NCBI GenBank assembly: GCA_964188305.1
Contig: OZ076889.1
Source of the DNA: Podarcis bocagei
Lineage: Eukaryota
Length of the DNA: 64,000 nt
Strand: one strand, 5' to 3'
Shown here: piece by piece, positions 1 to 64,000 of the stretch
How the letters are laid out: each line of letters starts with the position of its first letter
How positions within the stretch are numbered: the stretch's first letter is position 1
The notes under the pieces: model-generated
The model's input: the letters and a program-made list of their open reading frames with translations, nothing else
What the model was told of the DNA's origin: nothing
Databases searched by the model: none
Made by a program: the position numbers and the translations under genes

Positions 1-188
1 AGTTGGCATTTTGGGAGGAAGGTATTCCATCAGCTGATGCAGAGGCAGAAAGGGGAGTTTAGTCCTGCTTTCTGTAGCCGTGACTCTGCCTGACATCACA
101 CGGTGGGTGTGGTTTGCAGGAAATGTGGTGGGCCACGTTTGGCCAGCGGAACAGAGGTTCCCTGTCCTTCATGCATAAGAGTTGCATC

Positions 189-525
189 CTTCTTCTTCTT
201 CTTTGGCAATCACTCATAGCCGAAGAAGATTGTTTCCCATAAACACAGTTTTAACAGTGGGTCTGTGACTGTGGAGGCCAGTTCTGGATCCCCACATCCT
301 TCCACAGTGGGGACATAGGTTTCCATGCGGGAGTTGCTCACGGCGAGGGTTTGCCAAACATGCCTTCCTCTTAGCACATTTCTCTCTTTCATCCTGAGTT
401 TGAACGTCTTCAAAGCCCATGACACCTTTGGTAAAGGCTGTTCTCCAATTGGAGCGCTTGCAGGCCAGTGTTTCCCAGTTGTTGGTGTTTATACTACATT
501 TTTAAAGATTTGCCTTGAGAGTCTT
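189..525 (-). mobile_element. 3' end fragment of an RTE-clade LINE
   Basis: Minus-strand translation ...KRKACLANPRREQLPHGNLCPHCGRMWGSRTGLHSH resembles the C-terminal zinc-finger-like end of RTE ORF2. A short (GAA)n tail follows at about 189-201. Confidence 0.7.
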
Positions 526-1680
526 TAAACCTCTTTTGTTGACCACCAGCTCCATGTTGGAGTTGTGTAACATTTGTAAGCAGCTTAATGTGTGGTTCAG
601 CCTTACCTTGAGAGCAGTGTGTGCACCAGCCCCAGCAGCTGCCCGGAATATGGGGAGCTGGGCTGGAAACCACTGTTCACTTAAGGTGAGAGATCAACTC
701 CTCTGTAGGTATACCTTTTGCAACAGTTAAATTTTGGTGTGTGGTCACATCCCACAATGTAATAGCTTGTCATCCTTTGTATAAACAGATCTCGCTCTGG
801 GAACCTTAAAGGTTATCAGTGTTTTGTTTTGTTTTTTAAGTGACTCTAGTATTGGCAAGGTTTGACATCCCTAGAGAGCTTGGCTTGAAAAGGGGCATTA
901 TCAGGAACACCTGCAAGATAACTTGGCAGATAAGTTCTTCCTCTGGATTTTGCTTCACATAGGATATTGGGTGTTGCCAGAATCTCCCTTCTCTATAGCA
1001 AATATTCAGTGGCCGGTCCCTGTGAGAAGCTGCAGAGTTCAGGAGATTCAAATAGCAGTTCCCGGGGAGCAAAATTATTATTAGGACTGTGGCAAGGGGT
1101 GAAAGGGTTAAACTCTGTGGTCCGAGTGCTTCTTCCTCCCACACATACCCCCTACACTCAGCTGTTGCTTTCCTTTTGGCTGTGTTTGCCATGATGTACT
1201 GGATGCTTCTTTTTCCAGAAGAGGATGGAGACACAGGAATCCTTTTTTTAAAAAAAAAAGAACAATATTTGAAGACATGGGTGTTTTTCATTCTCGTTGT
1301 CTGCAACTTGTGGGTGGTTAGAATATTTGCAACCAAATTGTACCCTGAGATGAGTCAGCTGTATGGTTTCATTTTCACAAGACCCCACCCAGGACTGGTC
1401 TGGTGCAAGACTTTTATTGTTTGATTTATTGACAGTGCCCGTTTCTGCTTTCAAATGCAGCTTTAACGTTTGTATAACCAGATGTCTCTTTTAGGACGCC
1501 ACAGTATCACTATTCCTTAAAAGGGACCCGGCTGTTTTAAGTGTTGGCATTGCCCTCTGCAAGGATCAGCATTGCCTTATCTAGTCTGGCCTGGTGAGCT
1601 GCTTGACCATTGTCCTGATGGGAGTGAGGTGACACCCATCATGGTTTGCTAGCCATGGGCAATCTTATCTTATTCACAGT

Positions 1681-1995
1681 AAAGGTAAAGGGACCCCTGA
1701 CCATTAGGTCCAGTCGTGACCGACTCTGGGGTTGCAGCGCTCATCTCGCTTTATTGGCCGAGCATGACTAAGCCACTTCTCGCGAACCAGAGCAGCGCAC
1801 GGAAACGCCGTTTACCTTCCTGTGGGAGTGGTACCTATTTATCTACTTGCACTTTGACATGCTTTCGAATTGCTAGGGTTGGCAGGAGCAGGGACCAAAC
1901 AACGGGAGCTCACTCCATCGCAGGGATTCGAACCACCGACCTTCTGATCGGCAAGTCCTAGGCCCTGTGGTTTAACCCGCAGTGCCACCCGCGTC
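1681..1995 (-). mobile_element. Sauria SINE (internally deleted)
   Basis: Reverse complement starts GACGCGGGTGGCACTGCGGGTTAAACC, contains B-box GGTTCGAATCC, and ends in an ACCTTT tail. Same family as the copy at 10349. Confidence 0.9.
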
Positions 1996-3815
1996 AGGGC
2001 TGGGCAATATATCAATACATCATCCAAAACCAGTTTCAAGTTCATATCATATTTTTGACCTTGCAATATATTGTGAATCATGATTTGTGTGTACTACAGA
2101 AAAATCACAATGTGGGGAAAACCTTGGAGCCAGCCATTGCCTCTACATAGCTCCATCCTTATTTCAGACATTGTGATTTATCAGTATATCACAAAGTTTA
2201 GCTGGTGATATAGCATGTTGTTGAAAACCAGATGTCGCCTAACCCTAATTCGCATAGATAATCTGGTGAAATCTGTGCCTTGGGTCATCAACATCATGGA
2301 AAGTGTAGAGCAAGATATACTATGGCTGCCTTTGCATGTTACTGTAAACCATAAGCTGTGGCACACCATAAAGGAATAAATTTCACTCAATTTCCCTCCT
2401 CCCCATTAATGTTGGAATGAATCAAGCCACAATCCTTGGCTTAGCATTAAGTCGAAAATGGGTCTTGCTTTGTTTCATTCCCCGCAAACCACTGTTGGTA
2501 AGCCAAGAGCAAACCTGGGCCACAGATCATTGTTAACCACAGTTCTTAGTTCCAGTATAATGCTAAGCCAGGGACCAGGGGTTGTTTCCTCACAATGCTA
2601 GCGGCATTGGATAAATTGGATACATTGCATGCACAGTAAGTCATAGTTTGTGGCTTATTATTATGGGCAAACACAGCTAATATCTTACTGAACGGACAGT
2701 TGCTTAGATGTTCACTTTAAACAGCCTAACCTACTGAATGTACTCTTTGATGCAGCATCTTCCACCCCACCCTGCTCCCTCCATCTCATGAAAGAGTTAG
2801 ACCCCAAAAAGGCCAGGGGGAGGGGAAAGGGCTCTTTCAATGAAAGTTATGCTTAAGAATTCCATGGCACTTTGCATCTTCATACTATAATGCAGTTATT
2901 GATTAACTGATGCAAACAACTGTTTAACTTCTTGGAAACTTGAATGTGGTTTGCAGATAACGGTTCGGGAAATGTAGCATCCAGTCACATGACATTTCAG
3001 TTTCTACTTCATAGCTGCTTCCCTGAAGTTTGGAGATTTGGTGGTAAAAAATACATTTCTCACTCCTTGTTACAAATGACCAGGTTTCCTTTTGTGGTAG
3101 CATGTGCACCTCTGTAAAGTTTCCAAGTGGTAAATAAAATCATTTGCAGCCACCTAAAGAGCTTGTTGTGGTCATGTTTTAAGTTGTGCCGGGGAAAGAT
3201 TTGATAACACTACATACAGCACGGAGTTAACTTTTCACCTGATTTGCAGCCTAATATAAACTTCCACTTGGCCACGCTGGAGCCAACAGCGCCAAAGTTT
3301 TCAGCAATGTGTGTAAGATTTCAGGAGCACTGTATAGTTTTACCTCCATTTAATAGATGGCGGATTTAGAAGGGCAATCTGTGCAGGAAACTTGCTTCTG
3401 GACCCAAATGGCTCTTGCCCCATCAGAGGGTCATGAGAGGAAGGCAAAGGAAGGCACAGCTCTTCTGTATTAAGAAGTCTTTTAGCAAGATCCGATGCAT
3501 GCTTACTAGGAAGTAAGTCCCATATTCACCAAAGCTTACTCCCAAGGAAACATGCCTAGGATTGCAGCCTTCGATATACACGGGCTAAGTGGCCTATGAG
3601 GTTCACACACTTCAGTAAGGATGCTACATTTTTATGGTGCCCTTCCTGTGATGTCCTCAAGATGGAGCACATGGTCCCCTCTCCCCACATCCTCACAACA
3701 ATCTTGTGAGGTAGGTGAGGCTGAGAGTGGCTGGCATAAGGTCATCTAGTGAACTTCATGGTTGAGCTGAGATTTCAACTGGGGTTTCCTCAGGTCAGTG
3801 CTGTATCTACTGTGC

Positions 3816-4311
3816 CAGGCATGTCCAACTCCCAAGAGACTACGATCTACTCCCACTATTAAAAAAATCTGGCAGTGATCTACCCATTGGATTGACTGGG
3901 GGAGGCTTCACCTAAGTCAGGGGTCAGCAAGGTTTACCTCGCCTGGTCCGGTTCACACCTGGGCCGCAATTTCCTGCATCTGCACAGACACGATTTCCGG
4001 CATCGGCGTAGACATGATTTCTGGAGTCTGAGCATGCACAGACGCGATTTCTGGCACCGTGGAAGCTAGTCCCCACGCTGCACCAGTTTAGCGCAGTGCA
4101 CAGGGACTCCCCCAGTGGGTGGTTCATGGGGCAGTTCGTGGGCCGGTTAAAGGACCCCTGTGGGCCGCTTGTGGCCCATGGGCGCTAGGTTGCCTACCCC
4201 TGACCTAAGTTGTTGAGCTTTTTAAATATTTTTTTTTTAATTGTGAGATCGGTAAGTATCACACAATCACACAATCAACCAGGATCACAATCAACCAGTT
4301 GGACATGCCTG
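3816..4311. mobile_element. Non-autonomous hAT element (outer of a nested pair)
   Basis: TIRs CAGGCATGTCCAACT / AGTTGGACATGCCTG. 8-bp TSD TACTGTGC / TACTATGC. Confidence 0.85.
3918..4202. mobile_element. Non-autonomous hAT element nested in the previous one
   Basis: TIRs CAGGGGTCAGCAA / TTGCCTACCCCTG. Perfect 8-bp TSD ACCTAAGT at 3910-3917 and 4203-4210. Confidence 0.9.
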
Positions 4312-5849
4312 TACTATGCTACATGCTGGTTCTAACTTCATGGTAGAACAGTAGGATAGGTAGACCACCTATCCTACTGTTGGAACTGATAATCTTTAAA
4401 AATATCTTCACAAAGTACAAAAAAGTGGTTTGTTGTTGCTTATTTATTTTTTGCTTTGGGACCCAAAAATCCCTGCATATTAATACTACCTAATATAGAA
4501 TATACTAGAAGGCAGCCCTGTTTAGGGATGTTTTTAATATTTAATGCTGTATTGTTTTTAACACTCGATTGGGAGCCACCCAGAGTGGCTGGGGAAACTC
4601 AGCCAGATGGGTGGGGTATAAATAATAAATTATTATTAATTATTATTATAGGTTCAATAAATCAATCATCAAGACTACAAAAGGGAGCAAAGTCACTAAA
4701 TATATAATATTTGGGGGTTGACTGGCCTAAGACCATCTCACTCAACTCAGTCACCATCTTTAACCTTAGCTTTCAGCCCTGTATTCCCTTTCCCTCTCAG
4801 GACATCAGGCAAGCAAACAGGACCAACGGTGTCCCCTCCCCCGTTCACCACAGCCCAGGCACAAAGAGGGTAGCTCCCTGTCCTTGCCCCAGTGTAAAAG
4901 GAAATGCTTGCTCTTGCTGAAAGATGGGATGGAATCTTTTTCCTTTCTGAACGTCCTAGTTAAAGCTGGGAATTCTAATGTGACTAGTCTAAAAGCTGTC
5001 CATTTGGCTAAATGAACAGAGGTGTGCACACTTGTGTTTTCCGATACGGAAAGTCAAACTGAGTGGAGATGGTAAAATCCTTGCTGAGCAGACTCTGCAC
5101 TTGACTGTACTTGTCCAAAATCCATGGAATGTGCCTTGTCTAATCTCGCTAGTTGTGTCTGCAGTCTGGGTGCATAGCCTAACCTAATCATTTGGCAGTA
5201 GACCCAGATCTCCATTGAACATCTGAAAAAAAATAGCTGGCAGAAGACTGAATTTCCAGCAGTGGGGAAGGGTTAAGCATCTCTCTTCCTGCCTTCCCAC
5301 TTCATTTCACTCCCCTGCCAGCTGTTTGCGCCCCACAAGCTGGGATTCCAAGGCTCCTGTTTGCCTGCTAATAGGAGCTGGAGGATGAGGGTGAGTGCAG
5401 GGGAAAGAGTTGACTCCTTCCTCCCACCCCCACCTTCTCTCTGTCAAATTGTGGTCTTCCTTTCCCTTCTACTTTGAGGCATCAGAGGCCTGCATTAAAC
5501 CCTGATTTCCAGTATGACATGTCCCTAGGGCCTTTCACAGGATTTTTGCAGCTTTAAAGAAAGCCCAACGCTGAGAGGAGAATTGAGTAACGACAGAGCT
5601 TTCCAGACTCGCCTCTCTGCTGAATGTCTAGCTTGGGCTCTGATGCAGAGCAAAGAGGGAGCTGTCGCAGGGATCTTCCTATAAATGTTGATGGACTCAC
5701 AACTCACATCAAACTCAGCCAGCATGGCCAATGGGCAGGGTTGATGGGAGTTGTAGTTCACCAACATCTGAAGAGCTACAGGTTCCTCATTCCTTATAGA
5801 GCTTCATGGATGTGCCATCAGTAAATTGGCATTCTCTGTGTTTCTATTA

Positions 5850-6079
5850 CAGTGGTACCTCTGGTTACATACTTAATTTGTTCCGGAGGTCCAAATTGTT
5901 CTTAACCTGAAGCACCACTTTAGCTAATGGGACCTCCTGCTGCTGCCACACCACCTCCACGCGATTTCTGTTCTCATCCTGAAGCAAGGTTCTTAACCCG
6001 AGGTGATATTTCTGGGTTAGCGGAGTCTGTAACCTGAAGCGTATGTAACCTGAAGTGTATGTAACCCGAGGTACCACTG
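5850..6079. mobile_element. Tc1/mariner (Tigger-like) MITE, family A
   Basis: CAGTGGTACCT...AGGTACCACTG TIRs flanked by TA. Homologous copies at 28102 and 55999. Confidence 0.9.
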
Positions 6080-7532
6080 TACTTAGTTGTTCAGTCCTCA
6101 GCCACTACGTTTTCAGCTTCGACCCTCTTCACAACTGTGACAATTAAGGCAGTAGACCTTAGAAAAGTTGGATTTTTCCAAGTCTGTACAGCCACACCTA
6201 GCTTTGAGATGGAGTGTCAGAGAACAGTTAGTCTTCCTTATTTTTTTTTAAAAAAACCACAACAGTATCTTCCCCACCTCCTTGCTCCATTTGTATCTGT
6301 AGACGGAATTCCAGAATGCCACACCTTGTCTGTTTCCCGTCTTTCCTTGTTACCTGTAACAAAAACAGAAGTGAATCTCTGCCAGGGGTGAATCTACACT
6401 GAGTCAGGCGGTGCTTAGCTGGAAACAGCCCAGTTCCATGAAACCGAAAGAGATTAGAGTAATTAAATCCAAGTGCAAATTTGCTAAACTGATACAAGCC
6501 TGAGATTTGGGATTCCTCAAAACGGATGTGAGTCAACCGCTGCCATTGTTCTCCAGTGAAATTTTGCTTTGGTATATGTGCAACAGTTAAGGGTGTCCCT
6601 GTGCCAGAGGACAAGGCTCCTGCACCTTTAAGTAGTTATACAGAGGAAGAAAATTCAGCAGGTGCAGCTGATCAGGAATCTGATGCCTCAAAGTAGTTCA
6701 CCTTGGGGCCAACTAGATGCAACTTAGTGTGTAAGTTTTTTGTTATATAAATAAGCAGCCACAAGGAAGCCTGAGCACCTTGGACCCTTGGGGTTAAAGA
6801 GTGTTGCTGTTGTTCTAAACCTACAGTATTTCTCTTCCTACCAGCGCTGCAAAAATCACTTCTCCAAACCTGCTATTTGCATTCCAAGGGAAATTCTCAT
6901 TGGGGCAATTGAATGTCATGTCTAGTTCAGTCCTTCACAGAATGGACAAACATGAAGACTAGCATATTACAATGCAGATGAAGCAATTATTAAATTGCAG
7001 AAATAATTTTTTTAAGGACCTTAAATACTGTTTATTAAAGTCATTAAAAGCACAAGAGAACAGGATGGGCTTGGGCTGGTACCTAAAAGATAGAAAATGA
7101 AGTGCTGGTGAATTTTAGGGAAGGAGCTTGGATGGATGCCACCACAGAAAAGGCCCTGTCTCCCACTGCTACTTGCTTAGCCTTCAAAGGGGGAAACCCC
7201 GGGAAGGGTCTCGAAAGCAGATCTCAGTTGGTGGCCAGGTTCATGTGGGAGAAGGCAGTTGAGTTCAGCTCCCATATATAGCAAGGATGGGGACTCCGTG
7301 ACCCTCCAGACATTGTTGGACTCCATCTCCCATCAGCCCCAGCCAGTGTGGCCAGTGGTCAAGTAGGAGGGCCACAGGTTCTCTAACTTTGCCCTAATAA
7401 ATGCAATCCGATCAGAGTAAATATGCAGAAGATCAGGCTGCATTTCCTGGGAGCTGGAGCATCTGGAATACCACATGTTCTGCTCTAGATGGAGGTGCCT
7501 GTTTTCTTATCCTCCTTGTTGCCCTTTTGCAG

Positions 7533-7668
7533 AAGACCAGGTGGCACAGCAGACAGAAGAGGTCTTCCAGAGCTATGTTTTCTATCGATACCAACAGGAG
7601 CAGGAGCAGACTGGGCAGGAAGCGCCAATAGATCCAGAAATAGCTGTGATGCAGCCGGAGCATGACAA
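7533..7668 (+). CDS. BAK1: BAK1 internal coding exon (136 nt; EDQVAQQTEEVFQSYVFYRYQQEQ...)
   Basis: Acceptor cttttgcag, donor AA|gtaaga. The peptide matches BAK helix alpha1. Confidence 0.96.
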
Positions 7669-7765
7669 GTAAGAGCACATATTTGAAACCTATACCCAAA
7701 ATACAAGCCGTATGCCAGTCTGCCTCCACAGGCATGTCTAACACGGTCATTCGTCTCTTGGGCAG

Positions 7766-7909
7766 CATCAACAACCAAGTGGGCAGGCGCCTGGCCACCA
7801 TAGGGGATGACATCAATGCACGGTATGACAGCGAGTTCTCTGAGATGCTGAAGTCACTGAAGCCCTCCAGGGACAATGCCTATGAGTACTTCATCAAAAT
7901 AGCCTCCAG
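7766..7909 (+). CDS. BAK1: BAK1 BH3 exon (144 nt; NQVGRRLATIGDDINARY...AYEYFIKIAS)
   Basis: BH3 motif LxxIGDDIN. ag/gt boundaries are in phase with neighbouring exons, and a 97-nt intron lies upstream. Confidence 0.97.
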
Positions 7910-10348
7910 GTAGGTCTCCCAGACTCTACTTCTCCCTCCCCAAAAAGTGAGAGGCTGGCTCAGTTTTCTGATATGAAGAGTTCTCAGATGTTGCTCTGTT
8001 AGGTTCCCTCATAAGAAGAGGGAGAAGATTGAGACAAATTTTGGGCTTGTTGCTTTAATGTAGTTTGCTTTGATTTTATTGATGTTGTTTTGGTTTTAAT
8101 TGAGATTGTTTTTTTTAAAAAAAATCTATTTAGTTAAATAAAAACATATACATCAATAACCTACAACAATAAAGAAATAAAGGACAACAGTATAACTGAA
8201 CAAAAATTAAACATACACAAGACGTATAGAGAGAGATTTGGGTCATTGCATTCACATTCTCTGGAAAAAGAATAATGATAATGATGGCAACAATTGGTGT
8301 TGGAGGACAGCAACTTTAAAAACGTACTTGTTTCATTTATAAATATCAGGCTATTGTCCTCCGGGTCTTACGATGTTCGTGCAGCTGAAAAGTTACTAAG
8401 AATTGCAAATAGTAGCATATTTCACAAAAGTCATTACAGAAAAGTGGGTGATTAAAACAGGGGAGTAAGTGTGGACTCGATATGTAACTGCAGTTTTTAG
8501 GAAGGGACTTTGTACCCATTTTTGGTCCTTATTAAGGAAAAAATGCTGCCACTACAAGGATTCCATCTTGACTGTCATTTTCTGACCCACACAGCTTTAA
8601 TTGCATGTTCACAGCAATTGTGTGATCAAGGTAGGAGGTTTTGCAGAAACTCTGCTCAAAGTAGTGAGCCAAACACCTGGACCCTCCCCATGCCATGTTG
8701 CAAAGTGAAGGGATCAACCCATTCCCTCTTGCCAAGTTCTTTCTAAACCAGCAGGCAGGTAGGGAAATTACCATAGGTGGTCTGGCAACAAGCAGCTTTG
8801 TTGCAGCCTAGAGCTTGTCCATGGTGGTCAGTTGCCAAAAGAAGGATTTGGGTCAGAGGTCTCCCTCATAATTCTCTTTCTGCTCCCTGACCCACAGCGC
8901 ATACATGCCTATAGACGGGTGCACCCATACTCGTTCCCTGTGAATGTTGTTTAACTGTCTCTTGTGTCCTCTCTTCCTGCTCTCCCCTCCTTGGGAAGCC
9001 AAGCAGCGTTGCTCTCACCCCTTTGCCACCTTGAGGTGGTCAGTGTACTGCAACCAGGTAAATTAACCTACAGTGCTTTCTCTTCCCTCTCTTTCAGTGA
9101 TGATGTGTGTGTGAACTCTCTCCATTCCATACTATGCCTGCTGAGATTTTTACAATGGCACACAAATCTTCAAGGTTATGCAACCTAATGAGACATGCTT
9201 CCATGTTTAAGTCTCATTTTGTCTTATAATTCTGGTTTTTTTAAAAAAAAAACCACAACAACCATCACAAAAATAATGATAATCCTGTTGTGATTTTTTT
9301 ATTATTCTGCCAGTCAGCCAAAGGGGTTCTCTGAGCAGCTAACAATCAAGTTGAAATGCATGTAAAATTCAGTTAAATATTAGCCAAGTTGACTGGCAAA
9401 CGTCTCTGAGCATCCTGCAAAAAGAGGTGGCATAGTTCTATAGATGGTGCCACCTCAGAAAAGGCCCTACTTCTTCCCCCTAAAGACTGTGGTACCTAGA
9501 GCAGAGCTATCCAGAAGATTTAAGTGCCAGAGCAGGCATCATATGGGATGTGTCTTGCTGTTTATGTGGATAGCAATTCTCAGCTTTCACAAGTCTTATT
9601 TTTCCCCTTTTCTTCTTGGATGCCAAAGGCATCCAAGTGTGCGCTGCTTTGCTTCTAGAGTGAACACTGTTTTCCTTCAACCATGTTGCTGGCCCTTGAA
9701 CACAGGGTCAGATTTATTTGCTGGGTTGTTCAACTGTAGATTATGGACATCTCCAGTGTAAATGGTGCCATGGGTTGCAACTGAGGATAGGATTTGCCAC
9801 AACCCATCACTTTTTGTGCTTTTCATTGCCACAGACCAGTGCTTGTACTTCGCAGTATGAACATAATGTGGTGTTGCAGCTGTACAAACAGAAGAAAATT
9901 TGTTTTCTGTTTAGATGAAATTACGTGACTGAGCCTTAACCCTGTTCCAATATGACTTTTGGAAGCAGATCTCCTTATATTCTTATTTTTATAATATTTA
10001 TTACTTACCCTTTGCCAGCAGGTCCCAAGGCAGGTTACAACAATCTAAAATTCGGAATTAAAACAGCTAAGGCAGTACAGGCTTGGCCTGTGCATTCAAG
10101 CAGAATTTAGGGGAGAGAGGTACCATTTGAAGCCACAGGTGGGGAGTACTATATTTGCGTGTTTGTGCTTTTAAGTGTAAATTTATTACAAAGTTGTTTC
10201 TTCATTTTTATTTGTATGAATATTAGTATATTTGTATGAATATTATATATATTTAAAAAGTCATCATCACCTGCAGTCTGAAATGACAGTCCATTCTGCC
10301 GTCTTGGGATGCTTCTACCTCTTTTTATTGCATGTTATAGAAGGAGCA

Positions 10349-10713
10349 GGGACGCGGGTGGCGCTGTGGGTAAAACCTCAGTGCCTAGGACTTGTCGATC
10401 GAAAGGTCGGCGGTTCGAATCCCCACAGTGGGGTGAGCTCCCGTCGTTCGATCCCAGCTCCTTCCCACCTAGCAGTTCGAAAGCATCCCTAAGTGCAAGT
10501 AGATAAAATAGGTACCGCTTTATAGCGGGAAGGTAAACGGCATTTCCGTGCGCTGTGCTGGTGCTGGCTCACCAGAGCAGCTTCGTCACGCTGGCCACGT
10601 GACCCGGAAGTGTCTTCGGACAGCGCTGGCCCCCGGCCTCTTAAGCGAGATGAGCACGCAACCCCAGTCAGTCACGACTGGCCCGTACGGGCAGGGGTAC
10701 CTTTACCTTTACC
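10349..10713 (+). mobile_element. Full-length Sauria SINE in BAK1 intron
   Basis: tRNA-like head GGGACGCGGGTGGCGCTGTGG, B-box GGTTCGAATCC, (ACCTTT)n tail. 14-bp TSD TTATAGAAGGAGCA at 10335-10348 and 10714-10727. Confidence 0.95.
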
Positions 10714-11505
10714 TTATAGAAGGAGCACCTCTCCCAGTATCTCCCACCTCAAGTCTTACAATCTGTGGAGGAGGCCCTACTCCTGGTCCCACCTAACATG
10801 GTGACTTGGGGTAGGGCCTTCTCTACTGTGGCCTCCCAGCTGTGGATTGGCCACACATTTTCGTAGTCAAGTAAACGACTTCTTTGTTCTGTTAGGCGTT
10901 TGGGGAGGAGTGAGCTGAGAATTGTTCTTCATCGTGATTCTTAACTGTAAGATAGATGTTTTCATGGTCTCTGGTCCCCCCCGCCCAAATATATATTTGC
11001 TGTGTTGCTGTATTTATCATTTGCTGTACACAGCCCAGGGATCCCTTTATGATGAAGGGTAGATTAGAAACAGAATGAATGATTGCAGCCTCACTTCCAG
11101 AGGAGTTGCAGCCCGTGAGAAGCCCATGTGGCTGGCCTTCCGGGACGCACACTTCTCAGCTGTAGAAAAGTACCTGAATAGAAAGTATCTACATTTTAGT
11201 AATCTGTGTACATTTGGATTCTTGGGAGGAACAGCTTGAACAAGATCCAAGTGACTGAAGGCATATACACAGCCTTTTCCCCCCTTGACGATATAATAGT
11301 CTTGTTAAATATGCCTTGTGCCTTAGCACTGCTCAAGGGAAGACGCTAGCATGCTGTTGAATGGTGAGGGGGCAGGTCAGAAAGTTGCTTTTAATGCTAC
11401 AGCAGCAGACTGCGAACAAGCTGTGCCTCAGTAGAGGGTAGCAAAGGGCTGGCCATAAAACGTAGCCTGAATTTTCTAAGAATAATAATATGGTCTCTTC
11501 CGCAG

Positions 11506-11686
11506 TTTGTTTGAGAGTGGCATCAACTGGGGTCGTGTGATAGCACTGCTGGGCTTCGGCTACAGGATGGCAATCCATGTGTACCAGCAGGGGTTGACCG
11601 GCTTCCTAAGCAGGATCGCCCGCTACATGGCTGACTTTGTGCTTAGAAACCGCATTGCCCAGTGGATTGCCCAACAGGGAGGATGG
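11506..11686 (+). CDS. BAK1: BAK1 BH1/BH2 exon (181 nt; LFESGINWGRVIALLGFGY...WIAQQGGW)
   Basis: NWGR (BH1) and GGW (BH2) motifs. Acceptor cttccgcag, donor TGG|gtaagt. Confidence 0.97.
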
Positions 11687-12061
11687 GTAAGTGAACCGGA
11701 GAGCTGTCAAAGATGAGTGGGTTGGTTTTTTTAAAAACACACACACACATTTCTTTTACTATGAAAGTATGCTGGGACTGATCTGGGGTAGGCAGGAGTG
11801 GGCGCAGTAGGGCAGTGCCAGGCTGCTTCCCTCCCAACAGTGGAGTCATTGCTGTCTACTGAGAAGGTGTTGGGGGAGAGATCAGGGCTGTGCAGGGCCT
11901 TGGGGGTATGTGCCAGATCAACACTGCTGGTGCACCTTCCTGGCATCTAACTTTTCTTTCAGGGAGTGGGGAAATACATGCCAAGAAATTGCTGTGGTTA
12001 CCCTGGAATGGGTCCTCCCAACATTTCTGCAGGTAACAGTATTTTTTCCCTCCTCCTCTAG

Positions 12062-12169
12062 GCGGCAGCACTGGACTTAAGCAACGTTTACTGGAAGTAC
12101 GTGGTGACAGTGGCCGCCGTGATTTTGCTGGGCCACTTTGTGGTGCGGCGCTTCTTCAACAACCAGTGA
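12062..12169 (+). CDS. BAK1: BAK1 last coding exon (AAALDLSNVYWKYVVTVAAVILLGHFVVRRFFNNQ*)
   Basis: Polypyrimidine acceptor ...cctctag. Encodes the C-terminal TM anchor followed by VVRRFF. TGA at 12167-12169. Not in the ORF track. Confidence 0.96.
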   Translation, partial: AAALDLSNVYWKYVVTVAAVILLGHFVVRRFFNNQ

Positions 12170-12805
12170 CCGGGAAGGAGAGTGTCACTGGCCGTTTGCA
12201 TCCCAGCCACTGACTCGCTCCTGGGAGGTGACACTTGTCAAGGAGGAGTCAGGAAACAACCAAAGGAAGCCAGATGGTTCTTTATCACCTTCCAATATGA
12301 CACCAGCTTATTAACCATCCACATGGAGATTTCAAACACAAGAAATCCACAGCATAGTATTTAAAAAGGTGGAACTGAGTATGGGAGAGGATTTATTACT
12401 TCAAGAGACCACTGGGGGGGGGGGGTTGAGAAAACAATAGGTTGGTTACATTCACAGTGTTGCCAGAGGAAAAGCCTCCCTGAAATCTCTTAAGGAGGAC
12501 AAGTCCTTTTCCAGAACGTTCTCAGGGCCAGCATAATCTCAGCTTTTGCAATTCCATTGCTAAAGAAAGCAGAAGGTCAAGCAGCATGCACAGCACTGTT
12601 GTTTGCTCAGTACAGCTGTCAATTCTTCCACTGCCTTATGCTTTTCTAGTGCTGAAAGAATCATGTGGCTGATTGGGAGATCATGTAGATTTGCTCCTGG
12701 GTTATCAGCATGAGTAGCACCTTCTAAGATCTGTAGATGTACACCTAGACAAAGCCTATCCCAGAAGGAGCGGCCGAGTGAGACAATGTCTAAAATATTT
12801 CATTA

Positions 12806-13038
12806 CAGTGGAACCTCGGTTTTCGAACATAATCCATTCCAGAAGACTGTTCGACTTCTGAAACGTTCAAAAACTGAGGAGCAATGGGCAGTCAGCAAAA
12901 TCTACTAAGAAAATTGAAAAACACGCAGTGGAAGCCGTTCGACTTCTGAGGTGCATTTGAAAATGGAAGCAATTACTTCCGGGTTTTCGGCATTCGAAAA
13001 CCAAAGCGTTCGGCTTCCGAGATGCTGAGGTTCCACTG
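12806..13038. mobile_element. Tc1/mariner MITE (family C) in the presumed BAK1 3' UTR
   Basis: CAGTGGAACCTC...GAGGTTCCACTG TIRs with TA TSD. Confidence 0.85.
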
Positions 13039-15719
13039 TATATGCAGACCTATTTGTCATCCACCAGATTATTTCCTTGATCAGGCATAGAGCTCATTAG
13101 TTGATCACTCTCTTTTAACTTAGTTGCAGTGATTCTTCTCTGTCAGTGGAGAGCGCCAGCCATTGCAGAAGTTATGAATACGCTTCTTTTCATGCAGTAG
13201 AGATCTCTTGGTTCCTTGCGTGCCAGCATTATTGCTGTCCAGCTTGACCAGGTAGTCTGTGTATGCAGTTTGGGAGGGGGGCAAAAAGTTGTTGAAGGAA
13301 TTGGGGAAGGCATTTTTTTTTGTTTGATTCCATTATAATTATTTACCCCTTTGACAATCACTAGCCCAAAGTTTCAATTCCCTTTGACGCAAATGGCGTC
13401 AAAAAGTCAGCACATGAATTGGTATCCCTAATGTAAGATAGGGATGGGGGACCTGTAGACCTCCAGATGTTATTGGACACAAACTCCCATCAGCCCCATA
13501 CAGCATGGGCAGTAGTCAGGGATGATGGGAGCTGTAAGGAGGGCCACAGGTTCTCTAATTTTGCCCTAATAAATGCAATCCGATCAGAGTAAATATGCAG
13601 AAGATCAGGCTGCATTTCCTACAGGTTTTAGTGTGAAAGTTGAGCATGTGCTTATGTCTCCCACTGAAATTGATGGGATTTGGAAGTGCACGATTGGAGC
13701 TGTCCTTGACTCCAAGCAAATGTGCAGAGCTGGAACTTGCCATTTGAAGGAGTTCTGGTTTTCAAAGTCCTTAGCTGCAGAGTCCTGCTTAGCTACAAAA
13801 AAATTACAACACTCCACCAACCTGTCCACATTGCTTACTTAACTCTTGTTTTATAGCTTTTAAACTAGGATAAAACTGCATTGACTGCAGTGAAGCCAAG
13901 ATTTTGAGCACAAAGGGTTCCTTTTCCTTGCTTTGCAGTTCCTCCCTTTACAAAGCTTACAAGGCAAAAGCTTACTTTGTAGCTTCTTTCATCTCTTTCT
14001 TGGTTTCCAAGAGCTCTTAAGACAAACACTTAGAAGCAATGTATGCATTTTCTGTACATTGTTTGTTTGCTTTTTTAAAAAAGTCACACCGCCTAGATTT
14101 CTTCTGAATGTGCATGCCAGCAATATTTGTTTTGTTTAAAATGTTTGATTTGGCTAACAATAATTTAACTTTGCCATGGCCTTAAGGTTTGTAATGGTTA
14201 TGTCTTGATGCATGCTGAACTTCATCCCTGCCCAATGCAATCTTACTTTTCTGAAGTCCCATTTTGTTTCCAGTGAACCTATAGTCTGACGACGAGCTGC
14301 ACATCTCATCATTCCTTACCGCTGGCTATGCTAAAACTGGGATTTGTCTGAGAACAGATCAGTAGGCTTCTGCTGTGTGTGTTTGTGTATCATACTAAAG
14401 TAGGAAAAGAATCTTTTTCAAAACAGCAGTTGTACAAAAAAAATCCATTGTACACTTATGTGGATCTAATCTACCAAGCCTATGGTAGCTTACTTCTAAG
14501 TAGATCTACAAAAGATTGCGAATCTAAGGTACTACTCATGGTGAAAATTGAAACGGGGGGTTTTATTTGTTTAGTTTATGCCAAACACTTTGATCTTTGG
14601 CACCACCCGCCATTGGCTCAGACTCTGCCCACTGCCAGTATATAGGCCCTGGGAGATTTCTCCCAAGGAAATGTGGCCCTTGGCAGGGAAGAAAGAAGAA
14701 GGTTGCTCATCCCTGCTGCATAGGTACACATCCTGCCACTCAGCTCAAGGGCTGGGTGGCAAACAATTTGAGTAAAAAAGCAAATCCAGGAGGCAGGGAG
14801 GCCCTGGTACTAGCTGATCCACACAGTGGCTGTCAACCACTGTGGATTTCACCAGCCAGAGTGTCCATGGAGATACAGAGATGGTAAAAGTTCTAGCAAC
14901 GAGAACTCGCGTACAGAGATTTGTGGCAGCAATGCATTTTCAACAAATAGCCATTTCTGCCAAAGAAGAGCCAAGTAAAATTGCGGGAGAAAAGGAATCT
15001 GTTGGGAAAGGGAATTGCTCCAATAAATCTTTGTATCGCTTTAGGAATTTTTGTTTCTACTGATGGAGAAATTATGTGTAGATCAAAAGGTTGCACCATT
15101 CTGAGTTGCTTCAAATTTAAACATGTCATGTCATATCTTCTGTCATTTCGGACCAGGCTAGCAACTGCTGTATAAGTGACTCAAATATTATATATGAATA
15201 CAGTGAATGCAGGTATGGCGTATGTAAACGACAAAGCTGCAGAAACACAGGCTAGGGTACTGGATGCAGAATTTAATTTCTTGAGAATCTCAGCATTGAT
15301 TCTTCTACAAAGTAAGCAAGAAGAATCTAAGCTCTTTTGACTGTGAAGATACATCTGAAATGATGGGCAATGCTGCTGAAATCTCAGAGGTGGCTAACCA
15401 AAATATCTAAAGACTAACAGTGGGGCACCAGTGACCTCCATAGCTTTTTCACCCCATGATTAGGAAAACCAGACTAACAAGACAATCTTAATCATGCCTA
15501 CTTTGAAGTAAATCCTATTGAATTCAGTGGGTCTCACTCCCCAGTAAATGGGATTAGGAGTGCGGTCTAAATTCTGCAAAATCAGCATTTGTGCAAGTTT
15601 GCCTGATTTATGCTGGATAAAGCATTTTAAATTTCAGAGCACGGAGTTCTGGGTAGAGGCAGAGGTCGGGCTTCACCAGCATCTTGGTTTGAGAAATGCT
15701 GCTTAAACGTTTGAAGAAC

Positions 15720-15915
15720 GTGTGGCTTCAAAAGAGGATTAGACAAATTCATGAAGAATAAGGCTATCAATGGAGAAGTTCTACCTCCAGTTTCGGAGAC
15801 AGTACACACCCAGGGAACCACAGGAGGGATGCGTGCTGTTGTAGCTTCCCATAGGCATCTGGTTGGACCACTGACTAAATGGGCCACTGCTCTGACACAG
15901 CAGGTGCCTCTTAGG
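15720..15915 (+). mobile_element. CR1 LINE 3' fragment
   Basis: GGCTTCAAAAGAGGATTAGACAAATTCATG (FKRGLDKFM), typical of the CR1 ORF2 end, followed by 3' UTR-like sequence. Confidence 0.65.
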
Positions 15916-17142
15916 TTCCAAATGAACACCGTTTCTGGGGGCTGGTCAGTAGCATTTGACTGTCTCCTACCTAGCAATGAATTTCCTCCCCCCCACACAC
16001 ACACACACATATATTAAAGGCTTTAGCTAATATTCTGTCCAACTCATTTCTTCAAGGGTTTCCATCTTATAGTCTCCATCTGTGCCATAGAATTGGTTGC
16101 CCCTCTAGAGCATAGGAAACACTCCTGGTGACACTTGTGGCAGCTCTGGGTTTATAGCCATGAAATAGGTAGAGGCAATGCTTCTCCAAGTAGACTGCTC
16201 AGCAGTCTAAACTACATGAGCCATTGAGGAAATCTTTGGGGATGACAGTTAAGTTTTTACATACATACTTGAAGCCATAATGTAGCTATGAATCTGCTCC
16301 CTTTGTTCTGTATTGTATTTAAGAAGCTGCTTATTATTTTCCGTGCATCACACCCAGCTTTAACAGCCCCCTTGCCCTCAGGGATTCAAAGGGAATGAAG
16401 CTAATAATCCAGAGGTACCCAGGATATCAGTGCATCCAGCAGAATTGCTTTTCATTATCTTGCCTCCTTACCTGCAAGGCGATCGCTCGAAAAGTGAATC
16501 ACTGCTGGACGTGTGAATCGCTGGAGGAAGAAGAAAGAACGTCTTCCGGGGAAATAAATACAAACAGGGAAAGGGGCTGTCCTCTTCAAATCACATTGCT
16601 TAATGGCAATGTGGTGTGCATGGCAAGGAGTTTGGATAATTCCAGCTCTAAATGCAGATCCTGAATTGAGTGTTTATTGGAGGAAAAGAGTCTACAGCTC
16701 TCCTGCTGTACACACAGACTGCTTTGGGATTTGGAAAGATGCCCCTCTGTTTAATACAAGACAGACATCTAGCAGGGATTGTTGTTCTGGTCTCAAAAGG
16801 CCAAGAAAGACCTTCTATTGGATCTGGGTATATAAGGTTTCTTGCGTGTATCACATCATGCACCAAGCAAAAAACAATTGTGCCTTTCTACCTCCATCAA
16901 GATCTGACCCCTCCATGGGGGCATGGTGGTGCTACTACCTTTGGAGATACAGCGAAGGTGCGTCTTATAACACTCCCCAAATGAGCACTCCAGCATTCGT
17001 TGCGTGGGGTATTCATGGGGAATGCACTGGGTTGTTTTCCTGGAAAGCTATGCCTTCTATGTACTTCTGAATTGTGAAGTGCCTGGCACACTACTGGCAC
17101 TAAGTAAATGTTAAATGGTAGTTTCTGTAATATATATGTCAA

Positions 17143-17148
17143 AATAAA
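17143..17148 (+). terminator. Candidate distal polyadenylation signal (BAK1)
   Basis: AATAAA after an AT-rich stretch, with a GT/T-rich downstream element at about 17230-17260. Confidence 0.45.
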
Positions 17149-18406
17149 AGTTATATGCAAATACAGATGGTTTTAAGTTTATGTTATTTAAGTGTATGAA
17201 CATGAGCTCGAAATACAAGGTGTTTCCTTAATGTGTTTCTGTTTTTGTTTGTTGCTGTGGAGAGCTGTTTAGGAAGTGGCTTTGTTTTGATATTTTACGT
17301 TTTTTTAAAAGTGGATTTATGCTTCCAAAGCTGTGCCATCCCACTTACCGCATGAAGTTGTACAGTTTATAGAAGCCATCTTGGTTTTCCCTATAGCTTA
17401 CAGCTTATGGTTTGTCTGGGAGAGGGTTTGGACAACATTCTAAGTCAAGTATGTCTTCGCTCCGTGTGGCACAGCAGCAAAAGGAGTGCAATCTCTTTTC
17501 CGAGACCCTGCCGTTCACACCAGGTTATGGCTTGGCTTATGCAATGGAAGTGGATTCTGCACTCTGCACAGCTCCTCACTCCCCCCTCCAAAATCAGGCT
17601 CCTTAGAGTATATAAAGTGACAGGAAAGTGCACTGGAATAAGTAAGATAACAATTGTTTGATGTGATATAATATGACCTCTCTGCAAACAAATCAGGATG
17701 AATGCAAAATAAATAGACTGTCAGGAAACAGCCTGGGTATTAAGAACATTACCTGCAGTGTAGGATGAAAGACGGAGGCACGGAGATTCATCTCACCTCC
17801 TGCATTTCCTACGCTGGCAATCTAATAAACACAGACAATAAAAGGAAAGTGGAAGCTAAAAGCAATTAATGAAGACTGGAAAAGGCAACCGTCTTAAATA
17901 GCCATAAAAGCAGCATTGCCTACTTGCTGACAAAATCCCAGGCAAAAAAGGTAGGTTTAGGTTACGATTAATTCTAAGCACATTTGCCTAGGAGTAAGCT
18001 TCATTGAAATTAATAGGACATACTTCTGAGTAGATATGCATAGGATTGCATTTGTAGGAGTTTTGACTGGAAGCTGCCATGGCCATCCTTGTGAACAGTC
18101 AACCCAAATGTGATAAAAACACAAGGGCTGGTCAATTTCAAACTAATATTTGTATGTTTTTGTTGCACACTGGACCAAAAGGTCCTGGCAAGACACTATT
18201 GTTCTGCCTTACCCAACTATTTTTGTGTGCGTGTGGAATCTGCTGCCATTCCAAGGTAGGTAAGTTATTGACACAAATTATATCCCACCTTCCAGTAAAA
18301 TATCCAAAGTGGCTTATAGTCTGGATAAAAATACACAAGCTATAATAAAAACAAGCACAACAATATCAAATAACATCACCGAAATCGGTCACCTGATAAA
18401 AGTCAC

Positions 18407-18520
18407 CTGATTTTCATGCCACAGATGCCAAGTCTGGATGCCAGCTTGTGCCAGTCATTCCCACTAATGCTCTTTGCCTCTAACAGCAGCTGCAGCTGCT
18501 CAAAGAGCTCATGGAGGATT
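18407..18520 (-). pseudogene. UNC5CL: UNC5CL death-domain exon segment, open in frame
   Basis: 114 nt without a stop, ttccag acceptor-like site and CAG|gtgact donor. An in-frame TGA lies about 10 codons upstream of the acceptor-like site. Confidence 0.9.
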
Positions 18521-18964
18521 CTGGAACCCCCCAAAAATGCATCTCCATGTCATTCCAGACATCAACTAGCCATCCAACTGGATGTAAAGACCTTCGTTGC
18601 CTCTCCCTCTGGAGTTGTAGGCATCTGTTGTTCTGCACCCTTGACACTTTTTCCTGCCTGCTCCATCCTCACCAGTAGTTTCCACTTGATTTCACCGCTA
18701 ATCTTCCACAGGAAATCATTTCCCCAAATGCATACGTTTTGACCATTTTCAATCAGGCAATGGAGAAAATTTAGGCATACTCTTTAATGTAAGGATGGGG
18801 AATGTGTGGCCCTCCAGATATTGAGATTCAGCTTACATCAACCCCAGCCAACATGATCAATGGTCAATGGTGATGGAGTATTGTAATCCAGAAATATGGA
18901 GGGGGGCACAAATTCACCACCCTTGCTATAAAATGAAAGGGAAGTAGAGCTTTGTGGAAGGGCC

Positions 18965-19132
18965 ACCACTCTGGGTTGAGCATCCGCTTTGCATGCAGAT
19001 TCAATCCCCAGCATTTCTAAGGACGGCTAAGAGAGAATTAGTCTGAAACGCTGGATTGCCAGTTAGTGTAGACAACATTGAGCTAGATGCAAACATTGAG
19101 TTTGACTCAGTATAAGGCAAATTTCTATGTTC
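18965..19132 (+). mobile_element. Degenerate squamate SINE (Squam3-like)
   Basis: GAGCATCCGCTTTGCATGCAGA...TTCAATCCCCAGCAT...GTGTAGACAAC...CTCAGTATAAGGCA...CTATGTTCC. Related reverse copies near 32360-32530 and 36940-37100. Confidence 0.55.
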
Positions 19133-19237
19133 CAACATGACTTAAGAACTAGGCCCCGAGTTTAAAATTCCCAAATAAGTTTTCCATTTATGCATTTATA
19201 GAATTGTCATTACTGTTAATGCTCCTTATCTTAATAT

Positions 19238-19576
19238 AAGGTAAAGGGTAAAGGGCCCCTGGACAGTTAAGTCCCGTCAAAGGCGACTATAGGGTGTGGT
19301 GTTCATCTCGCTTTCAGGCTGAGGGAGCCAGCATTTGTCCACAGACAGCTTTCCGGCTCATGGCCAGCATGACTGAACCGCTTCTGGTGCAACGGAACAC
19401 CATATCAGAAACCAGAGCTCACAGAAACGCCATTTACCACTTGCACTAGTGTCCTTTGAACTGCTAGGTTGGCAGAAGCTGGGACAGAGCAATGGACAAT
19501 CACCCTGTTGCAGGATTTGAACCGCTGACCTTCTGATCAGCAAGCCCAAGAGGCTCAGTGGTTTAGACCGCAGCGC
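19238..19576 (-). mobile_element. Sauria SINE (older copy) inside the UNC5CL remnant
   Basis: AAGGTAAAGG tail, and body similar to the copies at 1681 and 10349. Confidence 0.85.
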
Positions 19577-20645
19577 AATACTGTATTTTAATATACCACC
19601 TGCCTTATCCGGAATGGCTGAGGATAGCTAGATGGCGTGGTCATATCTCACTGACCATATAAAGCAGGTTGTCGCTTTTCCGATTCTATGAAGGAAGAAC
19701 TGAGGCTGAATGAAAGAGGTCCAAACACGGCAGTCCAGGGCAGAGCTGGAATCTGAACAGAGAGACATATAGGAGCATGTGAAACTGACTGCTGGCCTAC
19801 TGGTTTCTGTAGGCCCACTAGGTCTCACATCATGTTGCTTCTGAGGGGTCAAAGGTAACAAAATGCATCCAAACAGAAAATTGTACATTCATTTAACCCC
19901 ATATCTAGTCATCGTGGTTACCAGGTGCTGGCCAAACAGTCCTGGCACTGTTACCTCCCTTATTCTGATGCATTTGTTGTTTTAGCTGGCTTTGCCTTGA
20001 ATCACCTGTGCCCCCCCCCATTCTGCTCCAGAGGGTCGCCCAGCCCTGTGGAGCAGGTTTTGTGCAGTTTTGGTGGGGTGAGGAAGTGCTGCTGCATGCG
20101 CAGGAGTCTGCTCACATCACATTGGATATTGCCCTTGACTATCTCTCCCTTCTAAGTGTTCCTGGCACCCTGGTATGCCAATGAGATGCAACTGCAGCCA
20201 AGCAGTGCCAGAGGAACAGCTGTCACTCGTGTCCCGGCCTTTTCATCGCATGAAAGCCCTTTCATTCTGTCTACAGACTTTATTTTATTTATTTATTCCC
20301 CTCCTTTCAAAACAATTCCAGTACAGAAGCAGACTAGGAAAGAGCTCAACTTATAAGGCTTGTTAAAAGAGGAACGTCTTTCGCAGGTGCTGGCAAGGGA
20401 GCAGAGATGGTACCTGTCTAACATTCAAGGGAAGGGAATGCCAAAGGGTAGATGCTACAACACCAAAGGCCTGATTCCTACACTGGGTGGAATGGACCTC
20501 CTGATAAGGTGGAGTCTGCAAGAGGCTCTCACAAGCATCCCAGAAAAATGGGACAATAATGGTTATTTCAACAATTCTAACGCTGTGGATACCAAGGATG
20601 CCTGCATCACTTGAGAAACCAGGTTAATCCACAGAGAAACAAGAG

Positions 20646-20695
20646 TGCACTGGTAACCCCCAGGTCCAACTTGCACTGGTAACCCCCAGGTCCAA
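20646..20695. repeat. Tandem duplication of a 24-nt unit
   Basis: TGCACTGGTAACCCCCAGGTCCAA occurs twice, separated by 2 nt. Confidence 0.9.
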
Positions 20696-23600
20696 TTCTA
20701 CTGAGTGTGCATTACATTGGCAGGTGGGGAGCAATGTGCTACTGTAACTTAAGCGGGATCATAGTCTATTCTTAACCTTCCTGTCTCATAGCAGGTTCAG
20801 CAGAGACCCATAAAAAGATACACACCAAGAATGCTACCAGCTGCACTTGCTCCTGCAGGATTCTCTCTCCCTCTTTGTTTAGTAGAAGGTTAAACATAAC
20901 AAAAGATAAATGGCCCTCATAAAAAGGGCAGCTGCTGTCTAACAATCCCCCTCCCACAAAAAGAGAGAGCCTTATAATGGTAGTTAACCAAACTTCTCAA
21001 TTGTAGTTATTAACTCCACAACAGCCAAGGTTAAGACCTAATTAAATTTTCACCGAAGGTAGCATTGGAGTGAAGGAATGTACTGTAAGTCCTGAAGCAG
21101 ACTTCACTGCTGCCTAATAGCTCCATAATGGGCCTAACACCAAATTAACCTAAGCCTCCTTCACCTAATCCCACAGGACATTTTTTTTAAAGCAGCTGTC
21201 CTGGGGGAGAAAGAGGCCCAAGGGGAAGGCATGTACCGTAATTGACTCTCATAGCCATGAGATATTTTGTAATGTTCTATTGGCTGCTTTGAGATTTTAA
21301 AAAAATAGAAATTGGTACCGAAATGACCAATACATTCATAACCAAAACAAAAATAAAACAGGATGGGGGCAGCCAGTGAGCTCAGGACAGAAAAAATGTG
21401 CCTCAGACTTTTCTAATCCTATATGCCCCAGTGTCTCTGCATCAATGTGTCTGAGGGTATTTCTACACAGTGGCAGCCTCTGGTCTTAGTGTATATATGT
21501 TTTTGCCCTAAGATGACATAGTAACTAAGGGAGACCCTGCTTCCCCATCCAAAGTAGTCACATCCTGGGAAGCGGAATTACCTGCCTCAACCAGCCTGTT
21601 TCCTGGTCTCAGCACCCCTATGTCATCTTTTTGTTTCCCCTTCCTCATCTGCCCCAGCCTGCCCACCCCACTCTTCAGCATAGTGACGCTTTGGGACTCA
21701 TGACACCTGCACTGGAGGAATTGGGAAGGTGTGGTCCTCCCAATGTTGTTGCACTCCTTCTTCCATTGTCCCTGACCACTGTCGATGCTGGCTTGAAGGG
21801 AGATGGAGTTCAACAATGTCTGGAGGGCCACAGGGTCTCCATCCTTGTTGTATATTCAAGGAAGGGGACACAGTGCTCTGGGTGCATGTGATTTTGCACA
21901 AGTAAGTTTACTGCTGTTTTTAATACATGCCCAGCATCATACTTAAATCAGCTCTAAGCAGTTACCCCTGAGATACGGATATATTTTATGACAGGCTGAA
22001 AGTCCAACTCCTGCTGTGCTTGCTACATGACCCATGGCACAAGGAGATCATTTTGTTCTGGAGGTCTTTGAAACCTTTGTCTTGCAAAGCCAAACTCAGA
22101 TCCTGGAAATGTGTGCCCCACACTTTAGAATTGGAGATCAGCACAACTTGTACTATTGTAGATGCAGCTTGTTCCCTTTGGGTCTGGTCCAGTTTGCATA
22201 ATGAGAATCAGATTTCTCTAATGTCCTGGGGACCAGGTTGCCATTATATATCCAAATAACACCAATGATGCACATATGTAGCAAACACTTATCTGACAAC
22301 CGAGAAGGGAGCTAACAAAAGGGAGTGCATCCTTCCTTCATCACAACATTCTCCTATGGCCTTAGTAAATAAACTGGGTTTCTCATTAACTTCACAGTTT
22401 GCTCTTTCCAGTTTGCATTTAATACAGTAGCAACTGCTTCCCTAGATACCCAGGTGCACACTGTCTTAACAGTCAGGCAGAAAGAAGCATTAAGATTACA
22501 GCCCTACAGTGTGATTTCCATTACCAAAGCAATTCTACTATGAAAGTGTCTGCTGTGGACACTGCAATCTTGGCTCTGGAGTAAATTTGCGCGACTGGAG
22601 CATTGGGATCTGGTTGAGTCTGGTCTAGCCAAGCAGATAACTTCAGGTGGGTTCACAGAAGAATGTGCAAATACCAGGTCTCCCTGTTATTATTATTATT
22701 ATTTTCATATTCATATTCATTATTATTATTTTCATATTTCATACTTGGGAGAACCATCTATACCAAACAATGGATCACATGTGCTCCTTCGTACGACATG
22801 AGAATAGCCATAACAAGTGCAGATTCCCACCAACACACTTGGGACACTGCACCTTGCAAGGAGAATCAGGACTGAACCAGCAATGTTGTCCTAAATTCCT
22901 TCTGTGTTGGTTCTATATGCCTTTTCTTTTCCCCCTCCCTGATCTCTTAGAGTAAATACATTCAATAAAAACACATGTAATTAATGTCTGGGTCAATAGC
23001 TGGTCTAAGAAGTACTTGGGGCTCCAGATTTCTCCTAGGCCAACACCGCAGACAAATTTTGGATGTAGCAGAACTGTTATTTGTCATCCAATCTTCACAT
23101 CAGTTCTTCCTTGCTTATTGTCAAACAAGGAAGAATATTAAGTACTCCGTTGCAAAGATCTCAAGAGCCTTTGCTCTTCTGTCTCAAGAAGTTGAAAACA
23201 CAAGTGAGCTATTCCCAAAGGCCCTATGAAGAAAATTGCTTTGGGATAAATAGTCCATAGTCAGTGACTATCTATGCTGAAGAACATAAAGTATCTCTGC
23301 TCCCTGTGTTGTTGAAGCAAATGCTCATTCACATCTAATTCCAGCTTCCCATACCTAAAACACTCAGCAGAACGGCTCACTATCTCTTACAGCAGGTGGC
23401 AATAATGACAGCAAGAAGATAAGACTAAAGGAGGAGGCTTGCTGAAGGTGTCCTGCCCAAAGCTGATCTCACAGACTGTAGTAATACTTCTTAGTTATAG
23501 TTTGCTTGCTCAAGCTCTTTGCTGCAACAGGCATTGTACTGACATCCAGATGCCCATTCTTGGATTAATGCATTTCATTTGCTACTTTGAAGGGACAGCT

Positions 23601-24799
23601 GCATGCAGAAAGTTAACGGCACTTACAGAAAGCTCTGCACAATCACACCAGCTCACATCTGCTCCTTAGCACAAATGTCTCCCACCAAATAATTTTCTTT
23701 AGCACCATTTGAGTGCAATAAAACATAACACTAATTATGTGCAACAGCAATAATATTAAATTCCATCTGGACACATCAGCCTTGTTTCAAGGCATAAAAA
23801 ATTAGATAACTATCTATAGCCAAAGCGAATGAGTCTTTAATGCTCTCTGTGTTGCAGGCAAGCCGCTAATGGAAATGGATGTCTAGCTTTTATTTGCATT
23901 TAGCATGCATCTGTAATGTTGCTGTTATTTATTCAAGTGGCTTATGCTAACTTTGGCAGAGAGGTGCTCCCAAGTGCATATGGCTAATGAAGGTTGCACA
24001 GCAAAGAGCATCAGTAATTAAACAGCAAACACAACAGCTCAGATGCTTCTGCACCAAGGGTTTCAATACTCAAAAGGCCTGTTTCAAATGCATGGGAAGG
24101 GAACTGGGGAAGACCAGAGCATTCAAAGAGATTTGTAGACATCATCTTGGCTGGTAAGCTTTGCAATACGAATTTGGCCCTTTGAGGACCACCGGATGCC
24201 CAGCAGCTAACCCAGAGGGATGAGAGATGAGTGGAGGGAGTTGACAGTGGTACAAGGTTAGGCTAGCAGCTCTCTTTGGTGTACAGCAGGAGGGTGGGGA
24301 ACCCGAGGGTCGCATTTCCTCCAGTGAAACCTTCCACACGCCATTGGTGGGAAGGGCCAGAGGCAAATGTGAGCAGAGCAACAATGTAAATGTTACTGTT
24401 GTACAGGACGCTAGGTTCTATCCTCCATCTAGATGAGCAATAAGCATTATCAGAGTTCAAGGACATATTCCAGCCAGTCAAAAACCGGGGGTGCAAAGAA
24501 GGGCTGGTAAGGAGTGTGGTGCAGAAGATGGCCTGGGGACAGGTTATAATGGGGCCTGAGGTTCACTATTCCTGGTGTGCAGCCTGGGAGCTGACTCACC
24601 ACCTCATCCTCTTCTTAAGAATCTCCTTCACCAAGGTTTTACAACAACCCTGGAAGGTAGGACACTACTATCACCACCATATTCTGGGTGAGGACTGAGC
24701 AATGGCCTGCCCAAGGCCCTTCGACGAGTTGATTGTGGCAGATGGGATTTTTTTTAAAGGAGAAGCTTCCTGGTTCAGCTCTGAATCTCTTCTAGGAAC

Positions 24800-25540
24800 T
24801 GCACCAGCTCGTCAGCCTGGCCTGGCTCCGCAAGCCGTTCAGCCCAACTCTGACGGGTGACTGGCCTCGGAGAAGGGTCGCTGCTGTACCCCGCCCTCTG
24901 CAGCCTGTTACACAAACGGTGCGCCGCCGGGGAGAGAGCGAGAGCGATCTCCTCCTCTCTCCTTATCGTATTTGCACGCTGCAGTCCCTGTTGTGTAACC
25001 CGACCCACACAGGCTCTTCGCAAAGGCGACGCCTCGCCCCGGCTCTCTCCCTCCCGCTTCTTGGGCACAGCGAGAGCTCGAGAGAGGCTGAAGCCCATTG
25101 GCTCGCTCCTCGCGTCCGCCCTGGCAAGACGGTGAAGTTCCGCTCCGGGAAGGTAAGGGAAACAAAAGGCGGCGCGTGGGGGGCGCCCGAGCCGCGCAAC
25201 TTTGCCAGGGTGGTCGCGTTCTGTTGCAAAGCGGGACGTTCCATCCGCTCGGACAACGGAATGCCTCTCAAAGAAGCAACACGGGCGCAATGGCTCCCCA
25301 CCCCCAGCACACACACAGCATGCAGCCAATTAAGCCACGCTGGGCTGCGTCGAGGCGGAAGGTCAAGCCAAGCCACCTCTCCGTCTTTCTAGAAACGTTA
25401 ACAGCAAAGACCCCTGTGTCACCCTGAAGCGTGACCAACCGAACGGCCCTTGGATTGTGGCGGGAGAGCTTTCCTGCGCGACTCTAGTCCGCGAAAGCTT
25501 GTATCATATGCCGTCTGTGCAAAGCGTTTTCGCAGGCTGC
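24800..25540. promoter_or_regulatory. CpG island; probable TSPO2 promoter with non-coding exon 1 (donor at 25152/25153)
   Basis: Dense CpG against a CpG-depleted background. Inverted CCAAT near 25097. Consensus donor AAG|gtaagg at 25152. Confidence 0.75.
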
Positions 25541-26817
25541 AGCAGCAGGGCTCTCTTGCTGTTGCTGGGTTTTTTAAAAAAAATATTACTGTAATTCTAG
25601 AAATGTACAATGATCCTCCCTACAGTGTTACCTATTCTCCTCATCTGTTCATCATAGTGTAACAAATTGAGACTATGAATACGTATTAGAACTTCAGAAT
25701 GGGAATCAAGATTCCTGTTGTCTGTGGAGCTGGAAGTAATTTTTTTACAAAACAAAACTGAAAACAGGAAATACTTCAGTCAAAAAACATCTTGCATATG
25801 GGGAATTCCCAATGGAATTAAATGAAGCGATCAAAAATAACTTGTTTATTCCACCTATCTTTAACAGAGCATTCAGGCTGCAGGGCGTGTGAAATAATTT
25901 TTTCCTGATCTCCAATAAAGGCAAACAGTATCAGAATTTTCTGTTTGATAAGAAATCTGATCCTCAGCAAACTCTAGTTTAACACCAGGCTCTCAATGGG
26001 ACTAAAAAGTCTTTAGCTATAATCCTATAACTACTTGAAATGAATGGGACATACTTCAGGGGGTGGGGAAGCACACTAAATCTGTTTTCTGATCATTATC
26101 CCTGACTGCTTACTAGAGAATCTGCTGTCTGGTACACAGTTGTTAAGTGTAATTATGTAGGTAAGGGTTTGCCAAATGAAAAAATAAAGCATGAGAATTG
26201 CTTTGCCTTAAATAAAGCTTGAGTGGCTGTCTGGCAAGGATGCTGTAGTCACAATCTGCACTGCACATCCTGCATTGAACAGTGAGTTGAGACTTGATGG
26301 CCTCTAAGGTCCCTTCCAATTCTATGATCAAGGCCTATCTACTACAGCATCTTGTCCCCTACAGCAGATGATGAGCATCCCCTATTCTTTGTCTCCAACA
26401 TCCCATAAGCAAGACATATATGCTAGTTCTGAACATGAAGCTTCTAATGGGTGATAAGTGGCCTACCTGAAGAACAGCAGCAGACTGCTAAGGGGAGATA
26501 AATTTGCCAAATTAGATTGCCATGGTCTTAACAGCATTCTTGATACAGTAAAATGGCTTACTTTAACTTTAAAATGCTAATAACAGCATCCTCGAAGGAA
26601 AGATCACTGGAAAAGGAGCATCTGCATCTGTCCCTCATTTTAACCAACACAAGAAAAAAGATCTTTGCTTTATTTCCTTTAACCTACAGAAGGAAACACA
26701 TCTCAAGTTGAGAGTAAGTACCTCCCAATGTGAAAATAACTAATGGTGTACAATTACCAATTTTCAGTTTCAAAGGCACAGGCGCAATCCGTATTTGCTA
26801 GAACTGTCTGGCTGAGG

Positions 26818-26990
26818 ATGTGGGTCCACGCTCTTGGCTTCACAGCCTTGCCCCATCTTGGTGGATTCCTGGGCTGGTTCTTCACTCGGAAGGAAGTGCC
26901 CACGTGGTTTGAAGATCTGAAGAAACCGTCATGGCGTCCACCCAATAAAATGTTCCCAGTTGCTTGGACGACACTGTATACAAGCATGGG
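26818..26990 (+). CDS. TSPO2: TSPO2 first coding exon (MWVHALGFTALPHLGG...KPSWRPP...LYTSMG)
   Basis: TspO/MBR motifs KPSWxPP and LYTSMG. Good Kozak context AGGATG, donor GG|gtaagg. TSPO2 rather than TSPO is assigned from synteny with APOBEC2-OARD1-NFYA. Confidence 0.9.
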
Positions 26991-27279
26991 GTAAGGCTTC
27001 CTGGGCAAGGCTCCAGTCCTAAGCACATGCTAGAAAGCAAGCCCAACTGAATTCAGTGGAACTCAGGTCCAAGAAAAAATACATGGGATCAGACTGACAG
27101 CAATTCCATTTGCCTCTGCTGCTTCTATTGTAGCCTTTGTAGCAACTAGTTGGCTGATTTCCTCTTCGCGATGGGTTTTTCCAGTTAGTCACACTCAACA
27201 TAGATCCATGGAATAGACACAACTCACTCAGGTACCTTCATTTCAGTGGGTTTTAGTTGGGTGCTACCTGTTGCAATTA

Positions 27280-27550
27280 CAGTGGTGCCCCGCAAGACGA
27301 ATGCCTCGCAAGACGGAAAACTCGCTAGACGAAAGAGTTTTCCGTTTTTTGAGTTGTTCCGCAAAACGAATTTCCCTATGGGCTTGCTTCGCAAGATGAA
27401 ACGTCTTGCGAGTTCTTGCAAGTTTGTTTCCTTTTTCTTAAAGCCGTTAATAGCCGCTAAGCCGCTAATAGCCGTGCTTCGCAAGACGAAAAAACCGCAA
27501 GACGAAGAGACTCGCGGAACGGATTAATTTCGTCTTGCGAGGCACCACTG
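27280..27550. mobile_element. Tc1/mariner MITE, family B
   Basis: CAGTGGTGCCCCGCAAGACG...CGTCTTGCGAGGCACCACTG with TA TSD and internal GCAAGACGAA repeats. Second copy at 45570. Confidence 0.9.
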
Positions 27551-28101
27551 TAATCCTGACCCAGTGGCTCCTTGCTTCCGTCTCACTTCTTGCATTTCAT
27601 GTTGGGAATGGCTATCCTAGAGTCCCCCGCAATGGATTAAGTAGTGTCAGGATGCTGCCTTTAATGAGGATGTTCCAGTCTACTGTCTCCATCCAGGAGG
27701 ACAGAAGTTGCGACTCTTAGGTTGCAATCCTAAACACACTTTCTTAAGAGTTAATTCCAAAGTACCATTGAAAGTGGGCCTTCCTTCTGAGTAGACAGGT
27801 GTAGAATTGCACTTAATATCTTAGACCCTTCTGCACTACTTGTTTAATGCAGATTCCTTGGGGGCTCAGAACTCCTGCTAGATTGGTAGTGATAACCGAA
27901 AATGATGCAACATTAAACTAGGGAAATAGAGAACATTAAAAGGGAAATAGAGTAAGCCACAACTTAGACACATTTATATTGTGCACATTTAGCTTTACAC
28001 GTGTAGCAAAAAAATAAAAAGGGGTGGAAATGGGGCTGGGTTCCTGGGGAAATGATGTTGGCAATCCGACCCACCATTGAACCCAATGGGTTTTGGCTAT
28101 A

Positions 28102-28343
28102 CAGTGGTACCTTGGGTTAAGTACTTAATTCGTTCCGGAGGTCTGTTCTTAACCTGAAACTGTTCTTAACCTGAAGCACCACTTTAGCTAATAGGACCTC
28201 CTGCTGCTGCCACGCCACCGCAGCCCGATTTCTGTTCTTATCCTGAAGCAAAGTTCTTAACCTGAAACACTATTTCTGGGTTAGCGGAGTCTGTAACCTG
28301 AAGCGTATGTAACCTGAAGCGTATGTAACCCAAGGTACCACTG
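28102..28343. mobile_element. Tc1/mariner MITE, family A
   Basis: CAGTGGTACCTTGGGTTA...TAACCCAAGGTACCACTG with TA TSD. Confidence 0.9.
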
Positions 28344-28650
28344 TACAGAATTTTGGCTTTAGGTGCGATCCCCAGAATGTAACCCCTATGTAAGTTGCAG
28401 GCTTTCTGTAGTGAAATTCTAGCTATATTGATAAACTAAGTGCTTGTGCAGCGGCACCATAGATTTGTTATGTCTTATCTTTGAGATTTCTACTGAAAAA
28501 GCTTCAAAGGTACTAAGCTATCATCTAAGCTGCATTTCACTGGTGTTAAGGCTTACACGGGAAGGGTTGCTCAGAGTAGTAATCCTACTGAAGCAAAGCT
28601 GATAATGGGGCATTCAAAAGCAAAGCATTGTCTGGTTTTATTTTCTGCAG

Positions 28651-28789
28651 GTATGCTTCATATTTGGTGTGGAAGGACCTTGATGGCTTCAACAGTCAAG
28701 CAGTTGTCCCACTGGGCCTCTATGGAGCTCAGCTTGCACTGAACTGGGCATGGACTCCTATATTCTTTGGAGCTCACAACCTAAAGCTG
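28651..28789 (+). CDS. TSPO2: TSPO2 coding exon 2 (YASYLVWK...[20 protein letters not shown])
   Basis: 139 nt, ttttctgcag / CTG|gtaatg. Carries the conserved LNWAWxPIFFG motif. Confidence 0.93.
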
Positions 28790-30473
28790 GTAATGTATCC
28801 CAAACATTTGCTGTACCATTATGTTGCCTGTATTGCAGTTACCTTTTTGGGACCTCCAATGAGGCTGACTAGGAAACTGCTGGGCTAAAATTGTTCAGTG
28901 GAATGTGCAGACTCTTTAAAAAAAATCCTCTAGCAGGCATGTTTATGTAAACGCACACAATATTTCTGGGCCTCAAAATATACTGAGTTTCTGCTAGAAA
29001 TGTCAAAACTAGTCCAGAGTGAGGCTTTCAGTTGTTGAGCCAGTGGGACACAGTGCTTCAAATGTTAGACCAGAACTGTGGAGAAACCCACTCTGCCATG
29101 AAGCTCACTGAGTGAACTTGGGCCAGTCATAAGCTCTCATCTTAAGCTACCTCACAGGGTTGTTGTGGAGAGAAAATAGGGGCAAAGTTCCCTGTAAGAA
29201 AAACAGGATATAAATGTAACAAACAAACTAGAACTACTTCCTTTACGGTTTTGTTCTTTGCTCTCTCTGGCCCCAAGCCCTTGATTTTCTGTCCATGTTC
29301 CCAAAGGGTAAAGCAGAAAAAGAGGGCAAAACAACCTGCTACAGAACAAAGCAGGCAGATAGGTTAATGTGTTTTAGTGGCTATTAAAGTTCCCTGGGCA
29401 CACAATACATGAGTCTTCAAGTGAGGTCTTCCATAATGTTTGTAGCTGGCATTTAGTTACAAGAGCAAGGAGAATTTGATGAACTGGGGCAAAAGGCTTG
29501 CATGGCTTGTATCCACTTTGTAGCTGGCTCCTGCCAGTGATATCAGCCCCTTGCAGTTCTCTTTACTGCCTTCAAAATTAAAGCAGCTGGCTGCCTCGAA
29601 AAGGGTGTGAAGCTAGCACCGTTATGATCGGGGTGATCCATATTTTTCAGTTGAGAATGGTGTGTCTTGAGATAAGCAGCTCTGAGCACCACACCTTGAC
29701 CTAATCAGCAAGCAAAGGCCAGAGCTTCAGTGCGCTCATTATTCATATGTGCCTTATTAAACTGTAAAATGCCAAAGTGTTAATAAGAGAATATGTATGA
29801 TAGGAGTTGTTTGGATTAGCACATTTAGACACTTAGCGCTGCATTAGAGATGAAGAAAAGGAGAGCCTGGAATGTTCAGATGGCTAAATTCCAGCCTCTA
29901 GGGAACTGAGAAAGAATGCCAACATTTATAAGCACAGATGGAAGTGACAATACAACTTGGAAAATTTGGTAATAAGGGTAATAACTCTTATCCTGCTCTG
30001 GTAAAGGGAATATGGCCCACCCAGCCCCATCCTATGCTCTGCTGTCTACTGGCACAATAGCATAATATCTGGTGAAAGGATTCTATAGTTGACACCTGGG
30101 AAAACCTTGCTCTAACACTATGAGCTGGATCCACCCTGTGCACTGAGCTAGCCGCCATCACTACCACTAGTGCCTGCTAACTAAAAGCTGCTGTCCCGAT
30201 TCCTGCATTGTGCAAAGATCTTTGCAAGGGAGGCAGGGAAATGAGGGGACCAGCAACTTGTTCCAGTTGCCAATGGAGCAATGCTTCCACTGACAAAAAG
30301 CTCTGGCATGAAAAGCCTGATAGGTATATGGGAGCAGATGGGGCAGTCCTGGAGTGCTCAGCCACTTGCTTTGTGTAGGATCATTCTCAGCCTTGTGGTA
30401 AAAGAAGAGACTGCGTCTTTTGCATTCTGTCCAGTGTGTCAATCATTTAGACATTGCTATTTCTCTTTTCCAG

Positions 30474-30653
30474 GCCCTGATCGACATTGTGGCTCTTTAT
30501 GGGTTAGTGCTGGGCACGATGTATTCCTGGTACCCTATTAACAAAACAGCAACACTGCTGATGCTGCCTTACCTTGCCTGGCTGACCTTAGCTTCTTCTC
30601 TTACCTACCGTATCTGGAAAGACAATCCTGAAAAGGGAAAGAAGAAAGAATAA
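30474..30653 (+). CDS. TSPO2: TSPO2 last coding exon (ALIDI...PYLAWLTLASSLTYRIWKDNPEKGKKKE*)
   Basis: Acceptor ttttccag, PYLAW and CRAC-like motifs. The three exons total 492 nt, or 163 aa. Confidence 0.93.
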   Translation, partial: ALIDIVALYGLVLGTMYSWYPINKTATLLMLPYLAWLTLASSLTYRIWKDNPEKGKKKE

Positions 30654-32161
30654 GGAAGGAACTGGGGAAATGGACATATTTGGTGAAACCCTTTGACCCT
30701 GAGATCCAGTACTATGGAAGGAAGTTAATTTAACTGGCACAAAAGCATTTAGCATTTAAGGGTTGGGAGATAGGGAATCCTTTACGAAATGCAATGGCAC
30801 ATATTAAGAAGACTGTTATACATTCTGAGTTTGAAAAGCACAGTTCCCATCCTCATTCAAAGCACTATTTTATACATGTTTACTCAGAAAAGTCTCACTG
30901 AATTGATTGAAGCCTAATGAGACGATGTTGTCAGGTAACATATAGATAAGCCCTTCTTACAACTTTGGATTAGCTTTGTTTTGTTTCATTGAATTGTAGT
31001 TAGAAGACTACTTTAGAAAAATCTGGAGGTACACTAGACTCATTAAGAGTTGAACACCCATATATGTGTTGTACTAATGAGGGTTGCTTCACACATTCAT
31101 GCTTTTTAGGTGCATACATTAACTTTTCCTCTCCCATTTCCTCCCCTCTTCATTCGTTTCCCCAAGTGCCATAATTTAGATTGTAACACATTGGGGCAAG
31201 GACCTATATTTTTTTGTTGGCTTCATTCCAAAGGCATATAAGCAGTGCAATCCTACATATGTCTATTTGCAAGTAAGCTATATTGAGTTCAGTAGGGCCT
31301 ACTCCCAGGAAAGCGTGTATAGGACTGAGGTGCAAGTCTTTATACACCTAAACATGTAAAGTGTGGATGTTTAAGCACTGGTTTTTGGTTTTTTTTGTGG
31401 AGTTGGGAATAGCCTCAGGCACTCTGTTAGGTGGATACTCAGTGGCATAGCTGGGTGAATGTATGAAAAGGCTCAGATGCTGAGATTGGAACAGGAATTA
31501 TTTTCACCCGACAGGAGGGTTTGCTCTGTTTTTACAAGTCAGTTATTACATGGGCAGATGGTTACACATGAATGCACCATGATGAGGAATTTCACAAGCC
31601 TTGTTTTCATTTGTTTAAAGTAAAGGAATTCAGTTTTAGTGCTGGCGACAGAACCGAGCAACTGCTGGAAATGGGTTTGAGTCCCTAAAAGTTATAGTAT
31701 ATTTGCTTTTGCTGCTTGAGATTAACATGGAAATAGATTTAATAAGTTGTGGGGTTTTTTAAAAAAGTGGGGGAGCTGCTATTATTGCTTCTTTCTCCCA
31801 GTAGCCCTTGGTGCAACCTGAAATCTGTTTAGCATCCAGCAGAGGCTTACTTAATGAAGTTTGCCCAATGCCCTCTTAACACTGCTACAAACTGCAGACT
31901 TTGGGGCTTTGACATCATATTCTGCTTTTTCTCCCCTTTGCATTGTTTTGTTGAACATCCAGCCTGACCAAGTGTTTCAGGCAATGTATTTTTCTAGAAG
32001 AGGTGCCAGAACTCACTATGAATGCCTCCTTTGTTCCCTTATAATGGCAATGACGCCCACCTGAGAGGTGCTGGAACTGAGTTCCGGCAAGTTCCGCCTG
32101 AAAAAAACCGTTTCTGGGGAACATAAGTTTGCTCATGACTTTGTGAATTTTGCTTTGTCCT

Positions 32162-32167
32162 AATAAA
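32162..32167 (+). terminator. Candidate TSPO2 polyA signal
   Basis: AATAAA followed by a TG/T-rich downstream element. Confidence 0.5.
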
Positions 32168-33980
32168 GGTATTGTCCTACTGTGGCTTTTGGATTTTTTT
32201 CCTAATGGGCAACACAGTCTTTAAGCAGAGCAGGCAGGCTGGTTTTCAGGACATCTGGAGGTCAATGCATAAACATCAACTCCTTCACCCACCCACATAT
32301 ACAGTTTAAAACACAAACTGGAAACTGCCTTGAAATTCCTTTTGAGGGCCACCATGTGGGTAGGAACATATGAATCTGTCTCATACCTAGTCAGACCATT
32401 GATCAATCTAGATCAGTACTCATAGATGTTGATTTAGCAGCTCTCCACAGTTTCAGACCTACCTGGAGATTCTGTGGATTGAACCATGGACCTTCTCATG
32501 TGCACAACCACAGAGCAACAGCTCTTCTCTGACACTGTTCACAAGTGATCACAGGAATTACATTGACTGGCAAGTCCAATGCATCTGCTCTGTGATGGAG
32601 ACTCCTCCATGGGATCTTGAATGGTCCTCTGGAAAGCTTCTGGGGGAGACAGGATTCTGGAGTCCTAATTTTAAAAACCTGCCTTATTCCAGAATCTAGA
32701 AGTAAGTAGGTTTTCGTAATCAGTGCAATGATTTGTATTTTATACTACTATTAATATTGCTGTGAAGTCATGACTGATGGTCAAAGGCCAACTCCGTGTT
32801 TCCCTTCTTGACACTCAAGAACAGAGGGAATAGGGGGGTTGGTGAAACAGGACCCCGCCAGGGGTGCTGGCCTGCCCCCAATCACTTACTGGGCACGAGT
32901 CCTCCCATGATACCTCGAGAGCACACACACTCCAGCCCCTGCTTTGCCCACAGGAGGAATCTGCTGAGATCTCTAGCAGGAAAAGCTGCTGCTGCTGCTG
33001 GAGGAGGGAACAGAAAGGCGTCCTCAGAGCAGCTTCCTGGTAGAGAGCAGTGTGGGTGTCTCATCCAGCCCCAAGGAGGCACATCCCTCCTGATGTCCAG
33101 GCAACCTCTACTGCTTCTCAGATTTGGGGGGGGGGGCAGCAATACAGTTCCTTGCCAGGGGTTCAAGGGACACTAGGTATGTCTCTGACTGGGAACATTT
33201 CCAGCCCAGTTTGAACTGGATGCAAATTATGTAAACAGTTTTGTGCAGCAGGATACGTGCTTGGTGAAGTGAGCCTGTTTTCTTTAGCTTTTCAGTGGTG
33301 ACTCATGGCCATCCATCCAAGTTTGTTTTTAAACAAAGGTGTGAGTCAACTAGAGAGCACGATGGCTCAGAGAATGGTAGAGCATTGTGAACTTTGCACT
33401 CATTCTTTAACAGAATCAAACAATCGACAAAGGTGTACGTGATTTAACTTTGTAAAAATAATAGAAACACATTGCTAAAGATCTGCCCAAATAGCAAGAT
33501 CTCACCTTCCATGCATCGTATCTCAGAAACTCACATTGCAACACACTCTACCATAAGAATAAAAGCGTTGCCACTATTGGGTCAGACTAAAAGATCCAGC
33601 AAAGGTCCATCTTCAAGAGTGGCCACCCAGGTAACTCAGACAAATTCACAAGCTGAACCACCCCATCTGTTCTAAGCACTTGATAATTTGAATTTAGTCT
33701 GTATACTGCCTTGTGCAGGTCATAAATATTGTAAATTAAATAAAATATCTGGGTTTGAAATCTTTCCCAAGAATGACCGACAACACAGTGCTTACAATTA
33801 TAGTTTGGCAAAGGTGACACAAATATGTGAATTTACATTTTACTTGGGAAGGGGAAAATAAGAAAGAGTGACTGATGTTACACTGAAACTGTCCCTTAAA
33901 AGATCAGCTGGTCTTATCCAAAGAACTTACTTCATGTAATCTGCCCAGTCCTGGTGCACAATGATTATTTAGAGAGCCAG

Positions 33981-33996
33981 AGCGCCACCTAGTGAT
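33981..33996 (-). promoter_or_regulatory. Candidate CTCF site
   Basis: Reverse complement TCACTAGGTGGCGCT is close to the CCACYAGRKGGCRC core. Confidence 0.6.
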
Positions 33997-35179
33997 TACT
34001 GTTCTGATACAAGATAAGGCACACAAATGCTATGTTGGTTCTGTTACAGAATCCTTATCAGGGCAATACCTTTATTAGGTTAGCCAAAGTATCACAAAAC
34101 AGTAAAAGTTTTTAAGTTCTCCATAACCTTTCATCAGACTGGATGGTAAGCAGAGCAGCAGGGGAAGGGGAGGAAAACTATTTTGGCTGATGTTAAGGCC
34201 TGGGGTCTGCCTCTGGTCAGAGTTTTAAAGCAGAATGTAGGGGAGGTAGCAGACCTTCAAACGTGACTTTTTAGGTGCTATATAGCTATCGGGTTGTACC
34301 AAGACCAGTTTGGAACATGAAACCTAAAAGAAGCCTCATTCAACTCCCTGCTCCACCCTCTCCAATTCCATCTTAAGTGCTGGCCCAAGACATTTTGGCA
34401 CCTGAGGAGAACCACAAAATGGCATCCAACCCCACCACCACGGAAGGATCAAGTGAGGAATAATGATCTGCATCGGGAACAAGGGTGAGAGGAGCTGACC
34501 AGTGCCTCCTATTTGCCAAGAGGCCACTGTAGAGGTAGGGGTGCATATAGTGGTGGCTGTCAGCAGATCCAGCCTCCAAGACGTGTGCTGCAGCTGTTGC
34601 TCCAGCAGCAGCAGCAGCAGGCAATGCATTCCTTGGAGGCTGGATCTGCTGCCCCTGTGGATCCTGCCGCCTGAGGCAGTCATCTCACCTTGCCTCATGA
34701 GTGGGCTGCCCCTGTATCAGAAGTCTCTGACCAGATGCAAACTCCATGGGTTTGGTGCCAGACAAGATGTGTTTCCCTCTCTGCCCACCCCACCCCCTTG
34801 CTCTGCTTACCATTTAGCCTACAAAAGAGTTCTGGAGAACATGCATGCTTGCACAACTATTTATGTTTCTGTTGACCTATGTAATAAGGTATTGCCCTAA
34901 CACAGATTTTGGAGTTTTTCTTATCTGTTGGTAAGAGTTTAAGGGGTAAATTATACGAAACAAATTTAGTTTGCAACATCAGCATTCAAACACCACTCTG
35001 ACCTGTATCATGAACAGATAGCTATAACCATAATCAAGTATCTCTCTCATTTTTACAGATTCTAGGGAGGGAATGGTAATCTTGAAGCAATGCTGAACGG
35101 CAGTAAGGTAATGGATATAGGGAATAAAGTGAAATTTAATCCAGATCACAGAAGTACTATTTACTGGTAGATCAGTTAG

Positions 35180-35960
35180 TCCAGGGCTTGAGGTACAGAC
35201 TGTGCTGGATGGAGTTGAACGCTCCCTTATGCTGGAAGTTCACAGCTTCAGAGGGTTTCTTGATCCAACACTATTTCTAGATGGACTTGGCCATGGTTAT
35301 TCATGCACCAAGAACATCCAAACTGAACTACTGCAATGAACTTTACACAGGGCTGCCTATGAAAAGTGTTCAGAAATGTAAATTGGTTCAAAATGCTGCT
35401 GGCCAAGCTAATGCCTGGGAATGGGATGGACAGAGCTTATAACTGCAGTCCCATTTGATCTGCCTTGATCACCTGTTCTGGCCTTAACTCACCTTGCTAG
35501 TTCTCACCTTTATAGCCCTAAACCAGGCATAGGCAAACAGCCCTCCAGATGTTTTGGGACTACAACTCCCATCATCCCTAGCTAACAGGACCAGTGGTCT
35601 GGGATTATGGGAGTTGTCCCAAAACATCTGGAGGGCCAAGTTTGCCTATGCCTGCCCTAAACCACTTGAGTCCTGTAGATCCTAAGCACCTGCCCTGCTA
35701 CATACTCCACTCGATTTCCAAAATTCTGCTTCAGGTAACTCCAGTGACTGTCATTCAATACTACAGGCACAAGGATCAGAGTATTTTTGGTTACAGCACG
35801 GTTGCCTGTGGCTTCATGTCTACTTCAGGTCTTTTTAGGAGGCTGAAACAAGAATCTCTTGTTGCTTTTAATATTGTCTTGATGATTTTCTATGTTGTTA
35901 GCTGTTCTGAGTTACCACCATAGTTGGAGTGGGGAACAGGGGAGACATTTTAAAATAAAC
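35180..35960 (+). mobile_element. Degenerate L2-like LINE 3' fragment
   Basis: ...TSKLNYCNELYTGLPMKSVQKCKLVQNAA matches the L2 ORF2 C-terminal motif SRLDYCN..L.GLP...LQLVQNAA. Confidence 0.7.
35524..35654. mobile_element. Palindromic hAT (URR1-like) MITE inserted in the L2 fragment
   Basis: TIRs CAGGCATAGGCAAAC / GTTTGCCTATGCCTG. Perfect TSD CCCTAAAC. Diverged relatives at about 7285, 13440, 18770, 21720 and 50385. Confidence 0.9.
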
Positions 35961-36862
35961 AACATTAAGAAGAGTCCTGCTGGATCAGACCAAAGTCTCA
36001 TCTAGTCCAGCATCCTCTTTTCCAGAGTGGTCAACCAGGTGGTGCCTCTGGGAAGCCTAAAATCAGGAGATGTGCACACCATCTCCTGTTGTGGTTCCTC
36101 GGCAATTGGTATTCAGAGGCATTTCGAAACAGGTAAAATATTTGTATCATTTAACATTGTGTTACATGCAAGCTTATGAGCACTGTATTTATTTTGTTTC
36201 TGTCGAGCCCCGAAGCTAGACAAGTCATCTGATGCTGGCATACAACTGAGATATTCATACACCACTGGCGCCACCACAAACAAAGACACCTTTCCAATTC
36301 CCCCAGCCTTCAGGGAGATAATGTACTCCATGCCAAGTTAATGCTTTGGCTGATCTTATTGAAAGACCACATCCACATTTACTACCTGCCAAGATACTTT
36401 TACATGTAAACAGTCTCAACACCAGTGTCAACCCATGCAATTCCCGATCCAATCAATGTTTCAAATGTATATGAAACTGCATGCTTTCCTTATGTTAATG
36501 ACCTGCATTTTATTTGCTGAAATCTGAAGAGTTCTAATAAGCTATCAAGCATACATGACTTTGTGACTGAACAAACCAATTGGCTCTGTTCCAAAATTAA
36601 AGGCAGTTTCATGCTATTTCAAGCTTACTCAGTTCTTCACTTGGGTTTCCTGCTTAAGAACCATGGAGTCTTGCACTGAATCAAATCATTAAGCCATATA
36701 TGTAAAATAAATTGTTTCATTTACTTATTTTTAATCACTCTACACCCCTCCTTTTAATCAAGAAGGCTTCCAGAGAGCTTATGAAGATGGGTGGTTAGAT
36801 AGCAGATATACTTATTTATAAATTTCTGTAAAACTATGCAAAAAGGGAAATTCCACTGCACC

Positions 36863-36921
<59 letters not shown>

Positions 36922-36922
36922 T
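36863..36922. repeat. (TTA)n microsatellite, about 20 units
   Basis: Seen directly in the sequence. Confidence 0.97.
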
Positions 36923-39900
36923 AGAGAGAGAATGTCTTATGCTAAGCCATTGGTTCATCAAGCTTAATACTGTCTACACTTTCAGTAGCTCTCCAAGCTT
37001 TTCCAAGAAGGACCTTTCTCAGTCCTACTTGGAAATGTCAGGGATTGTACCTGGTGGAATATTTAGAATGCAAAGCATATGCTCTGCCATTAAGCTCCAA
37101 TGATTCCTCACCTGTCACAAGGCCAAAAAAAATTGTTAAATAGAACTAGGAGGGTGAGGAGCATGGCTCTTACATCTGGAATAGAATTTGCTTGGAGTCG
37201 TAGCTTATCTCAAAGCCCTGATGCTCATACACAGTTGAAATCACATTTGTACACTTACCCAATACAGTTTTATATATAAATGGTTTAAAATTATTGTTGT
37301 TTATTAAATTTATATATCACTCTATACCCATAGATCTCAGGGTGGTTACATCTTAGATATACAACACCCCATGGGGCTCCTTTTATTTGCAATATTCAAT
37401 GTCCTTTGGCTACAGTGGTCTAAGGTCAAGCAGAAATGGAAAGAATGATGAATGCCAGCATTCCTTAAACTGCTGTTTCCCAGTCTTATTTTTCATGGAC
37501 TAGCATAAGCGAATGTCAATGTCACAGCTCTCTAAGCTCTTTGAAGGGCTAACAGGTTGTGTGTGCTTTTCCCTCTCTGTAAAATAATACCTAGTCATCA
37601 GGTTGTTGAAGAATATACATAGTGGTAGATTCCACTAGATTAACACTTTTGTTTGCCTTCTAAGTATTTAACAAGGGTGCTCATAAGCAGTAGCTTTGAT
37701 GTGCCCCAGAAAAATTAACTGATACCTACTAATTAAGACAATCCAAGTCAGCCTGAGACAAGAGTGCCAGCATTGCTCTCCTGATTGCTTCTCCGTATTG
37801 TTGTAGTCCTGGGTATGGTTCTATAGAATGTAGCAAATCTGTACAGAGGTATAAAAGCATGCCAATCTGTCCCTGAAATCACTGGAAAATAAGCAGACTG
37901 GGTGGGTGGGCTGCTGCAAAGGAAGATACCCTCTGGTTGCTACTGCTACTAAGTGTGCTTGTTTATTGTTTATTTGTCTTGCAGTAGTTACAGGAGGGAA
38001 GCAGAGGAATCACTGCCCAACAACGTATCCAGGGATCCGTTTTGTTTTGATAACAAGCTGTCCTTTTTATTCTAAAGAGCACATCCCAACCCTGTCCAAT
38101 ACAGCCAGTGTCTTATTTCATCTTTGCTTCTGGCCAAATAAATATTTCCTGAGCCTGGATTGCAAGGCGCTGTCCTCTGTAGGCACCTTTATAATTAGAA
38201 AATATCCTAGGGGGTAGACCCAGATGAGCAGAGGATATAAACACACACATTGACAAAAGGGCAACTCTTATAAACAGACCATCGGAGAATATTAGACTTG
38301 TACTTGTGGTTTTTAGACACTCTGCCAGCAGGCAGAGCTGGGGAGAGTTTGGACTGCTGCAAGACACTAATAAGACAGTGATTTTTAAAGTAGCTTTATC
38401 TACAGCAGACACAGTTAAGATTAATTGCAAACTGCGACCAACAAGCCATGAAGTTGTACAGCAGGGGTTCCCAAATTGAGCTTCATTCAGGTGGTCTGCG
38501 GCATGTCTGCATTCAATATTCATATCAACCTCCAACTGTATCTGTATTGCTTTTTATTTCTCAAGTTGCATTTTACTCTGTTACAATCTGAATCCTGTGG
38601 AATGCAAATTGCAATACAATAAAATAAAATAAAATAAAATAAAGAAGCAATACAGTACAAACACAATTTTAAAACATACAGCATTTAGCACAGTGCATTA
38701 CAATTGCTACACCAGCTCTACTTCAGTAATGTCAGATTCAGGGCTTTTTTTCTATAAAAAAAATGTTTAGGGGTACTCATATTGACAATCTGCCCCTCAA
38801 TGAGGCCAAACGTAGACTCAAAAAATGTTTAGGGGTATGTTTATAGGGAAGTACAGGATACATGTGAACATGGATTACAAACCCAGCACTGGAAACACAG
38901 TGAGTGCACAGCAAATGGGAGTGCGAACACAACCTTTATATAATATGGTAAAGTAAAGCAGTATTTTGTCAGGATAAGCAATATTGCAACATAAAAACAT
39001 AAGGCTTAAATTTATTTTGAAAATTGTTTCAGAAATGGATAACTTTTTTAAAAAAATAAATCTGTTCGTTTGTTTTCTATAACAGCTTACTGAAATGTAA
39101 ATTAGTTGGATTCACAATGCAATGCCTCATTCATTAGAGGTTCCTGAGCAGAGGTTGCAGGGCAACATTTCAGGGATGCTGTAGTAGTGGATTCCCTGCA
39201 TTCGTAGGGGGTTGAACTAGATAACTTTTGAGATTCCTCCAATGCTCTGATCTATAGTGTTGTTTGTGTTTATGACGTAAAATCTCCACGAGGAAGATTC
39301 TAGTTTGAAACATGTCTATAGCATAGCCTCCTGTTAACTACATGTCATATGCCCATCGCCTGGACTGCCTTCATGGAATGATAAAGGTTCTGCAGAGGCA
39401 TCCTTCTGTTTTGCAGTTGTTGTTTTTTCAGTTCATCACTGATGCATACTCAAATAAATGAACCAAACACAACGAGGATTTCTACACCAAATCCAAAGCA
39501 TACCACCACTGTGTGCTCTGCACACTGCACAATTTCGGTTGTCTTCCTGTGCAGTGTCTGCCTGCACAGAGGTAGAGTACTGCCCTAGAAGGAGTTCAGC
39601 AGCAGCTGGGAAAGAGATGGAGCCACAATCCCAGCACCACATTCCAAAGATTAGATTAAAGCTCAGCATTGATTCGTGCAGCTTGGCTGGCTCCAGTGAA
39701 AGTTAAAGCGGCAAGAATGATGGGACCCTGATTAATCCAGCAGTCAAGAGCTTCCAAAAATAAAGTGGGTCAGAGGGACACGAGAAGGGGTATGGAAGAG
39801 TTATCACTCATCAGCTCAGGATTCCCATCCCCACAATTCCTCCCTAAAATGTCAAAGGTGACAGTGATTGGTCTGGGGTGCATAGTAACCAGGGAGGGGA

Positions 39901-41914
39901 GAAAAACAATACGCTTCCTATGGAAAGTATTCCATACCATTGAAAAAGCTGATCATAGATTGCATTATAGCCCCTGTTGTCTCTGTCTCATTTTTATAAT
40001 AAAACCCAGTCCAAGAGGCAGTTGTCAGGTGCACAACGTCCGCTTGCTACAGAGGCCCAATGAAATCACTGCTGCTTATGCCACAGACCAATTAGTGTGT
40101 AAGTTTCTATGTAAGTGGTCTTTTTAAAAACAGTTAAAAGGAATGGGCGGAAATCTCATATAGGTATGAATGGAATTTTGTTGTTCTTAAAGAAGCAGCA
40201 CAACTTTTTAAAGCAGCAAAAATCTCTAAAGATGCTGGGTTCTATATCATATGTCCAATAATGCCTTTGGCTGCTTTGTGCAAGTAGAAAGCACTTCTGT
40301 GCATCCACCCATTTTTCACGAATCCTCCGATCTTCTGCAACACTCTGCATCATGATACATATTGTTCTGGAGGGCCCCCCCCCCCCACCTCTCAGGAGCA
40401 GCTTGGAGCAGGGAGAGAAGTGGCTGCAGTAGATAGGGACAGGTCAGTGAAAACAGAATGCCTAGCCTTGCAAGAGCAGAAATGCTTTCTGCTAGTGCAA
40501 AGCTGCTCCCTGTTGATAGCTCCACTTTTCATACTATGTTCATAAATTGTGAAGTGTGAATGTGAGGAATACATATTCTCAAATACTTATACTGTGCAGG
40601 AAAACTTGATTTGTTGAAGCACATTTGTCAAACACTGGAGAGTTGAAAAGGGTTTTGGACACTGGGGAGCTCCTGTGGGGTTCCCAACAAAACATACTGG
40701 GGGGTAGGGAGAAATAAAAATGTAAGAGAGCGAAACGTATAGTTAACTGTTAAATAAAATCCAGCATGAACTTATTTCAAATATTGTCTTGCATTATTAA
40801 TGTGTTATTATAAAAATGTATGTTGGAATTTTTCAATCTTTATAGTCTAAATTCTACATGAAAGGTATTCAAGGCAATCTCCATCCTCAGGAAGTTTTGG
40901 ATAGCTCAGGGCAGAGCAATGCAGACATCCCAAACTTTTGCAGGTCAAACTAGCTTGTAGGCAAGCTATATATTTTTTCAGAATGCATGTACAGCTTACT
41001 GACCTCCAATAGGCAAAATCTGCACATTTCACATCACTTCCTCCTGATCTGGACCCAAAACCACTGGGTTCAAAAAAATTAGCCATTTTTATACTTGTTC
41101 AAAACCAGCTGCGTATTCCCTGCCTCAAGCAGGCTCCTATTCTCAACTCATCATCATCAGTATCATTTCCCTTTGCCCCAATCTACATTCATTTTTTAAA
41201 TATCAAATTGCACCAAGGCAGTATTGGTCCTAGTCCCCTCACTGCAATTCCACCTTAGCAAAACATCTCTAGATAGACTGACTGTGAAGAAGAAAAAGCA
41301 GCCACCTAAAAGACATAATACTTCTCCTATATATTCCTTATTAACTAATGCTATCATATTCCAGTGTATTGGAAACTTCATAGCTCCTCAACAAAAGGCA
41401 AACCCTGTACAATGGGTTTACTCTCAGGTTTGAGAACAACTTCAATCATTCAGATTATTTTGCGCTAGCAGAACATCTCCCCCAACATACTTTTGGTATG
41501 TGGTGCTGATTCCAAACAACTTTCAGTCTGTTTTTCAGTATATTCCCTAGGGCAGAGGTAGCTAACTTTAACAGCATCTGTAGGGTCACGTCTCCCTTCA
41601 TTCCTTGCTACTGGCCATGCTGCCTTGGGCTAATGGGAGTTGCAGTCCAATAATGTATGGAAGGCATCCCTGCCCTATGAAAACAGGCATTTTAAGAGAT
41701 ACAATTTTCATATGTATGTAAAGGTTTCAACAAAAGGCCCCATCGATCTTTGGCTCAACAACCAGTCCATTTTTTAAAAAAGCTAACAATGGCATTGTGC
41801 CTTCCTCCTCCTGTCTAGTCTGGAACGGTGGTCCCTCAAGGGCAGGAGGAGGGCGTACTGTCCAGGGACACTGGTCAGTGACCAGCCTTGCTTGAAGCCA
41901 GTTTTCCGTCATGG

Positions 41915-42120
41915 CTGTGGATAAATAGGTTACTTCTGCATTCAGGATTTTCCATCCATCATCCGCCCACACTGAACTCGTCACTTCATACTTAAAATAT
42001 AAAAGGGAGGCAAGGGAGAGGCCACAGCCAGAGTGAAAGTGAAGAGGTGACATCCGAGAGTGCTGGAGTCATCCTAGCCTGCACCCAACCCTGTCGTTGC
42101 TGCCATTCCATATATAGCTC
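41915..42120 (+). promoter_or_regulatory. APOBEC2 proximal promoter with muscle-type motifs
   Basis: MEF2-like GATAAATAG (about 41921) and CTTAAAATATA (about 41991). CArG/TATA-like CCATATATAG at 42108-42117, about 130 nt before the ATG. Confidence 0.5.
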
Positions 42121-42247
42121 CTGACAACTGTGTCTAGGGCTGGAACTTCCAGCTCTCCCCACCACCACCTCCTGTCACATTTCTGCATCTGAAGCCTAAG
42201 CACAGCTCTTGGCCCCGCTGTAGCCTTTGGACATCCACTGCAACAGG

Positions 42248-42393
42248 ATGGCTGAGAAGCAGGAGCAGCCGCAAGCCTCCCAGAATGGCGAAAAGGCTGA
42301 AAATGCAGAGAACGCAGAAAACGCAGAGAATGCAGAGGAGGCCGAAAAGCCACAGGAGCTGGAGGAACTGCCACCCTTCGAAATTGTAACAGG
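42248..42393 (+). CDS. APOBEC2: APOBEC2 coding exon 1 (MAEKQEQPQASQNGEKAENAEN...ELEELPPFEIVTG)
   Basis: Conserved ELPPFEIVTG end with phase-2 donor GG|gtaaga. Not in the ORF track. Confidence 0.95.
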
Positions 42394-43977
42394 GTAAGAG
42401 GTCTGTTTTATCTCATACTCAATGGCAGCAAAAAACACAGAAGACAAAAATATTTTTGCAGAAGTTGGCCGCCGCAATGTTTGCAGGGTTTTGTTTTTTT
42501 AAAAAAAGGGGTCTGCCCCAGGTTCAAGGTTTTACTGCTCTGAACGACCCATATTATTTCTAAGCTTCTAATACAGAGATTTAAATGTTATTCAAGCAGG
42601 ATGAACTCACAGCAAGTATTTATTTTACGATTATCATTTATGGCACTGAAACTGTTATTGTCCCTCAGTGGGGGAAATGCTCACCTGTGGGCTTAATCAT
42701 ATTGCAAGAGGTTGCTGGCTGTGTGCCCTCCCACGAGACAGCAAGAATGTCATGCATTTGGTTAACCTTTTCCACATATGCAGCCTCATTAAAATGAAAA
42801 AAGAGGAAACTTTCTGAGTAGGACTAGAGGGACTTTGCATCTATTCCAACTCTGAAACGGAGAGTTATAGCTGCAATTTTTGGCTCGTATCTAGGCAGAT
42901 AAAATCAAATTGTTTAAAAAGACCAACAGCAGAGGTGAACGCTAAGTCATCTGAGAGATCTAACGGGTTTTTATACAATACAGCAGGCATATAATGCAAT
43001 CAGAAAATCTTTAATCATAGAGATTGATTCATCTAGAAAAACCTTTTGAGCCACTGTCTTTAAGCATTAATAATATTTATCACAGTACCATATAAGTGTG
43101 ATACTTAAGACTTCAACTACAATATGTAGTGAGGAATTCATCAATATTACACACCTTTATCCTCTTACCATGATCTCTATGCCACGATAGTCAGTTCCCA
43201 AAACAAATCAAAAGTGGTCATAAACTGTAAAACAAGGATCTGAATTTGCAGTAATAATAGCTTAGCTAGCAATTTGAGTTTGAAATGCTGTTTTACGCTA
43301 TGCTCTGTACTGGTGTTGCAGAGGAAAAGAATGAGGCCCACCCAACTAAATGCAGATGAATAGGGCAAGGTGCTAATCCCCAAGACAATGCTTTGTTACC
43401 ATCCAGAGTCTAGGTGGCTCCTGGTTGCAAGTTTCATACACTTATGCTCTTTTGATGAGTATTACCATCTCATTCTATTATATGGAGTTAAGCCACTTCT
43501 GGGTGGAGCTATGGTTTAAGGACTAAATGTTATTCATTCCTTGGTCTCTACCAGAAATAGCAGCAAGAGAAACTGTAAATATAAACTTTTGACACCACTA
43601 ATTGCTGAATTATTTGGGATTAGGTCCCAAGGCTGTAATCCTACTTTACACTCTTACCTGGCAGTCCCATTGGAGCTAACTTCTGAGCAGACATGCACTT
43701 GATTGTGCCATAAAGGATCATGGTGCATATATTAAAGACACAACTGTTTACAGAGGCATGTCTTTGATCTTTCAGTTATGGATGTTTTTATTTTAATGTT
43801 TCAATTATATCGTTTTATTGTGTATTTTAATTTTGAATGCTTATACATATTTTAATACTTGAACAACTGATTTTTATGCAAACTACTTAGAAGCCTATTT
43901 GGCATTAAATGGTATATAAATTTACTTATCAATAACAACAGCAGCTTCATGCTACCATATGTGTCTCATGTCTCTCA

Positions 43978-44125
43978 GCCTGGGTAGCTCAGCTGGTTAG
44001 AGCTTGGTGCTGATACCGCCAAGGTTGCAGGTTTGATCCCCGTATGGGACAGCTGCACACCCCTGCATTGCAGGGATTTGGACTAGATGATCCTCAGGAT
44101 TCCTTCCAACTCTACAATTCTATTA
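43978..44125 (+). mobile_element. tRNA(Ile)-derived SINE with CR1-like 3' tail
   Basis: Head TAGCTCAGCTGGTTAGAGC...GGTTTGATCCC (A and B boxes) is joined directly to a CR1-type tail GGACTAGATGATCCTC...CCTTCCAACTCTACAATTCTA. Confidence 0.8.
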
Positions 44126-45569
44126 TTCCAATTGTTTATCAGTTGATTGTGACACAAAGCAAATAGTTCTGATAGCTTTACTAAAACGGCAATTGAACCA
44201 TGGACCTCTGGGGAGTTGGGAACGGGCAGTGTTATTGTATTTCTGACATTTATACACAGTCTTTCTTCAAAGGAGCTCAAGGCGGTGTACATGACTGCTC
44301 ATTTTATCTTCACATCAATTCCATGAGGTAGGTTAGGTTTACAATGACTAGCTCAGGCTCACACACAGTAAGCTTCATGGCAAAGTGGGGATTTAGATCT
44401 AGATCTTGACACTCCTAGTATGACACTGCACCACAGCACTATAGCTGTGTGCAAATACTGGATTATTAAAAATAATAATGCTGTTGAGATGGACATTATT
44501 ATTGTTACTACTACTACTGCTGTACTACAAAAACCAGGATACACTATTTCAGCTCTAGCTATAACCTCAGTTTTGTAAGAATGAACACCAACAATTCCAT
44601 CTAGTCCAAACCAAAGATGTTCTAACAGATCTGCACAGTAATCCCACTCCAGTGCAGAGAAGGGATAGTGTGTAATTCAGTGGCAGTCTAGAGGGCATTT
44701 GCATCCATAATGTCTTAGCTTCAATTCCTGGCATCTTCAATTAAAAGGATCAGGTAGTAGGTCTTGACTAAACAATGAGGAACTCTGGCAATTTACACAT
44801 TAGCAGCTTAAAATGTAGCAAGGCTGCTTTGCCCTGCTGTGTTTCAAGTTGCACTTGCTCATTGATGTACATACCAGAGATGGGCAGGGATGTCTTCACC
44901 TGGTGCCCACTGCCTGCTTGGCTTCCCCATGCCTGCAACCCACCCAACCCTGGAACTCCTATTCATGAAGCTGCTCGTGTGCTGTCATCGGCACATGCAT
45001 AATGGCTGTCTAAAATGTAAATATTTCAGTTTAACCAAGGGAATGTGGCTTACATTTCCAAACTGGACAGATGGAAGCTGGTTTGAATGAAGACATCAAA
45101 CAGCAGCATTCCTCAGGAAGCTACAGGTTGGATGTGGATTGTGCCAACATCACATATACACGACTTCATACACTAGCAATAGAAATTCACTGGAGCAAGG
45201 TCACATATCCAAAGCTATAAAGCCGAATACTAAAACCTTCATATTCTGTTCTGAAGATGCTCATTGTTTGTAACTTATTGTAATGCTTTTGCTAGGTAGA
45301 ATCATGCCTTTGCATGAGGTGAGGCATTCTGCCAGTATAATTTAAACTACTATCTTGTAGCATGCCCAGTCTTTCAGAGAGAGATCCGTGTTCACAGGCT
45401 CAGATAGCGATACTGCCACTTAGTATTACAATATTTAAGCATTCTTTCCAAAGAATTTATTGTTGCTGATTTTTAGGCTTTAGTAGGCTCAATTTCAACT
45501 TTTTTTAAGAAAATGAATATAGGTTTGAAACAAAACAGGCTTGCAGAGAAAATATACACTGGTGACATA

Positions 45570-45822
45570 CAGTGGTGCCCCGGAAGACGAACGCCTCGCA
45601 AGATGAAAAACTCGCTAGACGAAAGGGGTTTTTGGTTTTGCGTTGCTTCGCTAGACGAATTTCCCTATGGGCTTGCTTTGCAAGACGAAAACGTCTTGCG
45701 CTTTTTTTTAAAAGCCGCTTGAAGAGGCGCAGTTGCGACGGACCGTGCTTTGCAAGACGAAAAACATCGCAAGACAAAAAGACTCGCGGAACGAATTCTT
45801 TTCGTCTTGCGAGGCACCACTG
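45570..45822. mobile_element. Tc1/mariner MITE, family B
   Basis: Same TIRs as the copy at 27280, with TA TSD. Confidence 0.9.
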
Positions 45823-48800
45823 TATTCATATGAACTGCAATTGGTACCTCCAAAGTTCTTCTCATCTCTGTCAAATGAGAAGCAGAAGGTAAAAAAGTAT
45901 TATTTGCCTAAGATCAAAGGAGTTCATAGTGAGCTGAAATTTGAAACCAGTTCTAAGTTCAATTAACTGCTTTCCATGGGTAAGGTTAGGCAATACAAGC
46001 AGGGCTGGATTAAAACCGTTAGAGACCCTATGCACTGAAAAAATTAGTGCCCCCATATGTATTTCAACATAAGGATACTAAACCACATCCCCCCACCCAC
46101 ATGTGTGTGTCTGTAAGGAAAAAATATAATCAAGTACCGGTACACAGAACTCAAAAAACATCAAAAATAAAACATAGATTTATTGCAACATATGATGGGA
46201 TCTTATTTCCTTGCATTATTTTGATCTTTGTTATGCCCCCTGGTTTAGGTGGTGATAAGGAATAAAAAATAAAACAGAAAAATGGGGGAAGAATGTGGAG
46301 TGGATGCAAGAAAGTCTAATAAATGCCTGATTTTCCCCATGATGTCTACCTTTTTTTTAAAAAAAAATGTCATATGTCAAATTCTTTATTTTAAAAAATT
46401 CTGTTTTTGTGCCCCTTCTTTGATGGTACCCAAGCACATGCTTAGTCTGCATGCACCAAATATAAGAGGATACACTATGAATTCAGTGGTCTCATCAAAG
46501 CTTTGAATATCTGCAGCCAAACAAGCAGGGCATTTTCCTTCAGAATTTTTATTCTTTAAATATCTTGCGCTCTAAGACAACATAACCCCTGCAGCTGCAA
46601 AGAGAAATCTCAGATCAAATTTCCTATTTATTTATAAGCTTCAGTCTGATGAAGCCAGTCATCTAGCTAATGAGGGGATTAAAAACACCAAACATACCAG
46701 CATTTCTGCCTAATTATCCCATGGCAGTTCAAGCATTTCAATTGCCATTTGTAGATTAGAAAAGCTTCACAGTGTCTTGCCAAGTTTTTTTGATGCTGTT
46801 CCTTAACAGGTGCAGCAGCTGTGGAACCTGCACTGAGAATCTGACCAATCTTTATAATTAAGAATATCCTCTTATCCCTTTCTATAGTGTTCTAACTCTT
46901 CCTAAAGCTGCCATGTACATTTCATGAGACTCCTACAGATACATTAATTTGCACTGCATCCTTCTGCAATGGAAATTAAACCATCAGACAAATAGCTTCA
47001 GCCCAAAGGATGGAATAACACAAAGTGCAAATCCTGCTCTCTTCTCTTTGGCAGTGGCAGACTGCTGTCATGATCATGAGGATACCTGATACTGTGGCTC
47101 CAAAGTCCCTCAAGACAGCAAGCAGCACGTTGTTTGGCTCTTCACAGTGTTCAATCAGTTCCATACACACAGAGCTTTGTCCTTACAACAAGCCAGTGAA
47201 ATAGGTTAAGCTAAGAAATTGTGCGCTTCACAGCTGAATAGTGATTTGAACCTAGATCTCCCCAAGTCATAATCTGACACTCTTACATCATACTGGCTCT
47301 TACATTACTAGTTTCTCAGACAATTTCACAAATGGAGTTAAGCTAGAAAATTATATAAACAAAATAATAGGGCCTATTACAGTGGGTTGCTGCACATCAC
47401 CATAATCTAAGAGAGTGCTTCCAGACTCATCTTGTAGAAGTAATACACAGCATTTAAATATTAGAACCGCAGATCAATGAGATATTTTTTTAAGGAGATA
47501 TCTTAAGGACAATAAATTCACCAGCACTACCTCATAAATCAACTTGGAATTTCAATTCCAATGTTTTCCACAAGTATTCCTTGCATGGGAATAACTTAAA
47601 AAGTACTTCTGTAAGGGGACAAGGTAACACAGAGAGGATTTAACTACGTTTACAACAGAGCTTTAAATATCCAAATGTTTAGTTTCTAGTTTCAAGGAGT
47701 CATCCAATGCAGTAAGATTTATATAGCTCATTTTCTTCACTGGTAAAACGTGGATATATGTATTTCCCAACACTCACATATATAATATGCTCAGTCCTCT
47801 TTAAATGAACAGAAATGTGCAATAAAGAAAGAAATAATTAACCTCACATAGCAAATTGGGGGAGTAAGTCAGTCAGCCAGCTATTATGTCCCTTCTAGCC
47901 TCAGAACTGCAATGAACTATGAATTTTAATGTGTTGTAGAAGTCCCTTGAGCATTCTGAATCACTATTAGATTAGAAGAGAACAGCTATTGTTAGGGGCA
48001 AGTTGAACAGCACACAAGATAGCTTGAAAGGCAACTATGTCACAGACGTGCGCGTATGTGCTGATTTATGGGACGTGTGGTTTCTTTTCCCCTTGCCCTT
48101 TCAGTGATGAATAACTAAGCGTTTCAGAGCTGCAGGGGGCACGAGCAATCTGCTACAATTTTTGATTGCTAAGGACAGAGGCTTCAAAGCCTTGAGGCAA
48201 GATATTTTCCAGCACCGAGTTTAGAATCCACACACACTGGAATATGCACTCTGCACTTATGTGCAATTAGGCAGAACATAGCAGACACTATAGAGATAAG
48301 CACTACATCAAACAGTGCAGCTATATTGGCATCCACAATGAGCAAACAGTTTTCATGGGTGTACCGGGCACTTAAAATCCAAGAAAATCTAGGTGGTAGC
48401 CAATCTAGCACTCTCCAAATACTGTGGACTACAACTTTAATCACTTCCAGCCACCTTGAGTAGTGATCAGAGATGATAGGAGTTGAAGCCCACCATATCA
48501 GCCTGCAACCCCTAGTATACCCTAATGCTACCTAAAAAATTGCCATTCATTTTGCATGTTAAATTATCCTTGCTTTGAAGCCAGTGAACCTGAGCAATTC
48601 CATAAAAGATGCTGTACTGTCTTTCCTGTGGTAAACTAACAAACCAAACAATGGCACCTTAAAGAGAAATTGATTGATTTACATTTTGAGCTGAATCCCA
48701 CACAACAGAATAACTAGCTTCTACAAGGCAACTATCATGGAAGATTCCAAATCTTGACCCATCTATGAGTCAATCAGAGTCTGAACTTAAGCTTGCTGCA

Positions 48801-49469
48801 TAAAAAGGTCAGAGAAGGTTCTTTCTTAGAGGTACAAATCTCACTATGGGGTGGAGGGAGAGAAGAAAATATGTACTGGGATTAAGTGCTAACTTGTGTG
48901 CATTACACCAAGAGTAATTCAAGATGAGGCATCTTGGATACAAGAAAGGAGCTAGAAAAGTAAAGGAAGAAGCGAAAAATCTTAATAACCAGTAGATTTA
49001 AATGAATATAGAAAAATGGAGCAGGCAAGTGAATAGCTCACTAATAGTTTGTAGATACTTACTTTCAAATCATTTTAAAACCACAAAAGGGAAAATTAGC
49101 TTGTGTATATCAGCAACAGATTACTTGAAAAACAGCTGATGCAAACACAACCTGCCCTCTAAGCTGGAAACATCTGACGACTTATTTCCTCCAACTTTTC
49201 CCCAATTCCAATAGCAACTCCCTTGTGGTTATACCAAAGTTTTTTCACCAACTTCTACCATAAACCTCCAAATTACTTGAACATGGAATTAAATACTGTA
49301 TCTTCAGGAAATTTAGTCATTGCCCAATTCTTCTATGTCTCAGGCCTTAAAGGGAATAGCATGGTTACAAAATTACCTTAACACCACCAATAACTGAAAT
49401 TAATGGATGAAGGAGGTTGTGTGTTATTAGGTGTGTAACACTGAGGCTTTCTTTCACTCTTTTATACAG

Positions 49470-50010
49470 GGAACGGCTTCCAGCCTTCTTTTTCAAGTTC
49501 CAGTTCAAGAATGTAGAATACAGTTCAGGCCGGAACAAGACCTTCCTGTGCTACATCATAGAGATTCAAGGCAAGGAGTCAAAAACCTTACGGGGCTATC
49601 TGGAGGATGAACATGCAGCAGCCCATGCAGAAGATGCCTTCTTCAATACCATCTTGCCTACGTGTGAATCTGGCCTACGCTACAATGTTACCTGGTATGT
49701 CTCTTCTAGCCCCTGCGTCGGCTGCGCTGAGCAGATAACTAAGGCACTGAAGAAGAACAAGAACCTGAAGCTCTCCATTGCAGTGGGCCGTCTCTTCATG
49801 TGGGAAGAGCCTGACATCCAAGCTGCTCTGAAGAAATTGAAGGCAGCTGGCTGTAAAATGAGAATCATGAAGCCTCAAGACTTTGAGTATGTATGGAAGA
49901 ATTTTGTAGAGCAGGAGGAAGGTGAGGAACCTAAGGCATTTACACCCTGGGAGGACATTCAAGAGAACTTCCTATATTATGAAGAAAAGCTTGCTGAAGT
50001 TTTGCACTGA
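49470..50010 (+). CDS. APOBEC2: APOBEC2 coding exon 2 (zinc-dependent deaminase fold)
   Basis: ERLPAFFFKFQFKNVEYSSGRNKTFLCY, HAE and SSSPCxxC motifs, ending YYEEKLAEVLH*. Acceptor tttatacag. Total CDS 687 nt, or 228 aa. Confidence 0.98.
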
Positions 50011-52860
50011 GGTTCAAGTAAGTACAGTACCGTAATGAATTCTGAAAACTAATTTCAAAAAGCTTTCTCCTTTTTAGAGTAGTTTCTCCGACCATCTAAC
50101 TCATGAAAAAGATACATTTTGTTCTATCCAATGTTAATAAGATAAAGCAAAGAGCTGGAGACATTTTTTTAATTTTCCCCTTTTCAGAAGAGCCATACTG
50201 AAGTCTATTTCATAAGCTCCATGAGAGGTCTAGATGCCTATCAAAACTATTTCTGTATGGCAGATAAACTACACAGCTCCTGTGCATAGGTGGAAGACCA
50301 ACTGCCTTGCCACATGGCAGAAGTTTTTGCAGGTGCCCTGAGTGTAGCATCTGAACAGGAAGTTGGCTTCAAAACATCTCAACCTGTGACTCTTCAGATG
50401 TTGTTGCACTCCCAACACCACCAGCCAGCATAGCCAACAGCCAGAGATTATGGGAACTGGAATCTAACAACATATGGTGGGCCAGAGGACCTTGGCCTAC
50501 AATGACTTGCAGTGGCTCCCCAAGATTTCAAATAAGAGCCTTTCCCAGCTCTACCTAGAGATGCCAGGGATTATAACTGGGCATGCCTCCAGACCATCAC
50601 TATTTTGCAGAAGGGATTCAAGCACATACTGAAAATTTAGGCTTGTGCAATTAAAGTGGATTAATACACTGTGTCACCCAAATGTGACAAATCCACATAA
50701 AAAACACTTTTTGCAGTTGGAAACGCACTGAAAAATCTTGGATGAATGAATGAGAAACAGGAAGATATATAAACACCTATAAGCAGTTCAGGATGAATAC
50801 TCACAATCGTATAACCAACCCAGAAGCAAAGCAGAACTAATGTTCAAAAGAGAACAAACATAGCCTAAGCTCCATGTTAGCTTTGTGCCATCAAATCAGA
50901 ATGAATGCTCAATAAATAGGTTTTCTAGAGGAGCCCTGGGACCTGCTGCATGCAAAATATGTGCTCTACCAATAAGTTATGGCCCCATCCCCTGGGCTGT
51001 ATCTGCTGCTCTGTCGGAACAGGTAATCTTATTATATTATACATCACAATATACAACAAACAAGTTCTAGAGGCATACTTCAAAAGACATTATTTTTCCT
51101 GCAGTTCAGATTCATTACTTTGAATCCCATCTATTTAAAACAGGCATTGAAGAAAACAGATTAAAATATTATGGAAAACAAATGCTAATAAAGCAGGCAC
51201 ATGACATTACAGCAAACCTCATCTGGAACCTCATCAGTATACAATCAAAGTCCTATACCAGCTTCCATATAAAATGTCAACAGGAATCTTAGGCACCCCA
51301 TTCTAAGACAAAACCTTATTCTAAAACGCAAGATGTGCCACATGGAATTTATGCTAGGAACTTGGCAAGGGGTGAAGAAAAACATCTGGAAAACACCCCA
51401 CCCCAAGCTAAAGGAGAGCTATTTTATATCATTTTGTCTATTATTCAAGAAGAACAAACTGGTGAGGCATTGGTTATTTTGAGCAATAAAGCCCCGTACA
51501 TTTGAGAAAAGCAACTCAAGTCTCCCTTTCTCTCCCCAGGGCCAGTGTGTGTGAAGTTTGCCAACCCTATGGAGAGACAAACATGATATACTCTGACATC
51601 TGGGACTCCCCCTTCAGTCCTCCAGAGCTGCTTTGAAAAAGAAAAACAACACCACAAGTCTCTGGCTGACATGTCGCCTTGCTGACTAAAAATACATTTA
51701 TTATGCTGCATGTAGGCATTTGGTTGTTTGAAATATATAAACCTGCAGTGCTGCTGGTCACATGGGAGGAAAAAGCATTATGATATGGAATGAAGTTAAC
51801 AATCTGCAGTGCAAAGCTTTTCATCACTGAAAACTTTAAGCAAAGAAGTCAAACCACACCAAAGAGCTCCTTACCAAAACAATAATGCAAATTAAATAAG
51901 TTTAGCAAATGTGGTACTCTTTTATCATTTCAGATCTCCTTTAAGAGAGCATAAAATAAGTATACGTAAGTCCTGCTATTCAGCCACTTGCTATCTGACA
52001 ATTCACTTAGAATTCACTTAGAATTATGCCCAAATCTTGCTATACACTCTGCAGATTCACTTGTTTGAACAGTCGGCTTCCTTACATGTCTACCCAGCAG
52101 GAAATCCCATTACATTCAATGGAATTTACTTTCAAGTAAAGTGGTATAGGATTGCTGCCCCAAAGGTAAAAAACAATGGTCCTAATCCAGAAACATGTGG
52201 CAGCTTGAGTCCTTCTTTTCAGCATGGCCATTCTTCCATACCAGCTCCAATTTGGGGAAACATCTGATGTACCTCTGAAGCAAAGCAAGGAACAGCTCAT
52301 AGGAGAGAGGGGTGCCAAAATTCTGGTAGACCTACATAAACCTTTGCATCTGCCTAAAGGGGTTCGCTAGATCACAGAATGTATTACAATATGATGAGAA
52401 ATGTGTAATAGCATAAACCAGGGGTTCTCAAACTGTGGAACCAGTGTTCTGCAAGCTTCATTCAGATGGCCCATGATGTATCTGTAAAAATACGATTAAA
52501 ATGCATACTGCATCTAGCACAGTGTGCTACAACAGGCAAAAAAAATATTACCGCAAGTGGTTCACCAAGACCCTCTGAGATTTTCACGTGGTCCATGAGA
52601 AAATTAGTTCGGGAACCACTGGCATAGACCTCTTAGTTAATAAAGCAATTAATAAAGATTTACAAGTTCCCTTCCAAGATCACTGTACTGAAAATGCTCT
52701 GTGATACAAATATGTGAAGATCACATAAAAGGGATATTGATGATTTCAACAAAAGGACCACAGTAGTGACAGATTCTCCACATTAAACATATGGGGAAAT
52801 GAAAAATTTGCTCCCAGAGCGTTTCTTTATTTTTGCACAATTTCTGTCTTCTGGTACCTA

Positions 52861-53656
52861 CTGTATTTTTCGCCCCATAGGGCGCACCGGCCCATAGGAC
52901 GCACCTAGTTAGGGGGGGAATAAAGAAAAAAAATTATTTCCCCCCCCCCAGGCGCGGGGCTGGGGCGGGGGAAGCCCCAGCTTCCCCCGACCCCAGCCGC
53001 CAGAACAGGCAGCTCTCTGCAAGCCTTGGGAGACCGGCGCGACTTCCTGCCGGGCTCCCACGCCTTGCAGATATCTGCCTGAAGCCCAAACCAGGTCGGG
53101 GAACAGCGGGAAGGCGCAGCGCCGCCATCCCACTGTCCTCCCGCCAGCCTCCAAACCAGGTCGGGGGACAGCGGGAAGGTGCGCTGTGCCTCCCTGCTGT
53201 CCCCCGAGCTTGTGGGGCTGGCGGCAGGGAGAAGCGCGCTTCTCTCTGCCGCCAGCCACCAAACCAGGTCGGGGGACAGTGGAATGGCAGCGTTCCGCCT
53301 CCCCGCTGTCCCCTGAGCTTGGTGGGCTGGCGGCGGGGAGAAGCGCGCTTCTCCCCACCGCCAGCCTCCAAACCAGGTCGGGGAACGGAAGCCCGGGGCG
53401 CGCTGTGCAGCGCGCCCCAGGCTTCGAGATGCAGGCTGATATCCGCAAGCCTAGGGAGCCCGACGGGAACTCCCTCGGGCTCCCAAGGCTTGCGGAGAGC
53501 TTCCTGAAGCCTGGAGAGCGAGAGGGGTCGGTGCGCACTGACCCCTCTCGCTCTTCAGGCTTCAGCGAAAGCCTGCATTCGCCCCATAGGACGCACACAC
53601 ATTTCCCCTTCATTTTTGGAGGGGAAAATGTGCATCCTATAGGGCGAAAAATACGG
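52861..53656. mobile_element. GC-rich non-autonomous Tc1/mariner (pogo/Tc2-like) element
   Basis: TIRs CTGTATTTTTCGCCCCATAG / CTATAGGGCGAAAAATACGG with TA TSD. Internal repeats of about 108 bp containing CCAAACCAGGTCGGGG. Confidence 0.85.
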
Positions 53657-54088
53657 TATATCCTTTCAGAGACACACTATTCAGTTAATTTAATGAAATA
53701 TGCTAATTGGATAATACCTATCTTCTTATATTTATTGCACATACAGATCTAAGGGAAACAGCATTTATTTTAATATATGCTATAGGAGCTTTTATTTTTC
53801 TGCAAGAAGCAACCTTGAAGCTCTGACCATATATGGCAAGAACAAGAGCTGCAGAAGTAGAGTTTTGGGCAAGACTTAGAAAAATCCCATGTCAGATAGC
53901 TAAGAGGTATTTTTTTACAGTTGCTTAATCATGTTATTTAATATTGATATGTTCCTTTGCTGCTCAGCAATATCTGGTTTATGAAACAAATGGACTAAAT
54001 GGAACTGATCCAGAATTCCACATGTATGCCAATATGCACAGAGCTCTTAAATATGCAGGATACCCCAATAATTTCAATAGAAGTAGAT

Positions 54089-54436
54089 CAGTGCTAGATT
54101 TACGTATAAGCTAAACAAACTATAGCTTAGGGCCCAACTCTCTTGGGCCATCCAAAAAAATGTAAAGAAAAAACAAAACCCATGGGTGTACATTTTCAAA
54201 CTATAAGATAAACTTCTTCTTAATTGTATTTCAGTTCAACAATTACTTTGATAAAATTCATATTTTGTTATGTGCAAATGGCTTTAGATACGTATTAGGT
54301 CCATAAATTACCATATAGTATATATTCAACACAAAAAAACAGCGACAATTTGTTGTTGACAAAGAACAGCTGGACATATAAAGGGCCCCATTACCTTCAG
54401 TAGCTTAGGGCCTCATCAAACCTAAATCCAGCCCTG
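54089..54436. mobile_element. Non-autonomous hAT element
   Basis: TIRs CAGTGCTAGATTTA / TAAATCCAGCCCTG. Perfect 8-bp TSD AAGTAGAT. Confidence 0.88.
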
Positions 54437-54527
54437 AAGTAGATGTACATATCAGACCTTGTATGTGCACAAAGAGATACAACTCTAGTTCAAAATTAAA
54501 CAGTTCACTCATTCTTGGAAAAGGTAT

Positions 54528-54533
54528 TTTATT
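54528..54533 (-). terminator. Candidate OARD1 polyA signal
   Basis: TTTATT (AATAAA on the minus strand) about 410 nt past the stop codon. Confidence 0.5.
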
Positions 54534-54945
54534 TACACAGAATAGGAAAATCTAATTACAGAACAGTACTTTAAACAGAGCATATAAGACCTGCAACAGT
54601 TAACCACTGAGGTCCCATAGTTTTCACATTATTCTGAAACACAGGATTGTATAGTAGAAAGTGCTACACTAACCAAAACAGATCTATGCAAAGCCTTTAT
54701 GTCTGTTTGTTTTTAATTTGTAAGTTTGTCTGCTGAGTAAAGCACACTCATCTGCTGGCTAGATAAACATCCCTGAAAGATCCAATTGTAAATTTCTACA
54801 AAACACTGTCCATACTTGGACACTAATAATGGTGAGAAATGTCTGGAAGAGTAAAGAAAACTGAAACAAGATCATACCATCATCTTCTTCCAAATCAGTC
54901 ACAAACACAGATTACAACAGTATAACAGAGCAACTGCCCTAATAA

Positions 54946-55048
54946 TTACAGGGAATAAACTGTAATGCTAACATCTGTATCCTCAAATACTTCTTCAAGC
55001 ACTGTTGAAACTTTATTCCAATCCAGGCGGTCAAGTCCACACCCAATC
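54946..55048 (-). CDS. OARD1: OARD1 last coding exon ([33 protein letters not shown])
   Basis: Macrodomain GCGLD motif. Acceptor tcttccag, TAA stop. Confidence 0.96.
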
Positions 55049-55998
55049 CTGGAAGATAAAGAATGCCCAAGTATTCCCACACATTCATTCTTGCCAATTC
55101 ACCCTTGAGAAATATCCTAAAAATTGCTATTCTGTAGAATCATCATAACGTTTAATCAAAATACTCATAATTGCTCCCAAGCAAAGCCAGTTAGAATTAT
55201 TACTAGTCTCACATACAAATAGCATCACAAAATGAATACACCAGATCTGTCAGTCATGAATTGGTGCCCAGTTCTGAGGTCATGGAGAAATCATGGTCAG
55301 GACATCATGAATGGGCTATGCTATGTGCAGCTGCATTTCCTCCTCTTTCTGCATGCTTTGACTTCCTCTTGCTTCCTGCTTTACAGTAACGATAGTATGC
55401 CATAACATCCATATAAGGCAAACTATGATTACTGCAAACCATATTATGTCTCCAAATCTGAACTGGAAGTACTTACACCCAGTTTAGAGGTCACCATAAA
55501 CTAAAAAGAGAGGGAGGGAACAGGCATGCAAAGAGAACACAAAGTCCGCTGAACAATAACCAAATCAAGATTTGAATGAAACATCAGAACAAGATGTACA
55601 TCCATTTACACATGCAACAAAAAATAAAATCAATAACTAGTTGCCCTCAAAACTGCAGCAGAGTATGTACTCAAATGCAAGAAAGTTAGCAAGCTAAAAC
55701 AGACATATTATTGGATCATCTAAATATTACTAATGTCTAGATTTCTCAGCATATCATCTATATAATACTCCAGGCTTTGGTTCTGACAATTGCTATTGTT
55801 TTCCACAATATTTTTATCAACTCAGAGGTGGTCAGAGCAGTTTTCTCAAAAAGCATAAATCTGCTCCAAAACACAGTGTTATCCGTTGGCCTCAAATATA
55901 TTCATTTTCTCCTCCATAATTTCTAGATTGTAAACTTAAACGAAGTAGAAAAAGTCATTTCTTTCACACCTATGTCATCTGTAAATATATATAGAATA

Positions 55999-56221
55999 CA
56001 GTGATACCTCTGGTTACGTACTTAATTTGTTCTGGAGGTCCGTTCTTAACCTGAAACTGTTCTTAACCTGAGGTACCACTTTAGCTAATGGGGCCTCCCT
56101 CTGCCACCGCACCGCCATGCAATTTCTGTTCTCATCCTGAAGCAAAGTTCTTAACCTGAGGTACTATTTCTGGGTTAATGGAGTCTGTAACCTGAAGTGT
56201 CTGTAACCTGAGGTACCACTG
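55999..56221. mobile_element. Tc1/mariner MITE, family A
   Basis: Homologous to the copies at 5850 and 28102, with TA TSD. Confidence 0.9.
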
Positions 56222-56341
56222 TACATTTTAAAGCATTTGAAATTTTCCAAAGAATAATAAAATTTTACTATATAAGATATATGTATCATATGAATATTCC
56301 AAAATATGTGGCAGTAATTTTCCAGTATCAAATTTGCTTAC

Positions 56342-56454
56342 TTGGGCATAGAAATGCAAGTTACGCCATTATCCACGCAGTGGAGTTTCATAGCTTCCAG
56401 ACTCTTCTGTAAATTGCCATAGGTAGGTTTATGAAAGTATTTGTTCTTTGTAAT
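56342..56454 (-). CDS. OARD1: OARD1 exon ([37 protein letters not shown])
   Basis: 113 nt, tttcag / AA|gtaagc. Contains the ITK lysine and the KPTY motif. Confidence 0.96.
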
Positions 56455-57751
56455 CTGAAAGCAAGTGCAAGGTTAAGTGCAGATTAGCCATACTTTTGAT
56501 TAGGCATCTTTACATCCCATGTGACACGTGCCTTCTCAGAATAAGTTGCACTGAATTCAATAGGACCCACTGTCTAGTAAGCTTATTTAGGATTGCAGTC
56601 TTAGGCTGAAATCTTGTACAAAATTACCTGAGACTAGTGATCTCAGTGGGATATAATTCTGAGTAGACACTTAAAGGATTGTGTTGCCTCATTCATTTAT
56701 TAGGTACTTTTAACCAAAACTGTTGATACTAACCAATACTGTTGATACTAACCATAGATCACATGAATCTAGATCATTAATTTGGCTGCTTGGACTAGCA
56801 AACTGAGACATGTTAAAATTTGCTAAAATCTGGGCCTTTGGGTTGCAGTCTCAAAATTAAGTACTTGCAATTTGCATCAGTGTCAGTGGGACGTGTAAAT
56901 GGCATTATAGCTGCCACACACACATTAAAACCTGGTCCGTGCGATGTTAAAAACACTGAGATTCTGCAGGTAAATATTCAGATTTATGTTTGTTTTATTT
57001 ATTTTTAAAGGCTCCTGCAAAGTTATATTTTGAAAAGACTTTTTTTTGTTACAAAATTTTAGCCACTGCTGCTGATACCTATTTGTAAATAGCTGTTTTG
57101 AAAGAATGTGACAGAATAATCCAGCCATACTTCGTATTACAAATGCAATTTACAAACAAGGAAGCAAATATTTCAACTCCTGAGTGTTTTTGGAGAATAT
57201 GATTCAACTGAATAAACAAACAAATTTCACACCGCCAGGAACCTCTTAATGAAGCATAGTATAACAGCAAAAAGAGAAGACAGCTAATTGTCTATGTAAT
57301 ATATAAAGAGATATTTTTAAAGGGAAGAAATATATCATGCTAAATTGCATTTAACACAGTTGCCAACTTAGCTCCAGACAGATATAACACAAATGTGAAT
57401 ACATCCACTTCTTGAATCACTGTGTGTTTTCAAATAAGATTTCAAGCAAAGGTATTGTTTGTGATCATCTGAATACTGGATGGTACAGACTACTCCGAAA
57501 TTTACTAAATAACACACCACTCAAACAGCAACTTCAATTTCTGCAACAGTTTGCACTTGAACTCTTAATGAAAGGCCTATGTAAGTGAAAGCTGTTGATG
57601 AAGTTGCATTGCAGCAAGATTAGGTCATTAAGATAAGGGTGTTTTTATCTTTCACTGACAAATGAAGAAGCAGAAATACTAATACAGACAGATATCTCCC
57701 TGCTAAAATCAGTTCATGTACCCAAACCTTTATCATGTGCCCTGCTCTTAC

Positions 57752-57810
57752 CAGATAGTACACATATCGATTGTCTCTCTGCAGAACAGCCACATCTCCA
57801 GTCTTCTTTT
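57752..57810 (-). CDS. OARD1: OARD1 exon (KKKTGDVAVLQRDNRYVYYL)
   Basis: 59 nt, ttttag / CTG|gtaaga, in phase with neighbouring exons. Confidence 0.95.
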
Positions 57811-58155
57811 CTAAAACAAATTAGAACATCTTTAACAGAGCCAAAACTAGGTTTTTTGTCACCTGGGTCAAAGACCCAGTTTGACACCCTACTCCCCAAT
57901 GTGTGCTTGCGTACATATACATACAAACAAAAACACATCTCAACACATTTATTCATAAAGGGCATAAAAAGTAGGCAATATATCATTTGATTTGGCTTCC
58001 CACAGCCAATTAGAAGCTGCACTTTGGTTTCCGAACATTTTGGAGGTTGAAAGGACTTCCAGAATGGATTCCATTCGACTTCCAAGGTACAACTGTATTA
58101 AGAACCTAGGTTCTTTTTTTTATACATTAGGCATTATTTTTCCTTAACTACTTAC

Positions 58156-58300
58156 TCTGGTTCAAGAGCTCCTGAACACCACCAAACTTCTTCTTGAAAA
58201 TGGCAGCTATGCCAGCACTCATGTGACAATCCTCACTGATGCAGTGAGCAAGGGAATCTGTTCCAGGACACGTAAAAAGATCCCCTTTTATGTACATGAT
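58156..58300 (-). CDS. OARD1: OARD1 exon ([48 protein letters not shown])
   Basis: 145 nt. GDLF and AHCISED macrodomain motifs. Donor A|gtaagt. Confidence 0.97.
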
Positions 58301-58310
58301 CTGAGGATCA

Positions 58311-58311
58311 A

Positions 58312-58362
<51 letters not shown>
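58311..58362. repeat. (AAAG)n microsatellite, about 12 units
   Basis: Seen directly. It forms the (CTTT)n pyrimidine tract of the OARD1 acceptor at 58301. Confidence 0.97.
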
Positions 58363-58363
<1 letters not shown>

Positions 58364-60625
58364 AGCATTCGAGTCAGAACACCAGGCAAAATTCAGTATC
58401 ACAAAGAGTGCCACCATCTAAGTCACTGACACCTTCCTTTGATCCTGTGCATTTTTACTCCAAGTAAATCCCAACACAATAATTAAGGCTTGTTCTTATC
58501 AGTGCAAAATATTACAGTCTCAGAACTATGCACACTCACCTAGGAGTAAATCCCCCTTAAGGCAGTGGAACTTACTTCCAAGTAAACATGCACTGCGTTG
58601 TGCTGCCAGTATCCACATCAATGCATTCCTGTCCCATTTATAGTTAGGTATGTGCTAAAACTAAAGAATTCTGAAATCTGTTTGCAGCACAATCTTTTCC
58701 ATATCTTGGAACTTTATGGTAAAGTGTTGATAAGAAATCTAATAACATCTACTATATTTACTCCGAAGTAACTCTCAATGAGTTCAGTATTATTTACTTA
58801 TACTCACCTGAAGGCTTCATTGAAACAAATGGGAGTTGCTTACAAGAAACCTTGGTTAGAACTAGAATAACTGCTTAGGACTTTATCTTCATAATTAAGT
58901 TCTATTACTGTTGAGTTCTAAGTTATTTGTGAGCCATATAAATGTTACACATAAATACCGTGGAGATAGCTAATCAATTTATCCATCTCTTTCTATAGAT
59001 TTAACTTACTTGGAGTATTCTCATATCATTTACCAGTTAATAGTACAGTACTTGGTATTTAAAGTTAGAACACATTCCAGTCATAAAATTGCAAACCTTC
59101 ATTTTAATGGGGAGGGCATTCCCTGATTCATCTGAAACCCAGAAGTCTTTATACAGCTACACAATAAATGCAGTAGCCACTAATTAAGTTTTAACTATGT
59201 GATTTCATTTAGAAGCAGTACTACCTAACATAAAATCAGTACAAGAACTTCAAGACTAGCAATAGCCAGCCTTCCTCTGGCTGCCCGATGTCAGCAATAT
59301 AGCCAATGTCAACAGTATGAAAGCTCTCCAAAACCACCACACAGTATTTCCTGCTGGGAGTCGCAGACAATTTCCAACTAATGACCTACTGCACACAGGG
59401 AGCTACAAGAATGACAAAGCTAAACTCACAACAAAAGAAGCATGAGCTTCTGTTCATACTAAGATGCATCTCTATCAGCCGGACCCTCATTATGTTTACA
59501 CAGAAGCCACTCTGTTCTCAATGGGATTTGCTTCAAACTGCAGCCTCAATCTGCAGAAAATAACATGAATTGGACAGCTTTCTTTTGAGTCCCTGACAAT
59601 CAGGGAGAATTAATTTCTTATAAGGGCCAAAATGGAAAACGCCCAAAGCACAGTTGGAAGCTAGGATCACACTGATTCAAAACTCAAATACCTATTCCAA
59701 GGAGTCTGAATCTTCTAAATTTACATTATAAAATGTGGATTATGAAAACCTGGCAGATATATTTGCAGCAAGGCCAAATGAAAAATTTCAGCCAAATGGC
59801 TGAAAACAAACATAGCTATCAGGCAGGTTTTTTGTTTTGCTTTGTTTTTTAAGAGGAGTGAGCTAGAGGGAAGCATAATGAGAATTAGTAGCATTTTTAA
59901 TCTAACTTGCAAAAATGCCAGCCATTTTATACTTGGTGTTTTATTCTATTAAAGACATTTGGTGTAGGATCAACAAGGATAGAACAGGTGAACATGACTG
60001 ACAGAGAACCATTTCCAAAATAGTAATCAATGGTCAGATTGTGAATAGTTGTGTGTGTCGATCTGAACTTATTCTATCATTTACTGTACTGTAACCTAAA
60101 GCTTACAAGAAAATGAATAGAATACTTTTGATCACCACCTATGAAAGACAACTGTAATGACTACGAGAGGATTTGTTCAACACATGGGGAAGTGCCTATT
60201 TATATTAGATTTAAGACTGCCAATTGAGTGAACAGTTTCCTGACGAGCCCATTAGGTGGCAGTCACTGTCAGGCAGGATCCAAAACGGTACGGCTCCAAA
60301 ATTGCACCAGTGAACCGGAGAACCTTTTCTCGGCGCTTTCGAGGCAAAGCTGTGTTAAGGGAAACAACCGAGTCCAGTACTGTATTCATTATCAGGTGTA
60401 GCGTACCAAGCAAATTGTAAGTCTTGAGAATACATTTGCTTAATATACCATCAAAACCAAATACCTAAACTTTCGCCTCCTTACATCACAACTATAGGAT
60501 TGCACATAATTACAATAAAGATACCCCGCTTTCCTGCTACGAGAACTAAAACAGCAGGCACCAACACCAGCAAAACAGAATTGCTGAATTATAACAAATG
60601 GAGGGAAAAAGACTCCACTACGCAC

Positions 60626-60646
60626 TCGCTCTCCTTTTGCAGCCAT
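60626..60646 (-). CDS. OARD1: OARD1 first coding exon segment (MAAKGER; exon spans 60626-60686)
   Basis: Acceptor tttatttccag and phase-0 donor CGA|gtgcgt join in frame to IMYIKGD. An in-frame upstream ATG lies at 60652. Confidence 0.75.
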
Positions 60647-60899
60647 AAGCATCGAGGGCTTTCCAGGATTTCTTCAGGTGTAAAGACTGGAAATAAATGG
60701 AAAATTCCTATGGGAAAAACGAACTGGAATGACAGGCAACAGCAGCCCCAAAACAATAAATACGAATCGAGGTACCGGAGACCCTGGGGGGGGGGTGTTA
60801 TCAAATAAGGGCTCTCCCCCCGGCTTTACTTTAGGGGGCTTTTTTAAACACAGATAGCCTCCCAAGAGTTTCGGTATAATTATTCTGCCTACAGCCTTC

Positions 60900-62080
60900 T
60901 GAGGTAAATGCGAAATAAAAGCGGGAAGTGTCCCCCTGACCCGTTCCCACTACCTGCCCTAACGGATGCTGAGCTATTAGACGTCTCCACAACGGAAGAC
61001 GCCTTCCCCTGTTTCAAAAGCGGTAGCTACTAACACCCTCCGGGGAAAAGCGGCGCTGTCCGCCACCGAGAACGTGCAAGGGCAAACGTGTAACGTCGCT
61101 CTCCAGCCTTGTTTTGGCCGGCGGAGGGGAGGCACTCCAGTTTCCTATAAACGCAAGATACAAAATGGCAGCTACCCACACGTATGCCTTTCTAGGCAGA
61201 AAACTCTATGGTGTCGCCTCAGAGCACAAATTACCATAGGAAACAGACACAGCAATTATCCTGCCCTGCACATGCGTAGAGAAGCTATCTAAAAGTAGAA
61301 GGCAACGAGGCGACTTAACGAGGGAGCGCACGACTGTTCCAACAGCGCGTGCGCGCAGAGTTTCAAACCAGCGCAAGCTTCGGCGGGAGGAGCTCTTCTT
61401 GCGGCGCCTGCGCGGAGGCCACCCTCGTCTTCTCTTTGTTGGGCGTCGGGGGTTGGGCGCCATTTTGCGCGGCGGCTGAGTGGAGGCGCTGATTGGGTTT
61501 CGGGGACCGGTGGCGGAGCCAATCAGAGCGGGACCCGAACCGGGGGAGCAAGGCACGGTGAGTGCGAGCAGCCAATATGGAGCCCCCGAGCGCCGGCCCA
61601 AGAGCCGGGATTGGCGGGGCCGAGTGGCCAGTCAGAAGGCCGCGCGCGGGCTAGGGCTGGGCGAGCGCTGGGGCAGCGAGTGGACGTGGCCCGTTGGGCG
61701 CCCGGATCGTGCGCTGAGGCGGGATGGGGTAGCCGGGAGGGTCACCCCAATGGGGAGAGGACGAGGAGGGATAGTCGGTGCCGTTCCGTCCTTGGCGCGG
61801 TGCTCCCGGAGCCGCCGGAGAAACCTCTGGGATGCCCTTTTGTGGCCCTCGCTGGGTTGGGGGTGAAGTTGCTGAGGAGGAAAGTGTGGGGAGCCCAGGG
61901 GAAGTCGCGTTATGGGGGGTGGCTTTCCTGGAAGGGGGAAAGCGGCCTCCGGTTCTCCCTCCAAGCTGACACGGCTGTGCCCAGTGCGGGACTCGTCACC
62001 CTGCGTGTGGCTGCCTACCACTGCCCAACGAGGTCAGTTTTGCTCGGACGCTGATCACGGGAACCAAAGGGCTCAGGGTC
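60900..62080. promoter_or_regulatory. Bidirectional CpG-island promoter OARD1 / NFYA
   Basis: High CpG density. YY1-type CGCCATTTTG at 61458-61467. Five CCAAT/ATTGG boxes at about 61492, 61519, 61572, 61610 and 61748. GC boxes present. Confidence 0.88.
61440..61557 (+). other. NFYA: NFYA non-coding exon 1 (5' end approximate); the rest of the window is intron 1
   Basis: GGAGCCAATCAG...GAACCGGGGGAGCAAGGCACG|gtgagt resembles the recalled mammalian NFYA exon 1. Head-to-head with OARD1. No NFYA coding sequence was found in the window. Confidence 0.7.
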
Positions 62081-64000
62081 CCCTGTGAACCCTTCCTGCC
62101 TATTTCTGGGCCCAGCTCTGGCCTTTATCATAAAAAAGTACTCTTCGCTGAGACCCAGTACTGCAAGTGATACACAAAGGCAGGCATCTCTCCCTTATTT
62201 GTCATGCTAGATTTCAGTATCTGTTAATAGCATGTTTTCTCCTCTCATATTAGAAATTTGGCCTCATTTTTTGTGTGAATTTGATGAGGTGAGGTGGCTT
62301 TGTGATGTCCTTCCTACAGCAAAAAACTAAACTTCTGCATTAAACTTCATTTTAGCTGACATGTTTGCATTACAAAGGAGTGATCTGTCGTCTGCCTGAA
62401 TTACATGTTTGCAGTTCAATTATTTTTCCATTGGGTTTTGTGATAATGATTTCATTATCCTATGAATGATGTAAGAATGAAATCTAGTAGAAATCAATGG
62501 AGTTTCCTATACCTATAGGGAACAAAATGCATTATATGATTTCGGGTTGAACTGTAAGTGATGGGAGCTATATGTATTCTCTGATATGTATATAATTTCA
62601 GAATTCTAGTTAAACTTGGAGAAGACTTCTTTTAAAAAGCTGCTCATGAGGAAAGCTATTAACCATAGCTGTAGGCAATTGATAGACATTGCCAACGTGA
62701 TATTCAGGCAATGTTTTTCTTGCTTTTTTGCCATCTAGATGTAGTGCAGTAATGTTATCAAGTGTTTCTTGGTGGCCATGTTTATTGATCTTTGTGTTGA
62801 TCTTAGAGAATGTAAGAATTGAAATTTAAAATGTAATCCACCCTAAATTGTGGCACTAGGTGGTTGCCAGGTACCCGATCTATCTTCATAAGGTGAGAAA
62901 TCTGCAACATTATTCTGCGGGAAACAAAGAAAGAGGTGAAGACTTGGCAGTAATAGGAAGCGTCACATTCATCCAACATCTCAGCTGATGTTGGCATATA
63001 TTTTGTATCAACTTAGTTATATGGTTTAATACAATATATGCGCTTTCTGAACCTGCCATCTTTTGGGGTCCTGCTCTCCAAATTTTGTCCAAATGAATGC
63101 ATGTGCAGGGCACCCTTGCTCATCATCAGCTATTCTGGAGATCATCTGGATGAGGCAGAAGTGTCCCTCCAGGGAGCTTAGTTACCAGCGAGGGAGTACC
63201 TCAGTGCACCCACCCAAACAGTTGACAGGCCAAAGCTGCTGCTGGAAATAGTGGAAATACAAGCAGGGGCAGGGCTGAACTAACATAGGATTCATTGGAT
63301 TAACTCAGTCTAGCAGGTGGCTCAACAACCTTCTCTCCCTTACCAGCATGAGCAGTAGGGTTGTGGATGCAGCAGAGGCTAGGCTGCTGCCTTAAGCCTG
63401 CTATGCAGGTGTTTGGATTGCTTCCTTAGCCAACTCCAAGATTAATCCTGAGGTGATGTGAACACTTCAGAAAAACTGAAGTGCCACCCAAATAATATTA
63501 TCACACCTTTCTGATCCTGCTGTTGCTTGTTCACAGTTTACTTTGCAGCTTGGCTCTGCTGGAGGTTGCTCTAGTATCTGCTGTCAATTGGTGAGTGTGA
63601 GTTTAAGCTTAGAGTAAATTTATGTCTTCTTATCTCCAGCTTTCAGTTTCCAGTAGGTTAACAGCTGGGTTTGATTGCCTGCCTTTGACAGTGGGTTTCT
63701 GCTAGCCCTGCTTGGGTTCCAGACAGCAGTAATGCTGAGGGAGAAAGAAGTAGTAGGTAGATCAGCAAGTAGGTAGTCAGGGAAGAAGGTTCAGGAGACT
63801 CCATAGTTGGAGTTGCTTCCAGGTTACCATAGAAGCAGAAGCAGTAAGTCCATTCTGACATTAGTTGTGCAGTATGGAACCCCCTGAAAGGTGACTCTTT
63901 ACCCACTGCTAATGTATCATCAGAAGACCCACAACACATAAGCAGAATATACAGTGGACTCCTTCCCAGATCAGTATTGCCCCAATTTTGGGAAGAGCTG

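Follow-up and report, generated by a model that had tools for sequence, protein, structure and literature searches.

The interval between BAK1 and TSPO2 in the window analysed here, a 64 kb stretch of Podarcis bocagei DNA, is very probably the orthologous locus of UNC5CL, in which the gene appears to be dead and only exon 6 and an element of intron 4 are demonstrably left. In mammalian epithelia, the death-domain adaptor UNC5CL has been linked to NF-kB and JNK signalling. Six of its seven coding exons were undetectable in the gap-free window, which marks a loss of coding capacity at the ancestral locus, and the case for gene death is made because these exons are missing rather than because a disabling mutation is visible. 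An intact ortholog, assumed to be functional, is present in outgroups, and all seven exons were recovered from alligator. Judged from sequence, the locus is apparently an unreported but ordinary unitary pseudogene: a literature search found no report of UNC5CL loss in squamates, and no paper linking UNC5CL to pseudogenes or reptiles.

Pfam confirmed the neighbouring genes, all on the plus strand, with BAK1 and TSPO2 flanking the locus as originally predicted. BAK1 exons occupy 7650-7910 and 11489-11713, exons of the TSPO-family gene (TSPO2) at 26740-26991, 28592-28885 and 30402-30650, and APOBEC2 at 49411-50007; an ORF without a Pfam match was identified by eye and is presumably OARD1-like. 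UNC5CL therefore has its orthologous position, with BAK1 and a TSPO-family gene on either side, as in turtle, and adjacent to BAK1, as in alligator. The flatback turtle Natator depressus (locus L004) shows the gene order TSPO (-), UNC5CL (+) and Bcl-2 (-), the same as in the window. In alligator (Alligator mississippiensis, locus L003), UNC5CL is tail-to-tail with the Bcl-2 gene and adjoins BAK1; TSPO2 was not found within 10 kb upstream of it, so that the head-to-head arrangement was seen in turtle only. The third locus compared was that of the skink Prasinohaema aff. flavipes (L002), on a Logan contig of SRR31508491 (PMC12400806). The window contains no N, and thus no sequence is hidden in gaps. 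As predicted, a microsatellite (22688-22743) and interspersed repeats are found in the locus, including a SINE-like repeat at about 21511-21855 within the span 21034-22852. Collinear non-coding anchors shared with turtle and alligator extend across the locus from the TSPO2 side to the BAK1 side, and the features of the locus are as follows:

24891-24917, minus strand: short conserved anchor upstream of TSPO2 (92.6% over 27 nt with turtle L004 6486-6512)
23690-23964, minus strand: conserved non-coding blocks towards TSPO2, with turtle counterparts between TSPO2 and UNC5CL exon 2
20871-20936, minus strand: single-copy conserved non-coding element of 66 nt, orthologous to a block of UNC5CL intron 4 and common to alligator, turtle and lizard
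18407-18520, minus strand: 114-nt relic of UNC5CL exon 6 without a stop, coding for the initial helices, or first half, of the death domain
16772-17180, minus strand: conserved block 3' of the relic on the BAK1 side, a collinear anchor and possibly a 3' UTR or intergenic remnant
16257-16289, minus strand: short conserved anchor in the UNC5CL-BAK1 interval, with turtle and alligator matches

The anchor at 24891-24917 sits in a G+C-richer stretch (24-26 kb, GC 0.51). The blocks at 23690-23964 match turtle L004 at 7117-7336 (66% over 224 nt) and 7371-7404 (85% over 34 nt), and set the upper bound for the position of exons 1-4. The turtle block 7117-7404 was considered as exon 1 and rejected, as no exon 1 signal was found there. 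On the BAK1 side, 16772-17180 aligns with skink L002 2114-2546 (67.5% over 440 nt), and 17120-17151 with alligator L003 22227-22258 (87.5%), about 1.1 kb beyond the alligator stop codon. The anchor at 16257-16289 shows 88% identity over 34 nt with turtle L004 21823-21856 and 96% over 25 nt with alligator L003 22597-22621. The intron-4 element is single-copy, conserved across distant lineages and collinear in position, with 77.6% identity over 67 nt to alligator L003 15938-16004 and 84% over 63 nt (E 2e-12) to turtle L004 14732-14794, and the alignment of the three sequences shows 56 invariant columns. Neither a second copy in the window or the compared loci nor a match to an Rfam family was found. 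Its core resembles an HNF1-type palindrome flanked by E-boxes, and the element has probably been retained because it regulates a neighbouring gene.

Among the peptide pieces originally predicted, only the death-domain piece gave a Pfam match (Death, E 4.2e-4, 20.8 bits with a cut-off of 22.6, profile positions 2-33 of 86), and it is a real UNC5CL remnant. The exon 6 relic matches residues 406-445 of the alligator protein (P0014) with E 5.6e-14 in tblastn, and its region matches alligator L003 18104-18229 with 82.7% identity over 127 nt in blastn (E 8e-30). It is identical to the alligator exon at 93 of 114 nt and in 31 of 40 residues, and has the same length, phase and splice sites, with an AG acceptor at 18522-18521 and a GT donor at 18406-18405. 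In the frameshift-tolerant profile search it scored 149.5, and the rest of the window gave no more than 34. No stop, frameshift or splice-site lesion was found in the relic. The polypyrimidine tract is broken by six G, read-through of the donor leads immediately to a stop, and in both squamates, the window lizard and the skink, Ala replaces the invariant Pro of the LLEP motif. To find transcripts, the exact exon 6 ORF was looked up in public assemblies, which returned no record. A homology search of the 48-residue piece of exon 6 gave no candidates, an uninformative result. Since a single exon and an intron element remain, the relic would be missed by ORF-based annotation, as had been predicted.

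The skink locus is collinear with the window over 18567-16772 and also keeps an open exon 6 frame and both splice sites, but its exon 6 is more decayed, with 18 derived substitutions compared to seven in the window lineage (binomial P 0.04). By codon position these changes are distributed evenly in the skink (6, 6, 6) and as 1, 2, 4 in the window. Simulated neutral decay at 0.2 substitutions per site gave a median profile score of 89. The preservation of exon 6 far exceeds what neutral decay of the other exons would lead one to expect, which leaves room for continuing constraint or late loss. After the death of the gene, exon 6 might have stayed under selection in this lineage, either as an exon within a short or non-coding transcript driven by the shared TSPO2-side promoter or as a DNA-level regulatory element. 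The open frame with both splice sites kept, the score relative to simulated decay, the asymmetry with the skink and its codon pattern speak for such selection, and the intron-4 element shows that non-coding constraint exists in the locus. Nevertheless, we consider it unlikely: half of a death domain does not form a folding unit, and there is no exon 7; the stop on read-through of the donor, the interrupted polypyrimidine tract and the LLEP change described above are unfavourable; seven changes are too few for dN/dS; and the asymmetry is accounted for just as well if this lineage mutates more slowly or lost the gene later. In a wider form, which we regard as doubtful to a similar degree, the intron-4 element would be an enhancer for TSPO2, BAK1 or APOBEC2 and exon 6 an exapted exon or exonic regulatory element, both kept by selection in the lizard lineage. 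Selection on both pieces would account for an exon 6 that is open, splice-competent and changing about 2.6 times more slowly than that of the skink, while the other exons vanished.

Loss of the gene remains the preferred reading. In the profile search, with the chance level taken from control intervals of the same size, exons 1-5 and 7, the ZU5 exons (2 and 3) among them, did not exceed the controls at any place in the gap-free 64 kb, while the UPA exons (3 and 4, the latter being the "GWEN" exon) scored at noise level. The same method found every alligator exon (scores 82-388), turtle exons 2 and 4-7 (73-338) and the broken exon 7 of the skink (55.8 vs a noise of 24). In simulations, exons decayed by 0.2 substitutions per site were almost all detectable, and sensitivity dropped beyond about 0.4-0.6 substitutions per site. 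Searches by tblastn with UNC5CL of Polypterus, shark, turtle, alligator, tuatara, coelacanth and platypus (E up to 100) gave exon 6 as the only significant match in the window, and no excess of minus-strand matches in the region. A complete death domain requires exons 6 and 7; exon 6 is present and exon 7 absent between the anchors, with no counterpart of the skink exon 7 relic between 17810 and 17190. The best ZU5 candidate was borderline:

22111-22137, minus strand: SPILKCGAH, compared with the conserved SPVVYCGPH, with stops on both sides and distinct from the originally predicted exon 2 block

It scored 34.2 (P = 0.05 within 20937-23690), which is not significant after testing four exons. 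A DNA search of alligator exons, exon by exon inside the anchor-bounded intervals, gave a single standout seed, an exon 3-like match at 24513-24535 with 19/21 identical over 24513-24533 (shuffle P 0.004-0.009 against the tuatara peptide). It was rejected as a likely chance match because it extends in neither protein nor DNA, has a profile P of 0.13, and lies outside the turtle-anchored interval, upstream of the block that precedes exon 2 in turtle. The interval corresponding to exons 1-4 measures 2.75 kb in the window vs 5.9 kb in alligator and 7.3 kb in turtle.

The original prediction had described five collinear remnants (ZU5, UPA, GWEN, exons 6 and 7) at 17800-22852, carrying stops and frameshifts in all but the death-domain block. 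The quoted peptide letters exist in the window, in differing frames; faint residue similarities are visible to the eye, and the exon 2 and 3 blocks, found in the minus-strand span 21034-22852, are in the correct order within the anchor-bounded interval 20937-23690. However, each block besides exon 6 scores at chance against same-size control intervals: exon 2 at 22500-22870 (P 0.19), exon 3 at 21030-21290 (P 0.95), exon 4 at 20770-20900 (P 0.51), the "LE/MEM" piece at 18527-18720 (P 0.85) and exon 7 at 17780-17960 (P 0.11). None was recovered by plain tblastn, and the best ZU5 candidate is a different nine-residue motif. Two blocks are also misplaced with respect to the conserved anchors. The "GWEN" block (20777-20870, minus strand) lies 3' of the intron-4 element, whereas exon 4 is expected 5' of it, as in alligator (exon at 14443-14544, element at 15938) and turtle (12532-12645 and 14732). 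The "last exon" block (17800-17940, minus strand) is intron 6, as it aligns to skink L002 980-1075 (about 72-74%), some 500 nt upstream of the real skink exon 7 relic. This five-remnant model is very improbable and already largely refuted; four of the five remnants fell away, and the hand-aligned peptides outside the one conserved exon were over-read. Exon 6, the synteny and the reading of the interval as an orthologous locus without intact UNC5CL were borne out. Outside the death-domain block no significant collinear alignment of coding sequence was found; the pseudogene reading survives because of the synteny and the collinear non-coding anchors, which carry it in place of the hand-aligned peptides.

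A functional UNC5CL elsewhere in the genome, or one in this locus too diverged or misassembled for recognition, is a very improbable reading: the examined stretch is 64 kb and profile sensitivity declines with divergence, but a functional gene would be visible through its ZU5 and death-domain exons, which show strong conservation from sharks to mammals, the window is gap-free, the skink has a frameshifted copy at this locus, and no squamate protein was found. Word-based searches of 5.8 billion protein clusters (length-filtered and annotation-dependent) gave no squamate UNC5CL protein, and an HMM search of 1.8 billion representatives gave none of any length except a skink ORF fragment. Full-length UNC5CL with ZU5, UPA and Death Pfam domains was found in alligator, mammals, coelacanth, Polypterus, sturgeons and a shark. 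The word-based searches gave no bird protein either, which hints that birds may lack UNC5CL too.

Exon 7 is recognisable in the skink, at about L002 1585-1745, and not in the window; it has lost its acceptor and carries frame-breaking indels of +1, -10, -1 and +1. With this frameshifted relic and no squamate protein in the searches, the loss looks old and widespread in squamates. It is probably squamate-wide and not special to the window lizard, so that the lineage-specific loss originally proposed is not supported. The inactivation would be shared in kind with the skink. Compared with the alligator protein (ZUD, 556 aa, with ZU5, UPA and death domains), whose gene shares the position beside BAK1/TSPO2 and the intron-4 element, the undetectable exons include all those of ZU5 and UPA and of the latter half of the death domain. 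Point mutation alone is an unlikely cause of their disappearance and of that of the N-terminal exon sequence; deletions together with repeat turnover most likely removed them, a reading favoured because the exon 1-4 interval is short and exon 7 is missing between conserved anchors. A ZU5-UPA-death-domain protein would no longer be encodable from the locus.

Segmental deletions have been implicated in the absence of a conserved immune-related gene in squamates (Salve, Sonal and Vijay, BMC Biol 2026, PMC13005343), an event of the same kind, although the window keeps a relic exon and intact flanking synteny and does not represent a clean segmental deletion. The main text of that paper does not mention UNC5CL. 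If the loss is squamate-wide, UNC5CL would be one more among the immune-related genes missing from squamates.

Sea turtles appear to be losing UNC5CL independently. In Natator depressus, which shares the TSPO, UNC5CL, BAK1 order and the intron-4 element with the window, the gene is also broken: exons 1 and 3 were not found, and both the acceptor and the donor of exon 6 are mutated. The UNC5CL models of Caretta and Eretmochelys are labelled "LOW QUALITY PROTEIN". Unlike the window, Natator depressus keeps exons 2, 4, 5, 6 and 7 with 70-80% identity to alligator, and its erosion looks much younger than, and independent of, the squamate loss.

The window contains no N, and the gene neighbourhood of the original prediction was correct: BAK1, TspO/MBR exons and APOBEC2 are all present.

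Features of the window
7650-7910 and 11489-11713, plus strand: two Bcl-2-family exons of BAK1, the second with 85% protein identity to the gene adjoining alligator UNC5CL
18407-18520, minus strand: UNC5CL exon 6 proper, 114 nt, same length in alligator, 93 of 114 positions identical
20871-20936, minus strand: intron-4 element, 66 nt, single-copy, 56 invariant columns across lizard, turtle and alligator
26740-26991, 28592-28885 and 30402-30650: three TspO/MBR exons of TSPO2
49411-50007: APOBEC2
near 58 kb, minus strand: OARD1-like ORF, identified by eye, Pfam match absent

The flatback turtle (Natator depressus) locus L004 shows the gene order TSPO(-), UNC5CL(+) and Bcl-2(-), and in the alligator (Alligator mississippiensis) locus L003 the Bcl-2 gene is tail-to-tail with UNC5CL(+). 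According to these gene orders, UNC5CL is therefore expected on the minus strand of the 14.7-kb BAK1-TSPO2 interval. In addition, a block within a BAK1 intron (8948-9106) shows real conservation, with 72.5% identity over 160 nt to alligator L003 29510-29659.

The earlier interpretation is partly supported. Its UNC5CL relic at the ancestral locus stood, together with the synteny and one of the five blocks proposed at 17800-22852; the remnant map was over-read, the other four blocks being at control level. A weighted profile made from 36 vertebrate UNC5CL proteins was divided according to the alligator exon structure of L003 (E1, aa 1-128; E2, 129-234; E3, 235-322; E4, 323-355; E5, 356-404; E6, 405-447; E7, 448-556), and the exon profiles were aligned locally to both strands of the whole window, with frameshifts allowed, stops penalised and reversed sequences as controls. 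Exon 6 scored 149.5, and no other UNC5CL exon rose above controls anywhere in the window in this frameshift-tolerant search. The fraction of equal-sized control intervals scoring as high as the proposed remnants was 0.19 for E2 (22500-22870), 0.95 for E3 (21030-21290), 0.51 for E4 (20770-20900), 0.85 for the "LE/MEM" letters (18527-18720) and 0.11 for E7 (17780-17960). The same search recovered every alligator exon (scores 82-388), E2 and E4-E7 of the turtle (73-338), and a skink exon 7 that is badly broken (55.8, with noise near 24). With simulated decay, nearly all exons were detected at 0.2 substitutions per site and about one half to three quarters at 0.4, where E5 was hardly detected; from 0.6 upwards almost all were missed.

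Exon 6, which together with exon 7 forms the death domain, lies in a stop-free run (18406-18549, minus strand) that gives a weak Pfam Death match (E 4.2e-4, profile positions 2-33 of 86). When this stretch was compared by HMM search with 1.8 billion representative proteins, it matched solely UNC5CL proteins and their fragments, and tblastn with alligator UNC5CL gave an E value of 5.6e-14 at 18406-18525. DNA identity is 82.7% to alligator exon 6 and 79.5% to the turtle exon. TTCCAG directly precedes the exon and GTGACT directly follows it, and similarity to the alligator ends at these borders. The "MEM" letters taken as coding derive from the intronic stretch upstream of the acceptor; about 40 nt at this position (18530-18567, TGGAATGACATGGAGATGCATTT) show conservation between the lizard and the skink that does not extend to alligator or turtle.

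Against turtle and alligator DNA, the window shows a collinear chain which, in descending coordinates, comprises the TSPO2 exons, 24891-24917, 23690-23964, the intron-4 element, exon 6, 17120-17151, 16257-16289 and the BAK1 exons. The intron-4 element sits between exons 4 and 5 in both alligator and turtle; the exon 4 block read at 20870-20777 is therefore misplaced, on the wrong side of the element, and any exons 1-4 would be confined to 20937-23690. This interval spans 2.75 kb (alligator, 5.9 kb; turtle, 7.3 kb), and a SINE-like repeat and a microsatellite take up part of it. The best signal within it is SPILKCGAH at 22111-22137 (P 0.05 before correction for four exons). An E3-like DNA seed at 24513-24535 was dropped because it lies outside the anchor-bounded interval and does not extend. 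Turtle and lizard have retained the intron-4 element although their UNC5CL is broken, and the element therefore most likely serves a different gene. The non-coding blocks 23690-23964 and 24891-24917 have conserved counterparts between TSPO2 and UNC5CL in the turtle; neither these blocks nor TSPO2 were found within 10 kb upstream of UNC5CL in the alligator, and a role of the blocks as promoter or enhancer of TSPO2 is probable.

P0010, one of the fragments matched in the HMM search, was traced to L002, a 3.5-kb Logan contig of run SRR31508491; this run is identified in PMC12400806 as PacBio HiFi sequencing of the skink Prasinohaema aff. flavipes. The contig is collinear with window 18567-16772 and retains exon 6 (about 481-594) with both splice sites. 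Furthermore, about 1 kb past exon 6 it shows a clear exon 7 relic (1565-1745) with 78% identity to alligator. Because this relic has lost its acceptor (CAC for CAG) and carries four frame-breaking indels (+1, -10, -1, +1), skink UNC5CL is a true pseudogene, and a loss specific to Podarcis bocagei no longer holds. The exon 7 block placed at 17940-17800 corresponds by alignment to intron 6 of the skink (L002 980-1075). Nothing alignable to the skink exon 7 was found in the window between anchors 17810 and 17190, and exon 7 is deleted or replaced in P. bocagei.

Exon 6 is far better preserved than the rest of UNC5CL in the window. Its derived changes were polarised with alligator and turtle as outgroups.

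Derived changes in exon 6 (codon positions 1, 2 and 3)
window lineage: 7 (1, 2, 4)
skink lineage: 18 (6, 6, 6)
common to both squamates: 6 (2, 1, 3)

The asymmetry between window and skink has a binomial P of 0.04. The skink codon-position pattern is neutral, and the seven window changes are too few to judge neutrality. Continuing constraint on the window exon appears improbable. The reduced length of the intervals and the lack of exon 7 indicate deletions, and in the simplest account these would be combined with either a lower rate or later inactivation in the window lineage.

Protein searches with Polypterus and alligator UNC5CL against 5.8 billion protein clusters matched mammals, crocodilians, coelacanth, ray-finned fishes and a shark, as well as a partial tuatara model and turtle models marked "LOW QUALITY" or partial. 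No squamate or bird UNC5CL was found among these clusters, which is only supporting evidence because the search was length-filtered and dependent on annotation. The flatback turtle gene (L004 9700-20300) retains E2, E4, E5, E6 and E7, with E1 and E3 not detectable at this locus, and its exon 6 has acceptor AG changed to AA and donor GT to AT. The sea-turtle RefSeq models are "LOW QUALITY" or partial, and this erosion looks like an independent, younger loss. The tuatara model P0060 shows good E1-E3 and E7 and only half of exon 6, and unrelated sequence replaces its E4 and E5, reflecting either a poor model or assembly or an erosion also begun there. The literature yielded no description of a loss of UNC5CL in reptiles; the loss described here adds a case to a familiar type of event.

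Outside the UNC5CL interval, window 43978-44051 (plus strand) gives an Rfam tRNA match of 32.4 bits, which probably marks a tRNA-derived SINE and not a tRNA gene, and the adjacent 44062-44128 shows 76% identity to turtle L004 25868-25937.

Follow-up and report, generated by a model that had tools for sequence, protein, structure and literature searches.

A solitary, complete first death-domain exon of UNC5CL near BAK1 in the lizard Podarcis bocagei: a likely relic of late gene loss

The 64,000-nucleotide stretch of Podarcis bocagei DNA analysed here (the window) carries one recognisable exon of UNC5CL. The minus-strand segment 18407–18520 represents the first death-domain exon of the gene, native and complete, 114 nt in length and symmetric in phase (2-2). 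The coding capacity of UNC5CL is destroyed within the 64-kb window, and the gene is dead here. With a probability of roughly 55%, the exon is a neutral relic of a late and independent loss of UNC5CL, i.e. a unitary pseudogene exon in its ancestral place. UNC5CL (UNC5C-like, ZUD) is a death-domain adaptor gene and encodes a ZU5-UPA-death domain protein of vertebrates; the death domain is a six-helix fold. The exon and its borders consist of the following features.

18401..18406, minus strand: native donor GTGACT; similarity to the skink ends directly past the donor (alignments)
18407..18520, minus strand: UNC5CL first death-domain exon (translation, Pfam, protein, exon and profile searches, cross-species alignment)
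18521..18567, minus strand: end of the upstream intron, with the acceptor ttccag and a polypyrimidine tract broken by GGGGGG (alignments)

On the minus strand the segment reads ttccag/A ... ATCAG/gtgact, where the slashes mark the exon borders and 1 + 111 + 2 = 114 nt lie between them. Positions 18407–18519 translate into 37 stop-free codons, as a preliminary description of this DNA had stated. The peptide aligns with the N-terminal helices of the Pfam Death domain (PF00531), including the conserved W and the LA..LG motif, with an E-value = 4.2e-4 and a score of 20.8 bits, just under the curated cut-off of 22.6. The match covers profile positions 2–33 of 86, and with 32 of the 86 positions the six-helix fold could not be formed by this segment alone. 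Over the 37 residues, 25–26 are identical to placental UNC5CL sequences (non-human proxies for the human comparison) and 27 to the bichir protein, and 29 of 34 aligned residues are identical to alligator. The earlier estimate of about 25 of 37 identical residues was right.

Searching 1.84 billion representative proteins for matches to the 48-residue open frame gives 11 hits, and all of the named ones are annotated as 'UNC5C-like protein' (bichir, sawshark, sea turtles, and Pangshura). An annotated squamate protein with this exon is not found among the hits of this exhaustive search. A word search with the same open frame shows no match, and a PDB sequence search yields no relevant match. The antisense 108-codon open reading frame displays no homologue. 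A pattern scan of metagenomes gave a match in one GC-rich bacterial contig, which is a chance 24-mer match.

The locus was compared with those of four other sauropsids. The alligator sequence (contig L001; the full locus is L005) has exons 100% identical to Alligator mississippiensis UNC5CL. The skink sequence is contig L002, obtained from SRR31508491, HiFi reads of Prasinohaema aff. flavipes (PMC12400806). The turtle loci are from Natator depressus (L003) and Pangshura tecta (L004). The tree used for parsimony was ((lizard, skink), (alligator, (Natator, Pangshura))).

In all five aligned species the exon measures 114 nt and is free of indels, and its borders are as in alligator. The alignment bears out both the retained native donor and the symmetric phase 2-2 exon that had been proposed. 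The ttccag site is present as well, but it is not merely acceptor-like, as it had been called: it aligns with the cttccag of the living alligator gene and the tttcag of the skink relic, and is the native acceptor. Approximately 40–45 nt of the upstream intron are conserved with the skink, and a CTGAGTRATGCTG-like motif in this region is common to the window, alligator, and the turtles. A retrocopy origin is ruled out by the native intron flanks and splice sites at the orthologous locus.

The surroundings of the exon show several further features.

16661..17200, plus strand: 3′ end of a plus-strand transcript (AATAAA at 17143, RNA reads at 16789–17182, conservation with the skink)
19153..19743, no strand assigned: very high-copy interspersed repeat, SINE-like (contig depth 1e6, tRNA-like loose ends)
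20871..20951, no strand assigned: non-coding element in a former UNC5CL intron (collinear; 78% with alligator, 82–84% with the two turtles)
24800..25600, no strand assigned: CpG island flanked by the minus-strand UNC5CL relic and plus-strand TSPO2 (sequence composition)

The relic is situated between convergent BAK1 and TSPO2/APOBEC2, the same arrangement as in alligator. The BAK1 stop codon is at 12167–12169, 6.2 kb from the exon, which agrees with the approximately 6 kb given in the preliminary description. TSPO2 exons are found on the plus strand at 26.8–30.65 kb and an APOBEC2 exon at 49.4–50.0 kb. Downstream of alligator UNC5CL, at about equal distance, lies a convergent gene of the Bcl-2 family that is taken to be BAK1; its exons can be aligned to the window. 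The window and alligator are collinear over the BAK1 exons, the intronic element, and the UNC5CL exon. The CpG island is probably the former promoter region shared by UNC5CL and TSPO2.

Searches for the rest of UNC5CL all return to the same 114 nt. With bichir, sawshark, and turtle UNC5CL proteins, tblastn against the 64-kb window finds this exon only, and the same result is obtained with single alligator exon translations (E-value = 4e-19). A UNC5CL profile HMM, built from 32 named proteins (32 species) and run against all 3301 open segments, gives the exon an E-value = 2e-18; the next best segment (E-value = 0.75) is at an unrelated place off the locus. Unnamed mammal-like open reading frames, which might stem from human samples, do not contribute to this profile. 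No trace of ZU5, UPA, or the remaining death domain is found anywhere in the window. Thus the flanking sequence that was once coding, described earlier as barely recognisable, is unrecognisable entirely, although the accompanying statement that the death-domain exon is far better kept than the remaining gene holds. Compared with the ZU5-UPA-death domain gene of other vertebrates, the window carries the orthologous first death-domain exon but neither ZU5, UPA, nor the second half of the death domain, and this is a one-exon relic and not a gene. The last coding exon has an expected site as follows.

17201..17803, minus strand: expected site of the last coding exon, with the rest of the death domain (603 nt compared with 1019 nt in the skink; exon trace absent)

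A high-copy repeat at 17577–17773 forms part of these 603 nt. By one count the region where the last exon is expected is about 600 nt shorter in the window than in the skink; measured between the conserved islands the lengths are 603 and 1019 nt. On the other side, the SINE-like repeat at 19153–19743 is inserted at roughly the expected place of the preceding UNC5CL exon. The contig depth of this repeat reaches 5e6 in the congeners, its loose-end consensus is tRNA-like, and it takes nearly all of the RNA reads mapped to the window. ARAGORN finds no intact tRNA in it, and a comparison of the window with itself is uninformative on repeats within 64 kb.

The skink locus shows a different state of decay. 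The last UNC5CL exon is still recognisable there (L002 positions 1573–1758), but with a 9-nt deletion and an in-frame stop, and the skink gene is certainly dead. The skink last exon documents the loss of UNC5CL independently, in a second squamate family. Since the skink relic has drifted more and yet keeps two exons, point decay alone would have left the ZU5 and UPA exons, which are long and well conserved, detectable in the window, which points to physical removal. We infer that the other exons were lost by deletion, together with repeat turnover, and not by point changes. An assembly error as the source of the missing exons is ruled out: the window contains no N, and its sequence runs collinear with contigs from three other species. 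The collinearity of these three congeners extends over 16–21.9 kb, thus the eroded locus is real and common to the clade.

The relic resembles unitary pseudogenes in its orthologous position, its native introns and splice sites, and the decay of the gene in other sauropsids. It differs in that unitary pseudogenes usually consist of many exons with stops or frameshifts, whereas here one clean exon is present and all others are absent.

Changes in the exon were polarised with alligator and the two turtles. All counts are small, as there are 114 sites.

This lizard branch: 7 changes (+1 ambiguous), 2 synonymous and 5 non-synonymous; pN/pS 0.64
Skink branch: 18 changes (+1 ambiguous), 5 synonymous and 12 non-synonymous; pN/pS 0.64
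Alligator branch (living gene): 8 changes, 6 synonymous and 2 non-synonymous; pN/pS 0.08
Turtle branches: 5 and 10 changes, 1 and 2 synonymous, 4 and 8 non-synonymous; pN/pS about 1.0

The lizard exon has accumulated 2.4–2.7 times fewer changes than its skink orthologue since their common ancestor. Maximum-likelihood branch lengths are 0.074 for the lizard, 0.202 for the skink, and 0.106 for alligator. The 7 versus 18 changes depart from equal rates with a binomial P of 0.02 (one-sided) or 0.04 (two-sided). The lizard pN/pS of 0.64 comes from 7 changes, a tiny count, and is far from the 0.08 of alligator, in which the gene is alive; the dead turtle copies give about 1.0. These values indicate that most of the replacements on the lizard branch date from a relaxed phase.

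Identity between lizard and skink is 0.77–0.80 over the exon and approximately 45 nt of upstream intron, and falls to 0.35–0.5, the level of unrelated sequence, directly past the donor. This island has the shape of a spliced exon together with the signals for its splicing. Identity in the exon is 77% between the two species and the flanks cannot be aligned; therefore the neutral distance between lizard and skink must clearly exceed the sum of 0.28 obtained for the exon, and both copies were constrained for part of the time. The two turtles show another pattern, with 86.8% identity in the exon compared with 87.5% over 2.5 kb of flanks (Fisher P = 0.77). The turtle exon drifts like its flanks, which argues that an old, shared non-coding constraint is absent. 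An old pan-sauropsid exonic enhancer is ruled out by this control.

A two-phase model, in which alligator-like coding constraint is followed by neutrality and neutral branch lengths are assumed, fits the counts without present selection. The neutral phase is about 0.05 substitutions per site in this lizard (CI 0.003–0.13) and about 0.14 in the skink. Under the reading of a late loss, UNC5CL would still have been working and spliced when the lineages of this lizard and the skink split, a condition that would produce a sharp conserved island of exon and splicing signals. The gene would then have died independently in each lineage, later in that of this lizard than in that of the skink, and the other exons would have been removed here by deletions and repeat turnover. 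Since its death the exon would have drifted by roughly 0.05 substitutions per site, too little for a stop or a frameshift to be seen yet. The later death would also leave a better-kept exon in this lizard without any present function. We infer both the timing of the loss in this lineage and the absence of a present function of the exon.

Several observations do not sit easily with a late death. Congeners that differ by 3.5–4.3% share the eroded locus and its relic state, so that at least two deletions would have to be squeezed into a short interval. There are 2 synonymous changes, compared with 4.4–6.6 (rounded to 4–7) expected if the exon had been coding for most of a branch of 0.2–0.3 (P = 0.19–0.04). 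Squamate UNC5CL models are absent among 71 relatives of the bichir protein, which include alligator, tuatara (partial), turtles, coelacanth, and mammals; this fits an old loss better. The skink keeps its last exon after more drift, whereas this lineage has lost all else. The short interval for deletions, the few synonymous changes, and the lack of squamate models leave room for constraint at the DNA level in this clade.

Such constraint is a possible but distinctly less probable explanation than a late, neutral death. The exon would have been kept after the death of UNC5CL by selection on its DNA, e.g. as an enhancer acting on BAK1, TSPO2, or APOBEC2, in line with the cis-regulatory role considered in the preliminary description. 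The excess of skink changes is consistent with this (7–8 compared with 18–19, counting the ambiguous sites), and the lizard count becomes more unusual (P ≤ 0.009) for a branch length of 0.17 substitutions per site or more, a length implied by flanks that cannot be aligned. The lizard branch is as slow at synonymous as at non-synonymous sites (pS 0.09, pN 0.06), which DNA-level constraint predicts. Every other UNC5CL exon is gone, and a bona fide conserved non-coding element, that of 20871–20951, persists within this dead gene at a distance of 2.3 kb. However, the boundaries of the island coincide with an exon and its splice signals and not with a free-standing element. The skink copy shows changes spread evenly over codon positions (6/6/6), with helix-breaking replacements, and since the turtle copies evolve like their flanks any regulatory function would have to be young and lineage-specific.

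The exon also displays a cluster of four same-strand TGGCA motifs within 45 nt (18409–18453, minus strand), which occurs nowhere else in the 64 kb and in 0 of 300 shuffles, although this is a post hoc pattern that was noticed only after looking. Two of the four motifs were made by substitutions of this lineage itself, and two adjacent (tandem) CAGCTG boxes are found further 5′ in the exon. A retained, putative element composed of the four TGGCA half-sites and the two CAGCTG boxes, acting on BAK1 or TSPO2, is a slightly more tentative proposal than DNA-level selection in general.

There are precedents for exons that outlive their host genes (PMC2831330, PMC3206014, PMC3371700). Exonic remnants and 'regulatory coding exons' persist after their host gene is lost (Dong et al., PMC2831330; Eichenlaub and Ettwiller, PMC3206014); the latter are known from teleosts. 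The present exon is likewise the exon of a lost gene that forms a conserved island in non-coding surroundings. But the published cases (PMC2831330, PMC3206014) show conservation in many species after the loss and enhancer activity, whereas the same UNC5CL exon evolves neutrally in turtles and under relaxed constraint in the skink.

An old loss near the base of the squamates is improbable. In this case the exon would have been neutral ever since, preserved by luck or by a lineage much slower than that of the skink. The missing squamate model among the bichir-protein relatives and the equal pN/pS of 0.64 on the lizard and skink branches are in keeping with it, and of all exons in a gene, the best conserved one is likeliest to stay recognisable. 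However, the probability of 8 or fewer changes is 0.009–0.0001 on a neutral branch of 0.17–0.25, the exon remains 77% identical between two lizards whose flanks cannot be aligned, and a divergence of 3.5–4.3% among congeners does not suggest a slow lineage.

Present use as an exon was assessed from the splicing signals, the reading frame, and RNA reads. The polypyrimidine tract now reads TTTTTGGGGGGTTCCAG, with a G6 run, and the corresponding tract is pyrimidine-rich in the skink, alligator, and the turtles. The open frame at 18406–18549 contains no ATG before the last five codons, only TTG. A profile search of the window finds no in-frame upstream exon for the 114-nt segment. A single-cell RNA run of the same species shows no reads on either strand and no joints at 18168–18758, which is a weak negative as 12% of the run was read and it is a 3′-biased run of one sample; the same run covers the plus strand at 16789–17182 at a depth of 12–15. 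The junctions at the exon that the preliminary description had proposed to look for are thus not seen in this run. Rfam gives no match at the exon, and two sub-threshold matches elsewhere in the window are chance matches. Run X17 was rejected as evidence for transcription, as all 30 bins are evenly covered by long contigs and the run represents DNA.

Least probable, by a little, is an exon that is still spliced, be it in a non-coding RNA whose CpG-island promoter also serves TSPO2, in a chimeric coding transcript, or in a death-domain micro-protein: AG and GT are kept in both squamates and both lost in turtles, the frame is open and free of indels in lizard and skink, and the CpG island is upstream on the right side, but these points are countered by the lack of reads at 18168–18758 in the single-cell run, the G6 run, the missing ATG, the restriction to Death profile positions 2–33 with the remaining domain absent from the window, the lizard pN/pS of 0.64, and the lack of both an annotated squamate protein among the representative-search hits and an Rfam match. 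The micro-protein, which had been put forward at the outset, is not supported, with one third of the domain, a missing partner exon, no ATG, a pN/pS of 0.64, a degraded polypyrimidine tract, and one RNA run without reads.

Damage to UNC5CL extends to other sauropsids. In both turtles the acceptor AG of the same exon has changed to AA and the donor GT to AT or AC (L003 positions 8951–9077, L004 positions 2999–3118), and UNC5CL seems to be a pseudogene there despite RefSeq models, some of which are marked LOW QUALITY. The tuatara (Sphenodon) UniRef UNC5CL model jumps mid-exon into the last exon and has no UPA or Death Pfam hits. Its sequence carries the R-to-H change of both squamates, and tuatara UNC5CL may likewise be damaged. 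Mammals, crocodilians, and fishes retain UNC5CL; at least two lizard lineages have lost it, and in turtles it is decaying. The lineages probably lost the gene independently and at different times. A literature search found no published report of UNC5CL loss or UNC5CL pseudogenes in reptiles.

Read as a late and neutral loss, the relic illustrates the erasure of a gene in lizards by deletion rather than by point mutation. Continued constraint on the exon, if real, would instead make it a clean amniote example of an exon that persists as a regulatory element after the loss of its gene. The element would then adjoin an apoptosis gene, and the drifting skink and turtle copies would be ready controls.

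The neighbourhood shows some additional conserved sequence. The plus-strand transcript at 16661–17200, which ends near 17165 and whose single-cell RNA reads at 16789–17182 match the window exactly, is probably the end of a long (5-kb) BAK1 3′ UTR, 1.2 kb from the UNC5CL exon. Segments 16257–16289, 16661–17200, and 17120–17151 are conserved with the skink, and short cores also with alligator and the turtles. The intronic element at 20871–20951 is approximately 65–80 nt in length, with lizard-specific changes at 3 of 63 core columns, and is a candidate deep sauropsid regulatory element. Positions 19744–19940 and 20532–21122, the latter including the intronic element, are not covered by the contigs of one congener (run X13), which represents either a deletion or a gap at about 1x coverage. 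Behind position 18396, 11 nt past the donor, all three congeners carry one extra C, the only difference near the exon among those listed.
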